Source: Chitinophaga pinensis
GTDB taxonomy: Bacteria; Bacteroidota; Bacteroidia; NS11-12g; UBA955
DNA: 64,000 nucleotides
NCBI GenBank assembly: GCA_945877575.1
Contig: CAMDUE010000002.1
Span: forward strand, 197,861-261,860
Reading direction: 5' to 3'
Shown: one piece after another, positions 1-64,000 of the stretch
Layout of the letters: each line of letters opens with the position of its first letter
How positions within the stretch are numbered: the first letter of the stretch is position 1
The notes under the pieces: model-generated
The model's input: the letters and a program-made list of their open reading frames with translations, nothing else
Database searches by the model: none
Told to the model about the DNA's origin: nothing
Translations under genes and position numbers: made by a program

Positions 1-187
1 TCTTATTCAGCAAAGAATATATACCGTTACAAGGGCAATACTAACGTGAATTTGTTAAAGAGAATTATTTGGTTTAGATTATTCAATTTGACATTTAAAC
101 AATTTAAATATAAAAATTATGTTACTGGAGTTGAGAACATTATTTTTTTATTTAGGAAAATAAGATGGGTGTTTAGAAGCAATCAAA

Positions 188-1324
188 TTGAATCATAGAA
201 TTATTTTAGTATTGCCTGCTCCCATCAATATGGTTGAAACCTTTATAAAAGCTTTAATTTTAGGTTTTAGGGAAAAGAAAAAAATTGACATTATCACAAT
301 TTACCCATCAACAAAACTGACTAAAAACAAATTTTTTTCAATTATTAGGGTTCCAATTTATTTGACAAGGGTATTACTTTTTTTGAAAGGTAATCAAAAC
401 AAGAATCCGTTTAAAAAAATGATACAAGTTTATATCAATCTGGAAATCTTAACTTCTAGAAAAATTGATGTGGTTCATTATTTATTTTCAAATTTAGCGG
501 TAGGAAGAGAAAACTTGGCTGATATTATTGGTGCAAAAAATTCAATTGGTTTGAGGGGTTATGATATTACATTTTATGCTATAAATCATCCTGAAGTTTA
601 TTCCGAATTGTTTTGGAATAGCATTGACTCAATCCAAACTAATTCACAAGATTTATATCAATGGGCACTTAAATGGGGAGCATCCTTAAAAACCCCTGTT
701 TCAACTATAAATGCTGCCGTAGACGATTCGTTTATACTTCCAATTGAGAATAAAAGCGTCAAAGCTTCAATTAATCAAATAAATTTGGTTTTTGTTGGAA
801 GATTGCACTGGAAAAAAGGATTGGATATGCTGATTAAGGTTTTCGTCAAACTTTTTAAAAGTCACAACGCTAAATTAGTAATAATTGGAGAAGGACCGGA
901 ACGCGAAAAACTCCAATTTCTTATTTCGAAATTTGAATTAAGGGAAAGTGTTACAATTACAGGCAAATTAGAGCAAACCGAAATTTTAAAAAAATTGGAT
1001 GAATCTGATATACTATTGGCCCCCAGTATTCAAGAGGGTTGTAGCAATGTGGTTTTGGAAGCGCAAGCTAGGGGTGTGTTTTGTATTGTGTCGGATGCAG
1101 AGGGTATGAATGAAGTTATTGAGGATCAAAAGACTGGAGTTATTTGTGAAATGTGGGAAGATCAATTATGGATTGAAGCAATATTAGAGTATGTAAGCTT
1201 AAATCAAAATACTAGGAAGGAAATAGCTGAATATTCAATCAATCGAGTATCGAAAAATTTCACTCGGTCAAAACAAATAGAAAAGTGGGAAAACTATTTT
1301 AATGAATTATGTTCGATTTCTTAA
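188..1324 (+). CDS. Glycosyltransferase family 4 (GT-B fold)
   Basis: C-terminal GT1/GT4 signature: VFVGRLHWKKGLDML...EGCSNVVLEAQARGVFCIVSD...EVIED. Part of a co-directional polysaccharide cluster. Confidence 0.7.
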   Translation: MNHRIILVLPAPINMVETFIKALILGFREKKKIDIITIYPSTKLTKNKFFSIIRVPIYLTRVLLFLKGNQNKNPFKKMIQVYINLEILTSRKIDVVHYLFSNLAVGRENLADIIGAKNSIGLRGYDITFYAINHPEVYSELFWNSIDSIQTNSQDLYQWALKWGASLKTPVSTINAAVDDSFILPIENKSVKASINQINLVFVGRLHWKKGLDMLIKVFVKLFKSHNAKLVIIGEGPEREKLQFLISKFELRESVTITGKLEQTEILKKLDESDILLAPSIQEGCSNVVLEAQARGVFCIVSDAEGMNEVIEDQKTGVICEMWEDQLWIEAILEYVSLNQNTRKEIAEYSINRVSKNFTRSKQIEKWENYFNELCSIS

Positions 1325-2625
1325 AATATATTCAACCTGCTAATTATTATAGATTGATAGGCCAAATGCCACTAGCAGTTTTGTGCGATGTATTAGTGAA
1401 TGTTCCAGATTCAAATCCATACAGAACTGAAAAGGCATGGATATTAGACAGGCTATATAATAGCTTACAATCTGGAATCATTCCAACAGTGGGGCAGGTA
1501 CGAAATCCAATACAAAATGTGATTATCACAGATGTATTTGACAATTACACATTTATCAGAAGGTATTTCTCAGTAGTTCAAGTTTTCTACGTATTTTGTG
1601 TTCGGCTAATAAGTTTCAAAAATCCATTGAAAGAGATTTTCGGATTGATGAATGCATTATGGAAGGTAAAGAGAGAAATATTAGTACCTATTCTTTACGG
1701 AGATTGGGATCATTTTCAAAGCAAAATTCTTAAAGAAAAACCACTAGTATCAGTTATTATACCGACCCTCAATCGTTATGATTATTTGAAGGATGTTTTA
1801 GCGGATTTACTGCTTCAGGACTATCAAAACTTTGAAGTAATCGTGGTGGATCAATCAGAGCCGGTGAATGAGTCATTCTATGAGAACTGGAAACTCAATA
1901 TTCAATTGATCCAACAAGAAGAAAAAGCTTTATGGTTAGCCCGGAATAGGGCAATTAAACAATCAAAAGGAGAATATATTTTGCTTTTTGACGATGATTC
2001 GAGAGTAGAACCTAATTGGATAGAGAATCATGTTAAATGTTTGGAGTTTTTTGAGGTGAAAATTTCTGCTGGTGTGACACATACCCTGATAGGAGGAGGT
2101 TTGGGAAAAAAAGACCATAATTTTCATCTAAGTGATGTTTTTGATACGGGCAATGCGATGGTTCACCGTTCTGTTTTTGAAAAAGTAGGTTTGTTTGACC
2201 GTCAGTTTGAAAAACAGCGAATGGGAGATTCTGAATTTGGATTGCGTTCTCTATTGGGGGGATATAATTTAATTTCAAATCCTTATGCCAAAAGAATTCA
2301 CTTAAAAGTGGAAACGGGCGGTCTTCGTCAAATGGGCAGTTGGGATGCGCTTAGACCCAAGTCGTTATTTGCTCCAAGGCCTGTGCCCAGTGTGTTATAT
2401 TTGATTAGGAAATATTACGGGAATCAAGAGGCTATTCTCTATTTAATCAAGAATATTCCACAGTCTTATATGCCCTATAAATTTAAGAAAAACAAAATTA
2501 TGAGATTGACTTATGGTTTTATTTTTCCTTTGTTTTTGCCAATTGCATTTGTGGCTGTTGTTAGATCTTGGAATTTAGCAACTGATAAAATTGAAAAAGG
2601 TCAATCGATAGCCCAATTAAATTGA
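1309..2625 (+). CDS. Glycosyltransferase family 2
   Basis: GT-A signature: VSVIIPTLNRYDYLKDVLADLLLQDYQNFEVIVVDQSEP...ILLFDDDS. Confidence 0.75.
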   Translation: MFDFLKYIQPANYYRLIGQMPLAVLCDVLVNVPDSNPYRTEKAWILDRLYNSLQSGIIPTVGQVRNPIQNVIITDVFDNYTFIRRYFSVVQVFYVFCVRLISFKNPLKEIFGLMNALWKVKREILVPILYGDWDHFQSKILKEKPLVSVIIPTLNRYDYLKDVLADLLLQDYQNFEVIVVDQSEPVNESFYENWKLNIQLIQQEEKALWLARNRAIKQSKGEYILLFDDDSRVEPNWIENHVKCLEFFEVKISAGVTHTLIGGGLGKKDHNFHLSDVFDTGNAMVHRSVFEKVGLFDRQFEKQRMGDSEFGLRSLLGGYNLISNPYAKRIHLKVETGGLRQMGSWDALRPKSLFAPRPVPSVLYLIRKYYGNQEAILYLIKNIPQSYMPYKFKKNKIMRLTYGFIFPLFLPIAFVAVVRSWNLATDKIEKGQSIAQLN

Positions 2626-3728
2626 AAAACAAAATTCTATTGGTAGCAAGCGAATTTCCTCCAGGCCCTGGAGGAATTGGGCATCATGCTTGGTTTTTGG
2701 CTAAAGAGTTAGCAAAAAGAGAGTTGATACATATCGAGGTTTTATGTCCTAAAGATTATGCCTCAGAGACAGATGTGTTGAAATTCGATGAGGTATCACC
2801 GTTTAAAATCCATCGATTTAGTAGGATAAAAGGGATAACATATCTACTTAGAATTTTCAAATTAAGTAAGCTTCTATTTGGAAATTCATTCACTCATTTT
2901 ATATCTAGCGGTAAATTTGCACTTTGGTTAATCTGGATTCAGAAAATTTTCGCTAGTAAGGCTAAAACACTCTGTATTCTTCACGGTTCTGAAGTTAATT
3001 TATCCAATAATTTACTTAGAGCATTTACCCACTCATCTATTTCTAAGTTTAATACCATTATTTCCGTTTCAAACTTTACGCAAAGTTTATTACCTAAATG
3101 GATTTTAGAAAATGAACAGCGTTTGCATGTTATTCCAAATGGATTGGATAAAAGTGATTTTGTTTTTAGCAATAATATTGTACTAAAGGGGGTACCTGCA
3201 CTTTTAACGGTGGGCCATGTATCACCACGAAAGGGCCAACATCGCTTGATTAAAGCATTGCCTAAACTAATTAAACAATTTCCCCAAATACACTATCATA
3301 TTGTAGGAAGACCTATCAATCAAAAGGTGCTAGAGGCATTAGCTAGAAAGTTGGGTGTTGAATCGCAAATTACATTCCATGGAAGTGTTAAGCAACACAA
3401 AGATTTGTGGGACTACTATCGTGCGGCGGATATTTTTGTATTGCTAAGTGAAAATCAGCCCAATGGAGATGTGGAAGGTTTTGGTATTGTGGCTTTGGAG
3501 GCTAATGCCTGTGGTACACCTGTTTTGGGGGCAATGTATTGTGGGGTCGAGGAGGCTGTGAAGCAAAAAGAGTCCGGTTTTTTGGTTGACGGTGATAATG
3601 ATGATGAGATTTATCAGGGAATTCAATTTTGTGTTTCCAATCAAAGTAACCTTCAACAGAAATGTATAGATTGGGCAGAACAGCATAATTGGTCAAGAAT
3701 AAGTGAAAGTTTCATTGAATGCCTTTAA
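2622..3728 (+). CDS. Glycosyltransferase family 4
   Basis: N-terminus KILLVASEFPPGPGGIGHHAW. C-terminal EGFGIVALEANACGTPVLG motif. Confidence 0.75.
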   Translation: MKNKILLVASEFPPGPGGIGHHAWFLAKELAKRELIHIEVLCPKDYASETDVLKFDEVSPFKIHRFSRIKGITYLLRIFKLSKLLFGNSFTHFISSGKFALWLIWIQKIFASKAKTLCILHGSEVNLSNNLLRAFTHSSISKFNTIISVSNFTQSLLPKWILENEQRLHVIPNGLDKSDFVFSNNIVLKGVPALLTVGHVSPRKGQHRLIKALPKLIKQFPQIHYHIVGRPINQKVLEALARKLGVESQITFHGSVKQHKDLWDYYRAADIFVLLSENQPNGDVEGFGIVALEANACGTPVLGAMYCGVEEAVKQKESGFLVDGDNDDEIYQGIQFCVSNQSNLQQKCIDWAEQHNWSRISESFIECL

Positions 3729-4858
3729 TTGGAAAGAAATTAGTAATAATTAGTCATACTTTACACGCCATCAATGAGCGCAGTGAGGTTGTAGGTTGGG
3801 GGCCAACGGTGGCAGAAATAAATTATTTGTCTGACCATTGGAGCGATGTTGTACATGTGGCATGTTTCGGTCAAGAAAATGCCAATGCAAGTATGAAAAG
3901 TTATTCCAATAAAAATATTCGATTTAGCCCAATTCCCACTTTTGGTGGTTTAAGAATAATTGATAAGGTTTCGGTGTTTACAAATGCATTTACCGTTATC
4001 CGAGTAATACTAAAAGAATTAAAAGGAGCGAGTCACGTGCAGATTCGTGTACCAATGGGTATTGGGGTATATGTTTTACCTTTATTCCTTTTTATACCTA
4101 GGAAATTCACTTTGTGGGTCAAATATGCCAATAATTGGGGGCATGTTTCTAGTTCATTAGGGTATCGTTTTCAGCGGTGGTTTTTAGAAAAGAAGTTTTT
4201 GAATTGCGCTGTAACAATAAATGGATTTTGGCCAAATCAAAAGAAGCACTTACAGAGCTTTGAAAATCCATGCATAACAGAAGAACAGAATAAAATAGGC
4301 CAATTAATAAATAAAGAGTTTGATAAAGAATTTAAAGTGGTTTTTGCGGGTCGAATAGATTCTGAAAAGGGCTTGGACTTCTTATTAGAGATAATTCCAA
4401 AGCTCCCCAATGAAAAAATACAAGAATGGGTATTTATTGGTGATGGATCATTAAGAGAAAAACTAGAAATTGAATTTAAAAAGGTGAACATCAACACTAG
4501 ATTTTTGGGATTTGTGGAACAAGAATTAGTTCATAAAGAACTTCAAGAAGCACATTTTCTCGTATTACCTAGCAAATCGGAGGGATTTCCCAAAGTAGTT
4601 GCTGAAGCTTGGAACTACGGTTGTATACCCATTTGCAGTGCAGTTGGAAGCATTCCTCATTATCTGGAAAATGAAAAAAACGGGTTCTTAATGAGCGAAT
4701 TAAATTCTATTTCTTTGCTTCAGACCATTAATGTTGCATTTTTTTTGAATTCAAAGGAATTGAAAAAAATAGCGAAAAATGGCTCTATTGGATCAACTGA
4801 ATTTAGATTTGAAAATTATTTAAAGAATCTGGAGGAAAAGATATTTCATGGTAATTGA
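3719..4858 (+). CDS. Glycosyltransferase family 1/4
   Basis: VVFAGRIDSEKGLDFLLEII...EGFPKVVAEAWNYGCIPICSAVGSIPHYL. Confidence 0.7.
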   Translation: MPLIGKKLVIISHTLHAINERSEVVGWGPTVAEINYLSDHWSDVVHVACFGQENANASMKSYSNKNIRFSPIPTFGGLRIIDKVSVFTNAFTVIRVILKELKGASHVQIRVPMGIGVYVLPLFLFIPRKFTLWVKYANNWGHVSSSLGYRFQRWFLEKKFLNCAVTINGFWPNQKKHLQSFENPCITEEQNKIGQLINKEFDKEFKVVFAGRIDSEKGLDFLLEIIPKLPNEKIQEWVFIGDGSLREKLEIEFKKVNINTRFLGFVEQELVHKELQEAHFLVLPSKSEGFPKVVAEAWNYGCIPICSAVGSIPHYLENEKNGFLMSELNSISLLQTINVAFFLNSKELKKIAKNGSIGSTEFRFENYLKNLEEKIFHGN

Positions 4859-6212
4859 AGGAATGGCCACCGAAAAGAGGAATTTACTATGGACTATAGC
4901 TCATATAGTATTAGGCTTTTTGTGTACAATTACTCCTTTTTCTTTAATAATTTGGTTTTATTTTATATTAATAACAAATATTGGTAAGAGTTTAAATCTT
5001 TTATCTCAAAAGAAAGCTGTATTTTTTTTGTCGTTATTCTCATATCTTATTTCGTTTGAAGTATTAGATAGAATGGCAAAGACTTCACCATTCATTCCAT
5101 ACGAATTGGGAAAGTACTTTTTAGTTTTAATGGGTATAATGGGTGTTTATTTTTTTGGAGTTCGTTCTAAAAAGGGTGTTTGGATGATAATATTAATAAC
5201 ACCTGCTTTGTTTTATGATTTTAGTGGACTCAGAAATTATTACGATATTATCAATTATTATTTGGGTCCACTAGCCGTTGGTTTAGGTATTGCTTTTGCT
5301 GACCGCCTCCTAATTTCTAAAATTGCATTGAACCAAATCTTGAAATTCATTTTTTGGGGTTGTTTAGCTAGTCTAACATATACATATATTAAAACTCCAG
5401 ATTTTGAGGATATAACATTTAAACTAGGGGCGAATTTTGAAACTACCGCAGGCCATTCTTCTAATCAGGTTTCTACCGTGCTAGGATTGGGAATGTTTTT
5501 GACATTTTATAGTGTTTTCAATAAGTTAAACTTTTCCGGGAATCGAATTTTCGATGGAATTATTTTATCAGGATTTACTTTCCAGGGATTGTTGAGTTTT
5601 TCCCGTGGAGGAATGATGGTAGGCGCTTTAGGTATTGTTTTGCTTATGCTTTTACCACTAAGAAAACAAAATAGAATTTTACTTAAACAAGAGAGAAGTT
5701 CTCAACGATCATTAATTTTTGGGTTTATATTAATCGTAGTTTTATATGGAGTATTCGAAGTAGCAAATTCAATTACTGGAGGGAATCTCCTATTAAGGTA
5801 TCAAGGTGAAACTCAAGGGACCTTATTGGGAACAAAAGAGGTAACAGCTGATCATTTTTTAACTGGACGCCTGGGTATTTTTGAAAAGGACCTTAAATTA
5901 TGGTTAGAAAATCCAATTACTGGGGTTGGTCTTGGAGTATCTAATTATTTGAGAGATCCTGAAAGAATTATGGCGGCACACGTAGAGATTTCACGTTTAT
6001 TTGCAGATCATGGCGTTCTTGGTGTGATATTCGCTTATATGTTTTTTACAATTCCATTTTCTAGTTGGAATCTAAATAAAAATAGTTTACATCGAAATAT
6101 AATTTTTATTTTGTTAGTTGTTTCAACTTTAACAACATTTCATGCTGCTATGAGAACTTTTGTTACGCCTTTATTTATGATCTTTGGAGTTTTGAAAATA
6201 AAAGAAAATTGA
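4848..6212 (+). CDS. O-antigen polymerase/ligase family membrane protein (Wzy-like)
   Basis: 454 aa polytopic membrane protein with about 10 hydrophobic helices and a large periplasmic loop, embedded in a glycosyltransferase cluster. Confidence 0.5.
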   Translation: MVIEGMATEKRNLLWTIAHIVLGFLCTITPFSLIIWFYFILITNIGKSLNLLSQKKAVFFLSLFSYLISFEVLDRMAKTSPFIPYELGKYFLVLMGIMGVYFFGVRSKKGVWMIILITPALFYDFSGLRNYYDIINYYLGPLAVGLGIAFADRLLISKIALNQILKFIFWGCLASLTYTYIKTPDFEDITFKLGANFETTAGHSSNQVSTVLGLGMFLTFYSVFNKLNFSGNRIFDGIILSGFTFQGLLSFSRGGMMVGALGIVLLMLLPLRKQNRILLKQERSSQRSLIFGFILIVVLYGVFEVANSITGGNLLLRYQGETQGTLLGTKEVTADHFLTGRLGIFEKDLKLWLENPITGVGLGVSNYLRDPERIMAAHVEISRLFADHGVLGVIFAYMFFTIPFSSWNLNKNSLHRNIIFILLVVSTLTTFHAAMRTFVTPLFMIFGVLKIKEN

Positions 6213-7237
6213 ATAACAGAAAAAGAGTATTATTCATTGGAGCCATAAATGAAAATAATTTACCCTTGGGGGGGGAGGAATACAAGAACCAGTTGATTTT
6301 AACAAAATTAAAAGCGGAAAAAGTCAGTTTATTTTATATCGACACTTTTAATTGGAAAAAATCTTTTACAATAATAACTATTTTATTTTGGAAATTATTA
6401 TTTAGTAGTTTTGATTCCATTTTTATTTCAGCCTCTTCGGTATCCACGTATCGGTTACTCTTTGTTTTGTCTATTATAAAACCCTCAGTGCTTAGTAAGA
6501 TAACATATGCCGTCATTGGGGGCTATTTGCCGGAAGCAATTGAAAAAGGTATTTTTAAGGTTAAAGTTTATAAAGTTTTGCATTCAATTATTGTTGAAGG
6601 AAATTTATTGAAATCCAAGTTATGTAAATTTATAGAAGCAGATAGGATAAAGGTAATCCCCAATTTCAAGGAATTTCCTTCACTCGAGTATGTTTCAACA
6701 AATAAAAGTAATTCCATTAAATTCGTCTATTTAGGTCGAATATCAGATTCAAAAGGGGTATCAGAAATAATAAGGGCATCTAAGGAAATCAAAACGTTAA
6801 GGCCAGAATTATCATTCATAATTGATTTTTATGGTCCATTAGAAGAAGATTTTGCATTTGAAGACCCCTGTAATTACATTGGATATTTAGATTTTATCAA
6901 TGAGCCTGAGAAGTCATATGCTCAATTGAATAAATACGACTGTATGTTATTTCCAACTTTTTGGAAGGGTGAAGGTTTTCCTGGAGTAATTGTAGATGCG
7001 TTTATAGCAGGGTTACCTGTTATCGCAACACATTGGAACATGAATGTTGAAATAATACAAGATGGTATTAACGGTTTTATCATTCCACCCAATGATATCA
7101 ATAGATTAACTGAAAAAATGTTATGGGTAGTTGATAATATTCATGCAATGAATATAATTCGTGAGAATAATTTAGAGCAAGCGAAAGAATATCATATTGA
7201 TAAAGTGTGGCCTGAACTTTTCAAACATGTTTTATAA
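6209..7237 (+). CDS. Glycosyltransferase family 4
   Basis: YLGRISDSKGV...EGFPGVIVDAFIAGLPVIATHWNMNVEIIQDGINGFII. Confidence 0.7.
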   Translation: MNNRKRVLFIGAINENNLPLGGEEYKNQLILTKLKAEKVSLFYIDTFNWKKSFTIITILFWKLLFSSFDSIFISASSVSTYRLLFVLSIIKPSVLSKITYAVIGGYLPEAIEKGIFKVKVYKVLHSIIVEGNLLKSKLCKFIEADRIKVIPNFKEFPSLEYVSTNKSNSIKFVYLGRISDSKGVSEIIRASKEIKTLRPELSFIIDFYGPLEEDFAFEDPCNYIGYLDFINEPEKSYAQLNKYDCMLFPTFWKGEGFPGVIVDAFIAGLPVIATHWNMNVEIIQDGINGFIIPPNDINRLTEKMLWVVDNIHAMNIIRENNLEQAKEYHIDKVWPELFKHVL

Positions 7238-8531
7238 TAGAATTTTAGAAAGAATTATACTGCCAATTGGTGATACTATTTTTGGGGGGCAATATATAAA
7301 ATCCATAAAATTAACAGAACAAATTCTTAGTCAAAACAGACAATTCATCCTTAATTTACAACGGAAAAATTTAATTGAGATTTTAACTTTAGCGCGGCAA
7401 AAGAGTGTATATTATAAACGTCTTCCAATTGAATTTCAAAACGATCCATTTAAACAATTAAGCGCTTTTCCACTGCTTACGAAAGATAATATCCGTTCAA
7501 ATTATGAGGAATTACTAACTAAGAAATCTGGACTAATAAAGAATAGTACGAGTGGTTCTACTGGCATACAAACAGAAATATATATAGATAAACAAGAACA
7601 AAGTTTAATCCGAGCAATTCAAACAATTTGGTGGAAATGGGCAGGATACCAAATAGGCACACCTATGTTACAAACAGGGCTTGGTACAACTCGTTCGTTC
7701 GAAAAAAGACTAAAAGATTTTTTCTTTCAAACATATTATCAATTTGCGTTTGGCCTTACAACAGAAAACACCTACGATGGGTTAAATTGGGCAAAAAAGA
7801 AGAAATCATTTCTAGGTGGTTACGCATCAAGCTTATTTGTATTAGCCGAAATTGCCGAAGGGCAAAAGATTAAGTTGAAATCTGCCGTATCATGGGGTGA
7901 TAAACTTTTTGATCATTACAAGAAAAAAATTGAAACGGTATTTAGTTGCAGGGTATACGAAACTTATGGAACGGGTGAAGGCCTGATGTTAGGGGCTCAA
8001 AAAGATTTGGATTATTTATACATTATGGATCCTTATTTTATTGTTGAGATATTAGATGATAATGGAAATGAAGTAGTTGATGGAGAAATTGGACATGTGG
8101 TAGTTACAAGTCTTATACATAAAACAATGCCATTAATTAGATATAAAGTAGGTGATTTAGCAATTAAATTACCATCGAATCTTTATCCCTTAAAACAAGA
8201 TTTGGCATTAGGATTATTTCAAAAAATAATAGGTAGGGAAACAGATATAATAACAACCCCATCAGGACGTAAATTAATTGTTCATTCATTTACAGGTGTT
8301 TTTGAGTATTTCTCAGAAATAAAACAGTTTCAAGTGGTACAAAAGAAAAATGATACAGCTATTACAATTAACTATATTGAAGGCATGAATTTCAGGAACA
8401 AAGTTTTAAAAGACATCCATGAAAAGCTCAATCACTTAGCAAATGAACAGTTAATGATTACTTTCAATCAAGTCTACGAAATTAAAAACTCAAAATCAGG
8501 CAAGCCTCAAATTGTTGTGATCGTCGATTGA
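7227..8531 (+). CDS. Phenylacetate-CoA ligase family adenylate-forming enzyme (CapK-like)
   Basis: AMP-binding-like motif TSGSTGIQTEIYID. ANL-superfamily architecture typical of CapK proteins in capsule and O-antigen loci. Start placed at the internal Met MFYNRIL. Confidence 0.55.
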   Translation: MFYNRILERIILPIGDTIFGGQYIKSIKLTEQILSQNRQFILNLQRKNLIEILTLARQKSVYYKRLPIEFQNDPFKQLSAFPLLTKDNIRSNYEELLTKKSGLIKNSTSGSTGIQTEIYIDKQEQSLIRAIQTIWWKWAGYQIGTPMLQTGLGTTRSFEKRLKDFFFQTYYQFAFGLTTENTYDGLNWAKKKKSFLGGYASSLFVLAEIAEGQKIKLKSAVSWGDKLFDHYKKKIETVFSCRVYETYGTGEGLMLGAQKDLDYLYIMDPYFIVEILDDNGNEVVDGEIGHVVVTSLIHKTMPLIRYKVGDLAIKLPSNLYPLKQDLALGLFQKIIGRETDIITTPSGRKLIVHSFTGVFEYFSEIKQFQVVQKKNDTAITINYIEGMNFRNKVLKDIHEKLNHLANEQLMITFNQVYEIKNSKSGKPQIVVIVD

Positions 8532-9724
8532 AAATAATTTATCTATATCAATATTTTGGCACTCCACAGGGGTCATGGTCAACCAGGGTCTATGAGTTTA
8601 CTAAGAGATGGGTTGAACTTGGGCATGAAGTAACTGTAGTTACATCACCCTATGACAAGTCAGATATTAAGGCTCAAAAATTCATTGAAAGATCCAAAAT
8701 TGAAGGTATCAACATAATCGTAATTAATGCAGGAGATAGTAATAGATATACCGTATTGAAAAGAGCCTTAAACGCCATTCTTTTTTCAATGATAAGTAGT
8801 TATTACGCAATTTTTATTAAAGCTGACGTAATAATTGCTAGTTCGGGACCAATCACTATTGGAATACCGGGTTTATTCGGTAAATGGTTTAGCAAAAAAA
8901 AGTTGGTTTTTGAGATTCGAGATTTATGGCCTTTAGGAGCTATTGAAATGGGTTTGATAAATCCGCTATTAGGGAAAATAGGATTAGAATTTGAAAAGTT
9001 AATTTATTCTCAGTCCACATTCCTAGTAACTTGCTCAATTGGCATGGAAAATAACATAAAGCGGAGATTTCCCAATATAGATTGTATAACAATACCAAAT
9101 GTGGCGAACGAAGAATTAATTAATAACTCTGAATTTGAAAATGACTTTTATTTTCCTTGTTGGTTAGACATTAAAAAACACAAAGTCTTTTTATACGCAG
9201 GTTCTATTGGTCGAATGGATGCCGTTGAAGAAGTAATACATGCTTTTTTTAATGGCCAAATTCCGAAAGAAATGAAAATAGTAATCATTGGGGAAGGCGT
9301 CGATAAAATCTACTTAGAACAATTGGTTAGAGAAAAACAATTAGAAAATTCAATTTACTTTTTGGGATTATTGCCAAAAACAGAAGTTGTTCAGTGGTAT
9401 AAAATAGCTGCGTTTTCATTTGTTTTATTCAAGGATTATCCTGTTTTAAGCACAAGTTCACCCAATAAGTTATTTGATTCAATTGCATATGGTGTACCAA
9501 TTATTCATAATACAACTGGTTGGATTAAGGACTTGGTTGATGATGAAAATATTGGTATTTCTGTGAAACCAAATTCGCCTCAAATGATGAATGAAGCTTT
9601 ACAACAGGCTATTGATAATTTGCATGAATATCGAAATGCTTTAAATCTTGTAAAAGCACGTTATTCAATTCAAACCATTGCCTTAAATTATGAAAACAAA
9701 CTTAAATCGTTAACCATTGCTTAA
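8528..9724 (+). CDS. Glycosyltransferase family 4, WbuB-like
   Basis: N-terminus MKIIYLYQYFGTPQGSWSTRVYEF...GHEVTVVTSPYDKSD is typical of WbuB-type L-FucNAc/QuiNAc transferases. Confidence 0.7.
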   Translation: MKIIYLYQYFGTPQGSWSTRVYEFTKRWVELGHEVTVVTSPYDKSDIKAQKFIERSKIEGINIIVINAGDSNRYTVLKRALNAILFSMISSYYAIFIKADVIIASSGPITIGIPGLFGKWFSKKKLVFEIRDLWPLGAIEMGLINPLLGKIGLEFEKLIYSQSTFLVTCSIGMENNIKRRFPNIDCITIPNVANEELINNSEFENDFYFPCWLDIKKHKVFLYAGSIGRMDAVEEVIHAFFNGQIPKEMKIVIIGEGVDKIYLEQLVREKQLENSIYFLGLLPKTEVVQWYKIAAFSFVLFKDYPVLSTSSPNKLFDSIAYGVPIIHNTTGWIKDLVDDENIGISVKPNSPQMMNEALQQAIDNLHEYRNALNLVKARYSIQTIALNYENKLKSLTIA

Positions 9725-10874
9725 TTCATTTTCTCGTAAAACCGCTTCAAATCAATTTATTCCTGAAATTGATGGACTCAGATTTTTGGCAATTATAACA
9801 GTTGTTTTTTATCATCTTAATACGGCATTATCAAAAGAAATTGGCACAGGTTTGCAGAATTCTTTGGAATTGATGGGTGGCGCAAAAAATACCTTATCAT
9901 TGGCTTGGTGGTGGATAAGGTTGGATTTGGGTGTTAAGGTCTTTTTTGCCTTAAGCGGATTTGTGTTGGCTCTTCCTTTTTTGAGATTTTATTTGGGAAA
10001 AACAGAACGAAATATAGAGCTAAAGGGTTATTTTCTGAGAAGGTTGACTCGTTTGGAACCACCTTTTATCATCAGCCTTATTGTTTTCTATTTAATTCAT
10101 TTATTTGTATTCCGTGCCGATGGTGTGGATTACCTGTATCATCTATTAGCAGGAATTGTGTATGGTCATGTTTTTATTTATGGTGAGCCAAATCCCATCA
10201 ATCCAGTTTCCTGGAGCTTAGAGACGGAAGCCCAGTTTTATTTGATTGTACCATTTATACTTTGGGTAGTATTTAGGTCCCAGAAAAAGTGGGTTTCGGG
10301 GTTGTGGATGCTTGTTTTTTTAGTATTTAGTATTTGGTTCAAACATGATTTCATTTGGAATGATTATTGGAACCGCTCAATTCCGTCATTCTTTATCAAT
10401 TTTGCAATGGGAATAATAGCTTGTTGGGTTTACTTGGAGAATTTAGAGTGGATCAAGCGAAAATCATATTTTTACGATGTGGTTGGTTTATTGTCTATGT
10501 TTGGATTGTTTTATTTCTACAAACCACAACATCACATTTTCAATATTGTGGCTTTTAATTTTTCATTGGTTATAGTATTGATTACCGCTTTTAAATCTTA
10601 TTTATTCAATTGGATATATACCCGAAAAATCATTTATACAATTGGAGGCATGTGTTACAGCATATACTTGCTGCATTATGCCTTTTTTCATTTAAGTGTT
10701 AAACTCACCAAAAAACTTTGGATTAATTCATTCGCTTACAATGAGAATCTTTTAATACAGTTATTGTTGAGCGTACCTTTGGTTTTGTTAATTTCTTCTA
10801 TCTTTTTTTTGCTGTTTGAAAGACCGTTTATGGATAAGAATTGGGTAAAAAATTTTACTAATAGATTTAATTGA
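9717..10874 (+). CDS. Acyltransferase family 3 (membrane O-acyltransferase)
   Basis: IDGLRFLAIITVVFYHL motif. About 10 TM helices. Confidence 0.65.
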   Translation: MLNSFSRKTASNQFIPEIDGLRFLAIITVVFYHLNTALSKEIGTGLQNSLELMGGAKNTLSLAWWWIRLDLGVKVFFALSGFVLALPFLRFYLGKTERNIELKGYFLRRLTRLEPPFIISLIVFYLIHLFVFRADGVDYLYHLLAGIVYGHVFIYGEPNPINPVSWSLETEAQFYLIVPFILWVVFRSQKKWVSGLWMLVFLVFSIWFKHDFIWNDYWNRSIPSFFINFAMGIIACWVYLENLEWIKRKSYFYDVVGLLSMFGLFYFYKPQHHIFNIVAFNFSLVIVLITAFKSYLFNWIYTRKIIYTIGGMCYSIYLLHYAFFHLSVKLTKKLWINSFAYNENLLIQLLLSVPLVLLISSIFFLLFERPFMDKNWVKNFTNRFN

Positions 10875-11824
10875 TCAGTCAAGTTATTTTAGTTGTATTA
10901 TCAATTTTATTGTTTGAGATTTACTTTAAAATAGCAAATCATTATAACATAATTGACAAACCCAACCAACGAAGCAGTCATACCGTTCTGACCATTCGTG
11001 GTGCAGGATTGGTTTTTCCCTTCATCATTTTTGCTACTTTGTTTTTTAATATTTTTACGAAAAATGACGGCTTAAATCTAATAAAGGAACCCATTCAGTT
11101 TTGGATTGCTTTGCTGGTTTTATCGGCAATTAGTTTTTATGATGATGTAAAATCACTCTCCCCAAAATTTAGAATTTTGATTCAAATTATTACCATTGCT
11201 TCGGTAGTGTTTTCATCAAATACTGTTATTTGGCAATCGCTATTGGCGCTAATATTGATCATTGGAGTGATTAATGCATACAATTTCATGGACGGCATCA
11301 ATGGCATTACCGCCCTTTATTCTTTGGTGGCTGTAATAACGGCCTTGGTAATGTTAGAGCTTGATTATCAATTAGTAATTGGATCAGAAATTTGGTGGGC
11401 TTTGGGAGCGGCACTAGTTGTCTTCTCCTTTTACAATGTTCGAAAACGCGCGAGATGTTTCTCGGGTGATGTTGGGGCGGTGAGTGTGGCTTTTGTTTTG
11501 TCTTACTGGATTTATGGGTTGGTCATAGCAAATGACAATTTAATTTATGTTTTATTCCTAGGTGTCTATGGTTTGGATTCGGTTGCGACTATAGCATTGC
11601 GTTTATATAGAAAGGAAAACATTTTAGAAGCTCATAGAAGTCATTTGTATCAATTACTGGCCAACGAAAAAGGGTGGTCGCATGTTAAAGTTTCGTCCAT
11701 TTATGCATTGACTCAAGCTGTTATAAATGGTTTGATTTTATACAATTCATTTCTAGCAGTAGTATTTTTTGTCCTTTTATCTGTTGGTTATATCTTATTA
11801 AGATTCAAATGGGCTGAGCAATGA
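10871..11824 (+). CDS. Polyprenol-phosphate N-acetylhexosamine-1-phosphate transferase (GT4 MraY/WecA/WbpL family)
   Basis: DDVKSLSPKFR...NAYNFMDGINGI motifs of the MraY-like family. Polytopic membrane protein. Confidence 0.75.
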   Translation: MISQVILVVLSILLFEIYFKIANHYNIIDKPNQRSSHTVLTIRGAGLVFPFIIFATLFFNIFTKNDGLNLIKEPIQFWIALLVLSAISFYDDVKSLSPKFRILIQIITIASVVFSSNTVIWQSLLALILIIGVINAYNFMDGINGITALYSLVAVITALVMLELDYQLVIGSEIWWALGAALVVFSFYNVRKRARCFSGDVGAVSVAFVLSYWIYGLVIANDNLIYVLFLGVYGLDSVATIALRLYRKENILEAHRSHLYQLLANEKGWSHVKVSSIYALTQAVINGLILYNSFLAVVFFVLLSVGYILLRFKWAEQ

Positions 11825-12690
11825 TAGCATTAACTGGATATAGCGGTTTTCTCGGTCAACACCTTAAAGATTTGGGTAATGGTGCCATTAAGATTGGTCG
11901 TTCTGCAGATGCGGATTGGAAATTCGATCTTGCCTCAGATCTCAATCAAATCCCAAGAAAAAAAGTGACAGACCCGGAAATAGAGTTATTCATTCATGCT
12001 GCGGGGTTGGCACATACGGTTCCTAAAACGGATGAAGAGAAGCAGCGGTTTTTTGAAGTCAATACGAGGGGAACAGAGCGATTGATGGAGGCGCTGAAGG
12101 AGGCGGAGTGGAAGCCAAAGAAGTTTTTATTTATCTCAACCATTGCTGTATATGGGGAGCCATTTGATGAGGATCGTTGTGTGCCGCCTTATCCTTCGGA
12201 AAAAGAGGCGCAAGAGCTTGAATTGTCCCCATATGGCAGGAGCAAATGGGAGGCCGAGCGAATTGTGCAGCGATATTGTGAAAAATGGAATTGCGTGTGC
12301 ATCGTTTGGCGGTTGCCGTTGATTGTGGGTGAGAATGCGCCAGGAAATTTGGGTGCCATGGAAAAGGCCATCCGGAAGGGGTATTATTTCAGAATTGGCA
12401 ACAGTTATGAACGTTTCCGATACTACGTGAATATTGAAGAGCTCGGTCGAAAGGTTCTGGATTTGCTTCAGGAACCATCGGCGGGCCTTGCTGGTTCAAA
12501 GACTTTGAATGTGTTTTCAGGAAGGAAATCCTACGGTGAATTCGAAGATGAAATTGCCGCCACGTACGGACGGAAAATCAAGTCCCTTCCGTTGTGGTTG
12601 GTGCGAATGATTGCGAAAGTTGGAGATTGGATTCCTGGGTTTCCGTTGAATAGTTACAGATTGGACAAATTAGTTAATTCTTCATCTTAA
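11821..12690 (+). CDS. NAD-dependent epimerase/dehydratase family protein (possible WbpV-like 4-reductase)
   Basis: N-terminal Rossmann motif MIALTGYSGFLGQHL. Short-chain SDR-like, 289 aa. Confidence 0.55.
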   Translation: MIALTGYSGFLGQHLKDLGNGAIKIGRSADADWKFDLASDLNQIPRKKVTDPEIELFIHAAGLAHTVPKTDEEKQRFFEVNTRGTERLMEALKEAEWKPKKFLFISTIAVYGEPFDEDRCVPPYPSEKEAQELELSPYGRSKWEAERIVQRYCEKWNCVCIVWRLPLIVGENAPGNLGAMEKAIRKGYYFRIGNSYERFRYYVNIEELGRKVLDLLQEPSAGLAGSKTLNVFSGRKSYGEFEDEIAATYGRKIKSLPLWLVRMIAKVGDWIPGFPLNSYRLDKLVNSSS

Positions 12691-14557
12691 AACTAGATTG
12701 AACCCTTTGGTTGACTTCTTCTTTGGTCTGTTTTAAAACAAAAAGAGAACCCCATACTTCTACTGAGCTGAGTTTGGCAATTAATTTAGGGTCGCATTCA
12801 GTATACATTTGTTGCAGACTCTCTTGGTTCATACCACATGCTTTTTGCCAAAATCCATTTTTGAAAAAGTTTAAATCCACTTTTAGTTCCGCATTGGCGT
12901 GTCCTTGAACGCCAAATCCAAATTTCTTCTTCTTAACTAATTCTTGGGGTAGTAATTGTTCTCCAAAATTACGAACTACTGCCTTATCCATTTTGAATGG
13001 ATGTTTCCAATTGTAAAATGAAGAAGTTTTTCCAATTTTAAATTTAGAAGGTAAATTCAAACCGAACTTCATGACCTCTTCATCTAAAAAGGGGAATCTT
13101 GATTCGATGGAATGCATCATTCCCATCCGGTCGTTGCGCCATAACAGAGAGTGAAGATGTCTGTGAATCATATTGACTGAAAGTTTAGAACAGCGCAATT
13201 CTTCGTCGTTATTTTTCAAAAAATGGTACGCCTTCATTACTTCATTGTCATTGCTTCTTTCTTTATATCCGTTTAAGTGACTTTGCAGTATTTCTTTTTG
13301 CATATCTACGGAATTTATTTTTAGGTAACTTTTCAATCCTGGCACTTTCTTATAAATACCGTTGATTATATCGTACGGCAATTGAATCAGGTTGTCCCAC
13401 CTTTGCGTGAGTAGTTTTGGATATCCTAAAAACAACTCATCTGATCCTTCACCCGTTAAAACTGCCTTCACGTTTTTTTGTCGAGCTAAATCAGCAACCC
13501 CTGAAAACGCCACCGAATTTGTAAAAAGAACGATGGGCGCTTCATAATGCCAAGTACAATCTACTATGTCTTTAATGAAATAATCTGGTAGATACTTGTA
13601 TTCATTAAGGTTCGTTTTCAATGATTTGGACAAGTAACGTGCATCTTTAATTTCGGAGAATTTACCTTCCACGTTCGCAGTAAAAAGTTGTAAATCCCCA
13701 TAATTTTTTGAAGTGGCAGCTACCACCGAAGAGTCAATACCTCCGCTAACAAAAGTTCCCATGGGGGCATCTGAGACAGACATGGAGGATACTGAATTGT
13801 TAAATAAGGCACTGAATTCTTCTGTGATTGCTTGTGAAGTTTTATTGTTTCGAAGATTAAAATCTTTTTCATCAACCCAATCTTCGAGTCCAAACCATTT
13901 AATGATATTATAGTCTAGATTTTGGGTATTTAATTTTAACAAATAACCTGGTTCCAGTTGATGAATTTGTTTGAAAGGCGAAATGTGGCGTTGGGTTTCG
14001 TATATCCCGTAATATGCTTGTGCCAAATAATGCATATTTACGTCATCCAAATTCAAATCTTTACATAGGGATTTGATTTCTGAGGAAAAATAGAAATCGC
14101 CTTGAATCATCCCATAAAATAAAGGCTTAATTCCAACTCTGTCCCGCACTAAAATCAAAGTATGTTCGCTCTTGTCAAACCATGAAAAAGCAAACATTCC
14201 TTTTAAATTTGCTAGTGTTTTCTCAACACCCCATTTTTTCAATCCGAAAAATAAAACTTCCGTATCTGAAGAAGTTTTAAAGTTTACCCCTTCGTTTTTC
14301 AGTTTTTCTTTCAGGTTTTTCCAGTTGTAAATTTCACCATTGAAAACCAAGACAAAACGATCATCGTAAAATGGTTGGTTTGAATTTTCTGTTAAGTCGA
14401 GGAGAGACAGTCGGTTGTGCCCAAATCCTATATTTTCATGTATAAATGTTCCTTTTGAATCGGGTCCTCTATGATTAGTTATTGATAACTTAACGTTCAG
14501 TTCATCAATGGATACCGTTTTATTTTTAGATTTAATAATCCCTAAAATTCCGCACAT
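12674..14557 (-). CDS. asnB: Asparagine synthase (glutamine-hydrolysing) family amidotransferase (AsnB/WbpS-like)
   Basis: N-terminal MCGILGII catalytic Cys2. SGGIDSS PP-loop motif. 627 aa. Confidence 0.85.
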   Translation of the reverse strand: MCGILGIIKSKNKTVSIDELNVKLSITNHRGPDSKGTFIHENIGFGHNRLSLLDLTENSNQPFYDDRFVLVFNGEIYNWKNLKEKLKNEGVNFKTSSDTEVLFFGLKKWGVEKTLANLKGMFAFSWFDKSEHTLILVRDRVGIKPLFYGMIQGDFYFSSEIKSLCKDLNLDDVNMHYLAQAYYGIYETQRHISPFKQIHQLEPGYLLKLNTQNLDYNIIKWFGLEDWVDEKDFNLRNNKTSQAITEEFSALFNNSVSSMSVSDAPMGTFVSGGIDSSVVAATSKNYGDLQLFTANVEGKFSEIKDARYLSKSLKTNLNEYKYLPDYFIKDIVDCTWHYEAPIVLFTNSVAFSGVADLARQKNVKAVLTGEGSDELFLGYPKLLTQRWDNLIQLPYDIINGIYKKVPGLKSYLKINSVDMQKEILQSHLNGYKERSNDNEVMKAYHFLKNNDEELRCSKLSVNMIHRHLHSLLWRNDRMGMMHSIESRFPFLDEEVMKFGLNLPSKFKIGKTSSFYNWKHPFKMDKAVVRNFGEQLLPQELVKKKKFGFGVQGHANAELKVDLNFFKNGFWQKACGMNQESLQQMYTECDPKLIAKLSSVEVWGSLFVLKQTKEEVNQRVQSSFKMKN

Positions 14558-14949
14558 AAATTATAACAAGATGCAAGATAATGTCACATTTTTGATATCC
14601 ATAAATATTAATTGAATGGCGTAATTTCTTTGTGAGTGAATCAATTAAGTATGTCAAGTAAGTATTATCATGAATAACTGCCAAACAGGTTAAATAAAAA
14701 ATTTATCAAGAAAAACGATTGACAATATGAGGTCGCTTCTGGACATAATATAAAACAGTCAATTGTTTCCATAATTATTTTGAATAAAATGTTTGTGACA
14801 TTGGCTTGCTGGTTATTTTCAATTCCCTCAATTTGCCAAAAAGCAGGATTTACAATTTGGTCCAAGTAATTTAGTTGATTCAAAATAAAAAATTGTATCA
14901 TGTTTTGATACTAGTTGAACGTTGAATAGTTACAGGTTGGGTAAGTTGA

Positions 14950-16218
14950 TCAATTCTTGAGGCAACTTATAGGTATTACCCAAATCCCATCGTTGCGCTG
15001 GTAGGCGAATTCGCCGCCGGTGATGATCATTAGAAAAGAGGGTTCCCCCATTTTTTCAGTGTTAATCTTGTCTCGAATCTTTAAAAGATTCTTGGCTGCC
15101 TCTTCTATTTGTTTTTGTCCGAGTTTTACTTCGGCTGCAGCCCATTTGCCATTTCTAAGGCGTATGATTAGGTCGGCTTCTAAGCCAGATTTATCTCTGT
15201 AATGGAGAACATCCCCATCGTTGGCTTGGGCATAGATTCGGATGTCTCTTGTGCAAAGCGATTCAAACAGGAATCCAAACAATTCAAAGTCGTTTAAAAT
15301 ACCGTTGGGATCCGTTCTGAGCGCAGCTACGGCAATTGACGGGTCAACAAAATGGCGTTTATCCGATGTTCGAATGGCTGTTTTTGATCTCAAAGAGGGT
15401 TGCCATGCGGGTAGATCTTCGGTAACAAAAATTCTATTTAGGGCCTCAAGGTAGAGGCTGATTGTTTTCTCCGAGTATTGGCTGTCTTTGGTTTCAAGGT
15501 CTTCCTTAATTGTTTGGTAATTGGTGATTGTGGAGGTATTTCGGGCTAGTGAACGCAACAACAATCGGACCCGCTCAGGATTTTTCGTGATTCCGTCAGC
15601 GGCTGAGATGTCTTGATTTATAATTGACTCTACATAATCAATGGGTGTCTTCAGGGCACTTTTTTTGTTCATGTTAAGACTTCCTGGCCATCCACCCCTG
15701 CAGATGCAAGTTGCAATTTGTTCAATGCTCAAATTAGACAATCCTTCAGGTTCAGAAACGGTATGATTAAAAAGGTCTCTCAACGATATTTGTCCAGTAG
15801 ATTCTTTCGATTCGTACAAACTCATGGGTCTCATTCGGATTCTTGCGAATCTTCCTGTCCCAGTATGGGCGGTTTGATTGTCTGAGGGAGTGGTTGAGCC
15901 GGTGAGCAAGAACTGACCGGGTAAATTTCTTTTATCGATTTCATGCCTTACGGCATCCCACAGAACGGGTGCCATTTGCCATTCATCAATCAATCTTGGG
16001 GTGTCACCTTTGAGTAGGAGTGAAGGTTTTGTATCTGCGAGTGCCAAATATCCGGGCGCATTATCTGGGTCTTGAAGGTAAATAACGCTCTTTGCGGCTT
16101 GTTTTGCGCTGCTTGTTTTTCCACACCACTTAGGCCCTTCAATCAATACAGCACCTGCCCTATTGAGTGCTTCGTGAATTTCTAAATCAGATATACGTTC
16201 TAAATAATTGTTATTCAT
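14950..16218 (-). CDS. AAA family ATPase with DUF4143 domain
   Basis: Walker A GPKWCGKTS. C-terminal DUF4143-like region. GC-rich relative to its neighbours. Confidence 0.65.
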   Translation of the reverse strand: MNNNYLERISDLEIHEALNRAGAVLIEGPKWCGKTSSAKQAAKSVIYLQDPDNAPGYLALADTKPSLLLKGDTPRLIDEWQMAPVLWDAVRHEIDKRNLPGQFLLTGSTTPSDNQTAHTGTGRFARIRMRPMSLYESKESTGQISLRDLFNHTVSEPEGLSNLSIEQIATCICRGGWPGSLNMNKKSALKTPIDYVESIINQDISAADGITKNPERVRLLLRSLARNTSTITNYQTIKEDLETKDSQYSEKTISLYLEALNRIFVTEDLPAWQPSLRSKTAIRTSDKRHFVDPSIAVAALRTDPNGILNDFELFGFLFESLCTRDIRIYAQANDGDVLHYRDKSGLEADLIIRLRNGKWAAAEVKLGQKQIEEAAKNLLKIRDKINTEKMGEPSFLMIITGGEFAYQRNDGIWVIPISCLKN

Positions 16219-16259
16219 AAATATAAGTCCGTTTTATTGTTCAAATATACTAAAAATTA

Positions 16260-16386
16260 CCGAGTTTGGCGCCGTTTTACTTCCGAGTTTGGCACTGTTT
16301 TACTTCCGAGTTTGGCGTTTTTTTAAAATACCCCCTACCAACTACCAGGTACCATCTACCAGGTACTAGGTACCAGGTACCAGGTA
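16260..16386. repeat. 23-bp direct repeats (CCGAGTTTGGCRCYGTTTTACTT, about 2.6 copies) followed by a TACCAGGTA / CTACC hexamer array
   Basis: Directly visible in the divergent intergenic region. The array is the reverse-strand version of the GGTAGN family found elsewhere in the window. Confidence 0.8.
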
Positions 16387-16480
16387 TTATATTTTGCCTA
16401 CTCGAACAAAAACTTTGTGAAGGGAATCGGTTGGTATTGAATTTGGAACGAAATTTGTAGTGATAGTTCGACAATAATTC

Positions 16481-18397
16481 ATGGAGCGACAACTACAGCA
16501 TTTGTTTTTGAAAATTTTAGGGAAAAAGTACCTTCCGGTGTGGGTGATATTGGGCATCGATCTGGTACTTGTGGGTGTGGCCTACGTGTTTTCGCTGTTG
16601 TTGTTGAGCAATTTCAATCTTGATAAAATTTATAATGTAGAGCATCTTCGGGCGTGGGCCTTTTTGGAGCTCTCGTTTGCGGTGTCGTTTGTGGTGTTTA
16701 GGTCGTATGAAGGGGCTTTCCGACATACGGGTGTGAGGGATTTGATGCGTCTGGCGGTGGCCAGCGTGACCGCGTTATCGGCGACCTTCTTTTTGAGTCG
16801 GTCGGCGCATCAGTTTTTGCCGGTCGATTTATCGAAACTGTCTATTGCGTTTTTGATTTTGCACGGATTCGCATTTTTGATGGGGGTTTTGGGATTGAGG
16901 TTGTTCGTTAAGTTGAGTTACAGCCGCTTCGTGTTGAAGTCGGATGCTAAGAAAGATAAGGGTTTGATCATTTATGGTGCTGGTGTTACGGGCATCAGCG
17001 TGCGGAACGCCATCAAGCAAGATCCCAATGCAACTGCAGATGTGGTGGGTTTTGTGGATGATAATCCGAGCGTGGTGGGCAAGCGAATCGATGGCATCAA
17101 GGTGTATTCGGCTGATGAAGTTTTCGAAAAAGACTTCCTCGAGAAAAATAAGGTGACGGGAGTGGTTTGGTCGGTGCAATCGGTATCGAACAACAGTTTT
17201 CATAGGGTCGGTGAGTTGTGTTTGCAGTTCAATTTGAATTTCCAGCGGGTGCCGAACGTCAATGAATGGATTGGCGGGGATTTGAGTGCGAAACAGTTGC
17301 GCACGGTAAAAATCGAAGATTTGCTGAACAGGCACCCCATATCCCTCGATAATAAAAACATCAAGAGTTTCATCAGAGGAAAACGGGTGTTGGTGACGGG
17401 TGCGGCAGGATCTATTGGATCAGAGATTTGCCGACAGGTAATTCATTATGGGCCGGAGTGTTTGGTGATGTTAGACAACGCCGAAACGCCCATGAACGAC
17501 TTGATTTTGGAGTTGGTGAAGAACTATGGAGAATCGAAAATTCTACATCCAATTTTGGGGGATGTGACCCGCGAAAACCGAATTGAGGAAGTATTTGCCA
17601 AGCACCAACCGGAGATTGTGTTCCACGCGGCGGCCTACAAACATGTCCCGTTGATGGAAAACAATGCCAAGGAGGCGGTGAGGGTGAATGTGCGCGGAAC
17701 TCAGGTTCTGGCGGAAGCGAGCGTGCGTCATGGAGTGAAGAAGTTTGTAATGATTTCGACGGATAAAGCGGTGAATCCCACGAATGTGATGGGAGCGACG
17801 AAGCGCACGGCGGAAATCTTGGTTCAGGATATGAATCGAAAGGCAGAGACGGAGTTCATCACCACGCGTTTTGGTAATGTGTTGGGATCGAATGGGTCTG
17901 TAATTCCGTTGTTCCGCAAGCAGATTGAGGCGAGGCAGGATGTTACGGTGACCCACCGAGATATTGTTCGTTATTTCATGACCATTCCGGAGGCAGTTCA
18001 ATTGGTTTTGGAAGCGGGCACCATGGGTAATGGAGGTGAGATATTTGTCTTTGATATGGGTGAACCCGTTCGCATTTACGACCTCGCTGAGAAGATGATT
18101 AAGTTGAGCGGTTTCGAGCCCGGCAAAGATATCCGCATTATAGAAACGGGTTTACGTCCTGGAGAAAAACTCTACGAAGAGCTGTTAAGCTCCGCGGAGA
18201 GCACAGTCCCCACGCATCACCCTAAGATATTGATTGCCAAAGTCAGAGAATACGAATCGGGCGCATTAACCGGCAAATTTGAATCCTTGACGTACGCTTC
18301 TTTAAACGGCGCCACTGACTGGGAGTTGGTTAAGTTGCTGAAAGAATTGGTTCCCGAGTATATCAGTCAGAATTCGGAGTTTGAAAGGTTAGATTGA
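16481..18397 (+). CDS. Polysaccharide biosynthesis protein CapD/WbpM (membrane-anchored UDP-GlcNAc 4,6-dehydratase)
   Basis: N-terminal TM helices followed by two Rossmann domains: VLVTGAAGSIGSEI and YGAGVTGIS. 638 aa. Confidence 0.85.
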   Translation: MERQLQHLFLKILGKKYLPVWVILGIDLVLVGVAYVFSLLLLSNFNLDKIYNVEHLRAWAFLELSFAVSFVVFRSYEGAFRHTGVRDLMRLAVASVTALSATFFLSRSAHQFLPVDLSKLSIAFLILHGFAFLMGVLGLRLFVKLSYSRFVLKSDAKKDKGLIIYGAGVTGISVRNAIKQDPNATADVVGFVDDNPSVVGKRIDGIKVYSADEVFEKDFLEKNKVTGVVWSVQSVSNNSFHRVGELCLQFNLNFQRVPNVNEWIGGDLSAKQLRTVKIEDLLNRHPISLDNKNIKSFIRGKRVLVTGAAGSIGSEICRQVIHYGPECLVMLDNAETPMNDLILELVKNYGESKILHPILGDVTRENRIEEVFAKHQPEIVFHAAAYKHVPLMENNAKEAVRVNVRGTQVLAEASVRHGVKKFVMISTDKAVNPTNVMGATKRTAEILVQDMNRKAETEFITTRFGNVLGSNGSVIPLFRKQIEARQDVTVTHRDIVRYFMTIPEAVQLVLEAGTMGNGGEIFVFDMGEPVRIYDLAEKMIKLSGFEPGKDIRIIETGLRPGEKLYEELLSSAESTVPTHHPKILIAKVREYESGALTGKFESLTYASLNGATDWELVKLLKELVPEYISQNSEFERLD

Positions 18398-18421
18398 ACG
18401 ATTATTTAGAGTCACTTACAA

Positions 18422-19810
18422 ATGCATATTATTTATTATTATATCAGATCAAACAAGTACTATATAATTTATTTTTTAATCAGAGTCATATCAATTTTTT
18501 TTCTTTTTAATTTAGCTCCTGATATTTCTCGACAGCTGAATGTTACAATGGTTCTTAAGAATCACGGAGCATATGGTTTAAAAATGTTAAACATTATTAC
18601 AAAAACATATGAAATTTCGCCATATTATTCTCACCCCCCATTTTTATCTTTAATAATTTATTTAATCGATTTTTTATTTAATAATATTATCTATTCTACG
18701 GTTTTTTTGGGAATAATATTGGCTGCAATAGAAACACAAATGGTCGGAAAAATTTTAAAGAAATTCGTATATGTTGATAATCAATTTATAATAGTGTTTT
18801 TATTATGCTCACTTTATATAGGTCATATTGACAGGGGTACTATATCTGATTATTTTTCAATTGTTCTTGGATTGTTTCTTTTCTGGCAAATATTGAAATT
18901 GATTGACAAAGAAACCATAAATTTTTTAAATACAGTTATTGTAATACTATTAGTACCTTGTTCGAAATATAGTCTATTTCCGGTTGTAATTTCATTTACT
19001 TTAATATATTTTTTTATAAAAATCCGACGCAAACAGTTATTCCAATTTGAAAGTTTTATTGTAGGATTATCATCTTTATTTTCACTGTTGATACTTATAT
19101 ACTTAAAAGCCAAAGGTGTCAATAATGTATTAAATGAAGATAACCAATTATTTCTGGATTTATACAACATCTCTAAAGTGGATTATTTTTGGTTTCATTT
19201 TGGTTTGGAAATTGATAGATTTTATAAACATTTAATGTGGTTTTCAGAAAAAAAATTAGATGTTAAAATATGGTACTGGTATTTTGGTCAAATTTTTGGT
19301 GTAATCACTGTTGCAATCGTTGTTTCGAAATCTAAAAAATTTATTTCTGAGAATAAGGTTCTTTTGTATAGTCTGATAGTTTTTTCTATTTTCCAATATA
19401 TCTTTTTATTTCTCCTTCAAATTACAACACCTCCCCAAGAAGGTGTTCATTATGGGGTTGATAATTTATGTTGGGTGTTTTCTGAAGAAGCTCGCTATTA
19501 TAACTATTTATCACTGCTTTGGTTTATTGTACTTGTTATAGGTTTACTTGGTTTTAAAAATAATTTTTATCTAGGAATATTAGTTCTATTAATAACTTTT
19601 GGTTATGCTAAAACAACGTATGCAAGATCAAATGGATTTAGTGAAATTAAATTTATACGATTGAGTAAACAATTTAATTATGCAAATAATATTTTAAATC
19701 CTACAAAGAAAGGTTGTTCAGCTTCTGAAGTTAATTGGCCCGATAAAATAGATAAGGAAATTCTATTAATATTTGGTGTAAAAAAAGTTAACATTAAAGT
19801 TAATCATTAG
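18422..19810 (+). CDS. Polytopic membrane protein of unknown function (possible GtrC/ArnT/Wzy-like)
   Basis: Very AT-rich ORF with more than 10 predicted hydrophobic helices. Start codon uncertain. Confidence 0.4.
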   Translation: MHIIYYYIRSNKYYIIYFLIRVISIFFLFNLAPDISRQLNVTMVLKNHGAYGLKMLNIITKTYEISPYYSHPPFLSLIIYLIDFLFNNIIYSTVFLGIILAAIETQMVGKILKKFVYVDNQFIIVFLLCSLYIGHIDRGTISDYFSIVLGLFLFWQILKLIDKETINFLNTVIVILLVPCSKYSLFPVVISFTLIYFFIKIRRKQLFQFESFIVGLSSLFSLLILIYLKAKGVNNVLNEDNQLFLDLYNISKVDYFWFHFGLEIDRFYKHLMWFSEKKLDVKIWYWYFGQIFGVITVAIVVSKSKKFISENKVLLYSLIVFSIFQYIFLFLLQITTPPQEGVHYGVDNLCWVFSEEARYYNYLSLLWFIVLVIGLLGFKNNFYLGILVLLITFGYAKTTYARSNGFSEIKFIRLSKQFNYANNILNPTKKGCSASEVNWPDKIDKEILLIFGVKKVNIKVNH

Positions 19811-19872
19811 TGATTTAGCGGTTTAACATCCAAACCTTTAAAAACAAATACTTTTATTAAAGATCATACATT

Positions 19873-20703
19873 ATGTCAAAAGATTTCCTGTTTAGCATTG
19901 ATCTTGAAGATCCAAGAGAAAATATTTGGAATAAGGACAGATACGAGGATCGTGTCAATCTAAATGTAATGAAATTATTGGATTGGTTAGAGAATAATAA
20001 TTCGAAGACTACTTTTTTCGTTGTTGGTAAAATAGCAGAGAGATATCCTGATTTAGTAAAACAAATATTTATAAAAGGACATGAAATAGCTTGCCATTCA
20101 TATTCTCATATTCCAATAAACCATTTAGGTAAAAAAGAATTCGAAAATGATCTTGTGCGCAATATTGAAGCAATAATAAATTGTGGTGTACCGAGTCCCA
20201 TAGGGTTTCGGGCTCCCACATTTTCCTTGATTGAAAGTTCATTCTGGGCATATAATATTCTCCGAAATAATGGTATTAAATATTCTAGTTCTGTACTACC
20301 AGCTAAAAATCCACTTTTTGGAATACCAAATTTCGGGCAACAACCTAAATATATTGATGGAATATTGGAAATTCCTGTCACTATTAGTAATTTCCTCTTC
20401 TATAAACTTCCAATTGCTGGTGGTATTTATTTACGGATTTTGCCCAAGCATATTATTTTGGCTAAAGCGCGTAATTTTCTTAGTACAAATTACCCATTAG
20501 TAAGTTATATACATCCTTACGATATAGACGTTAATCAAAATTATTTTATGCATGAACATATCAATAATCACATTTTAAATTATTTAATGTACTTTAACCG
20601 AAAAAATACTTTATTGAGGTTGGACTCATTTATTGATTTGGATTATAATATAATAACATATGAGAGATTCTTCAGAGATCATTTATCAAAGAATATCAGC
20701 TGA
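19873..20703 (+). CDS. Polysaccharide deacetylase family protein (NodB-like / DUF3473-like)
   Basis: N-terminal FSIDLEDP motif. FVVGKIAERYPDLVKQIFIKGHEIACHSYSH. Confidence 0.6.
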   Translation: MSKDFLFSIDLEDPRENIWNKDRYEDRVNLNVMKLLDWLENNNSKTTFFVVGKIAERYPDLVKQIFIKGHEIACHSYSHIPINHLGKKEFENDLVRNIEAIINCGVPSPIGFRAPTFSLIESSFWAYNILRNNGIKYSSSVLPAKNPLFGIPNFGQQPKYIDGILEIPVTISNFLFYKLPIAGGIYLRILPKHIILAKARNFLSTNYPLVSYIHPYDIDVNQNYFMHEHINNHILNYLMYFNRKNTLLRLDSFIDLDYNIITYERFFRDHLSKNIS

Positions 20704-21487
20704 TTCTAAATTTATCAAAAGGCAACTTGAACTTTTGAATTTAGTATTTGGAAAGAATTCTTTTTCAAGTAATTTTTTAAATTGGTTGTATCATGAGAAT
20801 CCAAATGGTAACATATTTGGTTTTGATGCATATTATAGAGAGAAATTAGTAGGTCATTATGCTACAATTCCTGTCTATTATTTTTATGGGAATAGAACTA
20901 TAAAAGGTCTTTTATCTCTAAATACTGCAACTCATCCAGATTTTCAAGGAATGGGTATTTTTACTAGATTGGCGAAATTTACTTACGACGTAGCCCAAAA
21001 AGAAGGTTATAATTTTGTGATAGGCGTATCAAATAAGAATAGTACATATGCTTTTATTAATAAACTTGATTTTAAATTAGTGAAGCCACTTGATGTGTAT
21101 ATTAATTTTTTTACGCGTTCACATAATACAAAAGTCAAAATTAATTTTGGAGGACAAAGAAATTTTGAATTTACTAAATGGAGACTATCAAATCCCAAAA
21201 GCAGTTATTTCGATTGTAAGGATATGGTGGTAAGCAAAAAGTATTTTGGATTATTAACAATACAAGTTTCCAAAAATTCAAGGGTAATTGAGCTGGACAA
21301 ATGTAATTGTATTATACTGCTTAGTGTAGGTATCAATAATCATCCAAAATCATTATTTTCGTTTAAATTACCTGAGTTTTTAAAACCTTCTCCTTTAAAT
21401 TTAATAATTCGCTCCCTTTCTACTGATTTTGCAATTCCAAACCATAATGAAATTTTATTTGAAAATTTTGATTTTGATGCTTTTTAG
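20660..21487 (+). CDS. GNAT-fold acyltransferase (FemAB-like?)
   Basis: GNAT motif A FQGMGIFTRLAKF. Confidence 0.45.
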   Translation: MRDSSEIIYQRISADSKFIKRQLELLNLVFGKNSFSSNFLNWLYHENPNGNIFGFDAYYREKLVGHYATIPVYYFYGNRTIKGLLSLNTATHPDFQGMGIFTRLAKFTYDVAQKEGYNFVIGVSNKNSTYAFINKLDFKLVKPLDVYINFFTRSHNTKVKINFGGQRNFEFTKWRLSNPKSSYFDCKDMVVSKKYFGLLTIQVSKNSRVIELDKCNCIILLSVGINNHPKSLFSFKLPEFLKPSPLNLIIRSLSTDFAIPNHNEILFENFDFDAF

Positions 21488-21564
21488 ATTCTGATAAGAC
21501 ATTTGTTTCGAGCGCAATTTTTTAGGTTAGAGAATTACAAAGTATGTTTCCATATTTGATAATA

Positions 21565-21599
21565 TTTGTTAAGTACTGCAAGAGATTATTGTATTTTTG
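21565..21599 (+). promoter_or_regulatory. Candidate Bacteroidetes sigma-A promoter (TTTG ... TATTTTTG)
   Basis: TAnnTTTG-type -7 element TATTTTTG at 21592-21599, about 27 bp upstream of the ATG. An upstream TTTG is present, but the spacer is slightly long. Confidence 0.25.
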
Positions 21600-21625
21600 A
21601 TATTTTACACCACTAAATTATAAAC

Positions 21626-22516
21626 ATGCAAAGCGTATCTATAATTGTTCCTTGTTATAATGAACAAGATAATTTGCCAAAGTTGATTGATAAAATCGCT
21701 AAATTCATTTCAGATAACAAAGATTACTATGTTATTTTTGTTAACGATGGTAGTAAAGATAATACATTGGAATGCTTGAAAAACAGTATTAACGAAAAGT
21801 TTGTAATAGTTTCGCATTCGAGAAACAGAGAATATGGTGCGGCTATAAAAAGTGGAATATTATCTGCAGAAACTGATTTTTGTATTACAATTGACGGTGA
21901 TGGTCAACATGATTTGCAAGACATACCAAAAATGTTAAATCAATTATTGGAATCAAAATCCGACATGATTGTTGGTAATCGAAATGGGAAGGGTTCTAGT
22001 AGTTTTAGGAATCTTGGAAAATGGATGATCCGTAAGTTTATTACAACCATGACAGATTTGTCAATTGAAGATGTTAATAGTGGAATGAAGTTATATAGAA
22101 CGGAAGTTGTAAAGTCACTGATAAAGTGGGCACCTAGTGATATGTCCTTTTCAGAAACAATAGTAATTTTACACAACCATTTTCGATATAAGATTTCAGA
22201 ATTGGAAATTAATATTTTCAATAGGGAAGCTGGGAAGAGTACAATAAACATTAATACAGCAATTAAAGCAGTAAAGGAAATTGTTTTTTTGCTAATTAAT
22301 TTCTTTCCATTTCGTTTCTTCTCGTTAATAGGAACTATTTTTTTCATATTTGGCCTGTTCTGGAGTTTGCCATTTTTAATAAACGGTGAAGGATTGACCA
22401 TTGGTTCAGGTTTTATATTCTCGAGTTGTGTATTAATCTTTTTATTAGGAATAATATTGCAAACTTTGACTCGTATGAAGTTTGAAGATTATTTACATGT
22501 TAATAGTAAGGTATAA
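21626..22516 (+). CDS. Polyprenyl-phosphate glycosyltransferase, GT2 (GtrB/ArnC/DPM1-like)
   Basis: VSIIVPCYNEQDNLPKL...FVNDGSKDNT...DGDGQHD. Two C-terminal TM helices as in GtrB/ArnC. Confidence 0.75.
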   Translation: MQSVSIIVPCYNEQDNLPKLIDKIAKFISDNKDYYVIFVNDGSKDNTLECLKNSINEKFVIVSHSRNREYGAAIKSGILSAETDFCITIDGDGQHDLQDIPKMLNQLLESKSDMIVGNRNGKGSSSFRNLGKWMIRKFITTMTDLSIEDVNSGMKLYRTEVVKSLIKWAPSDMSFSETIVILHNHFRYKISELEINIFNREAGKSTININTAIKAVKEIVFLLINFFPFRFFSLIGTIFFIFGLFWSLPFLINGEGLTIGSGFIFSSCVLIFLLGIILQTLTRMKFEDYLHVNSKV

Positions 22517-22599
22517 TACTATTGTGTAATTTATGATAAATTCATTCATAATTTATTAAAAGGTTTATTTTTAATTCAAATGAAATCTGATAACCTATT

Positions 22600-23961
22600 A
22601 TGAATCACAGGTGCTTACATATTCTCAATCGTTTTGGATTTGGCACTAGCATTCAATTTTTGCTGAATTATGAATTATCTGATTTACTGATTGATGAAAA
22701 TAAAATGAAATTTTGGTTGATTAATGAAGTTCCGGAATTTGTAGAAATAGAGAAAGTCAACAAAGAATTTTCAACTGAAGCAAAAATAGGCTCAAATGAA
22801 AAATGGAGAAAAAGATGGCCTGATGCAGCTGTGAGAACCGATTGGATTCAATTCATGGTTGAATTAGAAAATCCTCTTAGAGAAAAAGCTGCGCTATTTT
22901 GGAATCATGTAGTACCGATTTCAGTGGGGATTTGGGGTTTTGCACAGAATTTATTGATAGATTCATACCGAAAGAATGCTTTTTCAGATTACAATGTGTT
23001 ACTGAAGGATGTTTTAGCCTCACCTTGCGCGATGAAGTTTCTAAATGCCTATCATTCCAAAAAAGATAATCCCAATCAGAACATGCCCCGTGAATTGCTT
23101 GAACTGTTTACGGTAGGTATTGATAATTACGGTCAGAATGATGTTTTGGAAATTTCGAGAGCTTTTGCTGGCAGAAGAACAGTAAATCCGGATAATTTTA
23201 AAGTCCCTTATCCTTATCAACTGTATATTGATGAAAATAATTCAGACAGGGGGGAGAAGACTATTCTAGGTCAAACTGGAAATTGGGATGGAAATGACGC
23301 AATCGACATTCTCGTAAATTCAAAACATACTCATGAGAGAGTTGCTCATTTATTTATGAGGTTCTTTGTTTCAGACAAACCAAAAGATGAGCATGTTGAT
23401 GAATTGGCAGCATTTACATTTTCTAAAAATAGAATTAATTTTATTGATTTGGTTCAATACACAATCAATTCAGAATGGTTCTTTCGAGATGAATATATTG
23501 GAAATAAAGTAAAAACACCCGTGGAACATTGGGTTGGATTTCAAAAAAAGATGGGATTAAAAGTTTTAACCAGCGAATTACATTCAAATGTATTAAGACA
23601 GTTTGGTCAGGATGTATTTTTCCCCATAAATGTTGGTGGATGGCCTTGGGGTGAAGGTTGGTTAAATGGAAATTTACTCATAAACAGAGTGTTTTTACCC
23701 AAAGCAATTTTAGAAATCGCCCAAGAAAATCAACAGGAAATAGAAATGTCTTTCTCTGAAAAGGTAACATACAGAACATTCAAAAAACACCTATTGGGAA
23801 TGCGATTTGAGAGTGCTGTGTTATTGAATATCAGAGAAGTTATAAATATTCTCAAAGAAAATAATGTTAAGTTGTCCAGTTGGGTCTTGTCTAGAAACAC
23901 AAGTTTAAAAAACGACGAAATTAGTTATTTAATTACTCATCAATTATTTCAATATCATTGA
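22600..23961 (+). CDS. DUF1800 family protein
   Basis: HILNRFGFGTS and ELFTVGIDNY...ARAFAGRR motifs characteristic of DUF1800. Paired with the downstream DUF1501 gene. Confidence 0.6.
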   Translation: MNHRCLHILNRFGFGTSIQFLLNYELSDLLIDENKMKFWLINEVPEFVEIEKVNKEFSTEAKIGSNEKWRKRWPDAAVRTDWIQFMVELENPLREKAALFWNHVVPISVGIWGFAQNLLIDSYRKNAFSDYNVLLKDVLASPCAMKFLNAYHSKKDNPNQNMPRELLELFTVGIDNYGQNDVLEISRAFAGRRTVNPDNFKVPYPYQLYIDENNSDRGEKTILGQTGNWDGNDAIDILVNSKHTHERVAHLFMRFFVSDKPKDEHVDELAAFTFSKNRINFIDLVQYTINSEWFFRDEYIGNKVKTPVEHWVGFQKKMGLKVLTSELHSNVLRQFGQDVFFPINVGGWPWGEGWLNGNLLINRVFLPKAILEIAQENQQEIEMSFSEKVTYRTFKKHLLGMRFESAVLLNIREVINILKENNVKLSSWVLSRNTSLKNDEISYLITHQLFQYH

Positions 23962-25076
23962 AAAGAAGTGCATTCATAAAGATAGTTGGGAGTGGCGTTG
24001 TTGCAGGGTCAATCGGTTCAATGTTTGAATCCTGCTCTGTAAATCAGACCAAGAAATATTCTGATGATGTATTGGTAGTAGTGAGAGTGAAAGGTGGAAT
24101 GGATGGATATCATTTGATTTCTCCTAAGGAGAATGATTTGCTCCTAAAATTACGGCCCAATATTCAAAAGTCTATTGAACAAAAAGGAATAAATTACCGG
24201 AATAATTGGTTTATAAATCCAAATTTTGCTGTAATAGCAGATCTAAATGAGAAGGGTTGGCTTCAAATCATCCCAAATGTTGGATATTCTGATTATAATA
24301 GATTGTCTCATTTTAAAGCACAAGATTATTGGGAAACAGGAAGTGTTGTAGGTGATAAAGTTCAACATAGGACGGGGTGGGCTGGAAGGTTAGTTGATAA
24401 CAATATTATTCAAGTTAATGGGAACAAATCACCTATTTTAATAATTGACAATGAGCAAACATTGTTTGATAAAGGAGAAAATAGTTCAGGAGTGTATTAC
24501 ACCCCATTTAATACCTATTCTAATTTATTTCCCTTAGTTGAGGATTGGATTAATGAGAATAAAAATAGCTTAGAGAATAAGCAGATTTATCAGAGAGTCG
24601 AAGAGCAATATAGAATAAATCAATTATTAAAAGAAACAAGTCCAAATTCTGTGTCGTCCAAGGATATGAAGGGAAAGTTGGATCAGATTGCTGATTGCAT
24701 TGAGAAGGAATTGCCGTTTAGGGTATACAATTTAACTCAAAGTGGATATGATACTCATCACAAACAGACAATTAGATTAGAGCCATTAGCCTTAGACTTA
24801 TTCAATGGATTAAATCAATTTGCCGAGCGTCTTCAACAGGGAAATAATTGGGGGAGAGTAAAGGTATTGGTATACACTGAATTTGGAAGGACAATTGCTG
24901 AAAACAGTAATGGCGGAACAGATCACGGAACGGCAAATCATACATATTTATTAGGTGGTAATCTTGGAGATAAATGGTTAAATCCTTCTTTTGAATTTAA
25001 TACAATGAAAATTGCGGGTAATGATTATTTGACAATCAATGAGGATTTTAGAGAAATATACAAGAGTTTAATTTGA
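23958..25076 (+). CDS. DUF1501 family protein (sulfatase-like, Tat-signal-like N-terminus)
   Basis: NGGTDHGTANHTYLLGGNLG motif. N-terminal MKRSAFIKIVGSGVVAG. Confidence 0.6.
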   Translation: MKRSAFIKIVGSGVVAGSIGSMFESCSVNQTKKYSDDVLVVVRVKGGMDGYHLISPKENDLLLKLRPNIQKSIEQKGINYRNNWFINPNFAVIADLNEKGWLQIIPNVGYSDYNRLSHFKAQDYWETGSVVGDKVQHRTGWAGRLVDNNIIQVNGNKSPILIIDNEQTLFDKGENSSGVYYTPFNTYSNLFPLVEDWINENKNSLENKQIYQRVEEQYRINQLLKETSPNSVSSKDMKGKLDQIADCIEKELPFRVYNLTQSGYDTHHKQTIRLEPLALDLFNGLNQFAERLQQGNNWGRVKVLVYTEFGRTIAENSNGGTDHGTANHTYLLGGNLGDKWLNPSFEFNTMKIAGNDYLTINEDFREIYKSLI

Positions 25077-25081
25077 TTTAG

Positions 25082-26116
25082 TTATTCCATTCTCTCCCAA
25101 GTGCTTTTTAGAACTTTTGTTTTGAGGCCGTGTTTTTCGGCGAGGTAGCGCGCGAAGACGGCAGAGTAGCCGTGGGTGACGGAAATGGTGTGGGCTTCGG
25201 TGGCGAGGCAGGCGGTTTCGAGTTCTTGGAAGTCGGCGTGGTCGCTGAGAACGAATCCGCGGTCAAAGTTTCCCCAACGGCGGGAACCGCGAAGGGCCAT
25301 CCAGCCGGAGCAGGAAATTGTTAGGTGACGAGGGTCTTGTGGCGAGGGACTGGTGTCTATATTTTGGGTGTTAGGGGTCGGGTGTCGGGATTCGGAGGGG
25401 GTCGGGTTACGGGAGTCGGTGGGGTTGCTGGAGATGAGGATGTGCTTGGAGGTGGGGCGTTGGTTTTTGGTGGTAGGGTAAATGGGGGGAAGGAAGATAT
25501 TGAAGCCGTCACGGTTGAGGGCTTGGGTTGTGTCGGCGATGGTTTTGGTGACGTAGAGGGGGAGGTCTTGGAGGTGATGGATGAGACGCTGGGCTTTTCC
25601 GAGGGAGTAGGCTGAGATGATGAGGTTTTCATCGTTGTTGTGGAAGTATTCGCGGATGTCGTTGAAGATATCGGCTTGGGGTGTCCATCGAAAAACGGGG
25701 AGTCCGAAGGTGCTTTCGGTGATAAAGTGGTGGCATTTCACGGGTTCGAATGGGGTGGAGATGCCGTCATTGTTGAGTTTATAGTCCCCCGAAACGACCC
25801 AAATTTCGCCTTGATGTTCTAGTCGGATTTGCGCGGAACCGGGTATGTGTCCGGCGGGATGAAAGGAAATGTTGACGCCGTTGATGCTGATGGTTTGGCT
25901 GAAGGGAAGGGTTTGGAGGGAGATGTGTTGACCGAGACGGAGTTTCAGGATGTGTTCGTTGCCCTGGGCGGCGAGGTAGTGTTTGTGGTTGGGTCGGGCG
26001 TGATCAGCGTGGGCGTGGGTGATGAGGGCTTTGTTGACGGGCTTGTGGGGATCTATGTAGACATCGGCGGCGGGGCAGTAGAGGCCGGATGGGGTGGAGG
26101 TTAGTAGTTGGTACAT
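25082..26116 (-). CDS. Ligase-associated DNA damage response exonuclease (MBL-fold)
   Basis: GLYCPAADVYIDPHKPVNKALITHAHADHA N-terminus and HxHxDH metallo-beta-lactamase motif. An ATP-dependent DNA ligase gene lies nearby. Contains an in-frame low-complexity insert. Confidence 0.7.
   Translation of the reverse strand: MYQLLTSTPSGLYCPAADVYIDPHKPVNKALITHAHADHARPNHKHYLAAQGNEHILKLRLGQHISLQTLPFSQTISINGVNISFHPAGHIPGSAQIRLEHQGEIWVVSGDYKLNNDGISTPFEPVKCHHFITESTFGLPVFRWTPQADIFNDIREYFHNNDENLIISAYSLGKAQRLIHHLQDLPLYVTKTIADTTQALNRDGFNIFLPPIYPTTKNQRPTSKHILISSNPTDSRNPTPSESRHPTPNTQNIDTSPSPQDPRHLTISCSGWMALRGSRRWGNFDRGFVLSDHADFQELETACLATEAHTISVTHGYSAVFARYLAEKHGLKTKVLKSTWERME
25325..25480. repeat. G-rich heptamer array (GGGTGTC/GGGATTC/GGGTTAC ...) embedded in-frame in the exonuclease CDS
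   Basis: Seen directly. Encodes TDSRNPTPSESRHPTPNTQ... on the minus strand. Confidence 0.7.
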
Positions 26117-26160
26117 GGTAGATGGTACATGGTAGATGGTAGATGGTACATGGTAGGGGG
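26101..26160. repeat. GGTACATGGTAGATGG hexamer array at the exonuclease start
   Basis: ggtacatggtagatggtacatggtagatggtagatggtacatggtagggggtagggg. Confidence 0.8.
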
Positions 26161-26171
26161 TAGGGGATATT

Positions 26172-26210
26172 AAAAAAACCCCGAGGTGTTGCCCCGGGGT
26201 TTTTTGTTTT
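26172..26210. terminator. Bidirectional intrinsic terminator hairpin
   Basis: A7-CCCCGAGG-tgttg-CCCCGGGG-T6. The 8-bp stem has one mismatch. The element lies just downstream of the S46 peptidase stop on the minus strand. Confidence 0.6.
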
Positions 26211-26222
26211 TGGTGGGTTTGG

Positions 26223-28391
26223 TTATTTCACCAAGGTCATTTCGTTGACGATGTTGGTGGCGCCGCCGAGTTTGTCGATGATGAACAACACGTAGCGTAT
26301 GTCAACGGAGATGGTGCGCTGTAGGGCGGGCATGAATCCGAAGTCAGAAGCGATGGCTTCCCAGTTTCCGTCGAAAGCAATTCCTATAAGCTCGCCGCGG
26401 CCGTTGATGACGGGTGAACCCGAGTTTCCGCCGGTGATGTCGTTGTTGCTCAAGAAGCAAGCGTGAAGATCGCCGGTAGTGGGGTCAGCGTATTGGCCGA
26501 AGTCTTTGTTTTTAATTAATTCTATCAATGCATCTGGTGCGTCGAATTCGAAGTCGCCGGGGATGTATTTTTCCATGATGCCGCGAGAAGAGGTGTAGTA
26601 GTTGTACTTTACCGCGTCTTTGGCGTTGTAACTTTCAATGGTTCCGTAGCTCAAACGCATGGTGGCGTTGGCATCAGGAGCGGTTACTTTTTCGGGATAC
26701 ATTTCCGCTTGAGCGGACAAAAACAAACGGTTAGCGCGGTCCAAACGACTGTTGATGTCAGCGGTGATAGGCGCTAAGTCTTTGCGTAGGATGCTCACAT
26801 AGCCGTTTACGATGGCGAACAACGGATCTTTTGCAAGTGCAGAAGCATTAGCAGAAGACATTAATTTTTTGAGCTTTACAGGATTTGAGAAAGCGCTCTT
26901 TGCCCAAACTTGGTCAGCCATTGCTTGGTAGTTTTTACCGTGCTTGGCAGCTAATTTCTTCAAATTTTCAGGCAGGTATTTGTTGTCTAAATCCTCCAAA
27001 AAGTGGCGGAAAATCACTGCAATTACTCGGCGTTCGATGTCGGAGTTGAATTCTTTGTAATTTTCGTCAATGCCGGCAGCAAATTCTGCGGACATGGCTT
27101 TTCCTTTGTCGTTGGTTTTGTCAAGAAGGGCTGTGTAAATGCGCATGGCTTGCATGGCATTCATCATGGGCACGCTGTTGGCGATACCATCTTGAAGGTA
27201 GACAGAGTATAGTCCGTATTTGTTAAGGTCTTCGTAGGCGCGGTCGTAAAGGGAGGTCACTTCACCGTAAACTTCTTCTTTTTTATTGTCGCGAACCCAC
27301 TGTTCGAAGGCGCGTTCTTGAGCTTTGCGGCGGGCGTAAATTTCGGGTTTAGAAAGTTCTTTCGCTTCACCGTTGAACTTGTTCCAGTAGTTTCCGATGC
27401 CGGCCAATTTCGCAGAGTACATCAAGCGTACGTCTTTGTCAGCCTTCATGTAGGTTTCGTAAACGTCCATGATGTCGCGGCGCAATTGCACACGCATTGG
27501 ACGCTCTTTTCCTGCCAAGTATTTGATTCCCTCGGAATAAGTATAGCGGGTGGTGCGGCCGGGATATCCCATGGTCATAGCAAAATCACCTTCTTTCACG
27601 CCTTTCAAGCTCACCGGAAGGTAGTGCTTGGGGGTGAAGGGCTTGTTGGACGTGCTGTAATCAGCGGGCTTGTTGTCGGCACCTGCATAAACGCGGAACA
27701 TAGAGAAGTCGCAGGTATGGCGTGGCCATCTCCAGTTGTCGGTTTCACCTCCGAATTTTCCTACGTTTTCTGGGGGAGTACCCACCAGGCGGATGTCGCG
27801 GTACACCTCGTAGTACATAGCAAGGTATTGGTTTCCGTTAGAGAACACGGCGATATCAACTACGTAGTTCTTTTTCTCGTCGCCAAGGGCTTCAACCAAC
27901 GCATTTTGGGTGGCTTTGAAGTTTTCGGCAACGGCTTTGGTGCGAGATGCTTCGTCTTGGTTGATGCTGGTATTTGCAAGAACGCGGCTGGTAACGTCTT
28001 CAATTTTGCGGAGCAGTCCGATTTGGAAAGCGACTTTACGCTCTTCAGATTGGGACTTAGCCCAGAATCCGTTAGAAAGGATATTGTCTTGAGGGGTAGC
28101 GATGCTTTGGATGGCATCATAACCACAGTGGTGGTTGGTGAGGAACATACCTTGTGAGGAGATGATTTCACCGGAGCAGAACATTCTGCCGTTTTGCATG
28201 AGTCGAACGATGGCATCTTTGGTAGAAGCATTGTTTATGGAGTAAATATCTTCTGCGGAGAGTGTCATTCCGCGGGCCTGCATTTTATCTTGAATTTTAG
28301 ACAAGAGGGTCAGTGGCCACATCCCTTCATCGGCGCGCAAGCTAAGGAAAGAGGTTGCGGCGAGTAATAAACTGAGGAATTTTTTGCTCAT
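26223..28391 (-). CDS. S46 family dipeptidyl-peptidase (DPP7/DPP11-like)
   Basis: Signal peptide then ADEGMWPL. TNHHCGYD (His). GGNSGSPV (Ser). 722 aa. Confidence 0.85.
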   Translation of the reverse strand: MSKKFLSLLLAATSFLSLRADEGMWPLTLLSKIQDKMQARGMTLSAEDIYSINNASTKDAIVRLMQNGRMFCSGEIISSQGMFLTNHHCGYDAIQSIATPQDNILSNGFWAKSQSEERKVAFQIGLLRKIEDVTSRVLANTSINQDEASRTKAVAENFKATQNALVEALGDEKKNYVVDIAVFSNGNQYLAMYYEVYRDIRLVGTPPENVGKFGGETDNWRWPRHTCDFSMFRVYAGADNKPADYSTSNKPFTPKHYLPVSLKGVKEGDFAMTMGYPGRTTRYTYSEGIKYLAGKERPMRVQLRRDIMDVYETYMKADKDVRLMYSAKLAGIGNYWNKFNGEAKELSKPEIYARRKAQERAFEQWVRDNKKEEVYGEVTSLYDRAYEDLNKYGLYSVYLQDGIANSVPMMNAMQAMRIYTALLDKTNDKGKAMSAEFAAGIDENYKEFNSDIERRVIAVIFRHFLEDLDNKYLPENLKKLAAKHGKNYQAMADQVWAKSAFSNPVKLKKLMSSANASALAKDPLFAIVNGYVSILRKDLAPITADINSRLDRANRLFLSAQAEMYPEKVTAPDANATMRLSYGTIESYNAKDAVKYNYYTSSRGIMEKYIPGDFEFDAPDALIELIKNKDFGQYADPTTGDLHACFLSNNDITGGNSGSPVINGRGELIGIAFDGNWEAIASDFGFMPALQRTISVDIRYVLFIIDKLGGATNIVNEMTLVK

Positions 28392-28413
28392 GGTGCGAAG
28401 ATAGTAAAAATTA

Positions 28414-28560
<147 letters not shown>

Positions 28561-28642
28561 CGGATAGTGTGGGGAAGTGGTTTTATGTTTGCGGTTTGAA
28601 GGCATGGGATATTTGTACGGATAAAATACGTACATTTGTTGA

Positions 28643-28933
28643 ATGGAAAATAAGATGGAACGAATTGAGTTGAGGGTGAGCAAGTCGGAAAAAATGATAT
28701 TACAGCGGGCGGCAGAAATATTGGGTTTCGGGTCATTGAGTGCCTTTTTATTATCGGAAGTTCGTCCTAAAGCAGAGGAGGTAGTGAAGAGAGAGAGTAC
28801 AATAAGATTAAATTTGGAAGACTCTTTCAAGATCATGGAGTATCTTGAAAGGGGGGAAGTGGAGAATGGTGCTTTGAAAAAGGCGAGGGAAATGTACGGT
28901 CAAGTGGTGAAAGATGAAGGAATTCCGATTTGA
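28643..28933 (+). CDS. DUF1778 family antitoxin (TacA-like, RHH)
   Basis: RIELRVSKSEKMILQRAAEILGFGSLSAFLLSE. 96 aa. Overlaps the downstream GNAT gene by 20 bp. Confidence 0.7.
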   Translation: MENKMERIELRVSKSEKMILQRAAEILGFGSLSAFLLSEVRPKAEEVVKRESTIRLNLEDSFKIMEYLERGEVENGALKKAREMYGQVVKDEGIPI

Positions 28934-29402
28934 GAAACTGGATGTAAAAAGGCACGACAGAAAATCATTTGTTTCTGGAAACGAAGAATTAGATCAGTTT
29001 TTTCAAACCCAGGCCAGACAGCAAATGGAGAAGCGTTTGAGTGTCTGCTTTGTCATGTTAAATGGCGGATCAAAAATTATTGGATTTTATACATTAAGTT
29101 CTGCAAGTGTAGAAGCAAATGAAAGTAGAATTTCGAGTTCAAAATATGTAAGCTTACCTGTGGTTTTGATTGGTAGACTGGCTGTACATTCTCAGTTTCA
29201 AAAGCAGGGTTTAAGTGGATTGATGTTGGTTAATATCATTGAAAGAGTTAGAAAATTATCGGAGAGTGAAATTGGGGTTAAGGGCATTTTCGTTGAGCCC
29301 AAATCCGAGGAAATCTCATTGTACTACCTTAAATATGGATTTTTGAAGCTGGAAAAAGGGGTGTTTTATCCTTTCGGTAAAAATTCAAGTAATTCTGGAT
29401 AA
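28914..29402 (+). CDS. GNAT family acetyltransferase toxin (TacT-like)
   Basis: 162 aa GNAT, translationally coupled to the DUF1778 gene. N-terminal KLDVKRHDRKSFVSGNEELDQFF is typical of TacT/KacT. Confidence 0.7.
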   Translation: MKEFRFEKLDVKRHDRKSFVSGNEELDQFFQTQARQQMEKRLSVCFVMLNGGSKIIGFYTLSSASVEANESRISSSKYVSLPVVLIGRLAVHSQFQKQGLSGLMLVNIIERVRKLSESEIGVKGIFVEPKSEEISLYYLKYGFLKLEKGVFYPFGKNSSNSG

Positions 29403-30905
29403 CAGTTCTTCAAGGGTGGCGATGTCTTTGACGGATTTATCGCGGCGCCAGCGCACGATGCGAGGGAAACGAACGGCGATGCCGCTTTTATGTCGGGTGC
29501 TACGATTGATTCCTTCGAAGGCGAGTTCGAAGACGAGTTCGGCGTCTACACTTTTTACAGGGCCGAAACTTTCACGGGTGTGGAGTTTGATCCATTTATT
29601 GACTTCTAGAATTTCAGCGTCAGTGAGTCCGGAATAGGCTTTAGCAAACGGTACGAGTTCCTCGCCTTTGTAAATGGCGAAGGTAAAATCGGTATATAGG
29701 TTGGCGCGACGACCGTGTCCGCGTTGGGCGTAGATGAGAACGGCATCAACAGTGTCTGCGTCGACTTTCCATTTCCACCAATCGCCGCGTTTACGTCCAA
29801 TTCCATAGGCTGAATCTTTGCGTTTGATCATGAGTCCTTCGCTTCTTATTTGGGAGGATTCATTTCTGATTTTCTGGAGTTCTTCAAAGTCTTTGGGATG
29901 AAAAACGGGACTGGGCTGTATGTGAGTGTTTGGTGATGGGAATAGATTGTCTAGTTGTTGTCGACGATTGAAAAGGGGTTCCTGGCGAAGGTCTTGACCG
30001 TTAATTTCGAGGAGGTCATAGGCTAAAAACACGACAGGGTAGTCTGTGAGAGTTTTTTTTCCGGGGGACTTTCTTCCGAGTCTTTTTTGCAGGTCTTGAA
30101 ACGGTCTTGGGAGTTGAAGTTCAAAGTCCCAACAAAGGATTTCCCCATCGAGGGCGCCCGAAAAAGCATCCCAAGAAAGCATGGAGGAAGCAAGTTCAGG
30201 AAATTGGTGGGTGATGATGTCTTCGCCGCGTGACCAGAGGTTTATGGAGTTGTTGCGTTTGATGATTTGCGCGCGGATGCCATCCCATTTAGGCTCTATT
30301 TGATAATTTGTAAGTGGATGAATATCTGTTGATTGAGGATCTTCATTGAAGGGAGACGCAAGGAAAAAAGGGTATGGTTTGGTAGAATTTAGATGGGGTT
30401 TTGGTGAGATGATGAGGTCTTGGTAGTTGGAGTTTTGCACGGTCCAATTTCCCATCAATCGGAGGTTGAGCTCGTCTTTTTCGATGCCTGTGTGAGCGTG
30501 AAGGGCTTGAACGAGAAGTCCTTGAGAGACGCCAAGTCGGAAGCCGCCGGTGAGGAGTTTGATTGATGGTAGTTGGTAGGGGGTAGAGGGTAGGGGGTAG
30601 AGGGACTGTGAGTTTTGGAGGATGAGGTGGATGGTTTCGGCGAGGTCACCTACTACGGAGTAGGATTCTTCGAAGAGCCAATCGGGGATTTGGGCGGTTT
30701 GGATGGCCCATTGTTTGAGTTCGGATAGTTTGATTTGTCGTTTGGGTCGGCGGCCGGTGAAGATTGCGATGACCATGAGTTTGTCAGGGTCTGGGGCTTG
30801 GTTGAAATAATGGGTTAGGGCTTGCACCTTACGGGAGTTTTTGGTGGTGGAGTCGAGTTCGTAGAAAAGTTTGGAAAAGAGATCAGGAACTTCGAAGATG
30901 TGCAT
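29385..30905 (-). CDS. ATP-dependent DNA ligase (ligase-associated DNA damage response type)
   Basis: N-terminal FSKLFYELDSTTKNSRKVQALTHYF. Motif I EPKWDGIRAQI (the adenylated Lys). 506 aa. Contains an in-frame GGTAGN array. Confidence 0.8.
   Translation of the reverse strand: MHIFEVPDLFSKLFYELDSTTKNSRKVQALTHYFNQAPDPDKLMVIAIFTGRRPKRQIKLSELKQWAIQTAQIPDWLFEESYSVVGDLAETIHLILQNSQSLYPLPSTPYQLPSIKLLTGGFRLGVSQGLLVQALHAHTGIEKDELNLRLMGNWTVQNSNYQDLIISPKPHLNSTKPYPFFLASPFNEDPQSTDIHPLTNYQIEPKWDGIRAQIIKRNNSINLWSRGEDIITHQFPELASSMLSWDAFSGALDGEILCWDFELQLPRPFQDLQKRLGRKSPGKKTLTDYPVVFLAYDLLEINGQDLRQEPLFNRRQQLDNLFPSPNTHIQPSPVFHPKDFEELQKIRNESSQIRSEGLMIKRKDSAYGIGRKRGDWWKWKVDADTVDAVLIYAQRGHGRRANLYTDFTFAIYKGEELVPFAKAYSGLTDAEILEVNKWIKLHTRESFGPVKSVDAELVFELAFEGINRSTRHKSGIAVRFPRIVRWRRDKSVKDIATLEELLSRIT
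30568..30605. repeat. (GGTAGN)6 array in-frame inside the ligase CDS
   Basis: ggtagttggtagggggtagagggtagggggtagaggg. Encodes PLPSTPYQLPS on the minus strand. Confidence 0.8.
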
Positions 30906-30906
30906 G

Positions 30907-30921
30907 TTGCGAATTTCGCAA
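30907..30921. promoter_or_regulatory. Perfect palindrome TTGCGAATTTCGCAA (TTGCG-W5-CGCAA), candidate operator
   Basis: Lies 1 bp upstream of the ligase ATG and 65 bp upstream of the wecB ATG. The same half-sites occur at 38981 and 39022. Confidence 0.4.
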
Positions 30922-30986
30922 ATTTTGGCGGGGAGTTTTGTGAAAAATGCAAGAACTTAGAAAATTGAATGACTTAACTTTGCACC

Positions 30987-32081
30987 ATGAAAATCACGTT
31001 GGTTGCGGGGGCGAGACCCAACTTTATGAAGATAGCTCCAATCCTTAGGGCAATTGAGGGGGCGGCGATTCGTGGGGAAGATATTCAATATCGATTGGTG
31101 CATACTGGACAGCACTACGACAAGGCAATGTCGGGTAGCTTCTTTGAGCAATTGGGAATTCCTGAGCCAAACGTGAATTTGGAATGTGGAGGTGGAAGTC
31201 ATGCAGAGCAGACTGCGGCTATTATGGTTGCGTTTGAGAAAGAGTTGATGGCACACCCTTGCGATTGGGTGGTGGTGGTTGGAGATGTTACTTCTACAAT
31301 GGCCTGTTCAATTTCAGCTAAGAAGTTACATATTAAGGTTGCGCACGTAGAGGGAGGAATCAGAAGCGGTGATATTACCATGCCCGAAGAGATCAATCGT
31401 TTGGTGACAGACAGCATCACGGATGTGTTTTTTACCACATCGGAGGTGGCTAACAGTAATTTGAGAAAAGCTGGGGTATCGGAGGAGAGCATTGTTTTTG
31501 TGGGTAATACCATGATTGACACGTTGTTGAGGCATGAAAATGATTTTGTAGCACCTGCATTTTGGGAGGCTGAGTCTTTGAAGAAGGGTGACTATTTGGT
31601 GATGACCTTGCATAGGCCATCGAATGTGGATGATGCTGATCAGTTGAGGTCTATTTTCGAGGTGATTGATGATGAATTGAAAGATCATAAAGTGGTTTTT
31701 CCAGTACATCCGAGAACCCGAAAAAACATGGAAAGTTTTGGAATTAAGCCTATGAATGTGGTGATGGCTGAGCCTTTGGGGTATTTTGAATTCAATTATT
31801 TGGTGAAAAATGCCAAAGGGGTGATTACCGATTCAGGGGGAATTACAGAAGAGACCACTGTGATGGGTGTTCCGTGTATCACTATGAGGAATAGCACCGA
31901 AAGACCGGAGACGGTTGATATTGGTACCAATGAGTTGATAGGAACCGACCCTGAAAATTTGAGAAAAGCATTGAAACAACTGCTTTCGGGCCAATGGAAA
32001 AAAGGAAATATTCCTCCAATGTGGGACGGTAAAACTGCTGAGCGAATCGTGGAGTGGTTTTCTCTAAATTTGCAAAAATGA
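30987..32081 (+). CDS. wecB: UDP-N-acetylglucosamine 2-epimerase (non-hydrolysing)
   Basis: MKITLVAGARPNFMKIAPI...HTGQHYD. 364 aa. Confidence 0.9.
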   Translation: MKITLVAGARPNFMKIAPILRAIEGAAIRGEDIQYRLVHTGQHYDKAMSGSFFEQLGIPEPNVNLECGGGSHAEQTAAIMVAFEKELMAHPCDWVVVVGDVTSTMACSISAKKLHIKVAHVEGGIRSGDITMPEEINRLVTDSITDVFFTTSEVANSNLRKAGVSEESIVFVGNTMIDTLLRHENDFVAPAFWEAESLKKGDYLVMTLHRPSNVDDADQLRSIFEVIDDELKDHKVVFPVHPRTRKNMESFGIKPMNVVMAEPLGYFEFNYLVKNAKGVITDSGGITEETTVMGVPCITMRNSTERPETVDIGTNELIGTDPENLRKALKQLLSGQWKKGNIPPMWDGKTAERIVEWFSLNLQK

Positions 32082-34399
32082 AAATTTCCGTTAATTGGTT
32101 AAAATCTTTGGTTCCGGTGGAGGAAAGCGCGCAGCAAATTGCTGATCGATTGTCGGTTTCGGGACTAGAAGTGGAGCATATAGAAGAGTGGGAGAGTTTG
32201 CCCGGAGGATTGAAGGGATTTATTGTTGGTCAGGTACTTACCTGCGAAAAACACCCTGATGCCGATCGGTTGAGCGTGACTACGGTTGATGTTGGAACGG
32301 GTGAACCCTTAAATATTGTTTGCGGTGCACCGAATGTGGCGGCGGGTCAGAAAGTGGTGGTAGCTACGGTGGGCACGGAAGTTAGAATCCCCGGAAAAGA
32401 ACCTTTTTCCATAGGAAAAAGTAAGATCCGCGGAGCAGTGAGTGAGGGCATGATTTGCGCTGAAGATGAGATGGGACTGAGTGCGGGGCACGATGGAATC
32501 ATGGTTCTTCCTGATTCTGTGGAAGTAGGAACTTTGGCAGCAGATTATTTTGGAATTGAGCGTGATACGGTTCTTGAAATTGGATTGACAGCGAACCGAG
32601 GAGATGCCGCTTCTCATTTGGGAGTTGCTCGCGATGTCGCTGCCTTATATGGGGCAACAGTATTGGAGCAAAAGTCACTGGATTTTGAGGGATTGGGCTC
32701 TGCTTCGAAGAGCATTGTTATAGAAAATAGCGAGCTTTGTCGCAGATATGTAGGAGTGAGTATTGAAGGGGTTGAAATTAAAGAGTCGCCCGAATGGTTG
32801 AAAAACCGTTTGAAAGCCATTGATATTGAGCCCAAGAACAATGTGGTGGATGCCACTAATTATGTGTTGCATCATTTTGGGCAGCCGGTTCATGCTTTTG
32901 ATGCTGATTGTTTGGGAAAAGAAGTTTATGTTAAGTTGGCTTCCGGCCAAAAGGCGGTTCTTTTGGATGGTAAGGAGATTGAATTGAAAACTTCAGACCT
33001 GGTGATTGCAGATGATCAAAATATTCTTGCATTGGCCGGGGTGATGGGCGGAAAATCATCGGCGGTGAGCGGTGAAACCAAGAATTTATTTTTGGAAATC
33101 GCGCATTTTCATCCCACTTATGTGAGAAAATCGGCCAAGGCGCATGTGATTAATACGGATGCTTCTTTCCGGTTTGAAAGAGGAATTGACATTGAGAACC
33201 TTCCCAATGTGGCTGGGTTCTTGTCAGGGTTGATTTTGGATATTTCCGGAGGACGTTTGGTTGGAATGACGGATGAATATCCTTCGGAAAGAGAAAAGAA
33301 AACCATCGATTTGAGTTTGGGTGCATTGAATCAATTTGCGGGATATACCTACGAAGTGGCAGATGTGGAGCGGATCTTGAGCAGTTTGGGATTTGAAGTT
33401 CAAGGTGCGAGCGAAGGACATTGGATGGTGGACGTTCCAGGTTGGCGCAACGATGTTGAGCAGGTGGTTGACTTGTACGAAGAGGTCATGCGGATATACG
33501 GTTACGACCGAATTCCGATGAGCGGAAAAATGCAGGTGTCGTTGGGTGATTTCAGCGGCATGGAGCGCAAGAAAAAGGAGAATATTACTCGCAACTATTT
33601 GGTTGATAGAGGTTTATTTGAAGCACAAACGAACAGTTTGGTATCGCCTGAATGGTATAATAGTGAGAGTTTGGTTGGATTAAGCAATCCATTGAGCGCG
33701 GACATGTCTGTGATGCGGGAGAGTTTGATTCCGGGTCTTTTGCAGTCGGTGGCGTACAATCAAAACAGGCAAGCCCGCAGGGTTCAGTTGTTTGAATTCG
33801 GACGTGTGTACGGGAAGAGCGATTCTGGAGAGTTTAAGGAAACGCCGGTGTTGGCCATTGTTTTATGGGGCTCGAAAGATGTGGAGTCTTGGGAAGGCCG
33901 CGAGGAAAAGGTTGATTTTTTCAGCTTGAAGCGTTTGGTTTCTGGACTTTTAGCGCGTTTGGATAGTGGTTTGTCGGTGGCAGATTGCGAAATCAAGCGT
34001 GTTTCTGGGGCGTGGATGAAGAAAGCTGATGTTTCGGGTGAAGTATGGTCAGTAGAAATACCATTGAAGAAATTGTACAAGCCTGGTCGGAAGCAAGTTC
34101 GTTACGAAGAGGCATCGAAGTTCTTCCAAGTGAGGAGGGATTTGAGTTTGGTGGTAGATAAAGCGGTTGGATTTGCTCAATTGGAGACGTTGGTAAAGTC
34201 TTCTAAAATGAAGAATTTGGTTGAGTTTAAGGTTTTTGATGTATTTGAAGGCAAACCTTTGGATGAGGGCAAAAAAGCCATTTCATTGAGTTTTGCGTTT
34301 AATAAGAAAGACGAACCCATGAAAGAGGGCGAAGCCGATGCAAGTATGGATCGACTGATGAAGTCTTTTGAAGAAATGGGTGCGTTGATTCGCAGATAA
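32078..34399 (+). CDS. pheT: Phenylalanine--tRNA ligase beta subunit
   Basis: MKISVNWLKSLV N-terminus. tRNA-binding, B3/4 and FDX-ACB domains. Start taken at the internal Met, which overlaps the wecB stop (ATGA). Confidence 0.9.
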   Translation: MKISVNWLKSLVPVEESAQQIADRLSVSGLEVEHIEEWESLPGGLKGFIVGQVLTCEKHPDADRLSVTTVDVGTGEPLNIVCGAPNVAAGQKVVVATVGTEVRIPGKEPFSIGKSKIRGAVSEGMICAEDEMGLSAGHDGIMVLPDSVEVGTLAADYFGIERDTVLEIGLTANRGDAASHLGVARDVAALYGATVLEQKSLDFEGLGSASKSIVIENSELCRRYVGVSIEGVEIKESPEWLKNRLKAIDIEPKNNVVDATNYVLHHFGQPVHAFDADCLGKEVYVKLASGQKAVLLDGKEIELKTSDLVIADDQNILALAGVMGGKSSAVSGETKNLFLEIAHFHPTYVRKSAKAHVINTDASFRFERGIDIENLPNVAGFLSGLILDISGGRLVGMTDEYPSEREKKTIDLSLGALNQFAGYTYEVADVERILSSLGFEVQGASEGHWMVDVPGWRNDVEQVVDLYEEVMRIYGYDRIPMSGKMQVSLGDFSGMERKKKENITRNYLVDRGLFEAQTNSLVSPEWYNSESLVGLSNPLSADMSVMRESLIPGLLQSVAYNQNRQARRVQLFEFGRVYGKSDSGEFKETPVLAIVLWGSKDVESWEGREEKVDFFSLKRLVSGLLARLDSGLSVADCEIKRVSGAWMKKADVSGEVWSVEIPLKKLYKPGRKQVRYEEASKFFQVRRDLSLVVDKAVGFAQLETLVKSSKMKNLVEFKVFDVFEGKPLDEGKKAISLSFAFNKKDEPMKEGEADASMDRLMKSFEEMGALIRR

Positions 34400-34409
34400 A
34401 ATCAAAAAT

Positions 34410-35132
34410 GTGAAAACCATAACCGTAGATATTGGAAATACCCGATCTAAATATGTGGTTTGGAGCAATGAAGGCTTGATGCTTGAGCATGGAAGCGATG
34501 TGTTGATGGTTGATTTGTTGGCGCGGTTTCCAGATTCAAAGATGGTAGTGTCTTGCGTGGGTAAACGGAACGAAGTTGTGCCTGTTGAAGCGAAATTTTT
34601 AGAGGTTGGAGGCCGTTTTCCTTTTGAAATTGGTATTGAGCAACCCCATACTTTGGGTGTTGATCGATTGGCAGGCATGTTGGGTGCTTTTCATAAGTTT
34701 TCGGAAAGCGATTTGTTGGTAATTGATTTGGGAAGCTGTGTAACCTATGATTATTTGTATTTAAAAGGCGATCATGGATTGCCCATTTATGCGGGTGGTG
34801 CAATTTCGCCGGGTTTGAGATTTCGATATGTGGTGATGTCTGAACATACGGCGGCACTTCCATATTTGGGTGATGAAGTTTCGAATTTTCTTCATGTTGT
34901 GAATGATGTAGAGAGAAATACCGTGACTGCTATGCATTCTGGAGTGCTTTTGGGTTTTTTGGATGAAGTTTCGGGAAGGGTTGATCGATTTTTTAAAGAA
35001 TATCAAGATGGATTGGTCGTTTTTACGGGTGGAGATGCCGAGTTGATTCATGAAAAGTTGGGTAATCGCTGGAAATCAAAGATATTTGTGGAACCGTGGT
35101 TGGTTCACTACGGACTTTATCATGCGTTATAA
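34410..35132 (+). CDS. coaX: Type III pantothenate kinase
   Basis: MKTITVDIGNTRSK N-terminus. 240 aa. Confidence 0.85.
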   Translation: MKTITVDIGNTRSKYVVWSNEGLMLEHGSDVLMVDLLARFPDSKMVVSCVGKRNEVVPVEAKFLEVGGRFPFEIGIEQPHTLGVDRLAGMLGAFHKFSESDLLVIDLGSCVTYDYLYLKGDHGLPIYAGGAISPGLRFRYVVMSEHTAALPYLGDEVSNFLHVVNDVERNTVTAMHSGVLLGFLDEVSGRVDRFFKEYQDGLVVFTGGDAELIHEKLGNRWKSKIFVEPWLVHYGLYHAL

Positions 35133-36477
35133 AATAATTTTTGTCCTCATTTGGTGTTTTTTCACTTCTTCTGAAGGCTTTGGTCAGGGTAGTAGTGGGC
35201 AGAATTTCATCAGTTCACCTTATAGTAATTACGGTTTGGGAGATTGGACGCAAACCAATCAATACAATGCTTTTGGCGCACATAGTACATTTTCTGGATT
35301 ATACTCCTATTCGATGATGAATCCTGCAACTTTGGGGAATGTACGTTTCACTACATTAGATGTTGCAAGTAATTTGAGGTCAGGAACAACTACATCCGGA
35401 AGTGAGAAACAAGAGTTCTTGGGGGGTAATTTTGAATATTTGAGCTTGGCTCTTCCGGTTTGGAAGTACTTGAAAAGAAAACAGATTGGATTTGATACGG
35501 CTAGGAATGTAAAGCGTTGGAAATACACACCATTCGGTGCTTCAACCGCTATTACTTTAAGACCTCTCACCACGAAGGGTTATTCTTATTTTTTGGATAA
35601 TCAACAGGTTTTACCCACGCGCACCAGTTTTACCGGTTCAGGGGGAGTAAGCCAATTGATGTGGAATACAGGTTTCAGGTTTAGTGATCATTTTATGTTG
35701 GGTTATGGAACAGGATTTCTATTTGGCAATACTTCCGAAAAAGCATTATTTTCTATACCAGATAGTTTGGAGTTGGGTTTAGTTGAGGATTCTCGTACCT
35801 TGGTTTTCAGAGGTATGCAACAACAAGTGGGTGCTTTGATTCAATTTAAGATTGATACTACCTATCACAAAATTGGTGGCTATTATGAGTGGTATGGCGA
35901 TGTCAATGCCATTCAGAATAGGTTGACTCGTACCATGGCATACAACGTGAGTTTTACCTCACCGTTAGATACCATCATCAACGAAGTTGGTGTAAACAGG
36001 GGATTGACTTTGCCTCCCGCTTTTGGTTTCGGTTACACCCTTAGAATTCGAAATGATCTTCAACTGAGTGCTGACTATCGCAGGCAACTTTGGTCTAAGT
36101 ATGATGCCTTTTTTGATAGTAAAAAGGATTATCAAGACCGAGAGGATTACAATTTCAATTTGATTATCAATCCTTTAGATTATAAACTTGGCAATGTCAA
36201 GAAAATGCCAATGCCTATTCGTTTGGGATATGGATTGACCCATTCTCATATTTCGTTGAATGGTTCAAGATTGGAAGAGCAGCGGTATTCTGTGGGTGTG
36301 GGAATTCCTATGATTCGCAGATACTTTGACAATTCGGTAATCACGAATATGATTCACGTGAATCTGCAGTACATGACCCGCGGCGCAGGTTTGGCATATC
36401 CTAAAGAACAATTCATCACATTAGGAATAGGATTACAATTAGGTGATATTTGGTTTGCAAAACGCAAATATGATTAA
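35122..36477 (+). CDS. Putative outer-membrane protein (signal peptide, beta-rich)
   Basis: Signal peptide MRYKIIFVLIWCFFTSSEGFGQ. Alternating hydrophobic pattern. C-terminal aromatic residue. Confidence 0.4.
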   Translation: MRYKIIFVLIWCFFTSSEGFGQGSSGQNFISSPYSNYGLGDWTQTNQYNAFGAHSTFSGLYSYSMMNPATLGNVRFTTLDVASNLRSGTTTSGSEKQEFLGGNFEYLSLALPVWKYLKRKQIGFDTARNVKRWKYTPFGASTAITLRPLTTKGYSYFLDNQQVLPTRTSFTGSGGVSQLMWNTGFRFSDHFMLGYGTGFLFGNTSEKALFSIPDSLELGLVEDSRTLVFRGMQQQVGALIQFKIDTTYHKIGGYYEWYGDVNAIQNRLTRTMAYNVSFTSPLDTIINEVGVNRGLTLPPAFGFGYTLRIRNDLQLSADYRRQLWSKYDAFFDSKKDYQDREDYNFNLIINPLDYKLGNVKKMPMPIRLGYGLTHSHISLNGSRLEEQRYSVGVGIPMIRRYFDNSVITNMIHVNLQYMTRGAGLAYPKEQFITLGIGLQLGDIWFAKRKYD

Positions 36478-37060
36478 AAGTGTTTCTTGGGTAATGTTGG
36501 TATTCGCTGTGGTTGCTTGCAGCGATTTAGATACTAGCGCATACCGAAGAAAACGCACACAAGATTCCATTGCCACCCGTGAATACGCTGAAAAGGTAAC
36601 CATTGAGTACACAGATTCTGGGTATTTGAGGGCGCGAGTGTTTTCACCGGTCTTGGTGGCTGTGAAACAATCGGGAAGTCAGTTCATTGAAATGAACAAA
36701 GGATTGAAAGTTGATTTTTACGATCCTGATGGTTCCATTGCGAGTTATATGACGGCCGAATATGGAATCAGTTATCCAGACAAAAAAGAGATAATTGTTC
36801 GACGAAATGTAGAAATCTTGAATGTCAAAGGCGAGGTTTTAAATACCGAAGAACTGCGTTGGGATCAACGAACTGGGAAAATCATTACTGATCGATTTGT
36901 AAAAATCACCACTAAAGATCAAATCATAACTGGCCAAGGATTGATCAGTGATCAATCATTTACTGACTGGGAAATATTAGAAGTATCAGCCACATTAAAC
37001 GTTCCACATGATCAAATACCACGTCCTCGCTCTGTTGTCCCTGGTCGCGGCCGCTATTAG
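36443..37060 (+). CDS. LptC-like LPS export lipoprotein
   Basis: Lipoprotein signal VVACSD. Bacteroidetes LptC-like beta-jellyroll size. The C-terminal 20 aa may be read-through. Confidence 0.5.
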   Translation: MIFGLQNANMIKSVSWVMLVFAVVACSDLDTSAYRRKRTQDSIATREYAEKVTIEYTDSGYLRARVFSPVLVAVKQSGSQFIEMNKGLKVDFYDPDGSIASYMTAEYGISYPDKKEIIVRRNVEILNVKGEVLNTEELRWDQRTGKIITDRFVKITTKDQIITGQGLISDQSFTDWEILEVSATLNVPHDQIPRPRSVVPGRGRY

Positions 37061-37202
37061 TGCGGTTGAGATTCTGGTAGTTTTTAGTAAGAATCCAACA
37101 GGATATTTATCTGATTTTGAATTTTGGTTATTGACGGGTGTCTTTGCTTTGTCAATGGTGATGTATTTCCGTGTGAAGCGGGAGCGCAAGAAAACCTTGT
37201 GA
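37008..37202 (+). CDS. Small two-TM membrane protein (hypothetical)
   Basis: 64 aa. Two hydrophobic helices and a basic C-terminus KRERKKTL. Overlaps the LptC-like ORF tail. Confidence 0.3.
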   Translation: MIKYHVLALLSLVAAAISAVEILVVFSKNPTGYLSDFEFWLLTGVFALSMVMYFRVKRERKKTL

Positions 37203-37269
37203 ATGTGAATTTCTAAAGTTTTCCACATAGATATTAACATTTATACATACTTCTTGGTATATTTGCTCC

Positions 37270-37899
37270 ATGAGTAAAAAGTCGACCCGAGAAAACATCC
37301 TCAGAAAATGTTTTGAAGCTGTTGAAAAACAAGGATTTGAGGCTCTTAGAACAGACAAAGAGATTCAAAATTTAAGTATATCGAAGGGGGCATTTTATCA
37401 TTATTTTCCAACGAAATTAGACTTGGGATATGCCTTGATTGAGGAAATAATCAAGCCAAAATACGAACAAAAGTGGTCAACCTTATTGGAAAATGAGTCG
37501 GAGATTGCATGGGCATTGCACAATTTGCTGGAAAAAGAGAAGGCCACCGCAAGCGAACAATTGATTTCAAGGGGCGATGTTCTGTACAACTTGATGTTGG
37601 AAATGAGCGGGGTTGATTCGCAATTTCGACTAAAGTTGGATGAGGTTTTAGAGATACAGGTGAAAATCTTGCAGAAAGCTTTGTTGGCTGGAAAGAATAA
37701 CGGACAATTCAAGTCGGGAATGGACTCACGTTCAATGGCTTATTTGTTGATAGGACAGTTGCACGGATGTTATGCAATAGCCAAAACGCGCGCGAGCAAA
37801 GAGGTTTTTATTTCAATGGTTAGCGCTTTGCAGCGTCAGTTACAGGAAGTGTTATATGCACAAGACCCCTCGCTGATGAAGCAAAGGGTCCTGGTTTAA
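37270..37899 (+). CDS. TetR/AcrR family transcriptional regulator
   Basis: N-terminal HTH KGAFYHYFPTKLDLGYALIEE. Confidence 0.8.
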   Translation: MSKKSTRENILRKCFEAVEKQGFEALRTDKEIQNLSISKGAFYHYFPTKLDLGYALIEEIIKPKYEQKWSTLLENESEIAWALHNLLEKEKATASEQLISRGDVLYNLMLEMSGVDSQFRLKLDEVLEIQVKILQKALLAGKNNGQFKSGMDSRSMAYLLIGQLHGCYAIAKTRASKEVFISMVSALQRQLQEVLYAQDPSLMKQRVLV

Positions 37900-37933
37900 G
37901 ATCGGAAGAAAGTAAGAGTAATATTTATAGATG

Positions 37934-37970
37934 ATGCTCGGATTTAGAAAAGTCCGAGCATTTGTTTTTT
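37934..37970. terminator. Intrinsic terminator hairpin (9-bp perfect stem ATGCTCGGA/TCCGAGCAT, T-run)
   Basis: Seen directly, immediately after the TetR stop codon. The stop codon of the convergent minus-strand gene lies in the loop. Confidence 0.6.
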
Positions 37971-38960
37971 AGAGCCGTAGTCTTGAATGAGGAATTTGTT
38001 TCTCGCAGATTGTCCGGTTTTGCTGATAAGAGTGCCATTTTCTTTGCAGGTTTCGAGCCAATTTTCGGTAGAATACACCCAGTGGGGCGCTTCACTGAAT
38101 ACCACGCCACTCATTTGCGAACAGATTACAGCAATTTTATCTTTTAGGGTATGAAAAATGATGGAATTATCGGTGGTAATCATGGGCGTAAAAAATAATT
38201 TGTAACGCGCTCCCATATATTCTTCAACATAAGGATTGAGTTTTCGACCGAGTTCAGCCTGTCTATACACCAAGTTGATGAGTTGATCGTATTCCTTAAG
38301 AACATTGAGGAAGGTGCGGTCATCGGCGAACATTCCAGATTCTTTGTAGTGATAAATTTGATAAAGGGTTGAATATAGGGTTTCATATCCCCAGATTTCA
38401 TGCGAAGCAATTTTGAGGTATTTTTCGGCGAGTTTCATCCACTTGAATTCATTGGGCTTTGCTTGAAATTTCGTTTTATTCAATTCAGGTTGTTTGAGAA
38501 ATTCCCGGTTCCAAATGAAGTTTTTGAACTGGGCCAGCGCCGGAAACCACATATAGTAGAACATAGGCACCTCTTTGGCACCATACATTATATGTGAGTG
38601 ATTTTGGTGGATGCAATGATCGAGACGCGATTCAAGTTCCGTATAAAAATCGTCTGAGGTATAAGTTTCAAAATTGAGGGTTTTTAATTGTCCGCTTAGC
38701 CAATTATTATCAGCGTGTGAGAATTTATTGAGGTCAATATTGAACTCTTTGGCGAGTAAAATCATTTCATCGGCTCTAAGTGACTGCGGATTTCTGAGTC
38801 GGCGGTATGCCGCATCCTCCGAAATACATAGCAAATCAGCCATGATGGTTGCCGTTCTAAATCCCAATTTGCGGGTTTTTTCAGTAAATTCTTGAGTAAA
38901 AGTATGTGCCATAAGCTTTATAAAAGTGTTTGACCCATTAGACACCAATTTTTTGGACAT
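37944..38960 (-). CDS. HTH domain-containing protein of unknown family (putative regulator)
   Basis: N-terminal HTH-like KLGFRTATIMADLLCISEDAAYRRL. 338 aa. Divergent from the giant T9SS gene. Confidence 0.45.
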   Translation of the reverse strand: MSKKLVSNGSNTFIKLMAHTFTQEFTEKTRKLGFRTATIMADLLCISEDAAYRRLRNPQSLRADEMILLAKEFNIDLNKFSHADNNWLSGQLKTLNFETYTSDDFYTELESRLDHCIHQNHSHIMYGAKEVPMFYYMWFPALAQFKNFIWNREFLKQPELNKTKFQAKPNEFKWMKLAEKYLKIASHEIWGYETLYSTLYQIYHYKESGMFADDRTFLNVLKEYDQLINLVYRQAELGRKLNPYVEEYMGARYKLFFTPMITTDNSIIFHTLKDKIAVICSQMSGVVFSEAPHWVYSTENWLETCKENGTLISKTGQSARNKFLIQDYGSKKQMLGLF

Positions 38961-38978
38961 CCCCTAAAAAAAATTTCG

Positions 38979-39037
38979 ATTTGCGAAAAATGCAAATTCT
39001 TTTTTCCGGGGGACGTTGAATTTGCGAAAAACGCAAG
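38979..39037. promoter_or_regulatory. Two near-palindromic TTGCG-AAAAA-YGCAA sites 41 bp apart (candidate operators)
   Basis: ATTTGCGAAAAATGCAAAT at 38979-38997. TTTGCGAAAAACGCAAG at 39021-39037. Both sit in the divergent intergenic region. Confidence 0.45.
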
Positions 39038-39089
39038 AGATGTAAAATCAATGCGTTGCAACTTTGCATCGAACCTTTATTCAAATCTT

Positions 39090-42000
39090 ATGAAAAACTC
39101 GTACACTTTAAAAATCGAGGGCGTGAAGCCCGGAACCAAACGCCTCAAAGGCATGGCAATGGCATTATTATTAGGAATGGGAATCCCATTGAAGGCCCAA
39201 ACCTTTTTAGATGATTATCTGCAAAAGTTTAAGAAAGTTCAACCATCGCATGGATATTTATTGGAAAGTTTGGCTCCGCGATTCGATGCCGATGGCTATG
39301 CCTCAGATCCTCAATCGAAGGAAGCTGATTATTTGGTTGGATCGGAAGCGGTGAGAATGGCATTGATACAGAAGTATGGACTTGCCGAATATGATTACAG
39401 AGACAGCCTTCGAAGGGTATTGGAAGCAAAATATCTCTCTGAAGATGTGGTTCCCATCACCATTGTTGATATGATGTTTCAGAAAATCAATCCCATTTTA
39501 TCAAATGCAGGTCGATTAGAATATGATGATGATAGCAATTATGTGTTTAATTTAACTGGATTCACTGGTAATAAATACAAGGAACAATACATGTTGGTAG
39601 GGCATATTCCGGTGGAACAGCTTCGATGGGATCAAACCAAGTTTGTATTAGATAGCAATTTAATTCTGAGTAATTTTTCTGGCCAACCTTCAAAGCTGGG
39701 TTGGACTATGGTTGTCAATGGAAAGGAATTTCCGATACAGTTGAATGTACCCATGGAATTTCCTAAAGATTTGACAGGTTATAAATTTGAAATTAAAGCT
39801 GAAGTTGATTCTGGGAATGTGCGTTTGAAGGGAATAGGAATACCGCTGTGGAAATCACCAATGGTAGTGAAATTATGGGCGAAAATGGCACGTAAGGTAA
39901 ATCCATATCACAGCGATTTACCAAAAGTAGATGATCAAAATATCAGCATACATTTCTTTGAATTAGATGGAGTGAAAGCGCCTTGGAGAAAGGCCATGTA
40001 CACCATACACAAAGGTTTAGACGAATATGGTAAGCCAAGAATTTGCATGGCCAAGCCCCTAATATTGGTTGAAGGCATTGATTACGGTTACAAGGATTAT
40101 CCGAAGGGATTGAGAGACAATAAATACGGAGAGAATGGTTATGTAGACCTTCTGAAGGGAAAGACTTGGAATGTTCCAGCCCAATTGTGGGAAGACTGGG
40201 AGTCCATCAAAGATGCACCGCAAGTAATAGATCGATTGAGGAAAGAGGGATTTGATGTGGTTTACGTTGATTTTTACGACGGTGCGGAAGACATGAATTA
40301 CAATGCGGAGGTGTTGATTGGAGTGATGCAAGAGTTGCAGCGCTTATCGTGTGGAAATGAAATGCATGTAGTGGGTGTCAGCATGGGGGGAACAGTTGCG
40401 AAGCGGGCTTTGCGCTTAATGGAGCTTCGCAACATTCCTTCATGTGTTACCAGTTTTACTTCGTTTGATGCGCCTTACCAGGGTGCCAATTTACCACTCG
40501 GACTACAGCACGGGGTGCGTTATTTAAGAAATTCAGTAGGAGAATGCAATGATCTATTTCACCGAGTATTGAGACGTCCGGCAACATTGCAATTATTGGC
40601 TAATCATGAAAGTTCCAATTACAGAGGAGCTGAATACCGTAAACTTTGGATTAGGGAGGATTCGTTGTATGGGGGTTATCCCAAAAAACCTTGGTTATTT
40701 GCCATCACCAATGGCGGTAGCGGAGGAAAAGAAAGTCGTCAGAAATATGATAACACCACCTTTTTGGAACCCGGCATGACCATGTCGAGATTGAGTTTCA
40801 ACTTCATGGTTGCCTTGGGAATGGTGAATAACTACATCTACGATATATACGCAGAGAACTTTTACGATCGCAACAAAAAGGAATATTATTCAGGAAGAAT
40901 TCATTTTTTGTCAACCTTTAAATCGCACAAAGACAATCATTTATACGATCATGTTCAAGGTTCTTATGTAAAGAAACTGGGTTTCATGAAGAGTTTGACA
41001 AAGATTCCATTTTTTAAAGTTCCCTTTTTAACTGAGCAAATGTGTTTTGTTCCAACCATCAGTGCTTTGGATATTACCAAGGGCAATGCAGATGTTTCAG
41101 AGTTGAGTTTTGGTTTAAAAGACAGTGTTTTTGGACAAATATTGACTCAAGATTTGAAAACACCTTTCCATCAGGTTTACATACCCAAATCAAATCAGCC
41201 CCACGTTAAATTGGACAATTCCAAGGGAGGCAATATTGAGTGGTTGATAGGAAAATTGAAGTCAATTTCTCCATCGGAGATGCCCGTAGTTTTGAAGTAT
41301 GATTACAATGTAAGAAAAACTCACGAGCGTGCTTTTGCCAATGTAACAGTGAGGGGAGAGGCTTCTTTTGAGATAAACGGTGTGGGCAATAATCCTAAAA
41401 TTAGTACATCCGAAGAGAAGCAAAACAGAACCTTTGAAGTTAGAGATTTTTATGTTGGACAATGCGGTGGGTCTTGGTGGCAGGCGTTTGACAGTTCTAC
41501 TTTAGGATTGGGGCAACATATACAAGCGACAGTCTTAAGGGTTGGTTCTGGAAGCAGGGTAGACTTAAACGACCGAAGCAAATTTTTAGTGTCGGCAGGA
41601 AATAACAAATTAATTTTAGAAAAAGGCAGTCACTTGCAAATTGATGAAAATGCATCTTTGGTTATTGAAAATGGATCACAAGTAATTATTGAAGAGGGTG
41701 CTGAATTGATTTTTAAGAAAAAGGGTCAATTGATTTTAGATGGTCCGAATGCCATGTTGCATATTAAAGGTGATTTAATCTTAGACTCTGGAGTGGTTTT
41801 CGAACCCAAAAAGAGATGGAAGCAAGAGGTTGGATTGGTAAAATTCTCAGCACATGGATACGGTTATGGAAATGCACAGATATTGTCTAGAGATGAAGAA
41901 GTAGAATTGATCTTCAACGGAAACGGCAAGAAGGGTTCAAAGAATTTGCAAATCGAGGGAACGGTTGATTTCAGTGGCAAGGCTGGTGGTAAGGAGGTGA

Positions 42001-43244
42001 GGAGTTTGACAATTGATCGTTCTCAGGTTTGCTTTGCGCCGAGTTCTAAGTTATTCACCACCAGCTCATTGATTTTGATGGAATCGAAGTTTGACAAGGT
42101 TGAATGGGCGAGTAAGACTGCGGGAATCATTCAACACAAAGGGTCCTATTTTTATGCTAAGAATGTTGATTTCATTCATATGGATACTGCATTGATATAC
42201 GAATCAAAGTCAAACTTAGATGTTGCAAATTGTGAATTTGAGGAGAATTGGGTGGGTTTGTATTTGAATTATTACAATCCCAACGTAAGAAACTGCAAAT
42301 TCGAGAAGAATCACAACGCCTTGATCGTGAATATGATCATCAAAGATTTTAGCGTTCAAGAATGTGAATTCAAGAAGAATCAGACGGGATTGAAGATGAT
42401 GAATGATCGTGTTTGGATGGGTCGTGGTTATATTGAAAGCAGTTTGTTTCAGGAAAACTGGATTGGAGTTGATGCGCTGAAGGTAGACCTTACGTTAAAG
42501 TGCAACAGATTTGATTCAGATGCTTATTCTATTGTTCATTCGGGCGGTTATTTGAGAATGGATCATGACTCAAAATGGCAGAACGACGGGTTATTGAAGT
42601 CGGTCATTGGCGGATACAATGTTTTTGTGAATCCAAAGTATACTGGCATCAAATTGGATAACACTGAGCTATTCGCTGATGGTATGAATTATTTCTTCTA
42701 CAATAAGAAAAAGTACACCGGAACTGCATTTATTGAAGGAAGGGCATACGTTGATGAGAATGCAGATTATTACAACAATCAGAATGGTGAAGTTTCATTG
42801 GGAAGAAACATATGGAAGCCTATTTCTGATGAATTTGTAGCTGATAGTTTGAATCTTCAATTTGTGAGATTACACAGAAATGCCGATGGAAGTGGTGTTG
42901 TGAAAGTAACGGGAAAATTGGAGAAGACTTATCCTTCAGAAGCATGTTACAGTGCAAAAAAGCCTGAGGATTTGGATGGAATGAAGAGCACCTCGCCGAA
43001 TGGAGGTTCATTTGTTGGGGATGAGATTGAAGCGCCTAAATGGAAGGTAGTAAACGGCTTGGTTGTACTAGAGGTTGAGGAAGAGATGTTGGTGGAAGTG
43101 TACAACAGCAACGGTGTAAGGGTTTACCGTGGAAGAATCACTCCTGATACTTCTGAAATACCCTTAAGTACGGGAATTTACTTTCTGAGCACTCAAGTAG
43201 GTGGGGTTATTTCCACTCAAAAGATTGCAGTGTTAGAGGAGTAA
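39090..43244 (+). CDS. T9SS C-terminal-sorting-domain protein with lipase-like alpha/beta-hydrolase domain and parallel beta-helix repeats
   Basis: Signal peptide MAMALLLGMGIPLKAQ. GxSxG nucleophile elbow HVVGVSMGG. NCEFEEN/NCKFEKN beta-helix repeats. C-terminal Por-secretion tail ...GIYFLSTQVGGVISTQKIAVLEE. Confidence 0.7.
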   Translation: MKNSYTLKIEGVKPGTKRLKGMAMALLLGMGIPLKAQTFLDDYLQKFKKVQPSHGYLLESLAPRFDADGYASDPQSKEADYLVGSEAVRMALIQKYGLAEYDYRDSLRRVLEAKYLSEDVVPITIVDMMFQKINPILSNAGRLEYDDDSNYVFNLTGFTGNKYKEQYMLVGHIPVEQLRWDQTKFVLDSNLILSNFSGQPSKLGWTMVVNGKEFPIQLNVPMEFPKDLTGYKFEIKAEVDSGNVRLKGIGIPLWKSPMVVKLWAKMARKVNPYHSDLPKVDDQNISIHFFELDGVKAPWRKAMYTIHKGLDEYGKPRICMAKPLILVEGIDYGYKDYPKGLRDNKYGENGYVDLLKGKTWNVPAQLWEDWESIKDAPQVIDRLRKEGFDVVYVDFYDGAEDMNYNAEVLIGVMQELQRLSCGNEMHVVGVSMGGTVAKRALRLMELRNIPSCVTSFTSFDAPYQGANLPLGLQHGVRYLRNSVGECNDLFHRVLRRPATLQLLANHESSNYRGAEYRKLWIREDSLYGGYPKKPWLFAITNGGSGGKESRQKYDNTTFLEPGMTMSRLSFNFMVALGMVNNYIYDIYAENFYDRNKKEYYSGRIHFLSTFKSHKDNHLYDHVQGSYVKKLGFMKSLTKIPFFKVPFLTEQMCFVPTISALDITKGNADVSELSFGLKDSVFGQILTQDLKTPFHQVYIPKSNQPHVKLDNSKGGNIEWLIGKLKSISPSEMPVVLKYDYNVRKTHERAFANVTVRGEASFEINGVGNNPKISTSEEKQNRTFEVRDFYVGQCGGSWWQAFDSSTLGLGQHIQATVLRVGSGSRVDLNDRSKFLVSAGNNKLILEKGSHLQIDENASLVIENGSQVIIEEGAELIFKKKGQLILDGPNAMLHIKGDLILDSGVVFEPKKRWKQEVGLVKFSAHGYGYGNAQILSRDEEVELIFNGNGKKGSKNLQIEGTVDFSGKAGGKEVRSLTIDRSQVCFAPSSKLFTTSSLILMESKFDKVEWASKTAGIIQHKGSYFYAKNVDFIHMDTALIYESKSNLDVANCEFEENWVGLYLNYYNPNVRNCKFEKNHNALIVNMIIKDFSVQECEFKKNQTGLKMMNDRVWMGRGYIESSLFQENWIGVDALKVDLTLKCNRFDSDAYSIVHSGGYLRMDHDSKWQNDGLLKSVIGGYNVFVNPKYTGIKLDNTELFADGMNYFFYNKKKYTGTAFIEGRAYVDENADYYNNQNGEVSLGRNIWKPISDEFVADSLNLQFVRLHRNADGSGVVKVTGKLEKTYPSEACYSAKKPEDLDGMKSTSPNGGSFVGDEIEAPKWKVVNGLVVLEVEEEMLVEVYNSNGVRVYRGRITPDTSEIPLSTGIYFLSTQVGGVISTQKIAVLEE

Positions 43245-43260
43245 TTCTTGGTAGGTTAGA

Positions 43261-43316
43261 CCGAAGCAACTGAGTGAAATTGATTGGTGGAGAGAAGGTT
43301 GCTTCGGTTTTTTTTA
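43261..43316 (+). terminator. Putative intrinsic terminator (10-bp stem CCGAAGCAAC/GTTGCTTCGG, T8)
   Basis: Seen directly. The loop is large (27 nt). Confidence 0.45.
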
Positions 43317-43393
43317 GTAAATAAACGGTTAAAATAACATACAGTTGAAAATGAAGGGGTTATCACTCGGTTGGTTAGTTGTAATTTTGGAGA

Positions 43394-44830
43394 ATGAAAT
43401 TAACCTTTTGGGGTGCAGCTCAACAAGTAACGGGAAGTATGCATTTGGTAGAGTTGGAAAGCGGCACGAAAATTTTGATAGACTGCGGACTAGATTACGA
43501 GAATAGAAAAGAGTTTGAAGATAAGAATGCTTCTTTTCCCTTCAAGGCAGCAGATATTGACTTATTGATATTAACACACGCACATATTGATCATTCAGGA
43601 AATGTCCCCAACTTAATCAAGCAAGGATTTTCTGGAAGGGTATTTTGTTCGGGTCCAACTTTAGAATTGAGTGGGTATTTGTTGCAAGACAGTTTAAACA
43701 TCCAGATGATGGAAGTGAGGAAGAAAAGGAAGATTTATTTCCGAAACAAAAAGAAGAAAACTGCCAAGGGTGGAGTTCCAGAGGCTTTATACAATAAGTC
43801 TCACATTGAAGATTTTGTGGAAATGGCTTATGCAATGGAACCAGGTCAAGTTTATGAATATAATGAAGAATTGAAGTTAGAGTTTTTCCCTTCAGGACAT
43901 ATTTTGGGAGCGATAAGTGTAAAAATCAGCGCTTTTGAGAACGGAGATTGGATTCATTTAGGACTAACGGGCGACTTAGGTAATACCAATTCCAAATTGG
44001 TTCCTGATCCAGAGTTTATGCACGGCCTCGATTATTTGGTTTCAGAAAGCACTTATGGCGGTAGAAAGCACTTAAACGAGCCCGAAAAGGCGGAAGAGAT
44101 AATGTTGAGAGAAGTGATGGATACTTGTGTGGAGCGAAAAGGAAAATTGGTGATTCCTGCTTTTTCTGTTGGTAGAACACAGGCTATTTTATTCACTTTG
44201 AATCAGTTGTATCAAGATGGAAAATTCCCTAAGGTTAAGGTGTTTACAGATAGTCCTTTAGCCATTAAATCTACCCGAATTTATCAAAATTACACTGAGT
44301 TTTTGAATGAGGAAGCGCAAGAATTCTCAAGAAAACACGGCAGTTTGTTTAGTTTCCCTTTGTTGCATGTGGTGGAAGATGAGCGTGAAAGTGAATACTT
44401 AAGTGTATTGCCTGAGCCTTGTGTTATTGTATCGGCGGCGGGTATGGTTGAAGGTGGAAGAATTCAGATGCACGTTCGAAATAATGTTGGACACCCAGAA
44501 AACACCATTTTAATTGCTGGATTTTGTGCAGAAAATACGTTGGGAGATCGATTATTAAAAGGACAAAGCTTCGTTGAAATCAATCAAAAGGAACGTCCGG
44601 TGCACGCTGCAATTAGACGTACTGATGTATTTTCAGCACATCCTGATCACGCGCAATTGGTAAACTATTTTGAAGAAACACAAAAAAGGGGCAATCTTAA
44701 GAAGCTGTTTTTAGTACATGGAGATAAATATCAGATGCAACTATTGAAAACGGATTTGGATGGAAATGCTGATTTTGTGAATGTAGAAGTTGAGACGCCT
44801 TTGCGTGGACAACAGTTTATATTGAATTAA
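43394..44830 (+). CDS. MBL-fold metallo-hydrolase, beta-CASP family (RNA-metabolising)
   Basis: LILTHAHIDHSGNVPNL. Beta-CASP length and architecture. Confidence 0.7.
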   Translation: MKLTFWGAAQQVTGSMHLVELESGTKILIDCGLDYENRKEFEDKNASFPFKAADIDLLILTHAHIDHSGNVPNLIKQGFSGRVFCSGPTLELSGYLLQDSLNIQMMEVRKKRKIYFRNKKKKTAKGGVPEALYNKSHIEDFVEMAYAMEPGQVYEYNEELKLEFFPSGHILGAISVKISAFENGDWIHLGLTGDLGNTNSKLVPDPEFMHGLDYLVSESTYGGRKHLNEPEKAEEIMLREVMDTCVERKGKLVIPAFSVGRTQAILFTLNQLYQDGKFPKVKVFTDSPLAIKSTRIYQNYTEFLNEEAQEFSRKHGSLFSFPLLHVVEDERESEYLSVLPEPCVIVSAAGMVEGGRIQMHVRNNVGHPENTILIAGFCAENTLGDRLLKGQSFVEINQKERPVHAAIRRTDVFSAHPDHAQLVNYFEETQKRGNLKKLFLVHGDKYQMQLLKTDLDGNADFVNVEVETPLRGQQFILN

Positions 44831-44836
44831 AAAGGT

Positions 44837-45868
44837 ATGGGTACAGCAGGGATTTCATTTATTTTTTTAAGTATAATCTTGCTGTTTTTGCTTTTTGGTT
44901 ATTCGTTAATTAGCGAATTGCGAATTCGCTTTGCGCATGCAGTTGGCACTCGAAAACGAGCAATTTTACCTACTGTGGTAGTTGGGAATTTAACCGTTGG
45001 AGGGTCTGGAAAAACCCCTTTTGTTCAATATTTGTCTCATAAACTGACTAAGAATGCTGTTTTATTGAGAGGATATCGAAGAAAAACCAAGGGTTTTATA
45101 GAGGTAAATTCAATGCATGATGTTCTTGATGTGGGTGATGAGGCATTGGAACATTTTCAACAAGAATTGAAGGTTTTTGTAGGTGAGAATAGAATTGAGG
45201 CGGTTGAAAAGATTCATCAAACAGATAATGATTTAGAATTAGTCATTCTAGATGATGGTCTTCAGCATGTTGCATTGGAACCCCATTATGGGTTGCTTTT
45301 GACGGATTATCAGCATCCGTTTTGGAATGAGAAATTTTCGATTCCATTCGGAAAATTGAGACAATTTAAAAGCTCGGCACATGATTTTGATGCATGGGTA
45401 GTAACAAAATGTCCGTTGAATATTTCTAAAATAGAAATGGATGAAATAAGATCTAAAACAGAAATGCCGGTCTTTTTTGCAAATTACAAAACCAGTGAAC
45501 TAAAGCAATGTTACGGGGCTAAACATCCAGTAGGTGAAGGATTGAAATGGGGATTAATTACTGGAATTGTAAATGGTAGGAGGTTGAGACTAACACTTGA
45601 AAGCAGAGATTTGAATGTTGTTAGACATTGGGAATATTCAGATCATTATTTGTTTGGTAAAGAGGATCTATTTCGTTGGATTGCTGATAGTAAGGATGAA
45701 GGAATAGTTGCTTGGATTTGCAGCAGGAAAGATTTCATGAGAATGAAGACATTGTTAGAAGAAATTGAAGTTGATGTTCCTATTTTTGAGGTACATACGG
45801 AAGTCGAGATTCTTAATTCTGAGGAAGAAGTATTGTTAAATTTAATTAAAGCGAAAACACACAAATGA
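44837..45868 (+). CDS. lpxK: Tetraacyldisaccharide 4'-kinase
   Basis: P-loop VVVGNLTVGGSGKTP. Confidence 0.8.
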   Translation: MGTAGISFIFLSIILLFLLFGYSLISELRIRFAHAVGTRKRAILPTVVVGNLTVGGSGKTPFVQYLSHKLTKNAVLLRGYRRKTKGFIEVNSMHDVLDVGDEALEHFQQELKVFVGENRIEAVEKIHQTDNDLELVILDDGLQHVALEPHYGLLLTDYQHPFWNEKFSIPFGKLRQFKSSAHDFDAWVVTKCPLNISKIEMDEIRSKTEMPVFFANYKTSELKQCYGAKHPVGEGLKWGLITGIVNGRRLRLTLESRDLNVVRHWEYSDHYLFGKEDLFRWIADSKDEGIVAWICSRKDFMRMKTLLEEIEVDVPIFEVHTEVEILNSEEEVLLNLIKAKTHK

Positions 45869-46341
45869 AAAAGAGAATATCCTATTTATTGGCATTATTA
45901 GTTTTGATGTTGGTATCATGTAAGCCATCTGAGAATATAGTTTTTGAGGAGTTTCAAGAGGTAAATGCAAATGGTTGGAATTGGAAAGAAGGTAATACTT
46001 TTGAATTTGAAATAACGGATGATCAACATTATTATACGTTGCTTACGGGATTGAGAGTAACAACTCAATATTCGTACAGCAATATTTGGTTCATGTATAG
46101 CATTAAGAGTGGTAAAGAGGAGAGAAAAGACCAGTTTCAAATGGTGTTGAGTGATAATTTAGGAAAATGGTTGGGTGATGGAGTGGGTAATTTGATATCC
46201 TTTCAACAGCCATTTTTGCAGAATATTAAATTCAAGAAAGGTAAATACCGGATTGAGTTTAATCAAAATATGCGCGACGAAAATTTGGAAGCGGTAAATA
46301 ATATTGGATTTCAAATTGTAAAAGGACCATTGATATTGTAA
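45865..46341 (+). CDS. Lipoprotein, GldH-like (gliding-motility-associated)
   Basis: Lipobox LVSCK. About 158 aa. Conserved YSYSNIWF and LGKWLGDGVGN blocks, recalled from the GldH family. Confidence 0.45.
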   Translation: MKKRISYLLALLVLMLVSCKPSENIVFEEFQEVNANGWNWKEGNTFEFEITDDQHYYTLLTGLRVTTQYSYSNIWFMYSIKSGKEERKDQFQMVLSDNLGKWLGDGVGNLISFQQPFLQNIKFKKGKYRIEFNQNMRDENLEAVNNIGFQIVKGPLIL

Positions 46342-46361
46342 AGAAAACGTGAGGAGGAAAT

Positions 46362-47909
46362 ATGGTTATAAAAGGATTCGCTTCTGCTTTGATAGGGGTA
46401 GAAGCAAAGACAGTCACGGTTGAGGCAAATGCTACAACCACCCCAGATTTTGCAACATTTATTATAGGATTACCGGATGTTTCGGTGCGAGAAAGTTTGT
46501 TTCGGTGTGATGCGGCTATAAGAAATTCTGGCTTTCAGCCGTTGAGGCAGAAAATTGTCATTAATCTAGCACCTGCCGATATTAAGAAAGAAGGCAGTTC
46601 CTATGATTTACCCATTGCTCTAAGCATGTTGGCGGCAGCATTTCAGATTGAAGCCGAACCCTTGGAAAAATTTGTGGTTTTAGGTGAGTTGGGTTTAGAT
46701 GGTAGCGTATTACCTATTCGAGGTGCTTTGCCTATGGCAATTCAGGCTTTGAAGGAGAAATTCAAAGGGGTTATTGTTCCTATTCAGAATGCTTTAGAGG
46801 CCGCTATAGTCAAAGACATTGAGGTTTATGGGGTACACAATTTGAGAGAGGCAGTTGATGTACTTGAAGGTCGGGGCAACATCAAAAGGGCAATTGCTGA
46901 TCCCCGAGGGGATTATGAAGCAGCTATTGAGGAGGTTGAGTTTGATTTTTCTCAGGTAGTTGGCCAGGAGCATGCGAAGCGAGCATTGGAAATTGCCGTT
47001 GCTGGCGGACATAATGCGCTGATGTTTGGTCCTCCAGGAACAGGAAAAACCATGATGGCGCGTTGTTTGCCGGGAATTATGCCACCAATGAGTTTGGTAG
47101 AGGCTTTAGAGATTACGAAAATTCATTCTATTGCTGGGAAGTTGGCTGAAAATGCCAAATTGATGGCAAAAAGACCGTTTCGTTCACCTCACCATTCATT
47201 GACAGAGCACGGATTGATTGGTGGTGGGAATCAAGCGTTGCCAGGAGAAATTACTTTGGCTCACAATGGGGTGCTTTTTTTGGATGAAATTCCTGAATTC
47301 AAGAGACCGGTATTAGAACTTTTAAGACAACCTTTGGAGGAACGGAAAATTACGCTGAATAGAACAAAATATTCGATTGATTATCCGGCGTCGTTTATGC
47401 TTATTGGAAGTATGAACCCTTGTCCTTGTGGTTACAACGGTCATCCCACCAAGGAGTGCACGTGTGCACCTGGGAATATTGCGAGGTACATGAGTAAAAT
47501 TTCTGGACCGTTATTGGACCGAATGGATATTCACGTGGAGGTTTCATCTATTGATGCGGAGAGGGTTGTGAATGGTGAAGATTCAGAAAGTAGTGCGGAG
47601 ATCAGGAAGAGGGTTGTTCAAGCAAGACAGTTCCAGTTGGAAAGGTATAAGAAGGCAGGATTGAGTTTTCGAACGAATGCCGAACTCACGGTTAACCATG
47701 TTCGGGAGGTTTGTAAAATACCCCAGACAGCGGAATTATTGTTGAAGGCTGCTATACAGAAATTGGGATTGAGCGTAAGAGCTCATGATCGAATATTAAA
47801 ATTGAGCAGAACCATTGCTGATTTGGAGCAATTGGAAGACATTCAATTGGAACACGTGGCCGAAGCCATCCATTTAAGAGGATTAGATAGAGAATCTACC
47901 GGGAATTAG
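46362..47909 (+). CDS. comM: YifB/ComM family Mg-chelatase-like AAA ATPase
   Basis: Lon-like N-domain. Walker A GPPGTGKT. 515 aa. Confidence 0.85.
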   Translation: MVIKGFASALIGVEAKTVTVEANATTTPDFATFIIGLPDVSVRESLFRCDAAIRNSGFQPLRQKIVINLAPADIKKEGSSYDLPIALSMLAAAFQIEAEPLEKFVVLGELGLDGSVLPIRGALPMAIQALKEKFKGVIVPIQNALEAAIVKDIEVYGVHNLREAVDVLEGRGNIKRAIADPRGDYEAAIEEVEFDFSQVVGQEHAKRALEIAVAGGHNALMFGPPGTGKTMMARCLPGIMPPMSLVEALEITKIHSIAGKLAENAKLMAKRPFRSPHHSLTEHGLIGGGNQALPGEITLAHNGVLFLDEIPEFKRPVLELLRQPLEERKITLNRTKYSIDYPASFMLIGSMNPCPCGYNGHPTKECTCAPGNIARYMSKISGPLLDRMDIHVEVSSIDAERVVNGEDSESSAEIRKRVVQARQFQLERYKKAGLSFRTNAELTVNHVREVCKIPQTAELLLKAAIQKLGLSVRAHDRILKLSRTIADLEQLEDIQLEHVAEAIHLRGLDRESTGN

Positions 47910-48688
47910 CGCCCTTTAAATTCAGGTTTGCGTTTTTCATTGAAGGCGGTTACACCTTCTTTGTAATCTTCAGATCTACCGGCAATTTCTTGGCAATATG
48001 CTTCGTATTGGAGCATGGTGTCAAGGTCAGAATGTGCAGCTTTATTGAGCATTTGCTTGATCATGCCAATTGATTTAGTGGGCGCCAATGCATAATACTG
48101 GGCAATTTGATCAATGGTTTCATCAAAAGATTCATCTGTACAAACACGGTTAATTAATCCCCATTCTAGGGCTTGTTGAGCTGAGATTTTTGGGGCCATG
48201 GTAGCCATTTCGAAAGCTCTTGCGGGGCTGATGGCTTTTGGCAAAAAGTAACTGCTGCCACTATCGGGAACTAAACCAACATTAACAAACACTTCAATGA
48301 GAGAGGCTTTTTCATTTGCAACAATAAAATCACAGGCTAAGGCAAGAGATGCGCCAGCGCCAGCTGCTACTCCATTGAGTCTGCAAATGATGGGCTTAGG
48401 AAGCTCTCTCATGGCTTTAATGATGGGATTGTAGCGTTTGTATAGACTATCGGAAAGTGATCTGTTTTTGGATCCTGCTATGGCTTTAAGATCTTGCCCG
48501 CTGCAAAAAGCTTTTCCTGCACCGGTAAGAACTATAACGCGGACTTCAGAATCTTTTTTAACTTCCTTTAGAACTGCTTGGAGGTCATAGCTCTGTTCAT
48601 CGTTGAAGGCATTGAAAACATCGGGGCGGTTCAAAGTAACGTAGGCTACGGAACCCTTTTTTTCGTACAAAACGCAGGTCAAGTCCAT
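47906..48688 (-). CDS. Enoyl-CoA hydratase/isomerase family protein
   Basis: VAYVTLNRPDVFNAFN...CSGQDL crotonase fold. Confidence 0.85.
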   Translation of the reverse strand: MDLTCVLYEKKGSVAYVTLNRPDVFNAFNDEQSYDLQAVLKEVKKDSEVRVIVLTGAGKAFCSGQDLKAIAGSKNRSLSDSLYKRYNPIIKAMRELPKPIICRLNGVAAGAGASLALACDFIVANEKASLIEVFVNVGLVPDSGSSYFLPKAISPARAFEMATMAPKISAQQALEWGLINRVCTDESFDETIDQIAQYYALAPTKSIGMIKQMLNKAAHSDLDTMLQYEAYCQEIAGRSEDYKEGVTAFNEKRKPEFKGR

Positions 48689-48753
48689 GGTTCAAAGTTA
48701 AGTCAGGGAATTTAAATGTGCTATTAGAGAATTGGAATAACCATGAATTAAGA

Positions 48754-49332
48754 CTAACGCCATAAACTATAGGCCCATTGATTGATGAAAACAATTGCAA
48801 TGCCCATGGTGAATCCAGCAATTAGTTCAATGGGGGTATGTGCTTTTACTTTGAATCTTGAATATGCTACCAACGCAATTGAGGTTAAGCTGATTAAAAG
48901 TCCTAAGGAAGAAAAAAATAGAGGTTGGTCAAGGGTGAAATAGGCAAGAAATCCTGTAATTGACATTACGTGAATGGAGATTTTGAATTTGAGGTTGTTA
49001 AAAATAAACTGGGTAAGCAATGAGACAAAAATGAGTTGATTCCAAAACTTGAGGGTTTGATCTGAAATAATAAGGAACTGAAAAACAAGTCCACAAGCGG
49101 CTGCAACTGCAACGGTTTTGATGCGCGACGATAATTCAGGAAGGTCAATGCTTTTGGTTTGACCAGATTTCAAAAGATAGATAACAAAAATCAGAGGAAT
49201 TAAAGAATGGAGGATAAGAGAAGCAGTTATACTTGATAATAAAGAATCAGGTATAGGGTTTAGAATGGCTACGCCTATGGTTGCCCAGAGCGCAGGATAG
49301 GTTAAGTAGGATATGATTTTGTACGGATTCAT
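48754..49332 (-). CDS. Membrane protein, possible degenerate PAP2-like phosphatase
   Basis: Six hydrophobic helices. SRFKVKAHTPIELIAG resembles PAP2 motif 3. Confidence 0.35.
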   Translation of the reverse strand: MNPYKIISYLTYPALWATIGVAILNPIPDSLLSSITASLILHSLIPLIFVIYLLKSGQTKSIDLPELSSRIKTVAVAAACGLVFQFLIISDQTLKFWNQLIFVSLLTQFIFNNLKFKISIHVMSITGFLAYFTLDQPLFFSSLGLLISLTSIALVAYSRFKVKAHTPIELIAGFTMGIAIVFINQWAYSLWR

Positions 49333-49341
49333 ATTTTAAAA

Positions 49342-52300
49342 TTAAAATGCTGCTTCAACGCCAATTAGGAACCGGAAATCTACGAAGTTTTCTTGTGGAT
49401 TCACGGTATTTAGGAAAAATGGAAAATCAATTCTATATCGCATGGTTCTTGGAGAGTAAGAGTAGTTGCGATTGATGATTTTATTGTAATTATTGATGTT
49501 GATCCACGTTCCTATTCCGGCATCTGCGAGCAGGTTGCTGTTGTACCAATTATTTGATTTTTGGATTGCGATCAAACCTGCATCAGCGAATAAATAGGGT
49601 GAAAAAGAAATGAATTTATTTTTCAAAAAGGGCGAAAGTAACTTTCCGAAGTGCCATTCTGTGTTGATAGATATACCAGAAGTACCTCTAAAAAATGCCA
49701 TGATGCTGTCGTTTGATTTGATTCCAATGGCTCTTCCATGAAATCCTCTGAGGTTCAGTCCGCCACCTAAATGGGTGTAATTCGGTTGGATGTTTCCGAG
49801 ATTTCGAACCATCATATTTTGGAATTGAGTTTCAGGGTTGGCGCTTGATGTGTAAAGGGCTGATTCAGGTGATGGATTCGCACCTTGAGCTAATTGAGCG
49901 AATACTCTAGACTTGAAAGTGGTTGATTTAATAGGTTGTTGGTGTTTCCATTCTAGGTTAAACCAACCAAATTGTGTTTGGCTCCAAGGCGATATTAATC
50001 GGGTATCAACGGCAATGGTTCCTGACCTTGACCAACCTGAGTATTGGATGTTCCAAAACAGGTGGAAGTTGGTATTGGTTCTGTCAGACCAAGTACTTGC
50101 AGTGGGTAGATAACCATTGAAAAGGGAATTCTTGTTTATGATGGTTTCGGTGTTTGAACTAAGTGCCCTTAGGTCTTTTCCATAAAGTCCGAAGGTATGT
50201 TTCCCCAATTTCCATTTCCAACCTAGTATTGAGCTCAGACGTTGGTTTGAGGAGATGATTTCTGCAAAATATGTCCCTCCACCGCGTATGTCATGTTGCC
50301 AATTTACTAAACCATTGATGGTCTGGTGAGCGAATTTTATATAATTTAATGGGTAAATCTGATTATTAAGGGCATAATATATTCTGGCATCAAAAACATG
50401 TTTTCGGCTGGCATATTGTCCGGTAAATTTTGCACCAATCATGGTTCCAGAATACTGATTGTATGCAATTGCGGGTCTAATTAGTACTTCGTATGGTTCT
50501 AAAATATTGCTATTTGGACCTTGTCCTTGATCGAGTTTAAAGGAAATTTTCTTTTTCCAACGGTTATTCCTTCGGTCAATGTCGGCCAAAAGGTAGGTGG
50601 CGTCCAAGAAAATTTCTGTGAGTTCATGTTTGGGTTCAATGCTCACATTGATGGTAAAATCGCGGTTCAAACGTCCCCAAGAATTCCAAACCTTGGTTGA
50701 AAGCCTGTTAGGAATGATGTATTGATTTGTTGGGATGGTTAATTGGGTAAATATTAATTTTCCACTTTCGGTTCGTGTCAAAAGGTCTAAGTTCACGGGC
50801 ATGGTGAGATTTCCGTAGCGATGAACGGTGATTTTATATTGACCATTCTCGAGCTTTTTTACTTTTTTAATGCCGTAGTCAATGACTTCTTTCGATTCAA
50901 ACCATTGATCAAAGAACTTATTCAGATCAATTTGTGCTGATTGAATGACTGAATTTCGAAAATCTTCTATGTACGGATGCTTGAATTTCCATTGTTCCAC
51001 ATAGTTTTTCATGGCTATCGAGAAAATGGAATCCCCCAAGAAATAGCGCAAATTGTAGAGCATGGTAGCCGTTTTGTAGTATACATTTCCGTATCCGCCG
51101 CCATGTCCAACGGCCTCATGAAATTCATTACTATGGGTATTGAGACGTTCGTCTTCGCCATCAATGGCATCATCCAAATAGGGGCCAATGGCCCTGGAAT
51201 ATTCGGGAAATGGCTCTACTTTCAGCTCTTTCAGAGCTTCGGCCGTTAAAAATTGAGTGAATCCTTCGTCGAGAGCTGCCCGATAGGTTTCGTTGCTGCC
51301 CACCATTCCCATGAACCAATTGTGGGCCACTTCGTGTGCGATGAGTGCTCTGTGCGAGGGATAGGAACCGCCGCAGAGCGTGAGCATGGGGTATTCCATA
51401 CCATCAGCAGCGTCTGCCACCACAATTTTAGGGTATGCATACATCCCATAATTTCGGCTGTAAAAGGCAATGACTTCACTTAAATATTGCGCGGTTTTTG
51501 TCCAATTTTTGGCATTATGGGCTTGTGCGATTGCCACGCATTGAATTCCGTTCCATGTGACTTCGCTTATTCTGTAGGTTGGATCAGCTGTCCAAGCAAA
51601 ATCGTGAACGTTTTGAGCAAGGAAATGCCAAGTTTTGGTAGTTGGTAGGGGGTAGTTGGTAGTTGGTAGTTGGTAGGGGGTAGTTGGTAGGGGGGTGTTG
51701 GGTTTCGGGTTTTGGGTTTCGGGGGACGGGGAGCGGGAGTTGGGTTGGTTGATGTCAATGGCTTTTTTGAGATCATCGGGAAGTGCTTCTTCGCGGTTTA
51801 AGAGTAATCCGGTGGCTTCAACGATGTACTTTTCTGGGAGATTTAGTTTCACATCAAAGGTGCCAAAGTCGCCGTAAAATTCTTTTTCAAGGTGTTGGCT
51901 GGTTTCCCAAGTGAACTTTTGGTCATAGACGCAAATTCTTGGGTACCAATGAACACCGTTGAAATGTTTAACTCCATGATGATCAAACACTTTCATTCTC
52001 CGGCGAATGGATCCTCGATCAAAATAAGTCTTGAACCAAATTTCAAACACGCAAGAATCTCCTGATTGCAGAGGCTCAGGAAGATCAATTTTCATGATGG
52101 TATAATCAATCTGAGGATCTAAAATGACTTTTTTATAGGGTTTGGTTGATTTATTTCCTTCAATTTGAATCCATGTGATTTGTGTCCCCAAACCTTGTTT
52201 TTCGTAGTTGCCGTAGGTGGGTTTAATTTTATTTAGTTCGTAGAGTTTATCTGTTAAAGAACCTGGCTGAGTGGAGTTTTGATATAAATGAAAAAAAGCT

Positions 52301-52548
52301 TCATTCAGGGTATTGGGTGAGTTGTTGGTGTAAGTCAATCGAAGTTTACCCGTAATAACTTCCGAACTATCATCAAGACTTGCATCTATTTGATAGTGAA
52401 CTTTTTGTTGCCAGTAAGTGGTAGGTGGTAGATGGTAGGGGGTAGGGGGTACTTGGTAAATGGTAGGGGGTAGTTGGCCGTTGGTAGAGAGGAGTTTTGT
52501 GGGGAAGAGTGACCAGAAAAAGATGAGCAAAATCAAGCGCATTCTCAA
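49342..52548 (-). CDS. M1 family zinc metallopeptidase (secreted), with PT/Y-rich low-complexity linkers
   Basis: Signal peptide. HEVAHNWF...E (HEXXH-X18-E). 1068 aa. Two in-frame hexamer-repeat inserts. Confidence 0.8.
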   Translation of the reverse strand: MRMRLILLIFFWSLFPTKLLSTNGQLPPTIYQVPPTPYHLPPTTYWQQKVHYQIDASLDDSSEVITGKLRLTYTNNSPNTLNEAFFHLYQNSTQPGSLTDKLYELNKIKPTYGNYEKQGLGTQITWIQIEGNKSTKPYKKVILDPQIDYTIMKIDLPEPLQSGDSCVFEIWFKTYFDRGSIRRRMKVFDHHGVKHFNGVHWYPRICVYDQKFTWETSQHLEKEFYGDFGTFDVKLNLPEKYIVEATGLLLNREEALPDDLKKAIDINQPNSRSPSPETQNPKPNTPLPTTPYQLPTTNYPLPTTKTWHFLAQNVHDFAWTADPTYRISEVTWNGIQCVAIAQAHNAKNWTKTAQYLSEVIAFYSRNYGMYAYPKIVVADAADGMEYPMLTLCGGSYPSHRALIAHEVAHNWFMGMVGSNETYRAALDEGFTQFLTAEALKELKVEPFPEYSRAIGPYLDDAIDGEDERLNTHSNEFHEAVGHGGGYGNVYYKTATMLYNLRYFLGDSIFSIAMKNYVEQWKFKHPYIEDFRNSVIQSAQIDLNKFFDQWFESKEVIDYGIKKVKKLENGQYKITVHRYGNLTMPVNLDLLTRTESGKLIFTQLTIPTNQYIIPNRLSTKVWNSWGRLNRDFTINVSIEPKHELTEIFLDATYLLADIDRRNNRWKKKISFKLDQGQGPNSNILEPYEVLIRPAIAYNQYSGTMIGAKFTGQYASRKHVFDARIYYALNNQIYPLNYIKFAHQTINGLVNWQHDIRGGGTYFAEIISSNQRLSSILGWKWKLGKHTFGLYGKDLRALSSNTETIINKNSLFNGYLPTASTWSDRTNTNFHLFWNIQYSGWSRSGTIAVDTRLISPWSQTQFGWFNLEWKHQQPIKSTTFKSRVFAQLAQGANPSPESALYTSSANPETQFQNMMVRNLGNIQPNYTHLGGGLNLRGFHGRAIGIKSNDSIMAFFRGTSGISINTEWHFGKLLSPFLKNKFISFSPYLFADAGLIAIQKSNNWYNSNLLADAGIGTWININNYNKIINRNYSYSPRTMRYRIDFPFFLNTVNPQENFVDFRFLIGVEAAF
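51637..51750. repeat. (GGTAGN)n + (GGGTTTC)n composite array in-frame in the M1 peptidase CDS
   Basis: ggtagttggtagggggtagttgg...gggtttcgggttttgggtttcgggggacgggg. Encodes NPKPNTPLPTTPYQLPTTNYPLPTT. Confidence 0.8.
52419..52492. repeat. (GGTAGN)n array in-frame right after the M1 peptidase signal peptide
   Basis: gtggtaggtggtagatggtagggggtagggggtacttggtaaatggtagggggtagttgg. Encodes QLPPTIYQVPPTPYHLPPTTY. Confidence 0.8.
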
Positions 52549-52595
52549 AGTTAATCAAATTTGTTTCACCCAACTTATTTTGGGAACTTTGTGTT

Positions 52596-53309
52596 GTGAA
52601 ACCCTATGTTTACCAAAGCGTTTATGAGCATGAAATTGCCGCTGTATTTGCCATTGCCTACGGTGGTTTGATTCATGCTGTTGGATTGGGAAATTCTGGG
52701 GTTGTTTGCAGACATTGGGTTATGGAAAAGTCTGACTTTGGACTTATTAAAGATATTCCAAAGCCCATGATGGCCGTTTGGAAAGAGTCGGTGACTGTGG
52801 TACCCGCTCAATTTATAGGTGTTAAACCACCCGATTCAGAGTTTGACTCTATGGTCACTCTCAATGATGAGGCGTATCTATGCTATAAAGGTAAAAACAG
52901 ACAACATTTGTTTCAATCATACCTTCACAAAGCCCAAATGGTTGCCGCAAAATATCAAAGTTTGGTATTTTTTTGGTGTTTGAATGACTGTGTTTATTTA
53001 TCGGTATTTGATGGCGGTAAGTTGTTGTTTTCTAACGTTTTTGAAGTAAATAAAAAAGAAGAAATAGTGTATTTTGTTTTGGCCGTGGCTCGTGATTGTG
53101 GGTTTGATTCTAAACCATTTACATTATTGGGTGATGCTGACGACAGCCAAATGAATGAGTTGCATGCTGATTTTGAAACATTGTCTGTTGAGCTGGTTCA
53201 TTTAAATAGAGAGCCGCTGTATACTGGTTGTGATCATGCGCCCGATGCTCATGTAGCCAATCTCTTATCGTTTTTAGGGGGATGTGAATTTCCTCGAGAT
53301 TATAACTAA
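52596..53309 (+). CDS. DUF3822-like protein
   Basis: Size and position immediately upstream of rsmD, as in many Bacteroidetes. Weak sequence recall. Confidence 0.4.
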   Translation: MKPYVYQSVYEHEIAAVFAIAYGGLIHAVGLGNSGVVCRHWVMEKSDFGLIKDIPKPMMAVWKESVTVVPAQFIGVKPPDSEFDSMVTLNDEAYLCYKGKNRQHLFQSYLHKAQMVAAKYQSLVFFWCLNDCVYLSVFDGGKLLFSNVFEVNKKEEIVYFVLAVARDCGFDSKPFTLLGDADDSQMNELHADFETLSVELVHLNREPLYTGCDHAPDAHVANLLSFLGGCEFPRDYN

Positions 53310-53316
53310 TCAAGTA

Positions 53317-53835
53317 ATGAGAGTAACAGGCGGACAATTTAAGGGTCACCCACTTCCCATGAAATTCGCTTCCCACGTTAGGCCATCGACAGACAAGATG
53401 CGTGAAAGTATGTTTAATATGCTCGCCAATCAATTGGATTTTGAGGAATTGAGTGTGTTGGACTTGTTTTCTGGGTCGGGAATTATTGCCCTTGAATTCC
53501 TGAGTAGGGGTGCCAAAGAGGTGGTTTCTGTTGATTTGGACGGAAAAAATATCCAACACCAAAAGAAGATCAGGGAAGAAAAACATTGTCAGCAATGGGA
53601 AATAGTGAAGGCAGATGTTTTTAAGTATTTGCAAAATTCACCCAAAAAATATGATTTGATTTTTGCAGATCCTCCATACGCAATGCCAAATCTGCAAAAT
53701 TTAGTATCTATGGTTCGACCGCATTTGATTGACGGTGGAATCTTTCTTTTTGAGCACCAACCTCGATTGGTCTTTGATCCGCCACCAACAAGGGAGAAGG
53801 ATTATGGAAGCAGTAAATTGAGCATTTTTGAGTAA
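53317..53835 (+). CDS. rsmD: 16S rRNA (guanine966-N2)-methyltransferase
   Basis: MRVTGGQFKGHPL. SAM motif DLFSGSGIIALE. DPPY motif. Confidence 0.85.
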   Translation: MRVTGGQFKGHPLPMKFASHVRPSTDKMRESMFNMLANQLDFEELSVLDLFSGSGIIALEFLSRGAKEVVSVDLDGKNIQHQKKIREEKHCQQWEIVKADVFKYLQNSPKKYDLIFADPPYAMPNLQNLVSMVRPHLIDGGIFLFEHQPRLVFDPPPTREKDYGSSKLSIFE

Positions 53836-53848
53836 TATTGTTTTGTAA

Positions 53849-54304
53849 ATGAAAAGAATAGCGGTTTTCCCAGGTACTTTCGACCCTGTAACGAAAGGGC
53901 ATGTAGACATAGTTGTGCGTGGGGCCAAGCTTTTTGATGAGATAATTGTGGCTATTGGAATCAATACCAAAAAGGCCATGTTGTTCGATTTAGAACAGCG
54001 CACTAAATGGCTCGAGGAGTCATTTAAACATGTTCCGAACGTGCGCATTGAGCATTACGAAGGTTTAACTGTTGAATATTGTAAAAAAGTAGGCGCACAT
54101 TTTTTGTTGAGAGGATTGCGAAATGGTACTGATTTTGATTACGAATCGCACATCGCTCAATTGAATAAAAGTCTCAATGAAGATATAGAAACCGTATTCA
54201 TTTTGAGTTCACCCGAATTGGGTTACATTTCCAGCACCTTGGTACGCGATCTGATTATCCATAAGGGAGATTATCAGAAGTTTATACCGTTTGATTTGAT
54301 TTAG
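53849..54304 (+). CDS. coaD: Phosphopantetheine adenylyltransferase
   Basis: RIAVFPGTFDPVTKGHVDIV (HxGH). Confidence 0.9.
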   Translation: MKRIAVFPGTFDPVTKGHVDIVVRGAKLFDEIIVAIGINTKKAMLFDLEQRTKWLEESFKHVPNVRIEHYEGLTVEYCKKVGAHFLLRGLRNGTDFDYESHIAQLNKSLNEDIETVFILSSPELGYISSTLVRDLIIHKGDYQKFIPFDLI

Positions 54305-54480
54305 TCCAAGGTAGTTGGTAGCAGGTAGTTGGTAGCAGGTAGTTGGTAGTTGGTAGCAGGTAGTTGGTAGTTGGTAGCTGGGCTCTGGCCCAAAACCCGG
54401 TACCCAAAACCCGAAACCCGATACCCGATACCCGATACCCGATACCTGAAACCTGATACCCGATACCCGGTACCCGATAC
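54305..54480. repeat. About 175-bp simple-repeat block: (GGTAGYWG)n then (CCCGATA/CCCGAAA)n
   Basis: Seen directly between convergent coaD and NUDIX genes. The minus strand is a (GGGTATC)n G4 motif. Confidence 0.85.
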
Positions 54481-55116
54481 CTAGTACCCAGTACCAACTA
54501 AATGCTTCTTGATGATATCGTGGATGCTGTGGTAGGACTGGAACTCAGAAGAGTTGAACCAGTCAAGTGGGGCGAAATTTGCTTCGGTGATGCCTTCTTC
54601 TTCTTGCGGTTTTAATGCGGCGGTGCCGCTGCTGTTCATTCTGTACCAGTGGGTTTCCTTTAGGAGAATGGCGTTGTCTTCGTAGTAGGCGTGGTAGGTT
54701 TCTCCGATTTTTTCGGAAATGTTGAGGTGATTGATGCCGGTTTCTTCCATCACTTCGCGAAGGGCGGCGGCAATTTGATCTTCGTGGCGTTCTATTTTGC
54801 CCTTGGGAAGATCCCAAACACCGTTGCGTTTGATGGTTAGTAATTCGTGGTTTTTGTTGAATACTAATCCTCCAGCGGCTTGAATAACGGTGTATTCTTC
54901 AATGAATTCTCTCAGTGTTTCTTGAGGTTCAGGGGTCATCAATCCGAAGGTCATGGGTTTGCCCAAGGCCTCGCTTGATATTAAGATGTTAAAACTTTTA
55001 TGGATTTCATCATCACCTATGAAATAAAAGTTTGGAATGCCTTTGAGAGCATCCAGAGAATCTGTGATGATCAACGCACCCTCATTGAAGTAGATTTTGT
55101 AAGTTTGCGGCTCCAT
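54481..55116 (-). CDS. NUDIX hydrolase
   Basis: Nudix box GKIERHEDQIAAALREVMEETGI. Confidence 0.8.
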   Translation of the reverse strand: MEPQTYKIYFNEGALIITDSLDALKGIPNFYFIGDDEIHKSFNILISSEALGKPMTFGLMTPEPQETLREFIEEYTVIQAAGGLVFNKNHELLTIKRNGVWDLPKGKIERHEDQIAAALREVMEETGINHLNISEKIGETYHAYYEDNAILLKETHWYRMNSSGTAALKPQEEEGITEANFAPLDWFNSSEFQSYHSIHDIIKKHLVGTGY

Positions 55117-55750
55117 GTCTCACGAAAGTGCAAAATTAGCAAAATTTCTTCTGGAAATAAAGGCCGTTAAGTTATCTCCAAGGAATCCCTTTACCTGGAC
55201 TTCAGGTATTAAGTCGCCCATTTACTGTGACAACAGAACCGTTTTGTCATATCCGGAAGTAAGAAACTTTGTGGCTGACTCCTTGGCTGCCAAGGTAAAA
55301 GAACATTTTCCGGAAGTTGATAGATTGGCTGGAATTGCAACGGCTGGGATTGCGCACGGTGTTTTAGCCGCTGATAGATTGAATATGTCTTACTGTTATG
55401 TTCGACCGGAGCCCAAAAAACACGGACTAAAAAATCAGGTGGAGGGGCATATGAATGAGGGCGATAAAGTGGTTTTGATTGAAGATTTAGTGTCCACCGG
55501 AAAAAGCTCCATGCAAGCGGTTGAAGGGGTGAGAAATGAAGGCGGTGTAGTTATTGGAGTGCTTGCTCTGTTCAGTTACGGATTTGCGGATGCACATAAA
55601 CGTTTTGCAGACGAAGGTATTCCGTTGTATACAATATCGAATTTGAACGTGCTGAGCGAAGTGGCTGCGAAAGAAGGATTTATTTCTATGGATGACATTG
55701 AAATGGTTCAGCAGTTCGCTAAAGATCCGCATTCTTGGGGAAATGTTTAA
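55115..55750 (+). CDS. pyrE: Orotate phosphoribosyltransferase
   Basis: PRPP-binding VVLIEDLVSTGKS. N-terminal FTWTSGIKSPIYCDNR. Confidence 0.9.
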   Translation: MSHESAKLAKFLLEIKAVKLSPRNPFTWTSGIKSPIYCDNRTVLSYPEVRNFVADSLAAKVKEHFPEVDRLAGIATAGIAHGVLAADRLNMSYCYVRPEPKKHGLKNQVEGHMNEGDKVVLIEDLVSTGKSSMQAVEGVRNEGGVVIGVLALFSYGFADAHKRFADEGIPLYTISNLNVLSEVAAKEGFISMDDIEMVQQFAKDPHSWGNV

Positions 55751-56411
55751 GCGCTTCCCGCCTAGATAATGGTTTTAACGGGTATTTGTTTACAAAATCG
55801 AATACCCAGGTCGAATCGTGTTTAGCGTATTGTCTCAATGCCCATCCGATGGCTTTTTGGTGGAAGAATTCTTTTGAGTGTAGGTGAGGCAGAATGGAAA
55901 ATTCAAGCCAATCGGTTTGAGTGTTTTTGCCGTATTTGAGTTGGCAGATGATGGCACTCCGGTTGATCCACATGTTTTCAGATGCCGCGTATTCTGAGAT
56001 GGTTGATTCGAAAATGGATGGATGGGTTTTCAAAAATGCTCCTAAATGGCTTCCAGCGAGCATATCAACGGTATCCCACCAGCTTTTTGTGGAGATCAAA
56101 TGGGTAAAAAAGGGTAGCTCGTCAGAACTAAAGGTTTTTAGAGCTCGAGGAAATAAATCAAGTGCGCAGTATTGAAATTCTCTTTCGGGTTGTTCCCAAA
56201 GAAGGTAAAAAAAAGCTTTCCAATCGGCTGAGGTAAACTCTTTCAATTCTGCTGATTCTAAGCTGAAGGTTTTCAAAACTTCTTTTCGAGCAGGAGAGGT
56301 TATGCCCATAAACTGAAAATGATTTTTCATGTAGGCTTCCATGCCGGCCCGTTTTTCGGGAGAAATGGAACCGTTTAATTGGGATCTTAGATTTTCAATA
56401 AGGTTTTTCAT
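55719..56411 (-). CDS. DNA alkylation repair protein (AlkD-like HEAT-repeat glycosylase)
   Basis: 230 aa HEAT-like repeat protein. AlkD-family length and pattern. Confidence 0.65.
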   Translation of the reverse strand: MKNLIENLRSQLNGSISPEKRAGMEAYMKNHFQFMGITSPARKEVLKTFSLESAELKEFTSADWKAFFYLLWEQPEREFQYCALDLFPRALKTFSSDELPFFTHLISTKSWWDTVDMLAGSHLGAFLKTHPSIFESTISEYAASENMWINRSAIICQLKYGKNTQTDWLEFSILPHLHSKEFFHQKAIGWALRQYAKHDSTWVFDFVNKYPLKPLSRREALKHFPKNADL

Positions 56412-56502
56412 GGGCCCAAAATAATCTTCGAAAGTAGGGATTTATTCTACGATTGTTGTGTAGATGGCAATGTATTTGAATGACAGCCGTTATATTTGAG
56501 GT

Positions 56503-57291
56503 ATGATAAAACTTCAACAATTTGGTTTTGGTGTTGCCGTAATTTCGCTTCTTACTTTTAGCGCTTGCGATACGATTCAGCAAGCGGCGCCCGGTTTGGC
56601 TCAAGAAGCTTTGAATCAGGCTCGTAAACCGGCACAACCTCAGTTGACGGGAGATCAAGCAGCTGGTGGCTTGAAAGATGCTCTGATTAAAGGGGTGACT
56701 TCAGGTACAGACAGATTAGGTGCGGTTGGTGCATTTTCACAAAATGCTGCGATAAGAATTTTACTTCCCCCAGAAATCCAAAAAATTGAACAAAAAATAA
56801 GAGACAATAAAATTTTAAATGCTCTCATTGGAAAGGAGTTGGATAAAACCATTGAAGCAATGAATGCAGGTGCCGAAAAATCAATGGCCTTAGCTGTACC
56901 CGTGTTTAAAAATGCAATCACACAAATGTCATTTGCAGATGCCATGGGAATTTTAACGGGGGGACAAGGGTCTGCAACGAGATATCTGAAAGAAACTAGT
57001 GAACTCCCTTTGCAAGAGAAATTCAAACCTGAAGTTAAAAAAGCGTTAGATGAAGTGTCGTTGGCCAAGATCTGGCAGCCTGTGGTTACTCAAATAAATA
57101 AAAACAAACGTATTTTGGGTTTAGAGGCTGATGTTCAGACTGATTTGAATCAATATGTAACTGAAAAAGCTACCGCTGCCTTGTTTAAAGAAATTGAGCA
57201 AGAAGAGAATTTGATTCGAAAAGATCCAATTCAAAGAACCACCGAATTACTAAAAAAGGCTTTTGATTACGCAGATAAAAATCAGAAGTAA
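56503..57291 (+). CDS. DUF4197 family protein (signal peptide/lipoprotein)
   Basis: Lipobox LTFSACD. DUF4197-like size and Bacteroidetes context. Confidence 0.5.
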   Translation: MIKLQQFGFGVAVISLLTFSACDTIQQAAPGLAQEALNQARKPAQPQLTGDQAAGGLKDALIKGVTSGTDRLGAVGAFSQNAAIRILLPPEIQKIEQKIRDNKILNALIGKELDKTIEAMNAGAEKSMALAVPVFKNAITQMSFADAMGILTGGQGSATRYLKETSELPLQEKFKPEVKKALDEVSLAKIWQPVVTQINKNKRILGLEADVQTDLNQYVTEKATAALFKEIEQEENLIRKDPIQRTTELLKKAFDYADKNQK

Positions 57292-57302
57292 ATTCCCACA
57301 AA

Positions 57303-59984
57303 ATGTTCGGGAAGTTTCTCATTATAAAACGATTAGCAGGGCTCATTTGGGCCTTGTCGTTTTTTAGTTTGAAGTCTTCTGTAAATTTCACAAGTCAAAA
57401 CATCCCCATTGAAAATGGGCTAAAAAAGAAAGTCACTTGGTCTTACAAGGGAAATGATTTCAAAACAGTTTTGAGTTTCTTTGAGAAGGAATCAGGGTAT
57501 TTTTTTCAATATGACCCTGGGTTAATTCCCTCTAAAAAGCAGTTCAACATTGAATATAAACAGGCTGTTTTGGGAGTGGTTTTGAGGGATTTTCTGCAAC
57601 AAAATGCCTTAGATTTTCAATTGGTTGGGAGTAAAAGTTTGGTTTTAAAAGCCTATCGAGAAAAAGTAAATGAGTTGATCATTAGTGGCCGCGTGTCACA
57701 AAAGTTTACGGGAGAACGAATTGTTCAAGCGTCTGTTTTTGTTCAGGGTGAGCCCACGGTTTATTATTCGAATTCGCAGGGTGTTTTTCAAGTCAGAACA
57801 AAACAGTCTTCTGCAATATTGGCCGTTACTTATCCAGGTTTTTTGCCCTTTTTTGATACATTAGATGGTTTGGGACGAACCTTTTATTTAGACGTTGTAT
57901 TAGAGCCCGAAGTTCAGCGCATGTCCGAAGCCAACGTGGCAGTTAAAATACAAACGGAGTTGCCGAGTACCATCAATGGTCAAACCGACAAGATCAATGT
58001 TACGGGAAAGCAATTGGGCAATTTTTCACATCTGTTGGGAGAACCCGATATTTTGAGGGTCTTTTCAACCAATCCGGGTGTTGTAGCTGGCAGTGAAGGT
58101 GTTTTTGGAATGTATGTTCGGGGTGGTGCATCAGATCAAAATTTGATTTTGTTGGATGATGTTCCCATCTATAATGCCTATCATATGTATGGGGTGTTTG
58201 GTGTTTTTAATGGCGATGTTGTGAAGAATGCTTCTTTTTATCGGGGATATTTTCCAGCGAATCAAGGGGGTAGATTAAGTTCAGTGGTGGAGGTTTTTAC
58301 AAGAGAAGGAAATGAGAAGAAGATAGAGGGTAGTTTAAGTGTGGGTCTACTTTCAAGTAGATTGTATTTTGGAGGGCCCTTATTTTCTAAACGAACCACT
58401 TTCTCTTTTGCAGCAAGGAGAAGTTTTTTTGATTTTCTGGTAGATCCTGTGGTTTCAGCTTTTCAATTGGATGGACAAGATTTGGTAAATCGTTATAATT
58501 TTTGGGATATCAATGCCAAGATTACTCATCGATTCAATAACAAAAGCAGGTTGAGTTTGTCAGCATATTCTGGTAAAGATAGAGCAGGATTGGTAGACAA
58601 TAAGAGTTTTGTATTGGATGAAAACGCTTATTATCAAAGGTCAGAAGACTTTTCGCGATGGGGAAATTCAGCGTATAGTATTCGGTGGGATTTGGTTACA
58701 TCACCCACATCGAATTTAATGTTCAAAGCGTATTATACCAATTACAACTACAGCCACAACCGGTCTTTTTTAAATGCTTTTTCTAGCGACGATGAACAGA
58801 AAATAACCGAAAGATCTCAATATGTGGTTTCAAATGGTATCAACGATTTAGAGGCATCTCTGCATTTTCAGAAACAGTGGAAGAACAAGATTAGGTGGGA
58901 AATAGGTTCTGGTTTTATTTATCATCAATTCCAACCCAATAAACGAAGTTTGAGTAGTTTCATTGATAGCGTTCAAACTAAAATTACCTTTGCTGATGAT
59001 GCTGCTAGAACACCCGAAATCTTTGGATATACCAATGTTCAAATCAATAGAGGGAAATGGGGTATTTATGATTTTGGTTTAAGAGGTGGATATTATAGTC
59101 TTGGAGAGGGGCAGTTTTATTTATTGCCTGAACCCAGATTTCAAGCTCGTTGGAATCCTTGGAAGCCTATTTGGATTAAACTTACAGCCGCGAGAAATAG
59201 ACAGTTTTTTCATCAGTTGAATAACCTAACTATGGGATTACCCTCTGATTTGTGGGTTCCTTCAACGGCTAATTTTAAGCCCGCTCAATCTAGATTATTA
59301 TCTGCAGGGACCTCAATTACCTTGTCAAAAAGTTGGAAATTAAATTCAGAGGTGTTTTACAGGCAGTTTTTTGACATACTTGAATACAAAGACAATGCGG
59401 TTTATGTAACCTCTAATTTGAATTGGGAGAACAGCGTTGTTTCTGGCACTGGCAGAGCAAGAGGAGTTGAAGTTTGGCTAGAAAAATCCAAAGGAAGACT
59501 TACCGGCTGGGCATCATACACCTACATGAATAATGACAGACTTTTCCAAGATTTAAATCAGGGAAAGGAGTTTTCCGCCCGTTACGATAGGCGCCACAGC
59601 GTATACATCACGGCCATGTATCAATTGAACAAACACTGGAATGTTTCGGGAAATTGGGTCTATAATTCAGGATTTGCATACACCCTGCCGGTAGGATATT
59701 ATCCTTCTCCATCTGGTTCTTTAGATCCGCGCAGAGACATTTATATTTATGGTTCTAGGAACAACGCCCGAACCAGAGATAATCACCGTTTAGATTTTTC
59801 AGTGATGAAAACAGTGATGCATCAAAATAGAGTTTCTTCATGGACCTTCGGGGTTTATAACATGTACAATCGGTTAAATCCATTTTACATGAATCTTGGC
59901 TTGAACGAAAAGGGCGGCCGTTCGTTATATCAAGTAAGTTTGTTGCCTTTTATGCCCTTTGTTAGTTATAAAATTGGATTTTGA
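57303..59984 (+). CDS. TonB-dependent receptor with N-terminal STN and carboxypeptidase-regulatory-like domains
   Basis: Plug motif GEPDILRVFSTNPGV. 893 aa. C-terminal beta-barrel ending in F. Confidence 0.8.
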   Translation: MFGKFLIIKRLAGLIWALSFFSLKSSVNFTSQNIPIENGLKKKVTWSYKGNDFKTVLSFFEKESGYFFQYDPGLIPSKKQFNIEYKQAVLGVVLRDFLQQNALDFQLVGSKSLVLKAYREKVNELIISGRVSQKFTGERIVQASVFVQGEPTVYYSNSQGVFQVRTKQSSAILAVTYPGFLPFFDTLDGLGRTFYLDVVLEPEVQRMSEANVAVKIQTELPSTINGQTDKINVTGKQLGNFSHLLGEPDILRVFSTNPGVVAGSEGVFGMYVRGGASDQNLILLDDVPIYNAYHMYGVFGVFNGDVVKNASFYRGYFPANQGGRLSSVVEVFTREGNEKKIEGSLSVGLLSSRLYFGGPLFSKRTTFSFAARRSFFDFLVDPVVSAFQLDGQDLVNRYNFWDINAKITHRFNNKSRLSLSAYSGKDRAGLVDNKSFVLDENAYYQRSEDFSRWGNSAYSIRWDLVTSPTSNLMFKAYYTNYNYSHNRSFLNAFSSDDEQKITERSQYVVSNGINDLEASLHFQKQWKNKIRWEIGSGFIYHQFQPNKRSLSSFIDSVQTKITFADDAARTPEIFGYTNVQINRGKWGIYDFGLRGGYYSLGEGQFYLLPEPRFQARWNPWKPIWIKLTAARNRQFFHQLNNLTMGLPSDLWVPSTANFKPAQSRLLSAGTSITLSKSWKLNSEVFYRQFFDILEYKDNAVYVTSNLNWENSVVSGTGRARGVEVWLEKSKGRLTGWASYTYMNNDRLFQDLNQGKEFSARYDRRHSVYITAMYQLNKHWNVSGNWVYNSGFAYTLPVGYYPSPSGSLDPRRDIYIYGSRNNARTRDNHRLDFSVMKTVMHQNRVSSWTFGVYNMYNRLNPFYMNLGLNEKGGRSLYQVSLLPFMPFVSYKIGF

Positions 59985-60892
59985 TGAGAGGTTTATTTTT
60001 TCGGGGGATGTTTTTAGCTGCGCTTCTTGGAGGATTCTCTTCTTGTGTAAAGGAGGTTGAGTTAGATACCCGAGATCAAACACCAGATTTGATGGTGTTT
60101 CATGGATATTGGCATTCAGACTCGCTCATCAGAGTGGAATTGGGTAAGGTAGCGCCCATTACGTCCTCAGGAATCAAAGTCAATGATGCCGAAATTTTTA
60201 TTAAAATCAACGACGTACTCACAGGCAAGATGCTTGCTTTGGGCAACGGCGAGTATGAACTTCCTAATGTGAAAATCAGGCCCAATGATTTGGTTAATTT
60301 AAATTTTAAATATGCTTCTATAGATGTAAATAAGACCTTGAAAGTTCCATCGAATGTAGTTATCAAGAAAATAGATACATTTCAAACAGTGGTAGGTTTT
60401 ATTGGAAAGACACCCACATTCAAGATTCATTTTAAAGACAGCGCCTACAATAAAAATGCGTATGTCTTAAATTTATGGGAAAAGCGGAGGTTTTATGAGC
60501 GAAACTCTCAAGGTAAAGTAGTTGATAGCACGGATAAAGAGTACAAGGTGGCAATTGAAGGCAACGAATTGCCTTTTTTGAGAAATAGATTTAATGAATA
60601 TACTACCAAAGAAATTTTATTTGACGATTTGGTATTTAACGGTTTGGAAAATGCCTTTGAGTTTTATATGAGCGCCCCTGATTTGAATGTTTCGGGAAAA
60701 TTATTGGAGCGTCGTGTAGTTTTAGAGAACATTGATAGGGAATTGTATGATTTTTGGAATTTGCGCAATGCTCATCTTTGGCAGCAAAATTCCATCACTC
60801 AAACACCAACAGTGGTAAAAGGTAACTTGGGTAATTGTTTGGGTGTCTGGGGATTGTTAAATTCAGATCAATGGATCATTAAATATCAGTAG
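59981..60892 (+). CDS. DUF4249 family lipoprotein
   Basis: Lipobox FSSCV. Conserved position downstream of a TonB-dependent receptor. Confidence 0.55.
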   Translation: MMRGLFFRGMFLAALLGGFSSCVKEVELDTRDQTPDLMVFHGYWHSDSLIRVELGKVAPITSSGIKVNDAEIFIKINDVLTGKMLALGNGEYELPNVKIRPNDLVNLNFKYASIDVNKTLKVPSNVVIKKIDTFQTVVGFIGKTPTFKIHFKDSAYNKNAYVLNLWEKRRFYERNSQGKVVDSTDKEYKVAIEGNELPFLRNRFNEYTTKEILFDDLVFNGLENAFEFYMSAPDLNVSGKLLERRVVLENIDRELYDFWNLRNAHLWQQNSITQTPTVVKGNLGNCLGVWGLLNSDQWIIKYQ

Positions 60893-62184
60893 ATTTTCAT
60901 TTCTACTTCTTCAATTCGAGCACCTTTCATTTTTTTAATGACAAATTCAAAGTTTTCATGTCGAATAGAATCACCTACTTGAGGAATGCGCTCTGCAAAA
61001 AAGATGATATATCCTCCTAAGGTATTGTATTCACCTTCTGAAAGATTGAGTTCGTATTTTTCGTTTAGATAATCAATTTCTAAGCGGGCATCGAATCGGT
61101 AGTGTTGATCACCCAATTTTTGTTCTTGGGCATCTTCGGTGTCAAACTCATCTTTGATTTCACCAAAGATTTCTTCAACCACATCTTCTACCGTAGCAAT
61201 TCCGGCGGTACCTCCAAATTCATCTACAATAACAGCCATACTTTTTCGCTCTTTGATGAATCGTTTTAGGAGATCGTGAGCATCTAAGTTTTCACTAACA
61301 ATAATAACGGGGTGCAGAACTTCGTGTAGTTTTTCAGGCTGTTGGAACAGGTCACTGTGATGTATAAAACCAATGATATTGTCAATGTTTTCTTTGTAGA
61401 CTAATATTCTAGATAAGGATGTTTCAATGAATTTTGCTTTCAGTACGTCTAGAGAGGTATTGATTTCAATAGCAATAATCTCTGTGCGTGGAACCATCAA
61501 GTCTTTAGATAAGACGTCTGAAAAGTCTAATGCATTTCTGAACGCTTCGGTATCTATTTCTTGGGTTTCTGAGTTTAGGGCATTTTCAATGCTCGATATG
61601 TAATTGTCTAAGTCTATTTTAGAAAATACTTGGGTGTGTTCATCGATGCTGTCTTTTGCAATTATCTTGATGAATAGTGCCGAAATCCATTTGATGAAGG
61701 CAATGAGTGGCCACAACAAAATATTAGCCAGTCTGAAAGGAAGGATCAGGGCAAAAATGAGGGAGTCAGCTTGTAATTTAAAAATGGTTTTGGGAATGTA
61801 CTCGGCAGTAATTAAAACCACTAAAGTACTGATGATGGTTGTAGCTAAGAAGTTAAAAAGGGTAGAATCTGATATTTTATTGAGGTAGTAATTCAAAATA
61901 TCACCAATGGCAATACCATAAATTACCAAGGCTAAATTTATAGCAACTAAAACAGTGCTGATGAATTCGTTTGGGTCTTTTATGTAGCGCCCCAACCATT
62001 TCCCTCCAAAAACACCTTTTTTGGTTTTTAATTCAATTCTCAGCTTATTAGCGGAGATGAATGCGATTTCCATTCCTGAGAAAAAACCAATGGTAATTAA
62101 ACAACCCAAGACAACAAGCCAACTTCCTGCGTTAGGAATATTAATGGTTTGTGCCTGTAAAAGTACCGAGAGGGGGTCTGCCAT
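60886..62184 (-). CDS. Hemolysin/CNNM family protein (DUF21 + CBS pair + CorC_HlyC), GldE-like
   Basis: Four N-terminal TM helices (DUF21). CBS pair. C-terminal transporter-associated domain. Confidence 0.8.
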   Translation of the reverse strand: MADPLSVLLQAQTINIPNAGSWLVVLGCLITIGFFSGMEIAFISANKLRIELKTKKGVFGGKWLGRYIKDPNEFISTVLVAINLALVIYGIAIGDILNYYLNKISDSTLFNFLATTIISTLVVLITAEYIPKTIFKLQADSLIFALILPFRLANILLWPLIAFIKWISALFIKIIAKDSIDEHTQVFSKIDLDNYISSIENALNSETQEIDTEAFRNALDFSDVLSKDLMVPRTEIIAIEINTSLDVLKAKFIETSLSRILVYKENIDNIIGFIHHSDLFQQPEKLHEVLHPVIIVSENLDAHDLLKRFIKERKSMAVIVDEFGGTAGIATVEDVVEEIFGEIKDEFDTEDAQEQKLGDQHYRFDARLEIDYLNEKYELNLSEGEYNTLGGYIIFFAERIPQVGDSIRHENFEFVIKKMKGARIEEVEMKIY

Positions 62185-62231
62185 ATTTATTCGAAGATAC
62201 GAATTTACGGCACATAGCCTAATTTTGCAGC

Positions 62232-63392
62232 ATGAATTTGCCGAAATCAGTGGGTATTATAGGAGGTGGTCAATTAGGAATGATGCTTTTAGAGGCTGCA
62301 AAATCCTCTGAAAACCAAGTGAAATATACCATTCTCGAAAGTTCTGTTGATTGCCCAGCAGCGCCTCTTGCCGATGAAGTAATTGTAGGTTCATTGAAGA
62401 ATGAAACTGATATTCAGAGGTTAGCAGCGGTAAGCGAGGTATTGACTTGGGAGATTGAGCACATTGCAGTAGATGCTCTGATTAAATTACAAAAACTAGG
62501 TAAAGTGATTGTTCCTAAGCCAGAGGTTCTGAAAATCATACAAGACAAAGGCATTCAAAAGCAGTTTTTTAGTAAAAATGAAATTCCAACGGCACCGTTT
62601 TTATTGCTAAATGCTTCCGAAATACAGGAAAATACCTTCAGTAATGACGTGGTTGGAGGTGAAAAATTAGTGATTAAGACCAGAACCGGTGGTTATGACG
62701 GTAAAGGTGTTTTTATTGCATCTCGTGAAGATATTTCTGCCGGAAGTATGCCATTCACCGGCAATTTATTGGTTGAGAAGTTTGCTCTTGATGCTTTAGA
62801 AGTAGCAGTGATTGTAGCTATTGACCAATTGGGCAATCAAACGACCTTTCCGGCAATTGAAATGTATTTTAACCCAGTCAGTAATTTGGTTGAATTTTTG
62901 TTTTCACCCGCTCAAATATCCCAGGAAATAGAAAAAAGAGCTCGCGAAATTGCCTTGAAAGCGGTTAGCGCGTTGAATTCAGCTGGACTTTTTGCAGTGG
63001 AGTTGTTTATCTTGCCTAACGGCGATGTTTGGGTCAATGAAATTGCGCCGAGGCCCCACAACAGCGGACATCATACCATTGAGGGTTGCAAAACCAGTCA
63101 GTTTGCCCAGTTGAATCGCATATTATTGGGACAAACTTTGGGAGATACTGCGCTTGTTCAGCCATCGGCAATGATCAACTTGGTGGGACCTGAGGGTGTT
63201 TCTGGGAATTACCAATTGGAAAACGAAGCACATTGGAACAGCCAAACCGATGTTTTTGTGCATATGTACAACAAGCTGGAGACTCGCCCACACAGAAAAT
63301 TGGGTCACGTAACGGTGACGGCTGATACGTTTGAGGAATTGATAACTAGAGCAACAGAGGTAAAAAATCAATTGCGGATTATACCGTCATGA
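62232..63392 (+). CDS. purK: N5-carboxyaminoimidazole ribonucleotide synthase
   Basis: ATP-grasp, VGIIGGGQLGMM N-terminus. Confidence 0.85.
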   Translation: MNLPKSVGIIGGGQLGMMLLEAAKSSENQVKYTILESSVDCPAAPLADEVIVGSLKNETDIQRLAAVSEVLTWEIEHIAVDALIKLQKLGKVIVPKPEVLKIIQDKGIQKQFFSKNEIPTAPFLLLNASEIQENTFSNDVVGGEKLVIKTRTGGYDGKGVFIASREDISAGSMPFTGNLLVEKFALDALEVAVIVAIDQLGNQTTFPAIEMYFNPVSNLVEFLFSPAQISQEIEKRAREIALKAVSALNSAGLFAVELFILPNGDVWVNEIAPRPHNSGHHTIEGCKTSQFAQLNRILLGQTLGDTALVQPSAMINLVGPEGVSGNYQLENEAHWNSQTDVFVHMYNKLETRPHRKLGHVTVTADTFEELITRATEVKNQLRIIPS

Positions 63393-63939
63393 TTTCTTTT
63401 TCTTTGTCAACAAAAAGCTCTTCTGTTTTGGCAATGAATGAATCAACGAGTTTTTGAACGCGGTCTTCACCGGCAGCCATTTCGTCTTCGCTTACACCAT
63501 CGGCTTTAAGTTTGCGAATTTTTTCGTTGGCGTCTTTTCGCAAATTGCGGATACCTACTTTTGAGCTTTCAGATTCAGCTTTAGCGCGTTTCACCAATTC
63601 TTTTCTTCTTTCTTCGGTAATTGGAGGAAGGTTAATTCTGATGTATTCACCGTCGTTTTGGGGTGCAAAACCTAAGTTGCTGTTGATGATTGCTTTTTCA
63701 ATGGCATTTATCAGTGATTTGTCCCAAGGTTGAATATTGATAGAGCGAGCATCTGGGGTGTTGACGTTGGCAACCTGCCCAATGGGGGTGCTTGCACCAT
63801 AGTATTCCACGAAAACACCGTCAAGCATATCAGGAGAGGACTTACCTGCTCTGATACGTTTGAACTCAATTTTGGTGTGATCAAGATTTTTTTCGAGGTT
63901 TTCTTTTAGTTGTTCAATTACGGCGTTAACACTGCTCAT
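63379..63939 (-). CDS. frr: Ribosome recycling factor
   Basis: 186 aa. IRAGKSSPDMLDGVFVEYYG...KDLVKRAKAE pattern. Confidence 0.9.
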   Translation of the reverse strand: MSSVNAVIEQLKENLEKNLDHTKIEFKRIRAGKSSPDMLDGVFVEYYGASTPIGQVANVNTPDARSINIQPWDKSLINAIEKAIINSNLGFAPQNDGEYIRINLPPITEERRKELVKRAKAESESSKVGIRNLRKDANEKIRKLKADGVSEDEMAAGEDRVQKLVDSFIAKTEELFVDKEKEIMTV

Positions 63940-64000
63940 GGTTGCAAAAATAATAATTCTATGAATATTTAATAGGCGCGTTCAGATCTTCCTTCGTAAA

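Follow-up and report, generated by a model that had tools for sequence, protein, structure and literature searches.

The G-rich segment inside the exonuclease gene of the DNA analysed here (the window, a stretch of 64,000 nucleotides from an uncultured lineage of Bacteroidota) is very probably a variable-number heptanucleotide tandem repeat, which belongs to a 7-nt family abundant in this lineage and is seated in a loop that tolerates insertions. Its potential to form a G-quadruplex (G4) looks like a by-product of the repeat and not like a special device of the exonuclease gene. The features on which this reading is based are collected in Table 1.

Table 1. Host genes and heptamer arrays of the window, in order of position.
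Feature	Position	Strand	Remarks
Intergenic heptamer array TACCAGG	16336..16386		Between divergent genes
Ligase-associated DNA damage response exonuclease gene (MBL/beta-CASP fold), 344 aa	25082..26116	-	Host of the G-rich array
Older lineage-specific loop segment (DTSPSPQDPRHL)	25322..25357	-	Replaces the family-conserved W-x-KKF-x-PY stretch
Degenerate heptamer array, 8 units and one 3-nt step	25366..25424	G-rich strand + (template)	Inside the exonuclease gene; holds the 8-tract G4 motif
CTACC-family heptamer array (CATCTAC / CATGTAC on the gene strand)	26104..26166		Runs into the exonuclease start codon
Three adjoining intergenic heptamer arrays AGTCCGA, GGTAGAG, GGACTAT	28420..28558		Upstream of the Dpp7-like peptidase gene
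ATP-dependent DNA ligase gene (LADR / cisplatin damage response type), 506 aa	29385..30905	-	NF006701, TIGR04120
In-frame CTCTACC-family heptamer array in the ligase, encodes LYPLPSTPYQLPS	30575..30604		TRF, G4 regex
M1 peptidase ORF	49342..52548	-	Hosts two in-frame array sites
In-frame heptamer arrays (TTGGTAG, then GGGTTTY) in the M1 peptidase, encode SPSPETQNPKPNTPLPTTPYQLPTTNYPLPTT	51635..51744		G4 motif 51690-51744
Second in-frame heptamer array in the M1 peptidase, near the N-terminus, encodes QLPPTIYQVPPTPYHLPPTTY	52414..52477		
Intergenic arrays GGTAGTT x10 and ACCCGAT x12	54310..54481		Fill the spacer between convergent genes

The host gene has been assigned with confidence to the LADR exonucleases, as the initial annotation had proposed: the TIGR04122 profile scores 358.8 bits against a curated equivalog cutoff of 325, with residues 4-341 lying on profile positions 1-324 of 326. 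The residues H34, H36, D38, H39, H90, D111, E134, H293, and H315, which form the MBL/beta-CASP catalytic motifs (HxHxDH etc.), are invariant among 118 homologues. The G-rich strand is indeed the template strand, and the G3+ tracts described in the initial annotation are real, exactly eight in number, starting at positions 25366, 25374, 25380, 25387, 25397, 25404, 25411, and 25421 of the + strand. The loops between them had been given as 2-5 nt and in fact span 2-7 nt, two of them having the full 7 nt (ATTCGGA and AGTCGGT). Its description as a heptamer array holds as well, but the periodicity is degenerate. The lag-7 identity amounts to 0.54 (mononucleotide-shuffle p ∼0.015), TRF reports a period of 24 (= 7 + 7 + 10) for 25374-25424, and a strictly phased GGGN4 x4 pattern is not matched by the array. 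Read by eye, the array comprises eight heptamers and a GGA/TCC step of 3 nt and encodes approximately P232-T250, the unit being GWNACCC on the coding strand and GGGTNWC on the G-rich strand. The heptamer nature becomes unambiguous only once relatives are considered: the units GTAACCC, GACACCC, GAATCCC, GACCCCC, GATACCC, GAAACCC, and GTCACCC recur in the exonuclease arrays of the window and of the related loci L063, L001, L002, and L061, and a profile built from 55 units reads G-W-N-A-C-C-C.

The extent of the insert has turned out to be smaller than first described. The 50-residue peptide that had been quoted is a correct translation of residues 216-265, and the segment is repeat-derived, keeps the frame by its net length, and is missing from most orthologues, all as had been stated; the figure of about 50 inserted residues, however, shrinks to a net gain of 57 nt (19 aa, approximately residues 233-253) relative to the nearest array-free allele (L004); compared with the family norm, the loop is ∼17 aa longer. 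The part TKNQRPTSKHILISSNP aligns with ordinary family sequence. From the length range of the family (∼320-345 aa) one might conclude that nothing has been inserted at all, a reading that has been rejected, since the alignment shows that a stretch of 18 aa, conserved as a rule, is both replaced and lengthened by the array. The older loop segment listed in Table 1 is shared by the alleles of the window, of L063, and of the L004 type and is lacking in L001, L002, L061, and P0007. In L004, the tandem 14-mers AGTCCCTCGTCACA and AGACCCTCGTCACC match by reading at 12 of 14 positions, which is not significant alone, and tentatively the older segment may be seen as a decayed 14-nt (2 x 7) repeat.

Among close relatives, the array is hypervariable. 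Six allele types of the segment have been found among sequences that are ∼96-98% nucleotide-identical in the rest of the gene. Measured between the conserved flanks, the longest alleles are those of the window and L063 (147 nt), followed by those of L001 and L061 (132 nt), of L004, L058-60, and L062 (90 nt), and of L002 (87 nt); the segment of P0007 is shorter than this last allele, and P0004, P0005, and P0122 have no array. The encoded loop ranges from 8 aa (P0007 type) through 16 aa (L004 type) to 35 aa (window), as compared to ∼18 aa in the family. The alignment of orthologues, proposed initially as a check on whether the segment is shared, has thus given a mixed answer, with family members lacking it and the closest relatives being polymorphic. 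Array-bearing and array-free alleles are interspersed at similar dS, and on this comparison the arrays could have been repeatedly gained or repeatedly lost.

A unit length that is not a multiple of three, the presence of arrays in the exonuclease, in the ligase, and at the start codon of the former, and the clear change of copy number among close relatives would all fit a contingency (phase-variation) locus, at which gain or loss of one 7-nt unit changes the frame and turns the exonuclease or ligase off in a reversible manner, leading to a variable repair or mutator phenotype. We consider this very unlikely, as every allele recovered is in frame, including those of five loci from a frame-blind DNA flank search, and no out-of-frame repeat-number allele has been encountered in this small sample of consensus assemblies. 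Heterogeneous units are moreover expected to lower the slippage rate. In addition, dN/dS outside the array is 0.08-0.20 against close relatives, and purifying selection still acts on the sequence downstream of the array, which argues against the switch. The sequences P0004, P0005, and P0007 (192-200 aa, 64% coverage) have been considered as frameshifted alleles and rejected, being C-terminal fragments and thereby three more in-frame alleles. Intra-ORF tandem repeats and copy-number polymorphism between strains are features shared with the Moxon-type contingency loci of host-adapted pathogens and with coding-region variable repeats. Contingency loci, however, are built from perfect repeats and frequently show out-of-frame alleles, whereas the units are degenerate here and the alleles seen are all in frame.

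According to the initial annotation, the insert interrupts the MBL fold, and this has not been borne out by the predicted structure. The AF2 model of the exonuclease has a pLDDT of 90.4 overall, which falls below 50 at residues 238-257, and these residues constitute a loop between the beta-strands 226-229 and 264-269, within the region of the protein aligned to the beta-CASP domain. In the model, the array-encoded residues are therefore placed in a disordered beta-CASP loop and not in the MBL core. The best Foldseek matches of the model are CPSF73, Ysh1, and SNM1A; among solved structures, only remote beta-CASP relatives and none of this exact exonuclease family have been found. In CPSF73 and SNM1, the beta-CASP domain contacts substrates or partners. 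The position of the loop in a domain with such a role in other family members, together with long inserts just upstream of the loop in the more distant homologues P0008, P0011, and P0012, would speak for a functional low-complexity linker, that is, a Pro/Thr/Ser-rich loop selected for flexibility or for docking of the ligase or another partner. Such a role is exceedingly unlikely in our estimate: the loop varies across the lengths given above among near-identical proteins, its sequence is not conserved, it is predicted to be disordered, and the inserts of P0008 and P0012 are unrelated in sequence and not repeat-derived. For these two large inserts a heptamer origin has been considered and dismissed, as TRF finds no repeat there.

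Heptamer arrays are by no means confined to the exonuclease. The claim that both genes of the ligase/exonuclease pair carry repeat-derived inserts has been confirmed, but it does not single out the pair, because the M1 peptidase has two array sites and intergenic regions have many. At least four arrays lie inside ORFs in the 64 kb. The ligase assignment is firm (NF006701, 602 bits, cutoff 543; TIGR04120, 547 bits, cutoff 400), and its alleles of 506, 513, 514, and 518 aa, as well as a longer one in L001, differ exactly at the array, by 7 to 14 aa. On the same strand, 3.3 kb separate the ligase gene from that of the exonuclease, with the Dpp7-like peptidase and a TacA/GNAT pair between them, and the ligase is adjoined by genes for UDP-GlcNAc 2-epimerase, PheT, and type III pantothenate kinase. 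The best matches of PheT that bear a taxon name come from MAGs labelled Bacteroidetes, Flavobacteriales, or Bacteroidia and do not exceed 59% identity. The Lhr-type DEXH helicase and PdeM of the LADR set do not occur in this neighbourhood, where none of the large ORFs tested has matched a helicase model; their genes could be located elsewhere in the genome. In composition, the exonuclease and ligase genes deviate more strongly than any others of the window.

The units of the exonuclease arrays recur in intergenic arrays of the window (54389-54481), L002 (1794-1850), L004 (9971-9997), and L001 (9811-10002), the ACCCGAT array of the spacer between the convergent genes being of the same unit family as the exonuclease insert. 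The GWNACCC family has further been found at 51693-51744 of the window and, in L001, L002, and L004, in front of the exonuclease gene. The density of arrays with a period of 7, 14, 21, or 28 is 1.6-12 per 10 kb for the window and its relatives, whereas seven distant loci of Bacteroidota, ∼117 kb in all, have none. Read in the GGTAG direction, the units include TAG; in all three host genes found, the coding strand shows the CTACC or CCC direction. Directly in front of the exonuclease, the CTACC-family array (TRF period 7, 7.6 copies) includes the ATG of the gene within an ATGTACC unit, and its copy number differs in L063 and L001. Upstream of this gene, the relatives carry arrays of different unit families in either orientation. 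In the 70%-identical orthologue L003, the loop region that hosts the exonuclease insert is occupied by heptamers of other families (ACCAAAG x8.4, CTAAACT), which match the upstream array of L003 itself. A promoter/terminator scan around the exonuclease gene has given nothing beyond shuffle expectation; a hairpin followed by T7 upstream of the gene, visible by eye, was missed by it.

By calculation, the G4 potential of the segment is good. The stretch 25366-25424 is a canonical potential G4 sequence of the form (G3+ N1-7)x3 G3+, and the predictor run that had been suggested supports the motif, with a mean G4Hunter score of 1.73 and, under DNA parameters, ViennaRNA energies of -18.5 kcal/mol with and -2.0 kcal/mol without G-quadruplex terms. 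By these predictions, the array can probably adopt a G-quadruplex while its template strand is unpaired, with a possible effect on replication, and such folding may add to the instability of the array. A run of G3 tracts follows automatically from tandem GGGNNNN units. The whole window contains four canonical G4 motifs compared to 0.66 expected, and all four lie inside heptamer arrays, the one in the ligase at 30579-30604 of the + strand. Because the + strand of the exonuclease gene is 40.5% G, some canonical motif appears in 56% of its dinucleotide shuffles. This skew, which makes chance G4 motifs common, is what a chance G-rich run, or else an assembly or sequencing artefact, could appeal to. 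Either is effectively refuted: an 8-tract run is reached in only 0.15% of the shuffles of the gene, homologous arrays exist in other samples, and the window allele is the same base for base in two further independent assemblies, so that three assemblies agree and the array is not an assembly artefact.

It might still be asked whether the template-strand G4 is a selected cis-regulatory element, which stalls RNA polymerase or the replisome and thereby tunes expression of the exonuclease and likewise of the ligase. The eight tracts, the G4Hunter score, a predicted G4 energy far under that of any hairpin alternative, the second motif in the ligase, and the G4 formed in vitro by related heptamers of Xanthomonas and Nostoc would be in line with this view. 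It is nevertheless very improbable. Three of the six allele types (L002, L004-type, and P0007) lack the G4 motif in a gene otherwise 96-98% identical, so that the motif is not conserved, which argues against a selected G4 function; motifs are frequent in shuffled genes, and arrays of this kind are also found between genes and in the M1 peptidase, which is unrelated. The mRNA is furthermore the C-rich strand, and for this reason no RNA G4 is possible in the exonuclease transcript. No sign of a selected regulatory role of the array for the exonuclease gene is apparent.

For the variable heptamer repeat, which we prefer, the following course may be proposed. An array would have arisen in the exonuclease gene, or have been copied into it, at an insertion-tolerant loop, and would later have been expanded, contracted, and allowed to decay by slipped-strand mispairing or recombination. 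Selection would act as a filter, letting survive only arrays in the stop-free orientation, with a net length that is a multiple of three, and in the disordered surface loop of the beta-CASP domain. The outcome would be a harmless, close to neutral loop of variable length, rich in Pro, Thr, Ser, and Asn, in an enzyme still under purifying selection. Two points do not sit well with slippage: the array is imperfect, so slippage should be reduced, and the arrays of different families and either orientation upstream of the exonuclease gene are not easily explained by simple local slippage. A small chance is given to an active process that would place arrays at the same sites again and again, for example through forks that stall at a G4 or i-motif and switch template from one array to another, or through a repeat-adding activity not yet recognised. 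Arrays in the ligase, in the exonuclease, and at the start codon of the latter could in that case turn DNA-repair capacity itself into a fast-evolving and possibly switchable trait. Hints in this direction are that orthologous positions hold different unit families in either orientation, that the same loop region has been independently occupied in L003, and that the exonuclease and ligase genes are the top compositional outliers.

Comparable repeats have been described in other bacteria. The heptamer SSRs GGGAATC / (GGGANTN)n of Xanthomonas and GGGGA(C/T)T of Nostoc form G4 in vitro as seen by CD, vary in copy number between close relatives, are mostly intergenic with an intragenic minority, and avoid having the G-rich strand on the coding strand of ORFs (Rehm et al., 2015, PLoS One, PMC4692102). 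The present arrays resemble them in the 7-nt unit made of a G3-4 tract and 3-4 other bases, in being heterogeneous or perfect and dispersed over the genome, in copy-number polymorphism among relatives, and in that four or more units automatically constitute a G4 motif; the mainly intergenic placement and the avoidance of the G-rich coding strand are shared as well. They differ in the host phylum, in the unit (GGGTNWC), in occurring alongside several non-G4 heptamer families (CTACC, ATAGTCC, TCGGACT), in a G4 that is a predicted one, and in a well-resolved in-frame allelic series within an enzyme loop. Among long simple-sequence repeats (LSSRs, with units of 5-11 nt), of which the present array would be one, heptamers are the most frequent class (Mrazek et al., 2007, as summarised in PMC4679880); to these belong the STRR heptamers of cyanobacteria and the TAACTGA repeats known from Beggiatoaceae, Cyanobacteria, and five Bacteroidetes (MacGregor, 2015). 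The likeness concerns lineage-restricted bursts of tandem heptamers, often directly upstream of starts or downstream of stops, the possible presence of several heptamer families in one spacer, and a coding orientation limited by stop codons. The STRR unit sequences differ, however; no two tandem TAACTGA units occur in the window even with one mismatch allowed, and the published surveys centre on intergenic arrays, in contrast to the intra-ORF arrays counted above.

The window thus offers a clean, sequence-resolved case of a genome-wide 7-nt microsatellite burst reshaping protein loops, and it extends the G-rich heptamer repeats known in Xanthomonas and Nostoc to an uncultured lineage of Bacteroidota. 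The repeats write 7-aa-periodic peptides rich in Pro, Thr, and Ser into permissive loops of conserved enzymes, while frame and fold are kept. For annotation, this is a warning that in lineages of this kind G4 motifs and low-complexity "inserts" are repeat by-products and not gene-specific devices. Alleles with no, short, or long arrays in near-identical genes furthermore constitute a natural experiment on whether G4-capable repeats on the template strand bear on replication, transcription, or repeat stability in bacteria.

The G-rich segment inside the gene of the ligase-associated DNA damage response (LADR) exonuclease is, judged by its units, a heptamer array. From the window alone the 7-nt periodicity has been found to be weak (lag-7 identity 0.54, p ~0.015); TRF has reported a period of 24, and a search of the array for a strictly phased GGGN4 x4 pattern has given no match. 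On the coding strand the array reads ACC GACTCCC GTAACCC GACCCCC TCC GAATCCC GACACCC GACCCCT AACACCC, which has been read as eight heptamers and one 3-nt step. The matter has been settled by comparison with the units of relatives: a profile of 55 units, taken from arrays in the exonuclease genes of the window and the related loci L063, L001, L002 and L061 together with four intergenic arrays (window 54389-54481, L002 1794-1850, L004 9971-9997, L001 9811-10002), has yielded the consensus G-W-N-A-C-C-C, and many identical units are common to genic and intergenic arrays. The repeat-derived, in-frame insert proposed in the initial annotation has been borne out.

Features of the window and of compared loci (L, loci of relatives; allele lengths are between conserved flanks; older segment, lineage-specific loop stretch beside the array, window 25322-25357)
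Feature	Position or length	Strand	Remarks
Exonuclease ORF	25082-26116	-	344 aa; NCBIfam TIGR04122, ligase-associated DNA damage response exonuclease
G-rich segment	25366-25424	+	eight G3+ tracts, loops 2-7 nt; motif search, sequence read
Window, L063 alleles	147 nt		array and older segment
L001, L061 alleles	132 nt		array, without older segment
L002 allele	87 nt		short array, without older segment
L004, L058, L059, L060, L062 alleles	90 nt		without array
L003 loop-region arrays	L003 4236-4294, 4323-4338		ACCAAAG, CTAAACT
Array just upstream of L003 exonuclease	L003 3524-3586		ACCAAAG/AAAGACC unit, matching its loop array
Ligase	29385-30905	-	TIGR04120, 547 bits, cutoff 400
CTCTACC-family array	30575-30604		in frame, inside ligase; TRF
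M1 peptidase	49342-52548	-	two in-frame arrays, 51635-51744 and 52414-52477
Intergenic heptamer array	16336-16386		TRF
Intergenic CTACC-family array	26104-26166		extends into exonuclease start codon; TRF
Intergenic heptamer arrays	28420-28558		TRF
Intergenic heptamer arrays	54310-54481		TRF
23-nt unit CCGAGTTTGGCGCTGTTTTACTT	16260-16325		~2.9 copies; upstream of ORF 14950-16218 (-)
TacA-like antitoxin and adjacent 162-aa ORF	28643-29402	+	between Dpp7-like gene and ligase
Second beta-CASP protein	43394-44830	+	478 aa; Cas14 (type VII CRISPR) model 323.6 bits, aCPSF1 258.9 bits

The exonuclease genes of the compared orthologues share 96-98% nucleotide identity outside the array segment, and allele lengths have been measured between the conserved flanks CACATCCTCATC... 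and ...TCCTGCTCCGGCTGGATG. The homologous proteins P0004, P0005 and P0122 likewise lack the array, and the P0007 allele is even shorter between the flanks. From the conserved Pro to the invariant SGWM motif, the loop spans 8, 15, 16, 30, 30 and 35 aa across alleles, the typical TIGR04122-family loop being ~18 aa. Compared with an array-free allele the window has gained a net 57 nt, i.e., 19 codons, so that the ~50 residues previously ascribed to the insert were an overstatement; the 50-residue peptide itself had been translated correctly and covers residues 216-265. A phase-variation switch is a less likely account of such variation, the reading frame being intact in every allele, including five recovered by a frame-blind DNA flank search. 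The dN/dS of 0.08-0.20 outside the array segment indicates that the enzyme is maintained in all compared lineages. An artefact is less likely as well: the window allele has been found identical in three independent assemblies, and the L063 array is equal in length and differs by seven substitutions, concentrated within the array. The nearest exonuclease orthologue (90% identity) belongs to L004 (CAYPBJ010000031.1), a GTDB species representative whose gene content and homologues are Bacteroidota-like, yet whose record is titled 'uncultured Rhizobium sp.'; it is probably a mislabelled MAG.

The exonuclease matches the TIGR04122 profile with 358.8 bits against a cutoff of 325, and all MBL/beta-CASP catalytic residues are conserved among 118 homologues. 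A solved structure of a member of this family has been looked for and not found, the nearest solved relatives by sequence and fold being CPSF73, Ysh1 and SNM1A. In the AlphaFold2 model built on the 118 homologues (pLDDT 90.4, pTM 0.88 overall), residues 238-257 fall below a pLDDT of 50 and lie in the loop that links strands 226-229 and 264-269. The alignment to Ysh1 and CPSF73, combined with the established domain limits of CPSF73, places this array-bearing loop in the beta-CASP insert domain and outside the MBL core, rather than interrupting the MBL fold as had been suggested. In most family members the same loop carries a conserved PPSA..W.KKF.PY stretch, which is lost throughout the clade around the window and replaced by DTSPSPQDPRHL, possibly, as its sequence weakly suggests, a decayed 14-nt repeat. 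The more distant homologues P0008, P0011 and P0012 hold unrelated inserts, not repeat-derived, directly upstream of the array position, and the loop region is thus generally permissive; that the array serves as a functional linker is a less likely reading.

Contrary to what had been implied, arrays of this kind are not confined to the ligase/exonuclease pair. The ligase does carry one, and its alleles of 506, 513, 514 and 518 aa, together with the longer L001 allele, differ by 7 to 14 aa exactly at the array; an M1 peptidase and several spacers carry arrays too, the intergenic ones spanning several unit families. The M1 peptidase arrays encode Pro/Thr/Tyr-rich segments with a 7-aa periodicity, and one of the two doubles as a long G4 motif. 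All three host genes found lie on the minus strand with the coding strand in C-rich orientation, which for the CTACC family is forced, since one of the three reading frames through which a heptamer array runs would meet a TAG in the GGTAG orientation. In L003, a 70%-identical orthologue, the same loop region is occupied by other heptamer families (ACCAAAG x8.4 and CTAAACT x2.3). The density of arrays with periods of 7, 14, 21 or 28 is 1.6-12 per 10 kb across the window and its relatives, and none has been found in ~117 kb of sequence covering seven less closely related Bacteroidota loci. The host is a Bacteroidota lineage represented solely by metagenomes.

In the region 26104-26200, the start codon of the exonuclease falls within an ATGTACC unit of the CTACC-family array, whose copy number differs in L063 and L001; from two more ATGs, located in other units, a short upstream reading frame runs to a TAA. 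About 10 nt ahead of the array start lies a GC-rich hairpin with a T7 tract behind it, probably terminating the Dpp7-like gene upstream; this hairpin went undetected in the terminator scan. The CCGAGTTTGGCGCTGTTTTACTT repeat recurs in reverse complement at L001 18084-18148, upstream of a 422-aa AAA_14/DUF4143 gene, and such a conserved 5' tandem repeat might serve as an operator or binding array. The TacA-like/162-aa pair shares 18 nt with the 3' end of the ligase gene and is found in L063 and not at the corresponding L001 position, where an MNT/HepT pair follows the exonuclease gene; by context (Acetyltransf_7 in L063) the 162-aa ORF is a putative GNAT-type toxin. Neither an Lhr-type helicase nor a PdeM gene has been found beside the ligase within the window. 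The second beta-CASP protein scores far under the curated cutoffs of both Cas14 and aCPSF1, and is thus probably an RNase J/CPSF-like ribonuclease. For ORFs 39051-43244 (+, 1397 aa) and 57303-59984 (+, 893 aa), the NCBIfam search at E <= 1e-10 has given no match.

By base composition the exonuclease gene is the most extreme in the window (GC 55.7%), with 40.5% G and 15.2% C on the plus strand (the converse on the coding strand) and, at third codon positions of the coding strand, 62% C and 6% G. The ORF being on the minus strand, the G-rich plus strand is the template, as initially annotated, and the mRNA is consequently C-rich. The ligase is the second most extreme (C3 43%, G3 8%); C exceeds G in all minus-strand genes and G exceeds C in all plus-strand genes, and the cumulative GC skew rises monotonically across the full 64 kb. 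The GC content steps sharply at the exonuclease gene, from ~30-34% (1-25000) to 44-53% (25001-35000); on the low-GC side, genes for glycosyltransferase, epimerase and asparagine synthase resemble a polysaccharide cluster and are accompanied by DUF1800 and DUF1501.

A minimal G4 motif in this gene would carry little weight, since 56% of its dinucleotide-preserving shuffles contain some canonical motif; a run of eight tracts has been reached by only 0.15%. The initial annotation was right about at least eight tracts, its loops of 2-5 nt being too narrow a range, and the segment scores well in prediction (G4Hunter 1.73; ViennaRNA with DNA parameters -18.5 kcal/mol with quadruplex terms and -2.0 without). 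Across the window, four canonical motifs have been observed against 0.66 expected, and all four coincide with TRF-detected heptanucleotide arrays; indeed, tandem GGGNNNN units give rise to a G4 motif automatically. The predicted quadruplex may well fold and may add to the instability of the array. Its significance had been overstated: the canonical motif is kept in the window, L063, L001 and L061 alleles, and a search across alleles has found it missing in L002, L004-type and P0007. This absence, together with the recurrence of these arrays in spacers and in genes that are unrelated, argues against a gene-specific regulatory role and makes the G4 as a regulatory element a less likely explanation.

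On the best-supported reading, heptanucleotide long simple-sequence repeats have multiplied in a lineage-specific burst, and one GGGTNWC-family array would have settled in an exonuclease loop that is disordered and tolerates insertions. The array would grow, shrink and decay, presumably by slipped-strand mispairing or recombination, and selection would purge out-of-frame and stop-containing products. Heptamers are the commonest long SSR class in bacteria, and TAACTGA repeats occur in a few Bacteroidetes (PMC4679880); the window repeats differ from these in unit sequence, and TAACTGA repeats are absent from the window. The closest precedent is found in the G-rich heptamers of Xanthomonas (GGGAATC) and Nostoc (GGGGA(C/T)T), which are genome-dispersed, vary in copy number, lie partly within genes (7-11% in xanthomonads, higher in Nostoc) and fold into G4 in CD experiments (PMC4692102). 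New with respect to this precedent are the lineage that hosts the array, its unit sequence and the well-resolved in-frame allelic series in the loop of a repair enzyme; new, too, is that a more distant orthologue has had the same region of the loop occupied independently.

Follow-up and report, generated by a model that had tools for sequence, protein, structure and literature searches.

The locus considered here raises the question of what a short G-rich repeat is doing, in frame, within the gene of a DNA repair ligase. Our analysis covered the whole stretch of 64,000 nucleotides, referred to below as the window. With a probability that we put at about 80%, the tract is a slippage-driven heptanucleotide microsatellite of the STRR, LSSR or GGGNATC kind that is tolerated in a loop of the enzyme. 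This genome, from an uncultured member of the Bacteroidota, contains many dispersed G-rich arrays of 7-nt units, of which the tract is one. The features at the center of the analysis are as follows.

29385-30905, minus strand: ATP-dependent DNA ligase of the LigB/LADR type, 506 aa (TIGR04120, PRK09247)
30568-30604, plus strand: heptamer array (GGTAGNN)x5, which the gene reads as its complement, CTACCNN, giving ligase residues S101-P113
30564-30610, minus strand: hypervariable tract of 47 nt, delimited by allele comparison, whose flanks do not differ among close relatives

The host ligase

The gene product scores at equivalog level, with 547 bits against TIGR04120 (curated cut-off 400) and 602 bits against PRK09247 (curated cut-off 543). 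All three domains of the expected architecture, namely PF04675 (DBD), PF01068 (adenylation) and PF04679 (OB), are matched, and the KxDG catalytic motif, the conserved catalytic residues and the OB domain are intact in the alignment. The AF2 model (pLDDT 89.9) resembles archaeal and human Lig1 structures with E values of about 1e-40 to 1e-30, and a PDB sequence search gave alignments confined to the catalytic core plus OB domain (residues ~200-501). The best match among GTDB species representatives, a 'Bacteroidetes bacterium' MAG, has 57% identity.

As the Pfam DNA_ligase_A_N match covers only profile positions 4-108 of 174, the DBD is incomplete, and repeats are prone to assembly errors; one might thus suspect that the gene is a pseudogene in decay, or that sequencing or assembly produced an artefact. 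We give this reading next to no probability and consider it refuted, since the ORF is intact with every conserved catalytic residue in place, the HMM scores exceed their cut-offs, and dN/dS is about 0.1 over 900 non-synonymous sites. Moreover, three contigs from two or more other data sets (ENA ERZ27280281 and Logan ERR3719164, with NCBI also given as a source in the cluster table) encode the identical 506-aa protein, so that the tract is no assembly artefact of the window, and more than 20 contigs carry in-frame relatives.

The repeat unit

The tract consists of the units GGTAGTT, GGTAGGG, GGTAGAG, GGTAGGG and GGTAGAG on the plus strand, followed by GG. The initial annotation gave the unit as the hexamer GGTAGN and the end as position 30605; the string it quoted stops at 30604, and the true unit is the 7-nt GGTAGNN. 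In TRF, the tract is reported both as 4.3 copies of a 7-nt period and, with 100% matches, at period 14; its self-identity is 0.76 at lag 7 and 0.70 at lag 21, versus 0.34-0.41 at lags 3, 6 and 9. The units are thus arranged head to tail, as in heptanucleotide SSR or STRR-type arrays. Translation of the ORF at 29385-30905 confirms the in-frame location that had been annotated, with residues 101-113 read as ...QNSQ-SLYPLPSTPYQLP-SIKLL..., as well as the conserved ligase blocks on either side, GDLAETI... and KLLTGGFRxGVS. The repeat unit is a DNA heptamer and not a 7-aa peptide repeat.

A search for a hairpin or palindrome in the tract, treated as single-stranded DNA, gave no fold (dG 0 kcal/mol, z 0.38). 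By sequence pattern, a putative G4 motif, G5-TAGA-G3-TA-G5-TAGA-G3, lies on the template strand at 30579-30604, and all four canonical G4 motifs of the window, likewise defined by pattern, fall within heptamer tracts, many GGTAGTT or GGTAGCA units having GG runs only. Separately, GGGGGTAGAGGGTAGGGGGTAGAGGG and d(GGGTATC)4 are candidate G-quadruplex-forming sequences.

The protein segment at the tract

In all 74 orthologues from outside the clade, which belong to the Bacteroidota and Alphaproteobacteria, the interval at the tract site is conserved, helical and 67-71 aa long (alignments A1 and A3), versus 37 aa in the window ligase. In the same alignments, the corresponding segment of the four clade representatives is of low complexity and 37-75 aa long. 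The AF2 model of orthologue P0004 contains two confident helices, H113-123 and H128-141 (pLDDT 93-96), that are absent from the window model, in which residues 98-111 form a loop with a pLDDT of ~53 (mean for residues 101-110, ~53). As the interval is 37 aa here and fixed at 67-71 aa in the orthologues, alignments and models together show that the tract, modeled as a disordered loop, stands in for about 45 native residues, comprising the two confident helices and the start of a third; the ligase is therefore shorter than its orthologues.

These comparisons bear on three statements made when the tract was first described. A clean indel had been expected upon alignment and is not seen, the difference being a replacement of about 45 residues. 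The expectation that a structure model would place the tract in a loop holds, albeit a loop modeled at low confidence. Finally, the statement that the tract is not a native linker agrees with the presence of a P/T/Y-rich segment at this site in 0 of the 74 orthologues. No lineage with an intermediate ligase, between 57% and 70% identity, turned up.

Related arrays in the window

The pattern GGTAGNNGGTAG has 34 matches in the window, of which 33 are on the plus strand, the strand with positive GC skew; 100 shuffles give an expectation of 0.00 matches. Period-7 runs number nine (977 nt, 1.5% of the window), while lags 5, 6 and 8-11 give 0-1 runs and shuffled sequences give 0. Related arrays are thus dispersed far above chance, as is the case for SSR and STRR arrays. 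The same motif family builds at least six further arrays, confirming the annotated kinship of the ligase tract with the intergenic arrays, and three of the seven array loci lie within genes, in frame. Listed with the exonuclease gene that one of them overlaps and with a neighboring ACCCGAT array, the further arrays are:

16335-16386, minus strand: CTACCNN as read on the plus strand, alone among the GGTAGNN-family arrays in being oriented the other way; intergenic, between divergent genes
25082-26116, minus strand: ligase-associated DNA damage response exonuclease (TIGR04122, 359 bits, cut-off 325)
26104-26166 (also delimited as 26099-26170), plus strand: GGTAGAT/GGTACAT array; intergenic, overlapping the exonuclease start codon
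28462-28519, plus strand: GGTAGGG/GGTAGAT x8; intergenic
51637-51731, plus strand: GGTAGNN x8 (51637-51694), then GGGTTTY x4; in frame on the minus strand in an M1 peptidase gene (SPSPETQNPKPNTPLPTTPYQLPTTNYPLPTTK)
52420-52473, plus strand: GGTAGNN array; in frame on the minus strand, just past the M1 peptidase signal peptide (QLPPTIYQVPPTPYHLPPTTY)
54310-54381, plus strand: GGTAGTT/GGTAGCA x10; intergenic, between convergent genes
54395-54495, plus strand: about 14 ACCCGAT units, read as GGGTATC on the minus strand; inverted relative to the array at 54310-54381, which it adjoins

Lag-7 periodicity is also found in both M1 peptidase tracts and in the intergenic arrays. The array at 28462-28519 is part of a compound tract (28410-28563), where it lies between AGTCCGA and GGACTAT arrays. 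Each of the M1 peptidase tracts is 7 aa shorter in one close relative, the N-terminal one in P0151 and the internal one in P0150. The ACCCGAT unit of 54395-54495 also builds the ligase tract of one relative, L001, and in-frame CCAAAGA and AACTCTA arrays occur in the LADR exonuclease of another, L003. A search of the whole window against the Rfam families at gathering thresholds gave 0 matches.

Alleles and selection

Among near-identical ligases, which come from other metagenomes, the tract is 47 (window), 62, 68, 89 and 89 nt long between identical flanks. All of these lengths are 2 mod 3, and the steps are mostly of 21 nt (three units, 7 aa), with the frame always kept. Correspondingly, ligase proteins of at least 95% identity have lengths of 506, 513, 520, 527 and 534(+1) aa, in addition to a 2-aa side indel. 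Copy number is thus polymorphic between close strains, as in SSR and STRR arrays. The unit changes as well, being CTACCNN in the window, ACCCGNN in L001 and a mixture in L002 and L086. L003, a relative with 70% identity, carries a different heptamer array at the same ligase site, TCAGCNG x about 20. The ends of the tract grade into the flanks, and both length and units differ among alleles.

Upstream of the tract, dN/dS is 0.08-0.20 between close alleles and 0.44-0.56 in comparison with L003, and downstream it is 0.10-0.13. Inside the tract, dN/dS is 0.65-1.9, a range that should be read with some care as it derives from only 10-21 synonymous sites. As estimated from these substitution rates, the ligase flanks are under purifying selection and the tract appears neutral (dN/dS ~1). 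In the clade, the N-terminal half of the DBD has diverged more quickly (62% vs 80% identity). The ligase lacking the two helices is predicted to be functional, although, given this divergence and the upstream dN/dS of 0.44-0.56, its function may be altered.

The same data bear on whether the segment is a native flexible linker, selected as a P/T/Y-rich heptad peptide at the protein level, with the DNA repeat being only apparent. The peptide does show a 7-aa periodicity (PLPSTNY, PLPDTRH) and is proline-rich, as many linkers are. Nonetheless, we assign this reading a very small probability. Identity at lag 7 is at least as high as at lag 21, such that the peptide 'heptad' is explained as one DNA unit read in its three phases, and this unit also builds intergenic arrays. 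A selected linker should keep its peptide across lineages while the DNA unit changes, and the reverse is observed. The near-neutral dN/dS of the tract, the folded helices at the site in 74 of 74 orthologues and the L003 tract peptide (SAVSKQH...), which is entirely unlike that of the window, all argue against selection for a linker peptide.

Frame and orientation

On the plus strand every frame of a GGTAGNN array contains stop codons, whereas all three minus-strand frames are free of them, and all three in-ORF arrays of the window are read as CTACCNN. Every allele examined is in frame (5 of 5 distinct DNA alleles and 26 of 26 protein alleles, including L086 and L087). It should be noted that most of these alleles were retrieved via full-length protein calls, which biases the set towards in-frame forms, and that sampling was blind to frame only for L086 and L087. 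Assemblies break exactly at the tract, either as N runs (L086, L087) or as a contig that starts inside it (L089) or just downstream of it (L088). Ligase cluster members of 351 and 356 aa were considered as frameshifted OFF alleles and rejected, as their N runs or contig starts mark assembly breaks.

Phase-variable contingency loci are hypermutable SSRs within ORFs, known from Haemophilus, Neisseria and others. Should the ligase tract be such a locus, adding or dropping one or two units would frameshift the ligase and turn the repair pathway on and off. The tract resembles contingency loci in being a hypermutable non-3n repeat within coding sequence: its 7-nt unit, at codons 101-113, is frameshift-prone by construction, and it is hypervariable among strains. 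Furthermore, the exonuclease ATG lies inside the heptamer array at 26099-26170, which holds three ATGs in two frames, and the collapse of assemblies at the tract is consistent with heterogeneity within samples. We nonetheless regard phase variation as unlikely. Only frame-preserving alleles are found, the frame-independent L086 and L087 among them, the supposedly truncated ligases are scaffold gaps or contig ends, and the host gene encodes a cytoplasmic repair enzyme and no surface structure. No ON and OFF states were seen among natural alleles, the DNA alleles all being 2 mod 3, in a sampling that is small, biased and weak. As similar arrays are common in intergenic DNA, a special link of the arrays to the ligase is unnecessary.

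A broader version of this idea would have the heptamer tracts switch LADR repair off reversibly in a subpopulation, through slippage by one or two units in the ligase tract and at the exonuclease start with its alternative ATGs. Alternatively, a lineage-specific mechanism might write G-rich heptamers onto one strand and be able to overwrite coding sequence, which we propose because 33 of the 34 GGTAGNNGGTAG matches are on the strand with positive GC skew. We consider this pair of proposals speculative and improbable.

Comparison with known repeat systems

The STRR of cyanobacteria and the 'long SSRs' from Mrazek et al. (2007) are the closest parallels to a slippage-driven microsatellite. Going by the summaries in PMC4679880 and PMC4692102, these are dispersed tandem 7-nt arrays, mostly intergenic, that form compound families and vary in copy number between strains, with polymerase slippage proposed as the driver. 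The window shares with them the many dispersed 7-nt arrays, their mostly intergenic location, adjoining unit families and variable copy number, and differs in its host (an uncultured member of the Bacteroidota), in its main unit (GGTAGNN), in having three of seven loci in frame within genes, and in a ligase array that substitutes for folded helices.

Arrays of 2-26 GGGNATC heptamers, which form G-quadruplexes, are known from Xanthomonas and Nostoc, where they are enriched outside coding sequence (Rehm et al. 2015, PMC4692102). The present genome likewise has dispersed G-rich heptamers, and the putative G4 motifs of the window are all in heptamer tracts. The ligase allele is built of GGTAGNN and not of GGGNATC, GGGTATC being found only in the ACCCGAT arrays at 54395-54495 and in the L001 allele, and the preference of GGGNATC repeats for four units is not seen in the window arrays. 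TAACTGA heptamer direct repeats occur in Beggiatoaceae, Cyanobacteria and a few Bacteroidetes, beside other heptamer arrays, and can be translated only in reverse orientation because the forward orientation has stop codons (MacGregor 2015, PMC4679880). The GGTAGNN arrays resemble them in the forward stops and in that some TAACTGA repeats are from Bacteroidetes. The TAACTGA sets nevertheless have another unit, lie mostly just upstream of start codons and have been proposed to be regulatory (PMC4679880); in-frame arrays that replace a protein segment, as in the ligase, are not described there.

The initial annotation likened the tract to Rickettsia palindromic elements (RPEs). These elements are palindromic and discrete, measure ~150 bp, share a conserved consensus and encode in-frame peptide segments tolerated outside the functional core of enzymes (PMC10969869). 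As far as the outcome is concerned the analogy stands, since in both cases unrelated housekeeping enzymes tolerate a peptide derived from a repeat. It fails for the element, as the tract is a tandem microsatellite of 37-47 nt, unfolded, non-palindromic and without termini, whose units and copy number turn over. That a discrete RPE- or MITE-type mobile element transposed in frame into the ligase might be argued from the dispersal of the motif over many loci and from the in-frame, loop-located result, as known for RPEs (PMC10969869). We find this highly unlikely and largely refuted. Such an element should be of about 100-150 bp with a consensus and defined ends, and the tract has neither inverted repeats, secondary structure (zero folding energy, as given above), fixed ends nor a target duplication; its copy number and unit sequence vary among near-identical alleles. 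Moreover, RPEs add residues, whereas here residues are replaced, the ligase being shorter and not longer than its orthologues (37 aa vs 67-71 aa in the 74 orthologues).

Proposed history of the tract

Combining these results, we suggest that an array arose or landed in the ligase in a common ancestor of the window and L003 lineages. The native helices would have been lost at or after its arrival, perhaps via mis-aligned slippage or deletion. Since then, the pattern of alleles suggests, replication slippage would have continually expanded, contracted and homogenized the units, with frame-breaking variants of the tract presumably removed by selection. GGTAG arrays in sense orientation within the gene would also have been removed, since three units suffice for TAG to close every frame. 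The tract thus appears to behave as tolerated selfish or neutral DNA and as a mutational hot spot, and not as a functional module of the enzyme. Nothing shows the 'colonisation' from elsewhere that had been put forward, and slippage in situ together with turnover explains the data. The GGTAG core common to several loci could, nonetheless, point to a copying or seeding mechanism beyond simple slippage.

Read as a tolerated microsatellite, the tract offers a clean natural case of a non-triplet repeat entering and persisting in an essential-looking enzyme. In-gene arrays would pass three filters: orientation (stop codons), frame (only three-unit steps survive) and structure (a loop). It would also appear that a LigB-type ligase can lose two DBD helices yet stay under purifying selection, making the window ligase a natural deletion experiment on the role of this DBD sub-domain. 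In practical terms, heptamer tracts fragment metagenome assemblies at these genes and yield spurious 'truncated' proteins in databases.

The LADR neighborhood

LADR ligases are associated in genomes with a LADR exonuclease, an Lhr-like helicase and PdeM. The scanned ORFs of the window include neither an Lhr-like helicase nor PdeM. The exonuclease is the partner gene of the ligase, located 3.3 kb away on the same strand, with a Dpp7 peptidase and a TacA/GNAT module in between. The window exonuclease contains a P/T/S-rich low-complexity stretch at 25291-25474 with a lag-7 identity of 0.41 against a background of ~0.35, which is suggestive of a decayed array.

Sequence and coding context of the tract

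The ligase gene contains a real, non-random in-frame heptamer microsatellite, which has replaced part of the DNA-binding domain (DBD) of a LigB ligase that is under selection. Read directly from the sequence, the + strand at 30568-30604 consists of GGTAGTT, GGTAGGG, GGTAGAG, GGTAGGG, GGTAGAG and a final GG. The unit is the heptamer GGTAGNN, rather than the hexamer GGTAGN of the initial annotation, which also placed the tract end one base too far, as its quoted string stops at 30604. TRF reported period 7 with 4.3 copies, and also period 14, with 100% matches. No Rfam family matches the tract, which has neither folding nor fixed ends. The tract is translated in frame (S101-LYPLPSTPYQL-P113) within a 506-aa open reading frame (29385..30905, minus strand) that has all three ligase Pfam domains and exceeds the curated equivalog cut-offs of TIGR04120 and PRK09247, and is thus of the LigB/LADR (ligase-associated DNA damage response) type. 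The identical protein is recorded in at least two other data sets (ENA and Logan; NCBI is also given as a source). The tract's in-frame location inside the ligase, as originally described, is therefore confirmed.

What the tract replaces

The interval between LAETI and GGFR measures 67-71 aa in the alignments of 74/74 orthologues from Bacteroidota and Alphaproteobacteria outside the immediate clade, all sharing the pattern sLxxWIxEL...EExQK...AWxxL...ERFxFNKL. The window protein has 37 aa there, and the clean indel that had been predicted is not observed; the three cluster representatives nearest to it have 44, 51 and 75 aa of low complexity. At 506 aa, the window ligase is shorter than all homologues found (514-632 aa). 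AlphaFold models of the window ligase and of an orthologue, P0004, were built from the same family alignment. The P0004 model (mean pLDDT 91.2) presents the interval as helices 113-123 and 128-141 (pLDDT 93-96), followed by helix 144-155. The window model (mean pLDDT 89.9) presents helix 88-97, a loop at 98-111 (block pLDDT 53), in agreement with the expected surface loop as regards its being a loop, and a shortened helix 112-119, the counterpart of P0004 144-155. The conserved interval and the model comparison therefore show that the tract is not an insertion between intact blocks; as modelled, it occupies the place of two DBD helices and the first part of a third. The view that it is not a native linker held, as a similar P/T/Y-rich segment was looked for in unrelated orthologues and was absent.

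The distant LigB orthologues P0021, P0028 (599 aa) and P0048 (632 aa) keep the native helices and carry long low-complexity insertions elsewhere, such as the ~50 aa rich in T/S/N between adenylation-domain strands of P0021.

Variation at the ligase site

The window protein belongs with 34 sequences in two surrounding 90%-identity clusters, whose full-length members measure 506, 512, 513, 514, 518, 520, 527 and 535 aa. When aligned, all length differences fall within the tract, except for one-residue C-terminal differences, and consist of 7-aa steps and one 2-aa (WY) indel. The DNA tracts of other metagenome loci carrying the gene were measured between identical flanks, and all lengths are 2 mod 3.

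Tract length and units at the ligase loci
Window, L084, L085: 47 nt, CTACCNN
L087: 62 nt, ACCCGNN-type
L002: 68 nt, mixed
L001: 89 nt, ACCCGNN
L086: 89 nt, mixed

In a lineage of 70% identity (L003), this site is occupied by ~20 TCAGCNG/AGCCGAA units that encode SAVSKQH-type repeats, and a 7-aa length variant is found there as well (544 vs 537 aa). Two scaffolds are interrupted precisely at the tract by N-gaps whose flanks are duplicated (L086 2136-2235, L087 1076-1175), contig L089 starts inside it and L088 starts ~130 nt downstream. The database 'ligases' of 351 aa and 356 aa are thus assembly artefacts, and the breaks suggest within-sample heterogeneity.

Nei-Gojobori dN/dS along the ligase gene
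Downstream of the tract (~910 non-synonymous sites): 0.10-0.13
Upstream of the tract, close alleles: 0.08-0.20
Inside the tract (few sites): 0.65-1.9

By these values, selection maintains the gene and leaves the tract unconstrained. The window and L003 lineages share 62% identity over the first 97 residues (dN/dS 0.44-0.56) and 80% over the remainder (dN/dS 0.13). Orthologue pairs that retain the native helices conserve the N-terminus equally to, or more than, the remainder. The window-L003 comparison, a single lineage pair, hints that constraint on the N-terminal half of the DBD may have relaxed following helix loss.

Heptamer arrays across the window

Heptamer arrays are a genome-wide habit of this lineage. 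GGTAGNNGGTAG has 34 matches in the window vs 0.00 expected. When the window and shuffles were scanned for stretches keeping 60% identity or more at one fixed lag, lag 7 yielded nine runs in the window (977 nt, or 1.5% of its length) and none in shuffles; lags 5, 6 and 8-11 gave none or one run in the window. The matches are G-rich on the + strand in 33/34 cases, and GC skew is strongly positive in each 2-kb bin (0.02 to 0.37), independent of gene orientation, suggesting that array orientation is tied to the replication strand. There are seven array loci, some compound, of which three lie within ORFs, namely the ligase tract and two tracts of an M1 peptidase.

Compound arrays and the M1 peptidase
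28410-28563: AGTCCGA, GGTAGNN and GGACTAT
51634-51731: GGTAGNN and GGGTTTY
54310-54495: GGTAGTT/GGTAGCA x10 adjoining inverted ACCCGAT x ~14
49342-52548, minus strand: M1-family zinc metallopeptidase (HEVAHNWF motif, PF01433 homologues)

The inverted arrays at 54310-54495 fill a convergent-gene spacer, with GGGCTCTGGCCC between the two, and the ACCCGAT array overlaps the 3' end of a Nudix hydrolase ORF. Both peptidase tracts (arrays 52411-52465 and 51634-51731) are in frame. The N-terminal one, just past the signal peptide, stands in place of a conserved YRSxxNPxYWKNKxPY segment and is 7 aa shorter in the close relative P0151 (86%); the internal one enlarges a variable loop and is 7 aa shorter in another close relative, P0150 (97%).

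In the three coding arrays, lag-7 identity (0.75-0.76) is at least as high as lag-21 identity (0.66-0.70), as in the intergenic arrays. The 7-aa 'heptad' is thus not a protein-level repeat but three reading phases of one DNA unit. In a GGTAGNN array, TAG stops all three + frames within three units, while its complement, CTACCNN, is stop-free in every frame; every in-ORF array in the window is read as CTACCNN.

A 23-nt direct repeat (CCGAGTTTGGCGCTGTTTTACTT), present three times at 16260-16325, directly adjoins the one heptamer array of reverse orientation; the copies belong to the divergent promoter region that precedes a polysaccharide-biosynthesis gene (16481-18397, PseB/FnlA-like dehydratase fusion). 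The stretches 1-12000 and 18000-24000, with G+C of 0.29-0.34 (markedly below the 0.39-0.50 of the rest) and dense same-strand ORFs beside sugar-nucleotide genes, are probably a polysaccharide or glycosylation island.

Origin of the tract and known systems

We consider the tract to be best explained, with a probability of about 80%, by slippage that turns units over, with reading frame, array orientation and structural tolerance filtering what persists. The tract architecture would fit a contingency locus, yet a search for OFF alleles found none, and we regard it as quite improbable that the LADR pathway is phase-variable or that heptamers are actively written in a strand-specific manner.

Dispersed heptanucleotide repeats are an already known class, including the cyanobacterial STRR, and also the long SSRs surveyed by Mrazek et al. 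(as summarized in PMC4679880). TAACTGA repeats occur in Beggiatoaceae, cyanobacteria and some Bacteroidetes, and that stop codons limit repeat orientation was already pointed out for them (PMC4679880). The GGGNATC repeats of Xanthomonas and Nostoc form G4 structures (PMC4692102); the ACCCGAT arrays, equivalent to GGGTATC, fit this consensus. All canonical G4 motifs predicted on both strands of the window (4/4) lie inside heptamer tracts, one of them (30579-30604) on the ligase template strand. The proposed analogy to Rickettsia palindromic elements (PMC10969869) applies to the outcome only, and fails for length, palindromy and additive insertion. What is unusual here is that folded helices of a repair enzyme have been substituted, and that three separate tracts are polymorphic in three-unit steps.

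The partner exonuclease and ligase neighbours

25082-26116, minus strand: LADR exonuclease, the ligase's partner gene (TIGR04122)
28643-29402: TacA-like antitoxin / GNAT toxin pair

The exonuclease ATG is made by a heptamer unit, GGTACAT (minus strand ATGTACC), of the array 26099-26170, which lies just downstream of the terminator hairpin of Dpp7 and contains three ATGs, spread over two reading frames. Gain or loss of units could change how translation is initiated. Within the minus-strand coding sequence, 25291-25474 encodes a P/T/S-rich low-complexity stretch (…NPTDSRNPTPSESRHPTPNTQ…); its period-7 signal is weak, its template strand carries a G4 motif, and it may be what remains of an ACCCGNN array. 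At the same place in the L003 orthologue (15446-15618), CCAAAGA and AACTCTA arrays are clearly recognisable and in frame. The toxin-antitoxin pair overlaps the ligase 3' end in the window, L001, L086 and L087, and is absent from that position in L002 and L003; it is therefore an insertion between the ligase and Dpp7 genes that is recent and varies among strains.

Follow-up and report, generated by a model that had tools for sequence, protein, structure and literature searches.

A conserved pair of candidate operators at the divergent promoter of a giant secreted-protein gene in Bacteroidota

Results

Architecture of the divergent locus

The window analysed here, a 64,000-nt stretch of DNA from a genome labelled Chitinophaga pinensis, carries a gene for a predicted regulator and a divergently oriented gene for a giant secreted protein, and the spacer between them contains two palindromes, termed O1 and O2. 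The features are as follows.

37944 to 38912, minus strand: regulator gene, 322 aa, start revised from 38960 on the basis of orthologs
38980 to 38996, no strand: candidate operator O1 (site 1), TTTGCGAAAAATGCAAA, a 17-bp pseudo-palindrome with a PWM score of 20.8
39021 to 39037, no strand: candidate operator O2 (site 2), TTTGCGAAAAACGCAAG, core 39022-39036, PWM score 20.1
39055 to 39062, no strand: GTTGCAAC palindrome, not a separate element
39059 to 39066, plus strand: predicted giant-gene -7 box CAACTTTG, sigma-A type (phylum consensus TAnnTTTG; nAAyTTTG in orthologs)
39090 to 43244, plus strand: giant gene, the putative target, encoding a 1384-aa secreted protein, start revised from 39051

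The boundaries given by an ORF finder for the longest reading frames, 37944-38960 (minus) and 39051-43244 (plus), place both starts too far into the spacer. Sixteen regulator orthologs, 321-325 aa in length, all open with MI(E/D)TFT, the counterpart of MAHTFT at ATG 38912 in the window, and the giant-gene orthologs start at the ATG equivalent to 39090 (MKNSY...). The true spacer is therefore 38913-39089, 177 bp, and the ortholog-based length of the regulator is 322 aa, which makes the 90-bp spacer and the 338-aa protein of the first-pass annotation artefacts of wrong starts. A Pfam search of the window located a TetR gene downstream of the regulator gene.

The sequences and coordinates previously assigned to the two palindromes proved correct when the window was re-read. 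O1 can be read directly as a longer repeat, ATTTGCGAAAAATGCAAAT at 38979-38997, the core of which (TTGCG-N5-TGCAA, 38981-38995) carries one G.T mismatch, and the 15-bp core of O2 (39022-39036), of the TTGCG-N5-YGCAA type, is a perfect palindrome. The two sites also form a 17-nt direct repeat, identical at 16 of 17 positions with starts 41 bp apart, and the centre-to-centre spacing of 41 bp noted earlier is borne out both in the window and in every ortholog. By contrast, GTTGCAAC, which had been described as overlapping the start of the downstream gene, does not do so: with that start moved to 39090, the palindrome lies upstream of it. As a palindrome, its columns are conserved in none of the orthologs aligned; the sole conserved part is the CAAC that opens the -7 box, and its right half is the box CAACTTTG itself.

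Within the window, the bare core TTGCG-N5-CGCAA with at most one mismatch occurs four times against 1.55 expected, a count that 8 of 100 shuffles equal and that is not significant on its own. The 17-mer with at most three mismatches has six matches against 1.63 expected, and none of 100 shuffles reaches six; two of its extra matches constitute a second pair at 30907-30952. The decisive evidence for O1 and O2 is comparative and does not come from motif counts in the window.

Domain organization of the predicted regulator

The window regulator had no match in Pfam and NCBIfam even at E up to 10, and its profile matched no PDB sequence. A profile search recovered 1,701 clusters (at 50% identity) at E up to 1e-3, mostly from Bacteroidota where the source is named, revealing a sizeable family without a name or a characterised member. 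Relatives at E ~1e-50 to the regulator profile score above threshold for BetR (27-28 bits, cutoff 21.6) and HTH_3 (24.9 bits, cutoff 23), with matches spanning ~residues 25-85. The earlier description of the protein as a helix-turn-helix (HTH) protein is thus upheld through its relatives and through weak matches of a structure model to XRE domains, though not by any direct domain match; the assignment of its N-terminal domain to the XRE/BetR-type HTH is one of transitive homology. The predicted HTH occupies ~residues 17-60 with ISEDAAYRRLR as its recognition helix, and the form IS(E/Q)D(A/S)AYRR(I/L)R is nearly invariant across the family.

The weak XRE matches come from a first structure model of low confidence (pLDDT 66), the N-terminal 60 residues of which locally resemble P22 c2, SinR, HipB and DdrO (probability 0.44-0.85, TM(target) 0.54-0.60, E above 1). 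AlphaFold with 118 sequences gave a high-confidence model (pLDDT 94.8, pTM 0.84) with helices at residues 2-15, 20-28, 32-40 and 47-56 followed by an alpha/beta domain. A Foldseek search of PDB with this model returned nothing below E = 0.09, and the best PDB matches of both models were PPK1 and the PLD-family nuclease Nuc at E ~0.1-0.8; the PLD-like hint was not relied on, as no HKD motif was seen on reading the sequence. The ~250-aa C-terminal domain matched no known family in Pfam or NCBIfam and no solved fold in PDB. Its conserved polar residues are K130, W134, Y165, E172, Q185, K224, N249, S297 and R304, and the domain is presumably signal-sensing. Pfam found no S24 domain in the regulator or its relatives.

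Promoter of the giant gene

The translated giant protein contains a GVSMGG serine-hydrolase motif and a right-handed beta-helix (Pfam Beta_helix 2.4e-08). Its match to the T9SS C-terminal sorting domain TIGR04183 scores 22.2 bits, below the cutoff of 23, and the orthologs show weak or faint Por_Secre_tail matches. In Flavobacterium psychrophilum, a TAnnTTTG box occupies positions -12 to -5 of mapped starts and the median leader is 24 nt (PMC9723704). By this rule, the position of the -7 box predicts a giant-gene transcription start near 39071, with a 19-nt leader. The box starts 30 nt downstream of the O2 centre, so that, relative to the predicted transcription start, O2 would be centred at about -41/-42, spanning -49 to -34, and O1 at about -82/-83.

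Promoters of the Bacteroidota type occur throughout the window, and the density of TAnnTTTG there is 3.5-fold higher in non-coding DNA. A -33 TTTG is not clear at the giant-gene promoter; nor is it clear at other promoters of the window, so its absence is not diagnostic of activation. The TTTG within the half-sites was considered as a source of divergent -33 elements and rejected, because it lies 34 nt from the -7 box where 19-21 nt are needed.

A separate observation concerns the leaders of other genes. Of the 31 gene starts in the window with 45 nt or more of non-coding DNA in the 60 nt before them, nine are preceded by an nAnnTTTG that ends 3-5 nt before the ATG: 28643(+), 30987(+), 37270(+), 43394(+), 48688(-), 52542(-), 56503(+), 62232(+) and 63939(-). 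These boxes bear out the promoter type in the source genome and fit the -12 to -5 position seen in F. psychrophilum (PMC9723704). Gaps of this length predict leaderless mRNAs, at a rate well above the 5.5% found in F. psychrophilum (PMC9723704).

Conservation of site sequence and geometry

For comparison, 11 metagenomic loci and 79 loci from species-representative genomes were gathered. The orthologous set comprises ~45 loci, with regulators 49-99% identical, and 29 non-redundant regions were aligned ungapped on site 1. The source MAGs of the orthologous loci are mostly labelled Bacteroidota, Bacteroidia or Flavobacteriales. Labels such as 'uncultured Rhizobium sp.' and 'uncultured Bifidobacterium sp.' occur among L012, L013, L014, L017, L018, L028 and L034, and other records are labelled 'Chitinophaga pinensis'; on these clearly Bacteroidota-type loci the taxonomic labels look unreliable.

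Three information-rich blocks stand out in the 29 regions, namely O1, O2 and the -7 box, and the spacers between them have near-zero information. The ortholog consensus of O1 is TTGCGAAAAAYGCAAA, the A-rich centre of which is also conserved in all orthologous loci. O2 takes the form T[T/G]GCG-N5-CGC[C/A]A, usually TTGGCGATAAACGCCAAGG, with the consensus TTGGCG-ATAAA-CGCCAA(GG); its two halves are comparably conserved, and T41 and G43 are invariant. In the -7 box, A96, T99-T101 and G102 are at least 90% conserved (alignment A2). Counted from the first position of the O1 core, 44 of the 45 regions have the -7 box beginning 78 nt on and a single region has it at 79 nt, and the gap between the O2 core and the box is 22 nt. 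The half-sites are thus conserved between diverging flanks across the 29 non-redundant regions and hold a fixed position relative to the core promoter in 44 of 45 regions. Wherever an ortholog locus extends far enough upstream, the divergent neighbour is a homolog of the giant gene (25-95% identity). These comparisons confirm O1 and O2 as deeply conserved candidate protein-binding sites at a fixed distance from the giant-gene promoter.

One alternative is that another sigma factor reads the right half of O2 (CGCCAAGG) as a -35-like element, the symmetry of the dyad being incidental. CGCCAAGG does stand at a constant 19-20 nt from the downstream box, and promoter classes other than sigma-A exist in F. 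psychrophilum (PMC9723704). However, the downstream box is the standard sigma-A nAnnTTTG, the left half of O2 is conserved as well as the right, and O1 repeats the dyad 41 bp upstream with no promoter box at that spacing. The window, moreover, has CGCAAGAG in place of CGCCAAGG and still keeps the dyad. We regard this reading as highly unlikely.

A further alternative would have the palindromes work as hairpins in a transcript, whether as an attenuator, as a terminator or within a small RNA. On both strands the folding of the 88-nt region surpasses that of shuffles (z = -2.6 and -3.5), and an outer CCCC...GGGG pairing flanks O1 in the window and in some orthologs. Yet any pair of palindromes would fold moderately better than shuffles, and the outer stem is missing in many orthologs. 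For the two 6-bp stems, 285, 311 and 271 of 500 shuffles reach the observed percentage of paired cells, number of compensatory pairs and covariation score, respectively; covariation is thus no higher than in shuffles, and the dyad symmetry stems from the conserved half-site sequence. Depending on the lineage, the mismatches are G.T or C.A, with pairing kept on neither strand. In addition, the sites lie upstream of the predicted transcription start, in a divergent spacer where there is nothing to terminate, and an Rfam search of 38000-40000 at E up to 1 gave no match, so that the region displays neither a covariance-model match nor compensatory changes. RNA hairpins are therefore an exceedingly improbable account, and the comparative evidence identifies O1 and O2 as probable protein-binding operators and not RNA stems.

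A second module between the ligase and wecB genes

The additional pair of 17-mer matches belongs to a second module at 30906-30982, 8 kb away, between the genes for an ATP-dependent DNA ligase (minus strand) and wecB (plus strand).

30906 to 30922, no strand: site A, GTTGCGAATTTCGCAAA, PWM score 18.9, abutting the ligase start codon (30905, minus strand)
30926 to 30919, minus strand: predicted ligase -7 box AAAATTTG, overlapping site A
30937 to 30953, no strand: site B, TTTGTGAAAAATGCAAG, PWM score 15.6, 31 bp from site A
30975 to 30982, plus strand: predicted wecB -7 box TAACTTTG, four nt before the wecB ATG

The module is kept in the closest relatives (L012, L013, L105 and L147) and is not conserved in more distant orthologs; L013 has a better palindrome, TTTGCAAATTTCGCAAG, at the position of site B. 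The gap between site B and the -7 box is 22 nt, equal to that of O2. The box-position rule (PMC9723704) predicts a wecB transcription start at 30987, the A of the ATG, so the wecB mRNA would be leaderless and site B would lie at about -42 of its promoter. A protein on site A would cover about -7 to +8 of the ligase start, which is predicted near 30914 (minus strand). The two inter-site spacings, 41 bp and 31 bp, are both whole numbers of helical turns. The site-to-box distance was kept and the site-to-site distance shifted by one helical turn, which points to a stereospecific contact with RNA polymerase.

A metagenome scan for further promoters with this lineage-specific module listed at least 120 matches. 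Of the 80 loci examined, those other than repeat finds of the two modules already described were all fortuitous matches within coding DNA, and the matches listed are a poor guide to the size of the regulon.

Association of the motif with the regulator family

Synteny cannot separate the neighbouring regulator from another local factor, because regulator and target are always adjacent in the orthologous loci. The half-site core is invariant in the orthologs, as is the recognition helix IS(E/Q)D(A/S)AYRR. A 17-nt PWM was built from the orthologous sites and applied to loci in which the regulator has other neighbours. Among distant paralogs (22-31% identity, other genera and neighbours), 7 of 35 have a site scoring at least 10, and all seven sites lie 26-55 nt upstream of the paralog's own ATG (background 3.3% of windows; Mann-Whitney p = 0.001). 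Perfect TTTGCAATTTTYGCAAA sites occur in L055 and L059, two Draconibacterium-labelled MAGs. In none of the paralog loci is there a giant gene beside the regulator. The motif thus goes with the regulator family and not with the giant gene, which argues that the neighbour is the binding protein. The TetR neighbour was also considered as the cognate factor and rejected, being present in only 16 of the site-carrying loci.

A competitor to the adjacent protein would be a different, more global transcription factor, with the adjacent gene a bystander or a second regulator. Such a factor would account for the second module, 8 kb off at the unrelated ligase and wecB genes, and for an extra exact site in L024 beside other genes, and the window regulator lacks a direct domain match. 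On the other hand, the motif occurs upstream of distant regulator paralogs in other genera and different gene contexts, and the distance between O1 and the regulator ATG is tight. Across ~560 kb of ortholog loci, PWM scores of at least 18 are confined to O1/O2-type sites, the second module of the window and the one L024 copy. CRP sites have an N6 dyad spacer and FNR sites N4, and the 15/17-bp odd-centred dyad is unlike either. We consider a global factor improbable. As far as sequence analysis reaches, the core of the first-pass proposal, in which the adjacent HTH protein acts on the giant gene by way of the two palindromes, draws support from the sites, their spacing, the synteny and the paralog motif. 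The GTTGCAAC element, the short spacer and the longer protein fall away from that proposal, and the second target region 8 kb off had escaped it.

Two observations on related loci are recorded here. Within L024:10978-11177, the extra copy is identical to L024 site 1, TTTGCATTTTTCGCAAA, and lies 76 nt upstream of a 23S-rRNA-intervening-sequence-protein (23S-IVP) gene; directly behind it comes a 56-57-nt tandem repeat of 2.9 copies, beyond which a peptidase S46 gene lies. In the distant-paralog loci L062, L066, L073, L076 and L077, a same-strand ORF of 336-339 aa stops no more than 4 nt short of the regulator-family gene or runs into its start, and its similar length hints at a possible tandem paralog.

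Upstream region of the regulator gene

On the regulator side of O1, one further region can be tentatively delimited.

38937 to 38968, minus strand: candidate regulator promoter region, two ortholog-conserved blocks that are displaced in the window; tentative

Block 1 is CACCCAAA, on the minus strand TTTGGGTG, with a possible -33 TTTG, and block 2 is T.A.ACAA, on the minus strand TTGTnTnA. The information-content profile places the blocks at -12 to -5 and -35 to -28 from O1 in most orthologs; the minus-strand TTTGGGTG lies 5-12 nt beyond O1 and TTGTnTnA 19 nt further on, and in the lineage of the window both are ~8 nt further from O1. Along the minus strand of the orthologs, no canonical TAnnTTTG box for the regulator gene was found at a fixed distance from O1, for which reason the assignment of the regulator promoter is tentative. 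The start of O1 lies 59-72 nt from the regulator ATG in all orthologs. With no canonical promoter located for the regulator gene, autoregulation via O1 is a plausible possibility.

Several orthologs, including L003 and L023, have an inverted repeat GTGTTT-N8-AAACAC 20-40 nt upstream of the regulator start, of which the window has a weaker version, GTGTTTGACCCATTAGACAC, at 38926-38946. This repeat could be a 5'-UTR hairpin or another operator.

Discussion

Taking these observations together, the best explanation of the locus, and in our judgement a probable one, is that regulator dimers bind O1 and O2, with O2 serving to activate the giant gene and O1 to autoregulate the regulator. The 322-aa protein would bind the palindromes as dimers and act as a one-component regulator, joining an HTH of the XRE/BetR type to a novel C-terminal domain. 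A spacing of 41 bp corresponds to ~four helical turns and would therefore place O1 and O2 on the same face of the DNA, where two dimers may bind cooperatively. From O2, at -41/-42, the bound regulator may activate the giant gene, a putative T9SS-cargo gene, through contact with RNA polymerase, and O1, beside the regulator's own putative promoter, may provide autoregulation. In this lineage, the module would have been recruited twice, with site B predicted to activate the leaderless wecB and site A to repress the ligase gene.

The sign of this regulation is a tentative part of the proposal. A position of about -42 is where lambda CI, bound at OR2, touches RNA polymerase, as do class II activators in general, and by analogy we lean slightly towards activation from O2 over pure repression, a preference that rests on the invariant distance between O2 and the -7 box; a repressor bound at -49 to -34 would also work. 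As a pure repressor, the regulator would occupy O1 and O2 as dimers, perhaps tetramer-bridged, and occlude both -33 regions until released by a ligand. Proteins of the XRE/Cro-CI type with palindromic operators are mostly repressors, O2 would cover -49 to -34, and site A, at about -7 to +8 of the predicted ligase start, is in a classic repressor position. Bacteroidetes LexA-like XRE repressors likewise use dyad-N5-dyad operators (PMC8565304). Repression needs no invariant 22-nt gap, however, yet of the 45 lineages 44 show the gap free of indels, and the second module retains it despite a different inter-site spacing; moreover, O2 leaves the -7 box and the transcription start, the most effective places for blocking, uncovered. 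Repression alone thus seems unlikely, albeit a serious contender, and activation from O2 is the reading followed below.

Several known systems resemble parts of this arrangement. As in lambda CI/OR (PR-PRM), P22 c2 and phage 434, 17-bp odd-centred pseudo-palindromes lie between divergent promoters, one of which would here drive the regulator. The predicted position of several operators on one helical face, allowing cooperative dimer-dimer binding, recalls lambda OR, and the predicted position of O2 recalls OR2, which activates PRM from near -42. The A/T-rich central spacer is conserved though probably not contacted, as in 434 and P22 operators, and the N-terminal fold shows a weak local match to P22 c2 in the low-confidence model. 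In contrast to lambda, the gene here is chromosomal, the sites stand 41 bp apart (31 bp at the second module) rather than ~24 bp, and a novel 250-aa alpha/beta C-terminal domain takes the place of the S24 peptidase/CI dimerisation domain. The predicted target, a putative T9SS cargo, also differs from those of lambda CI/Cro-type systems, and the regulator has no sequence match to a solved structure.

Within the same phylum, the Bacteroidetes LexA-like regulators combine HTH_XRE with S24, recognise the boxes GGA-N5-TCC and CTAA-N5-TTAG, and show divergence of binding motifs among paralogs (PMC8565304). Their XRE HTH acts on dyad-N5-dyad sites in their own and target promoters (PMC8565304), as is predicted for the putative XRE HTH of the present system, but the half-sites here are TTGCG/CGCAA, no S24 domain was detected by Pfam, and the putative targets are non-SOS genes apart from an incidental ATP-dependent ligase. 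An identity of O1 and O2 with SOS boxes was rejected on the same grounds, the motif TTGCG-N5-CGCAA differing from the published boxes (PMC8565304) and S24 being absent.

The predicted geometry is reminiscent of class II promoters (CRP, FNR), in which the proximal dyad is likewise ~41-42 bp upstream of the start, the spacing to the core promoter is rigid and a second site lies integral helical turns further upstream. The promoter here differs in being of the Bacteroidota sigma-A type (-7 TAnnTTTG), the dyad spacer is N5 instead of N6 or N4, the regulator comes from a family with no relation to CRP/FNR, and activation is suggested by analogy. Finally, distant family members exceed the BetR (PF08667) gathering score over the HTH region, whereas the window protein and its orthologs reach no Pfam threshold; the match covers ~50 residues of a 148-position model, and the C-terminal 250 residues are unrelated.

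Our verdict from the sequence comparisons is that O1 and O2 are a genuine but conventional operator pair at a divergent promoter, the motif, C-terminal domain and targets of which all differ from those of the closest analogues. A broader picture can be drawn, in which a family with a novel sensor fold reads TTGCR-N5-YGCAA and acts, in the manner of lambda CI, as a stereospecific -42 activator at Bacteroidota sigma-A promoters, in this clade dedicated to a giant T9SS esterase/beta-helix gene, and in which this lineage has coupled wecB and the ligase gene to the same control; as a whole, we put it forward tentatively, as possible and still doubtful. If it is true, the coupling of wecB would tie the supply of surface-glycan precursors to a giant surface protein. 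Beyond the gut model species, little is charted of how Bacteroidota control transcription, and the switching-on of individual T9SS cargo genes is poorly understood. The locus supplies a testable triplet of regulator, operator and promoter for a family of ~1,700 clusters, together with a defined 17-bp motif, and its rigid geometry could become a first model for contacts between activators and RNA polymerase at Bacteroidota -33/-7 promoters. The conventional type of the element and the uncultured source organism limit the immediate impact.

An unrelated repeat class was noted in passing. Tandem arrays of the heptamers GGTAGnn/TACCAnn recur across the window, several of them just upstream of gene starts, at 16336-16386, 26104-26163, 28461-28558, 30575-30604, 51635-51723, 52414-52477 and 54310-54481, and a 23-nt repeat at 16260-16325 was recorded together with these arrays.

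Follow-up and report, generated by a model that had tools for sequence, protein, structure and literature searches.

A G-rich heptanucleotide array in frame within an M1 peptidase gene of an uncultured Bacteroidota, probably one copy of a dispersed lineage-specific repeat family

Results

Peptidase Gene and Anatomy of the Array

The window, i.e., the whole 64 kb stretch of DNA that was analysed (38.7% GC), carries on its minus strand at 49342..52548 a gene for an M1-family zinc metallopeptidase that has a signal peptide and whose C-terminal half is all beta. The assignment was based on Pfam (PF01433, 2.5e-14), on Foldseek, in which the peptidase model matched IRAP/ERAP1 (E about 1e-20), and on alignment. 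The HEXXH-(18)-E zinc site, a GXMEN-like exopeptidase motif and the M1 fold were all found, and DGMEYP and NETYRAALDEGF were invariant across the peptidase alignment. The ORF begins at TTG 52548, and the start used by relatives is ATG 52542 (MRL...). No Pfam match was obtained for the C-terminal 419 residues of the peptidase. The protein is probably secreted and is probably exposed at the surface.

The original prediction had placed a composite, in-frame insert at 51637-51750, between the N-terminal beta domain and the catalytic domain of this peptidase. The quoted bases were present there, and their minus-strand translation (NQPNSRSPSPETQNPKPNTPLPTTPYQLPTTNYPLPTT) was in frame with the ORF 49342..52548(-). 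The position at the domain boundary was borne out. The HEVAH zinc-binding motif of the catalytic domain (51322..51336, minus strand) lies 100 residues downstream of the insert. The first half of the insert had been read as a GGTAGN hexamer repeat; instead, 51637-51748 was a single unbroken period-7 array of 16 units, in which 8 x GGTAGNN (51637..51692, plus strand) were followed by 8 x GGGNNNN (51693..51748, plus strand) that keep the 7-nt phase. Of the two strands, the template of the gene is the G-rich one. The sense strand of the first half reads CTACCNN and encodes TPLPTTPYQLPTTNYPLPTT, and the minus strand of the second half encodes NQPNSRSPSPETQNPKPN. The array-encoded segment comprised 38 residues (residues 267-304 of the peptidase).

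The units followed one another head to tail without spacers, as is characteristic of prokaryotic heptanucleotide simple-sequence repeats (LSSRs), and tandem repeat analysis (TRF) gave periods of 7/14/28 with 83-90% matches. They were degenerate, with 2/7 positions differing and a longest identical run of three units; the GGG units included GGGTGTT, GGGTTTC, GGGTTTT, GGGGGAC and similar forms. Matches to GGTAGNNGGTAG numbered 34 in the window versus 0 in 100 dinucleotide shuffles. Neither conserved ends nor flanking inverted repeats were found at the 51637-51748 array. A second in-frame GGTAGNN array of the same gene (52413..52489, plus strand) immediately follows the signal peptide and codes for the N-terminus of the mature protein (QLPPTIYQVPPTPYHLPPTTY). 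The AlphaFold pLDDT fell under 50 in two stretches, residues 13-46 and 271-299, which correspond to the arrays; the folds flanking them were confident.

Heptamer Arrays Elsewhere in the Window

At least eight period-7 arrays were found in the window, about one per 8 kb, four of which touch coding sequence; arrays enter roughly 7% of the genes. No array of period 5, 6, 8 or 9 was detected in the window by a scan that found seven of period 7. Dispersal well beyond chance expectation and confined to one unit length is also a trait of LSSRs. Moreover, no Rfam family reached its gathering score anywhere in the window, which sets the arrays apart from known RNA elements.

The site at 54305-54480 had been predicted to repeat the two-part architecture of the peptidase insert. 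There, an array of 10 x GGTAGNN (54310..54379, plus strand) starts 6 nt past the stop codon of a coaD-like gene and is followed by a palindrome (GGGCTCTGGCCC, 54380..54391) and by about 15 GGGTNTC units (GGGTATC, GGGTTTC, GGGTACC) on the minus strand (54392..54495), which overlap the stop codon and last residues of a NUDIX gene. The unit families were shared with the insert, but the architecture was not, since the GGGTNTC units were inverted and the 12-nt palindrome separated the oppositely oriented arrays. The palindrome was conserved in strains L001 and L025.

Two further arrays lay in frame within minus-strand genes, namely a GGTAGNN array (30568..30604, plus strand; SLYPLPSTPYQLPSI) in the gene for an ATP-dependent DNA ligase (29385..30905) and a GGGNNNN-type array (25364..25425, plus strand; NPTDSRNPTPSESRHPTPNTQ) in the gene at 25082..26116. 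The 5' end and upstream region of the latter gene carried a GGTAGNN/GGTACAT array (26103..26166, plus strand). A composite of AGTCCGA x 5, GGTAGNN x 8 and GGACTAT x 6 (28420..28558, plus strand) was located 29 nt upstream of an S46 peptidase gene, and its outer AGTCCGA and GGACTAT arrays were inverted repeats of each other. A GGTAGNN/GGTACCT array, with its G-rich strand on the minus strand, lay between divergent genes (16335..16386). The cytoplasmic housekeeping genes with arrays were those of the DNA ligase, an MBL-fold protein and the NUDIX protein.

The same core was also met with in viral contigs, where a scan for (GGTAGNN)5 gave 41 contigs with a GC content of 29% to 71%, mostly with pure single-unit arrays. 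The GGTAG core is not unique to the lineage, and the viral matches were uninformative as to mechanism.

Homologues and Length Alleles

The insert site was a short variable loop in all homologues. Homologues of at most 59% identity carried an unrelated loop of 20-22 aa at this site (DIxNFKxKPIGSxPSxIIPPxxxxKTWHF), and an array-less clade at 83% identity carried a loop of 13 aa (39 nt); all 13 full-length members listed for the array-less cluster were 1034 aa long. Among the M1 homologues compared, repeat-derived sequence occurred only at 86% identity or more. The comparison of sequences supports reading the insert as a lineage-specific in-frame insertion or expansion. The 83% clade retained a two-unit proto-repeat, GTCCCCCGAAACCAAAAC, at the insert position, suggesting that the repeat grew or decayed in situ. 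Across the clade at 86-98% identity, the GGGNNNN part was the better-conserved half. Period-7 arrays were present in every locus of the clade at 83% identity or more, but the loci of more distant relatives, about 330 kb in all, yielded a single one.

The peptidase was 1059, 1066, 1073 or 1080 aa long among strains that shared an identical 192-aa neighbouring protein. The loop segment of the protein measured 23, 30 or 37 aa and the N-terminal segment 28, 35, 42, 49 or 56 aa, i.e., exact steps of 7 aa (21 nt). At the DNA level, the loop between conserved anchors was 111 nt long in the window and in L030 and 90 nt in six other contigs, against 39 nt in the array-less clade; 69 nt was also seen. 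The N-terminal array measured 88, 109 or 172 nt. Compared with L001 and L029, identity outside the arrays was 98.8% and 97.8% with 0 gaps, whereas 21 and 84 gap positions fell inside them; every indel between close strains was located within arrays. The ligase array was 80 nt long versus 122 nt in strain L039 (42 nt longer), and the intergenic GGTAG array had 10, 8 and 7 units in three strains, not being restricted to 3n steps. Copy-number polymorphism among close strains, another mark of LSSRs, was thus seen for the loop, N-terminal, ligase and intergenic arrays. The two sub-arrays of the loop varied independently among strains (P0137 versus P0141). The loop arrays of the window and L001 differed in unit order and were more than one simple 21-nt indel apart, a difference that slippage alone leaves unexplained.

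No out-of-frame allele was found among nine loop and seven N-terminal observations at the DNA level or among the protein-level alleles, all from consensus assemblies. Most alleles were recovered through intact protein calls, which biases the sample against frameshifted copies; about five contigs were recovered without recourse to the peptidase ORF, via exact matches to neighbouring small proteins, and a metagenome scan with the 20-nt left flank matched one contig. Four OFF-like candidates were noted, P0134, P0133 (a 1,226-bp contig), P0148 and the 351-aa ligase call of L039. P0134 and the L039 call were cleared: the contig of the former ends in or near the array, and an N-gap lies beside the array of the latter. 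Arrays were present in independent assemblies from ENA, Logan, NCBI and JGI, indicating that they are not assembly artefacts.

G-Quadruplex Potential

A strong G4 motif had been predicted on the template strand, with at least nine G-tracts and loops of 4 nt or fewer. A canonical motif was confirmed at 51690-51744 (as an oligonucleotide, d(GGGGGGTGTTGGGTTTCGGGTTTTGGGTTTCGGGGGACGGGGAGCGGGAGTTGGG)): the G4 regex matched, and eight consecutive G3+ tracts were joined by loops of 2-4 nt. The count of nine held only in part, since the ninth and tenth tracts follow after loops of 9 and 23 nt. G4Hunter gave 1.62 over 86 nt. When the G-quadruplex option of ViennaRNA was used, two stacked three-layer G4s were predicted at -19.4 kcal/mol versus -0.7 kcal/mol without the option. 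The G4 prediction that the original prediction called for was hence positive, but mononucleotide shuffles of the same 114 nt folded as well or better (mean -23.9 kcal/mol). There was accordingly no sign of optimisation beyond G-richness, and predicted folding was rejected as a sign of selection. All canonical G4 motifs of the window sat within heptamer arrays. The more abundant GGTAGNN family has GG tracts only, unless NN is GG.

Discussion

Probable Slippage, Frame and the Orientation of the Array

The feature is likely a single member of a family of G-rich heptanucleotide simple sequence repeats (GGTAGNN, GGGNNNN) that is specific to the lineage and dispersed in the genome; slippage would have expanded it, with the reading frame acting as a filter. 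The array would have grown or shrunk in place through replication slippage or unequal recombination, at an inter-domain surface loop of the peptidase that was presumably already variable and structurally tolerant. The surviving changes would be those of 3n units (21 nt, 7 aa), in which the frame is kept; seven is not a multiple of three, so only such changes survive, and this gives the ladder of alleles 7 aa apart. The orientation is fixed by the genetic code. Plus-strand translation of GGTAGNN meets a TAG stop in every third unit, whereas CTACCNN is free of stops in all frames whatever NN may be; hence, the G-rich, G4-capable strand must be the template. The Pro/Thr/Tyr/Gln/Asn-rich peptide would be a disordered linker that arises as a by-product of the repeat in the DNA, and the G4 motif is taken to be a by-product of unit composition; the neutrality of both is an assumption. 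Slippage alone does not account for the seeding of arrays by the same GGTAG core at seven or more separate sites.

Alternative Explanations

Other readings assign a function to the array itself. A contingency locus of the NeuO type, in which single-unit changes would be the on/off switch of a secreted or outer-membrane peptidase and 3n changes would tune its length, was considered very unlikely. The neuO gene of the E. coli K1 phage CUS-3 contains a perfect (AAGACTC)n tract of 3-53 units, and in 65.6% of genomes this tract is out of frame (PMC13001214). The peptidase arrays share its geometry, i.e., a non-triplet, 7-nt tandem repeat in coding sequence, in which three more units add one heptapeptide and the full-length protein depends on a frame-keeping number of units. 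Furthermore, one of them immediately follows the signal peptide, close to the 5' end of the gene, they are hypervariable among strains with an identical neighbouring gene, and the peptidase is probably surface-exposed. Unlike the long near-perfect tract of neuO, however, they are degenerate, with 11-16 units and at most three identical in a row, which implies lower slippage rates. Common OFF alleles are likewise a feature of neuO only; none was seen in the contigs and proteins recovered here, although consensus assemblies may miss minority OFF cells, as against the 65.6% of complete neuO genomes. In addition, neuO is one dedicated switch, whereas the arrays described here form a genome-wide family that also enters cytoplasmic housekeeping genes. 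A selected role of the template-strand G4 in regulating the peptidase gene, whether as a roadblock to transcription or replication or as a hotspot of recombination, was judged similarly improbable. The eight short-looped G3+ tracts, the G4Hunter score, the predicted stacked G4s, the confinement of all canonical motifs of a 38.7% GC window to heptamer arrays, the better conservation of the GGGNNNN half and an orientation to neighbouring genes resembling that of repeats that form G4s in vitro (PMC4692102) favour such a role. It is opposed by the equal or better folding of shuffled sequences, by a template orientation that the GGTAG stop codons already force and by the GG-only tracts of the more abundant family.

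There is even less reason to regard the Pro/Thr/Tyr-rich peptide as the selected product, i.e., a glycosylated or functional spacer whose length is under diversifying selection. Both peptidase arrays do fall in segments of a probably secreted protein that are exposed and disordered, and near-identical strains differ in N-terminal length, from 28 to 56 aa. The O-glycosylation proposed for the linker, however, had no basis in the sequence, the Bacteroidota sequon being absent from residues 267-304; D(S/T)(A/I/L/V/M/T), the motif as given in the original prediction, occurred in the whole peptidase just at residues 506 and 947. The same peptide motifs were present in cytoplasmic enzymes, and neither the array-less clade nor any distant homologue has the array. 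Moreover, identical DNA units fill non-coding spacers, indicating that the DNA repeat is primary. A discrete mobile or modular element composed of GGTAG and GGGTTTC arrays, inserted in the gene and at 54305-54480, was largely refuted and is scarcely credible. The two unit families do adjoin at two sites 2.6 kb apart, but the second is inverted past a palindrome at 54310-54495 and is direct and in phase at 51637-51748, where one continuous 7-nt phase runs through both. GGTAGNN was paired with other families or with none at 28420-28558, 30568, 52413 and 16335. Such an element would be expected to show a fixed order and orientation of modules and conserved termini or target-site duplications; no conserved boundaries or inverted terminal repeats were found, the sub-arrays change independently (P0137 versus P0141), and the proto-repeat is present in the array-less clade. 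On a broader view, the arrays would not simply be passive microsatellites. A lineage-specific, sequence-specific process would seed GGTAG- and GGG-core arrays, and those in coding sequence would act as hypermutable length-tuners, possibly on/off switches, of exposed proteins. The N-terminal array (28-56 aa) and the loop (23-37 aa) of a barrel-anchored peptidase would be under diversifying selection, e.g., against phage or grazers, and the template-strand G4s would modulate transcription. This view is speculative and was regarded as unlikely.

Relation to Known Heptamer Repeats

Several tandem heptamer families dispersed through one genome occur in cyanobacteria (the STRR heptanucleotide repeats of Calothrix and Anabaena), which differ from the present arrays in phylum and units. 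The GGGNATC heptamer repeats of Xanthomonas and Nostoc form G4s in vitro (Rehm et al., 2015; PMC4692102). The present arrays resemble them as dispersed G-rich 7-nt units of variable copy number, with at least four G3 tracts spaced 4 nt apart and enrichment outside genes. The four or more consecutive G3+ tracts used by Rehm et al. (2015) were exceeded at 51690-51744, which has eight. The orientation pattern of the GGGNATC type was seen at 26103, 28420, 54310 and 54392 and in all four in-ORF arrays, which is a small sample. The host here is instead a low-GC uncultured Bacteroidota, and the dominant unit is GGTAGNN, not a G3 unit. None of the eight units at 51693-51748 (GGGTTTC, GGGTTTT, GGGTGTT) fits GGGNATC, whereas the neighbouring array at 54392-54495 does, as GGGTATC.

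Long SSRs with units of 5-11 nt are predominantly heptamers, according to the summary of Mrazek et al. (2007) given in PMC4679880. TAACTGA heptamer arrays have been described in Beggiatoaceae, Cyanobacteria and five Bacteroidetes (MacGregor, 2015; PMC4679880). Like these, the present arrays are sporadic, lineage-specific bursts of heptamers that are mostly intergenic and often beside start or stop codons; several unit types may share one spacer, as in Gramella and Aequorivita, and there is occasional translation in the sole stop-free orientation. They differ in their G-rich GGTAG and GGG cores, and a strain-level, in-frame allele ladder in conserved enzymes is added.

The peptidase array belongs to a known kind of bacterial repeat, of which it is a clear though rather ordinary example. 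G-rich heptamer families, mainly known from Xanthomonas, cyanobacteria and Beggiatoaceae, are extended by it to uncultured low-GC Bacteroidota. It also illustrates that a non-triplet unit can colonise coding sequence, provided that one strand of the unit lacks stops in all three frames, that the loop tolerates the repeat and that a filter on the frame limits variation to 7-aa steps. Furthermore, such arrays break metagenome contigs, and their length variants are not to be confused with new domains or mobile insertions.

Anatomy and Length Variation of the Array

The array at 51637–51748 was very likely a lineage-specific, G-rich heptanucleotide simple-sequence repeat, which was expanded in a tolerant loop of the M1 peptidase and limited by the reading frame to steps of seven residues. 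The bases quoted in the original prediction were located at 51637–51750, as claimed. The proposed hexamer-then-heptamer structure was not found, and the period was 7 throughout rather than 6 then 7. The array consisted of 16 units in a single register. Units 1–8, in phase from 51637, were GGTAGTT, GGTAGGG, GGTAGTT, GGTAGTT, GGTAGTT, GGTAGGG, GGTAGTT and GGTAGGG, and units 9–16, in the same phase, were GGGTGTT, GGGTTTC, GGGTTTT, GGGTTTC, GGGGGAC, GGGGAGC, GGGAGTT and GGGTTGG. The repeat was far above chance, with 34 matches to GGTAGNNGGTAG compared with 0 in shuffles. The plus strand was the template strand; it was G-rich and contained TAG in every third unit. The minus-strand translation of the ORF (49342..52548; 1068 aa from TTG, with the ATG at 52542 used by relatives) gave the in-frame peptide NQPNSRSPSPETQNPKPNTPLPTTPYQLPTTNYPLPTT.

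From the AIDIN anchor to the KTWHF anchor, the loop DNA measured 111 nt in the window and contig L030, 90 nt in L001, L003, L005, L028, L029 and L032, and 39 nt in the array-less L002; the loop protein was 37, 30 or 23 aa. The DNA of a second, N-terminal array was 88, 109 or 172 nt, and its protein segment was 28, 35, 42, 49 or 56 aa. The full-length peptidase was 1059, 1066, 1073 or 1080 aa in contigs sharing an identical 192-aa downstream protein, and 1034 aa in 13 of the 13 full-length members listed for the array-less cluster. Outside the arrays, the window was 98.8% identical in nucleotides to L001 and 97.8% to L029 with 0 gaps, and all gap positions (21 and 84, respectively) were in the arrays. 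The peptidase gene of ena:ERZ27280281:k141_1150525 (L030/L037) was 100% identical to that of the window. The two sub-arrays varied independently, since in some alleles, such as P0137 (ETRSPKPETRSPKP), the GGG part was longer and the GGTAG part shorter.

No out-of-frame alleles were found among the contigs and proteins compared. Apparent truncated, frameshift-like alleles were rejected because they were traced to contig ends or to an N-gap beside an array. Metagenome contigs of the lineage repeatedly ended, split or carried N-gaps at or near heptamer arrays (L027 start, L033 start, L038 start, the L005/L025 split and L039 ~1819–2598), and such breaks led to truncated gene calls that mimicked frameshifts.

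Loop Site in Homologues and Predicted Structure

The insert site was compared in a 20-sequence alignment, and every homologue had a variable loop there. Proteins of 47–59% identity had a loop of ~20–22 residues with unrelated sequence (consensus NFKxKPIGSxPSxIIPPxxxx), and relatives of 83% and 78% identity had a 13-residue loop. The original prediction was to fail if homologous M1 enzymes natively carried the linker; the loop was native, but the repeat-derived sequence was confined to relatives at least 86% identical. The DNA of the array-less 83% clade kept a proto-repeat of two units, GTCCCCCGAAACCAAAAC, which is homologous to the beginning of the GGG/CCC array. Because the homologue loops were variable and this proto-repeat was present, the repeat appeared to be a recent, lineage-specific expansion in place at a natively loop-bearing site.

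Peptidase_M1 was matched at residues 400–549 (Pfam), and the motif HEVAH was located at 51322–51336 on the minus strand. The AlphaFold2 model, built on a 48-sequence alignment, had a mean pLDDT of 75 and matched IRAP, ERAP1 and PepN (Foldseek, E ~1e-20). Confident beta strands extended to residue 245, helices occupied 252–263, and confident strands resumed from 304. Since residues 271–299 had pLDDT <50 with confident structure on both sides, the insert was predicted to be a disordered loop where the N-terminal domain meets the catalytic domain; translation and model thus agreed with the predicted in-frame position between them. A second stretch with pLDDT <50, residues 13–46, coincided with the second GGTAGNN array (52413–52489), which encoded the mature N-terminus QLPPTIYQVPPTPYHLPPTTY. 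The suggested check for O-glycosylation sequons gave no D(S/T)(A/I/L/V/M/T) in the insert.

The C-terminal ~400 residues had no Pfam match. Residues ~650–1068 (49342–50601) were all-beta in the model, the protein ended in Phe, and the JGI label on C-terminal fragments was "hemolysin activation/secretion protein". These features suggest that the M1 peptidase is fused to what is probably an outer-membrane beta-barrel. The M1 plus all-beta arrangement was kept in thousands of Bacteroidota homologues.

G4 Motif and Strand Orientation

At least nine G-tracts with loops of 4 nt or fewer had been proposed; eight consecutive G3+ tracts with 2–4 nt loops were found (51690–51744), but the two further upstream were at 9 and 23 nt. 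G4Hunter gave 1.62 over 51667–51752, and all canonical G4 motifs in the window (38.7% GC) were inside heptamer arrays. With its G-quadruplex option, ViennaRNA predicted two three-layer G4s at −19.4 kcal/mol, compared with −0.7 without the option. Mononucleotide shuffles of the array averaged −23.9 kcal/mol. Hence, the predicted motif was real but no more than composition alone yields.

The codons possible in CTACCNNCTACC were CTA, TAC, ACC, CCN, CNN, NNC and NCT. None can be a stop, so the C-rich strand is open in all three frames for any NN. The sense reading passed through all three frames and gave a 7-aa repeat (LPTTNYQ and variants), so that the unit dictated the Pro/Thr/Tyr/Gln/Asn composition. 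Array orientation and encoded peptide thus follow directly from the DNA unit.

Period-7 Arrays in the Window and Known Repeats

Period-7 arrays were located at 16335–16386, 25364–25425, 26103–26166, 28420–28558, 30568–30604, 51637–51748, 52413–52489 and 54310–54495; no array of period 5, 6, 8 or 9 in the window passed the same filter. In-frame arrays were present in four genes (MBL-fold, ATP-dependent DNA ligase, peptidase with two, and the NUDIX C-terminal tail), and the sense strand was the C-rich strand in every array-bearing gene. In the ligase gene, three contigs had an array of 80 nt and L039 one of 122 nt, an in-frame difference of 42 nt. Downstream of the coaD-like gene, the intergenic GGTAG array had 10 units in the window, 8 in L001 and 7 in L025, and was therefore not restricted to 3n steps. 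All loci of the clade of at least 83% identity had period-7 arrays, and ~330 kb of loci from relatives of at most 59% had one.

A modular element had been proposed from a like architecture at 54305–54480. The same two unit families were present there (54310–54495), but GGGTNTC was on the opposite strand, beyond the GGGCTCTGGCCC palindrome. At further sites GGTAGNN was paired with other units or with none, and no inverted repeats or fixed ends flanked the 51637–51748 array; the modular reading was not sustained. The GGTAG core was shared by arrays at many separate sites in the window.

The array belongs to an already known kind of repeat. GGGNATC heptamers are dispersed in Xanthomonas and Nostoc; their copy number varies, and they fold into G4s in vitro (Rehm et al., PMC4692102). 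The window arrays had the same orientation pattern relative to neighbouring genes, and the 54392–54495 array was literally GGGTATC; however, the units of 51637–51748 did not fit GGGNATC, and the dominant window family was GGTAGNN. TAACTGA heptamers have five Bacteroidetes among their carriers (MacGregor, PMC4679880), and, in the summary of Mrazek given there, the long simple-sequence repeats of prokaryotes are dominated by heptamers. Unlike the peptidase array, neuO, the textbook case of a heptanucleotide tract in frame, has perfect units, and 65.6% of genomes carry it out of frame (PMC13001214).

In the coaD/NUDIX spacer of the 83% clade, orthologous to window 54305–54495, period-7 arrays (L002 4434–4494; L004 5257–5437) had unrelated units (GGTGATC, GCCGTCA, GGTTAGT, GGTTTTC, CACTCTG and AACTCTA); the array site was conserved while the unit sequence turned over. 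The last residues of the NUDIX ORF (GTGY) and its stop codon came from the array itself (54481–54495), and this ORF was 211 aa in the window compared with a 157-aa gene-caller model in relatives. The segments 28412–28451 (AGTCCGA-type) and 28519–28558 (GGACTAT-type) formed a 40-nt inverted repeat (80% complementary) around a central GGTAGNN array, with the S46 peptidase gene start 29 nt downstream; pairing between the two segments could produce a long imperfect hairpin in the 5′ region. Between this array and the ligase gene, at ~28655–29402, a 92-aa TacA1-family antitoxin-like gene overlapped a 162-aa gene. (GGTAGNN) arrays of at least 5 units, mostly pure single-unit and often at contig ends, were present in 41 IMG/VR viral contigs (L041–L081; GC 29% to 71%). 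The MAGs of L004, L005, L011 and L025 (CAZGQS01, CAYPBJ01, CAZBMF01) are species representatives titled "uncultured Rhizobium sp.", and they carry a Bacteroidota locus (GldH, LpxK and M1-barrel synteny); the titles look like a taxonomic mislabel in public records.
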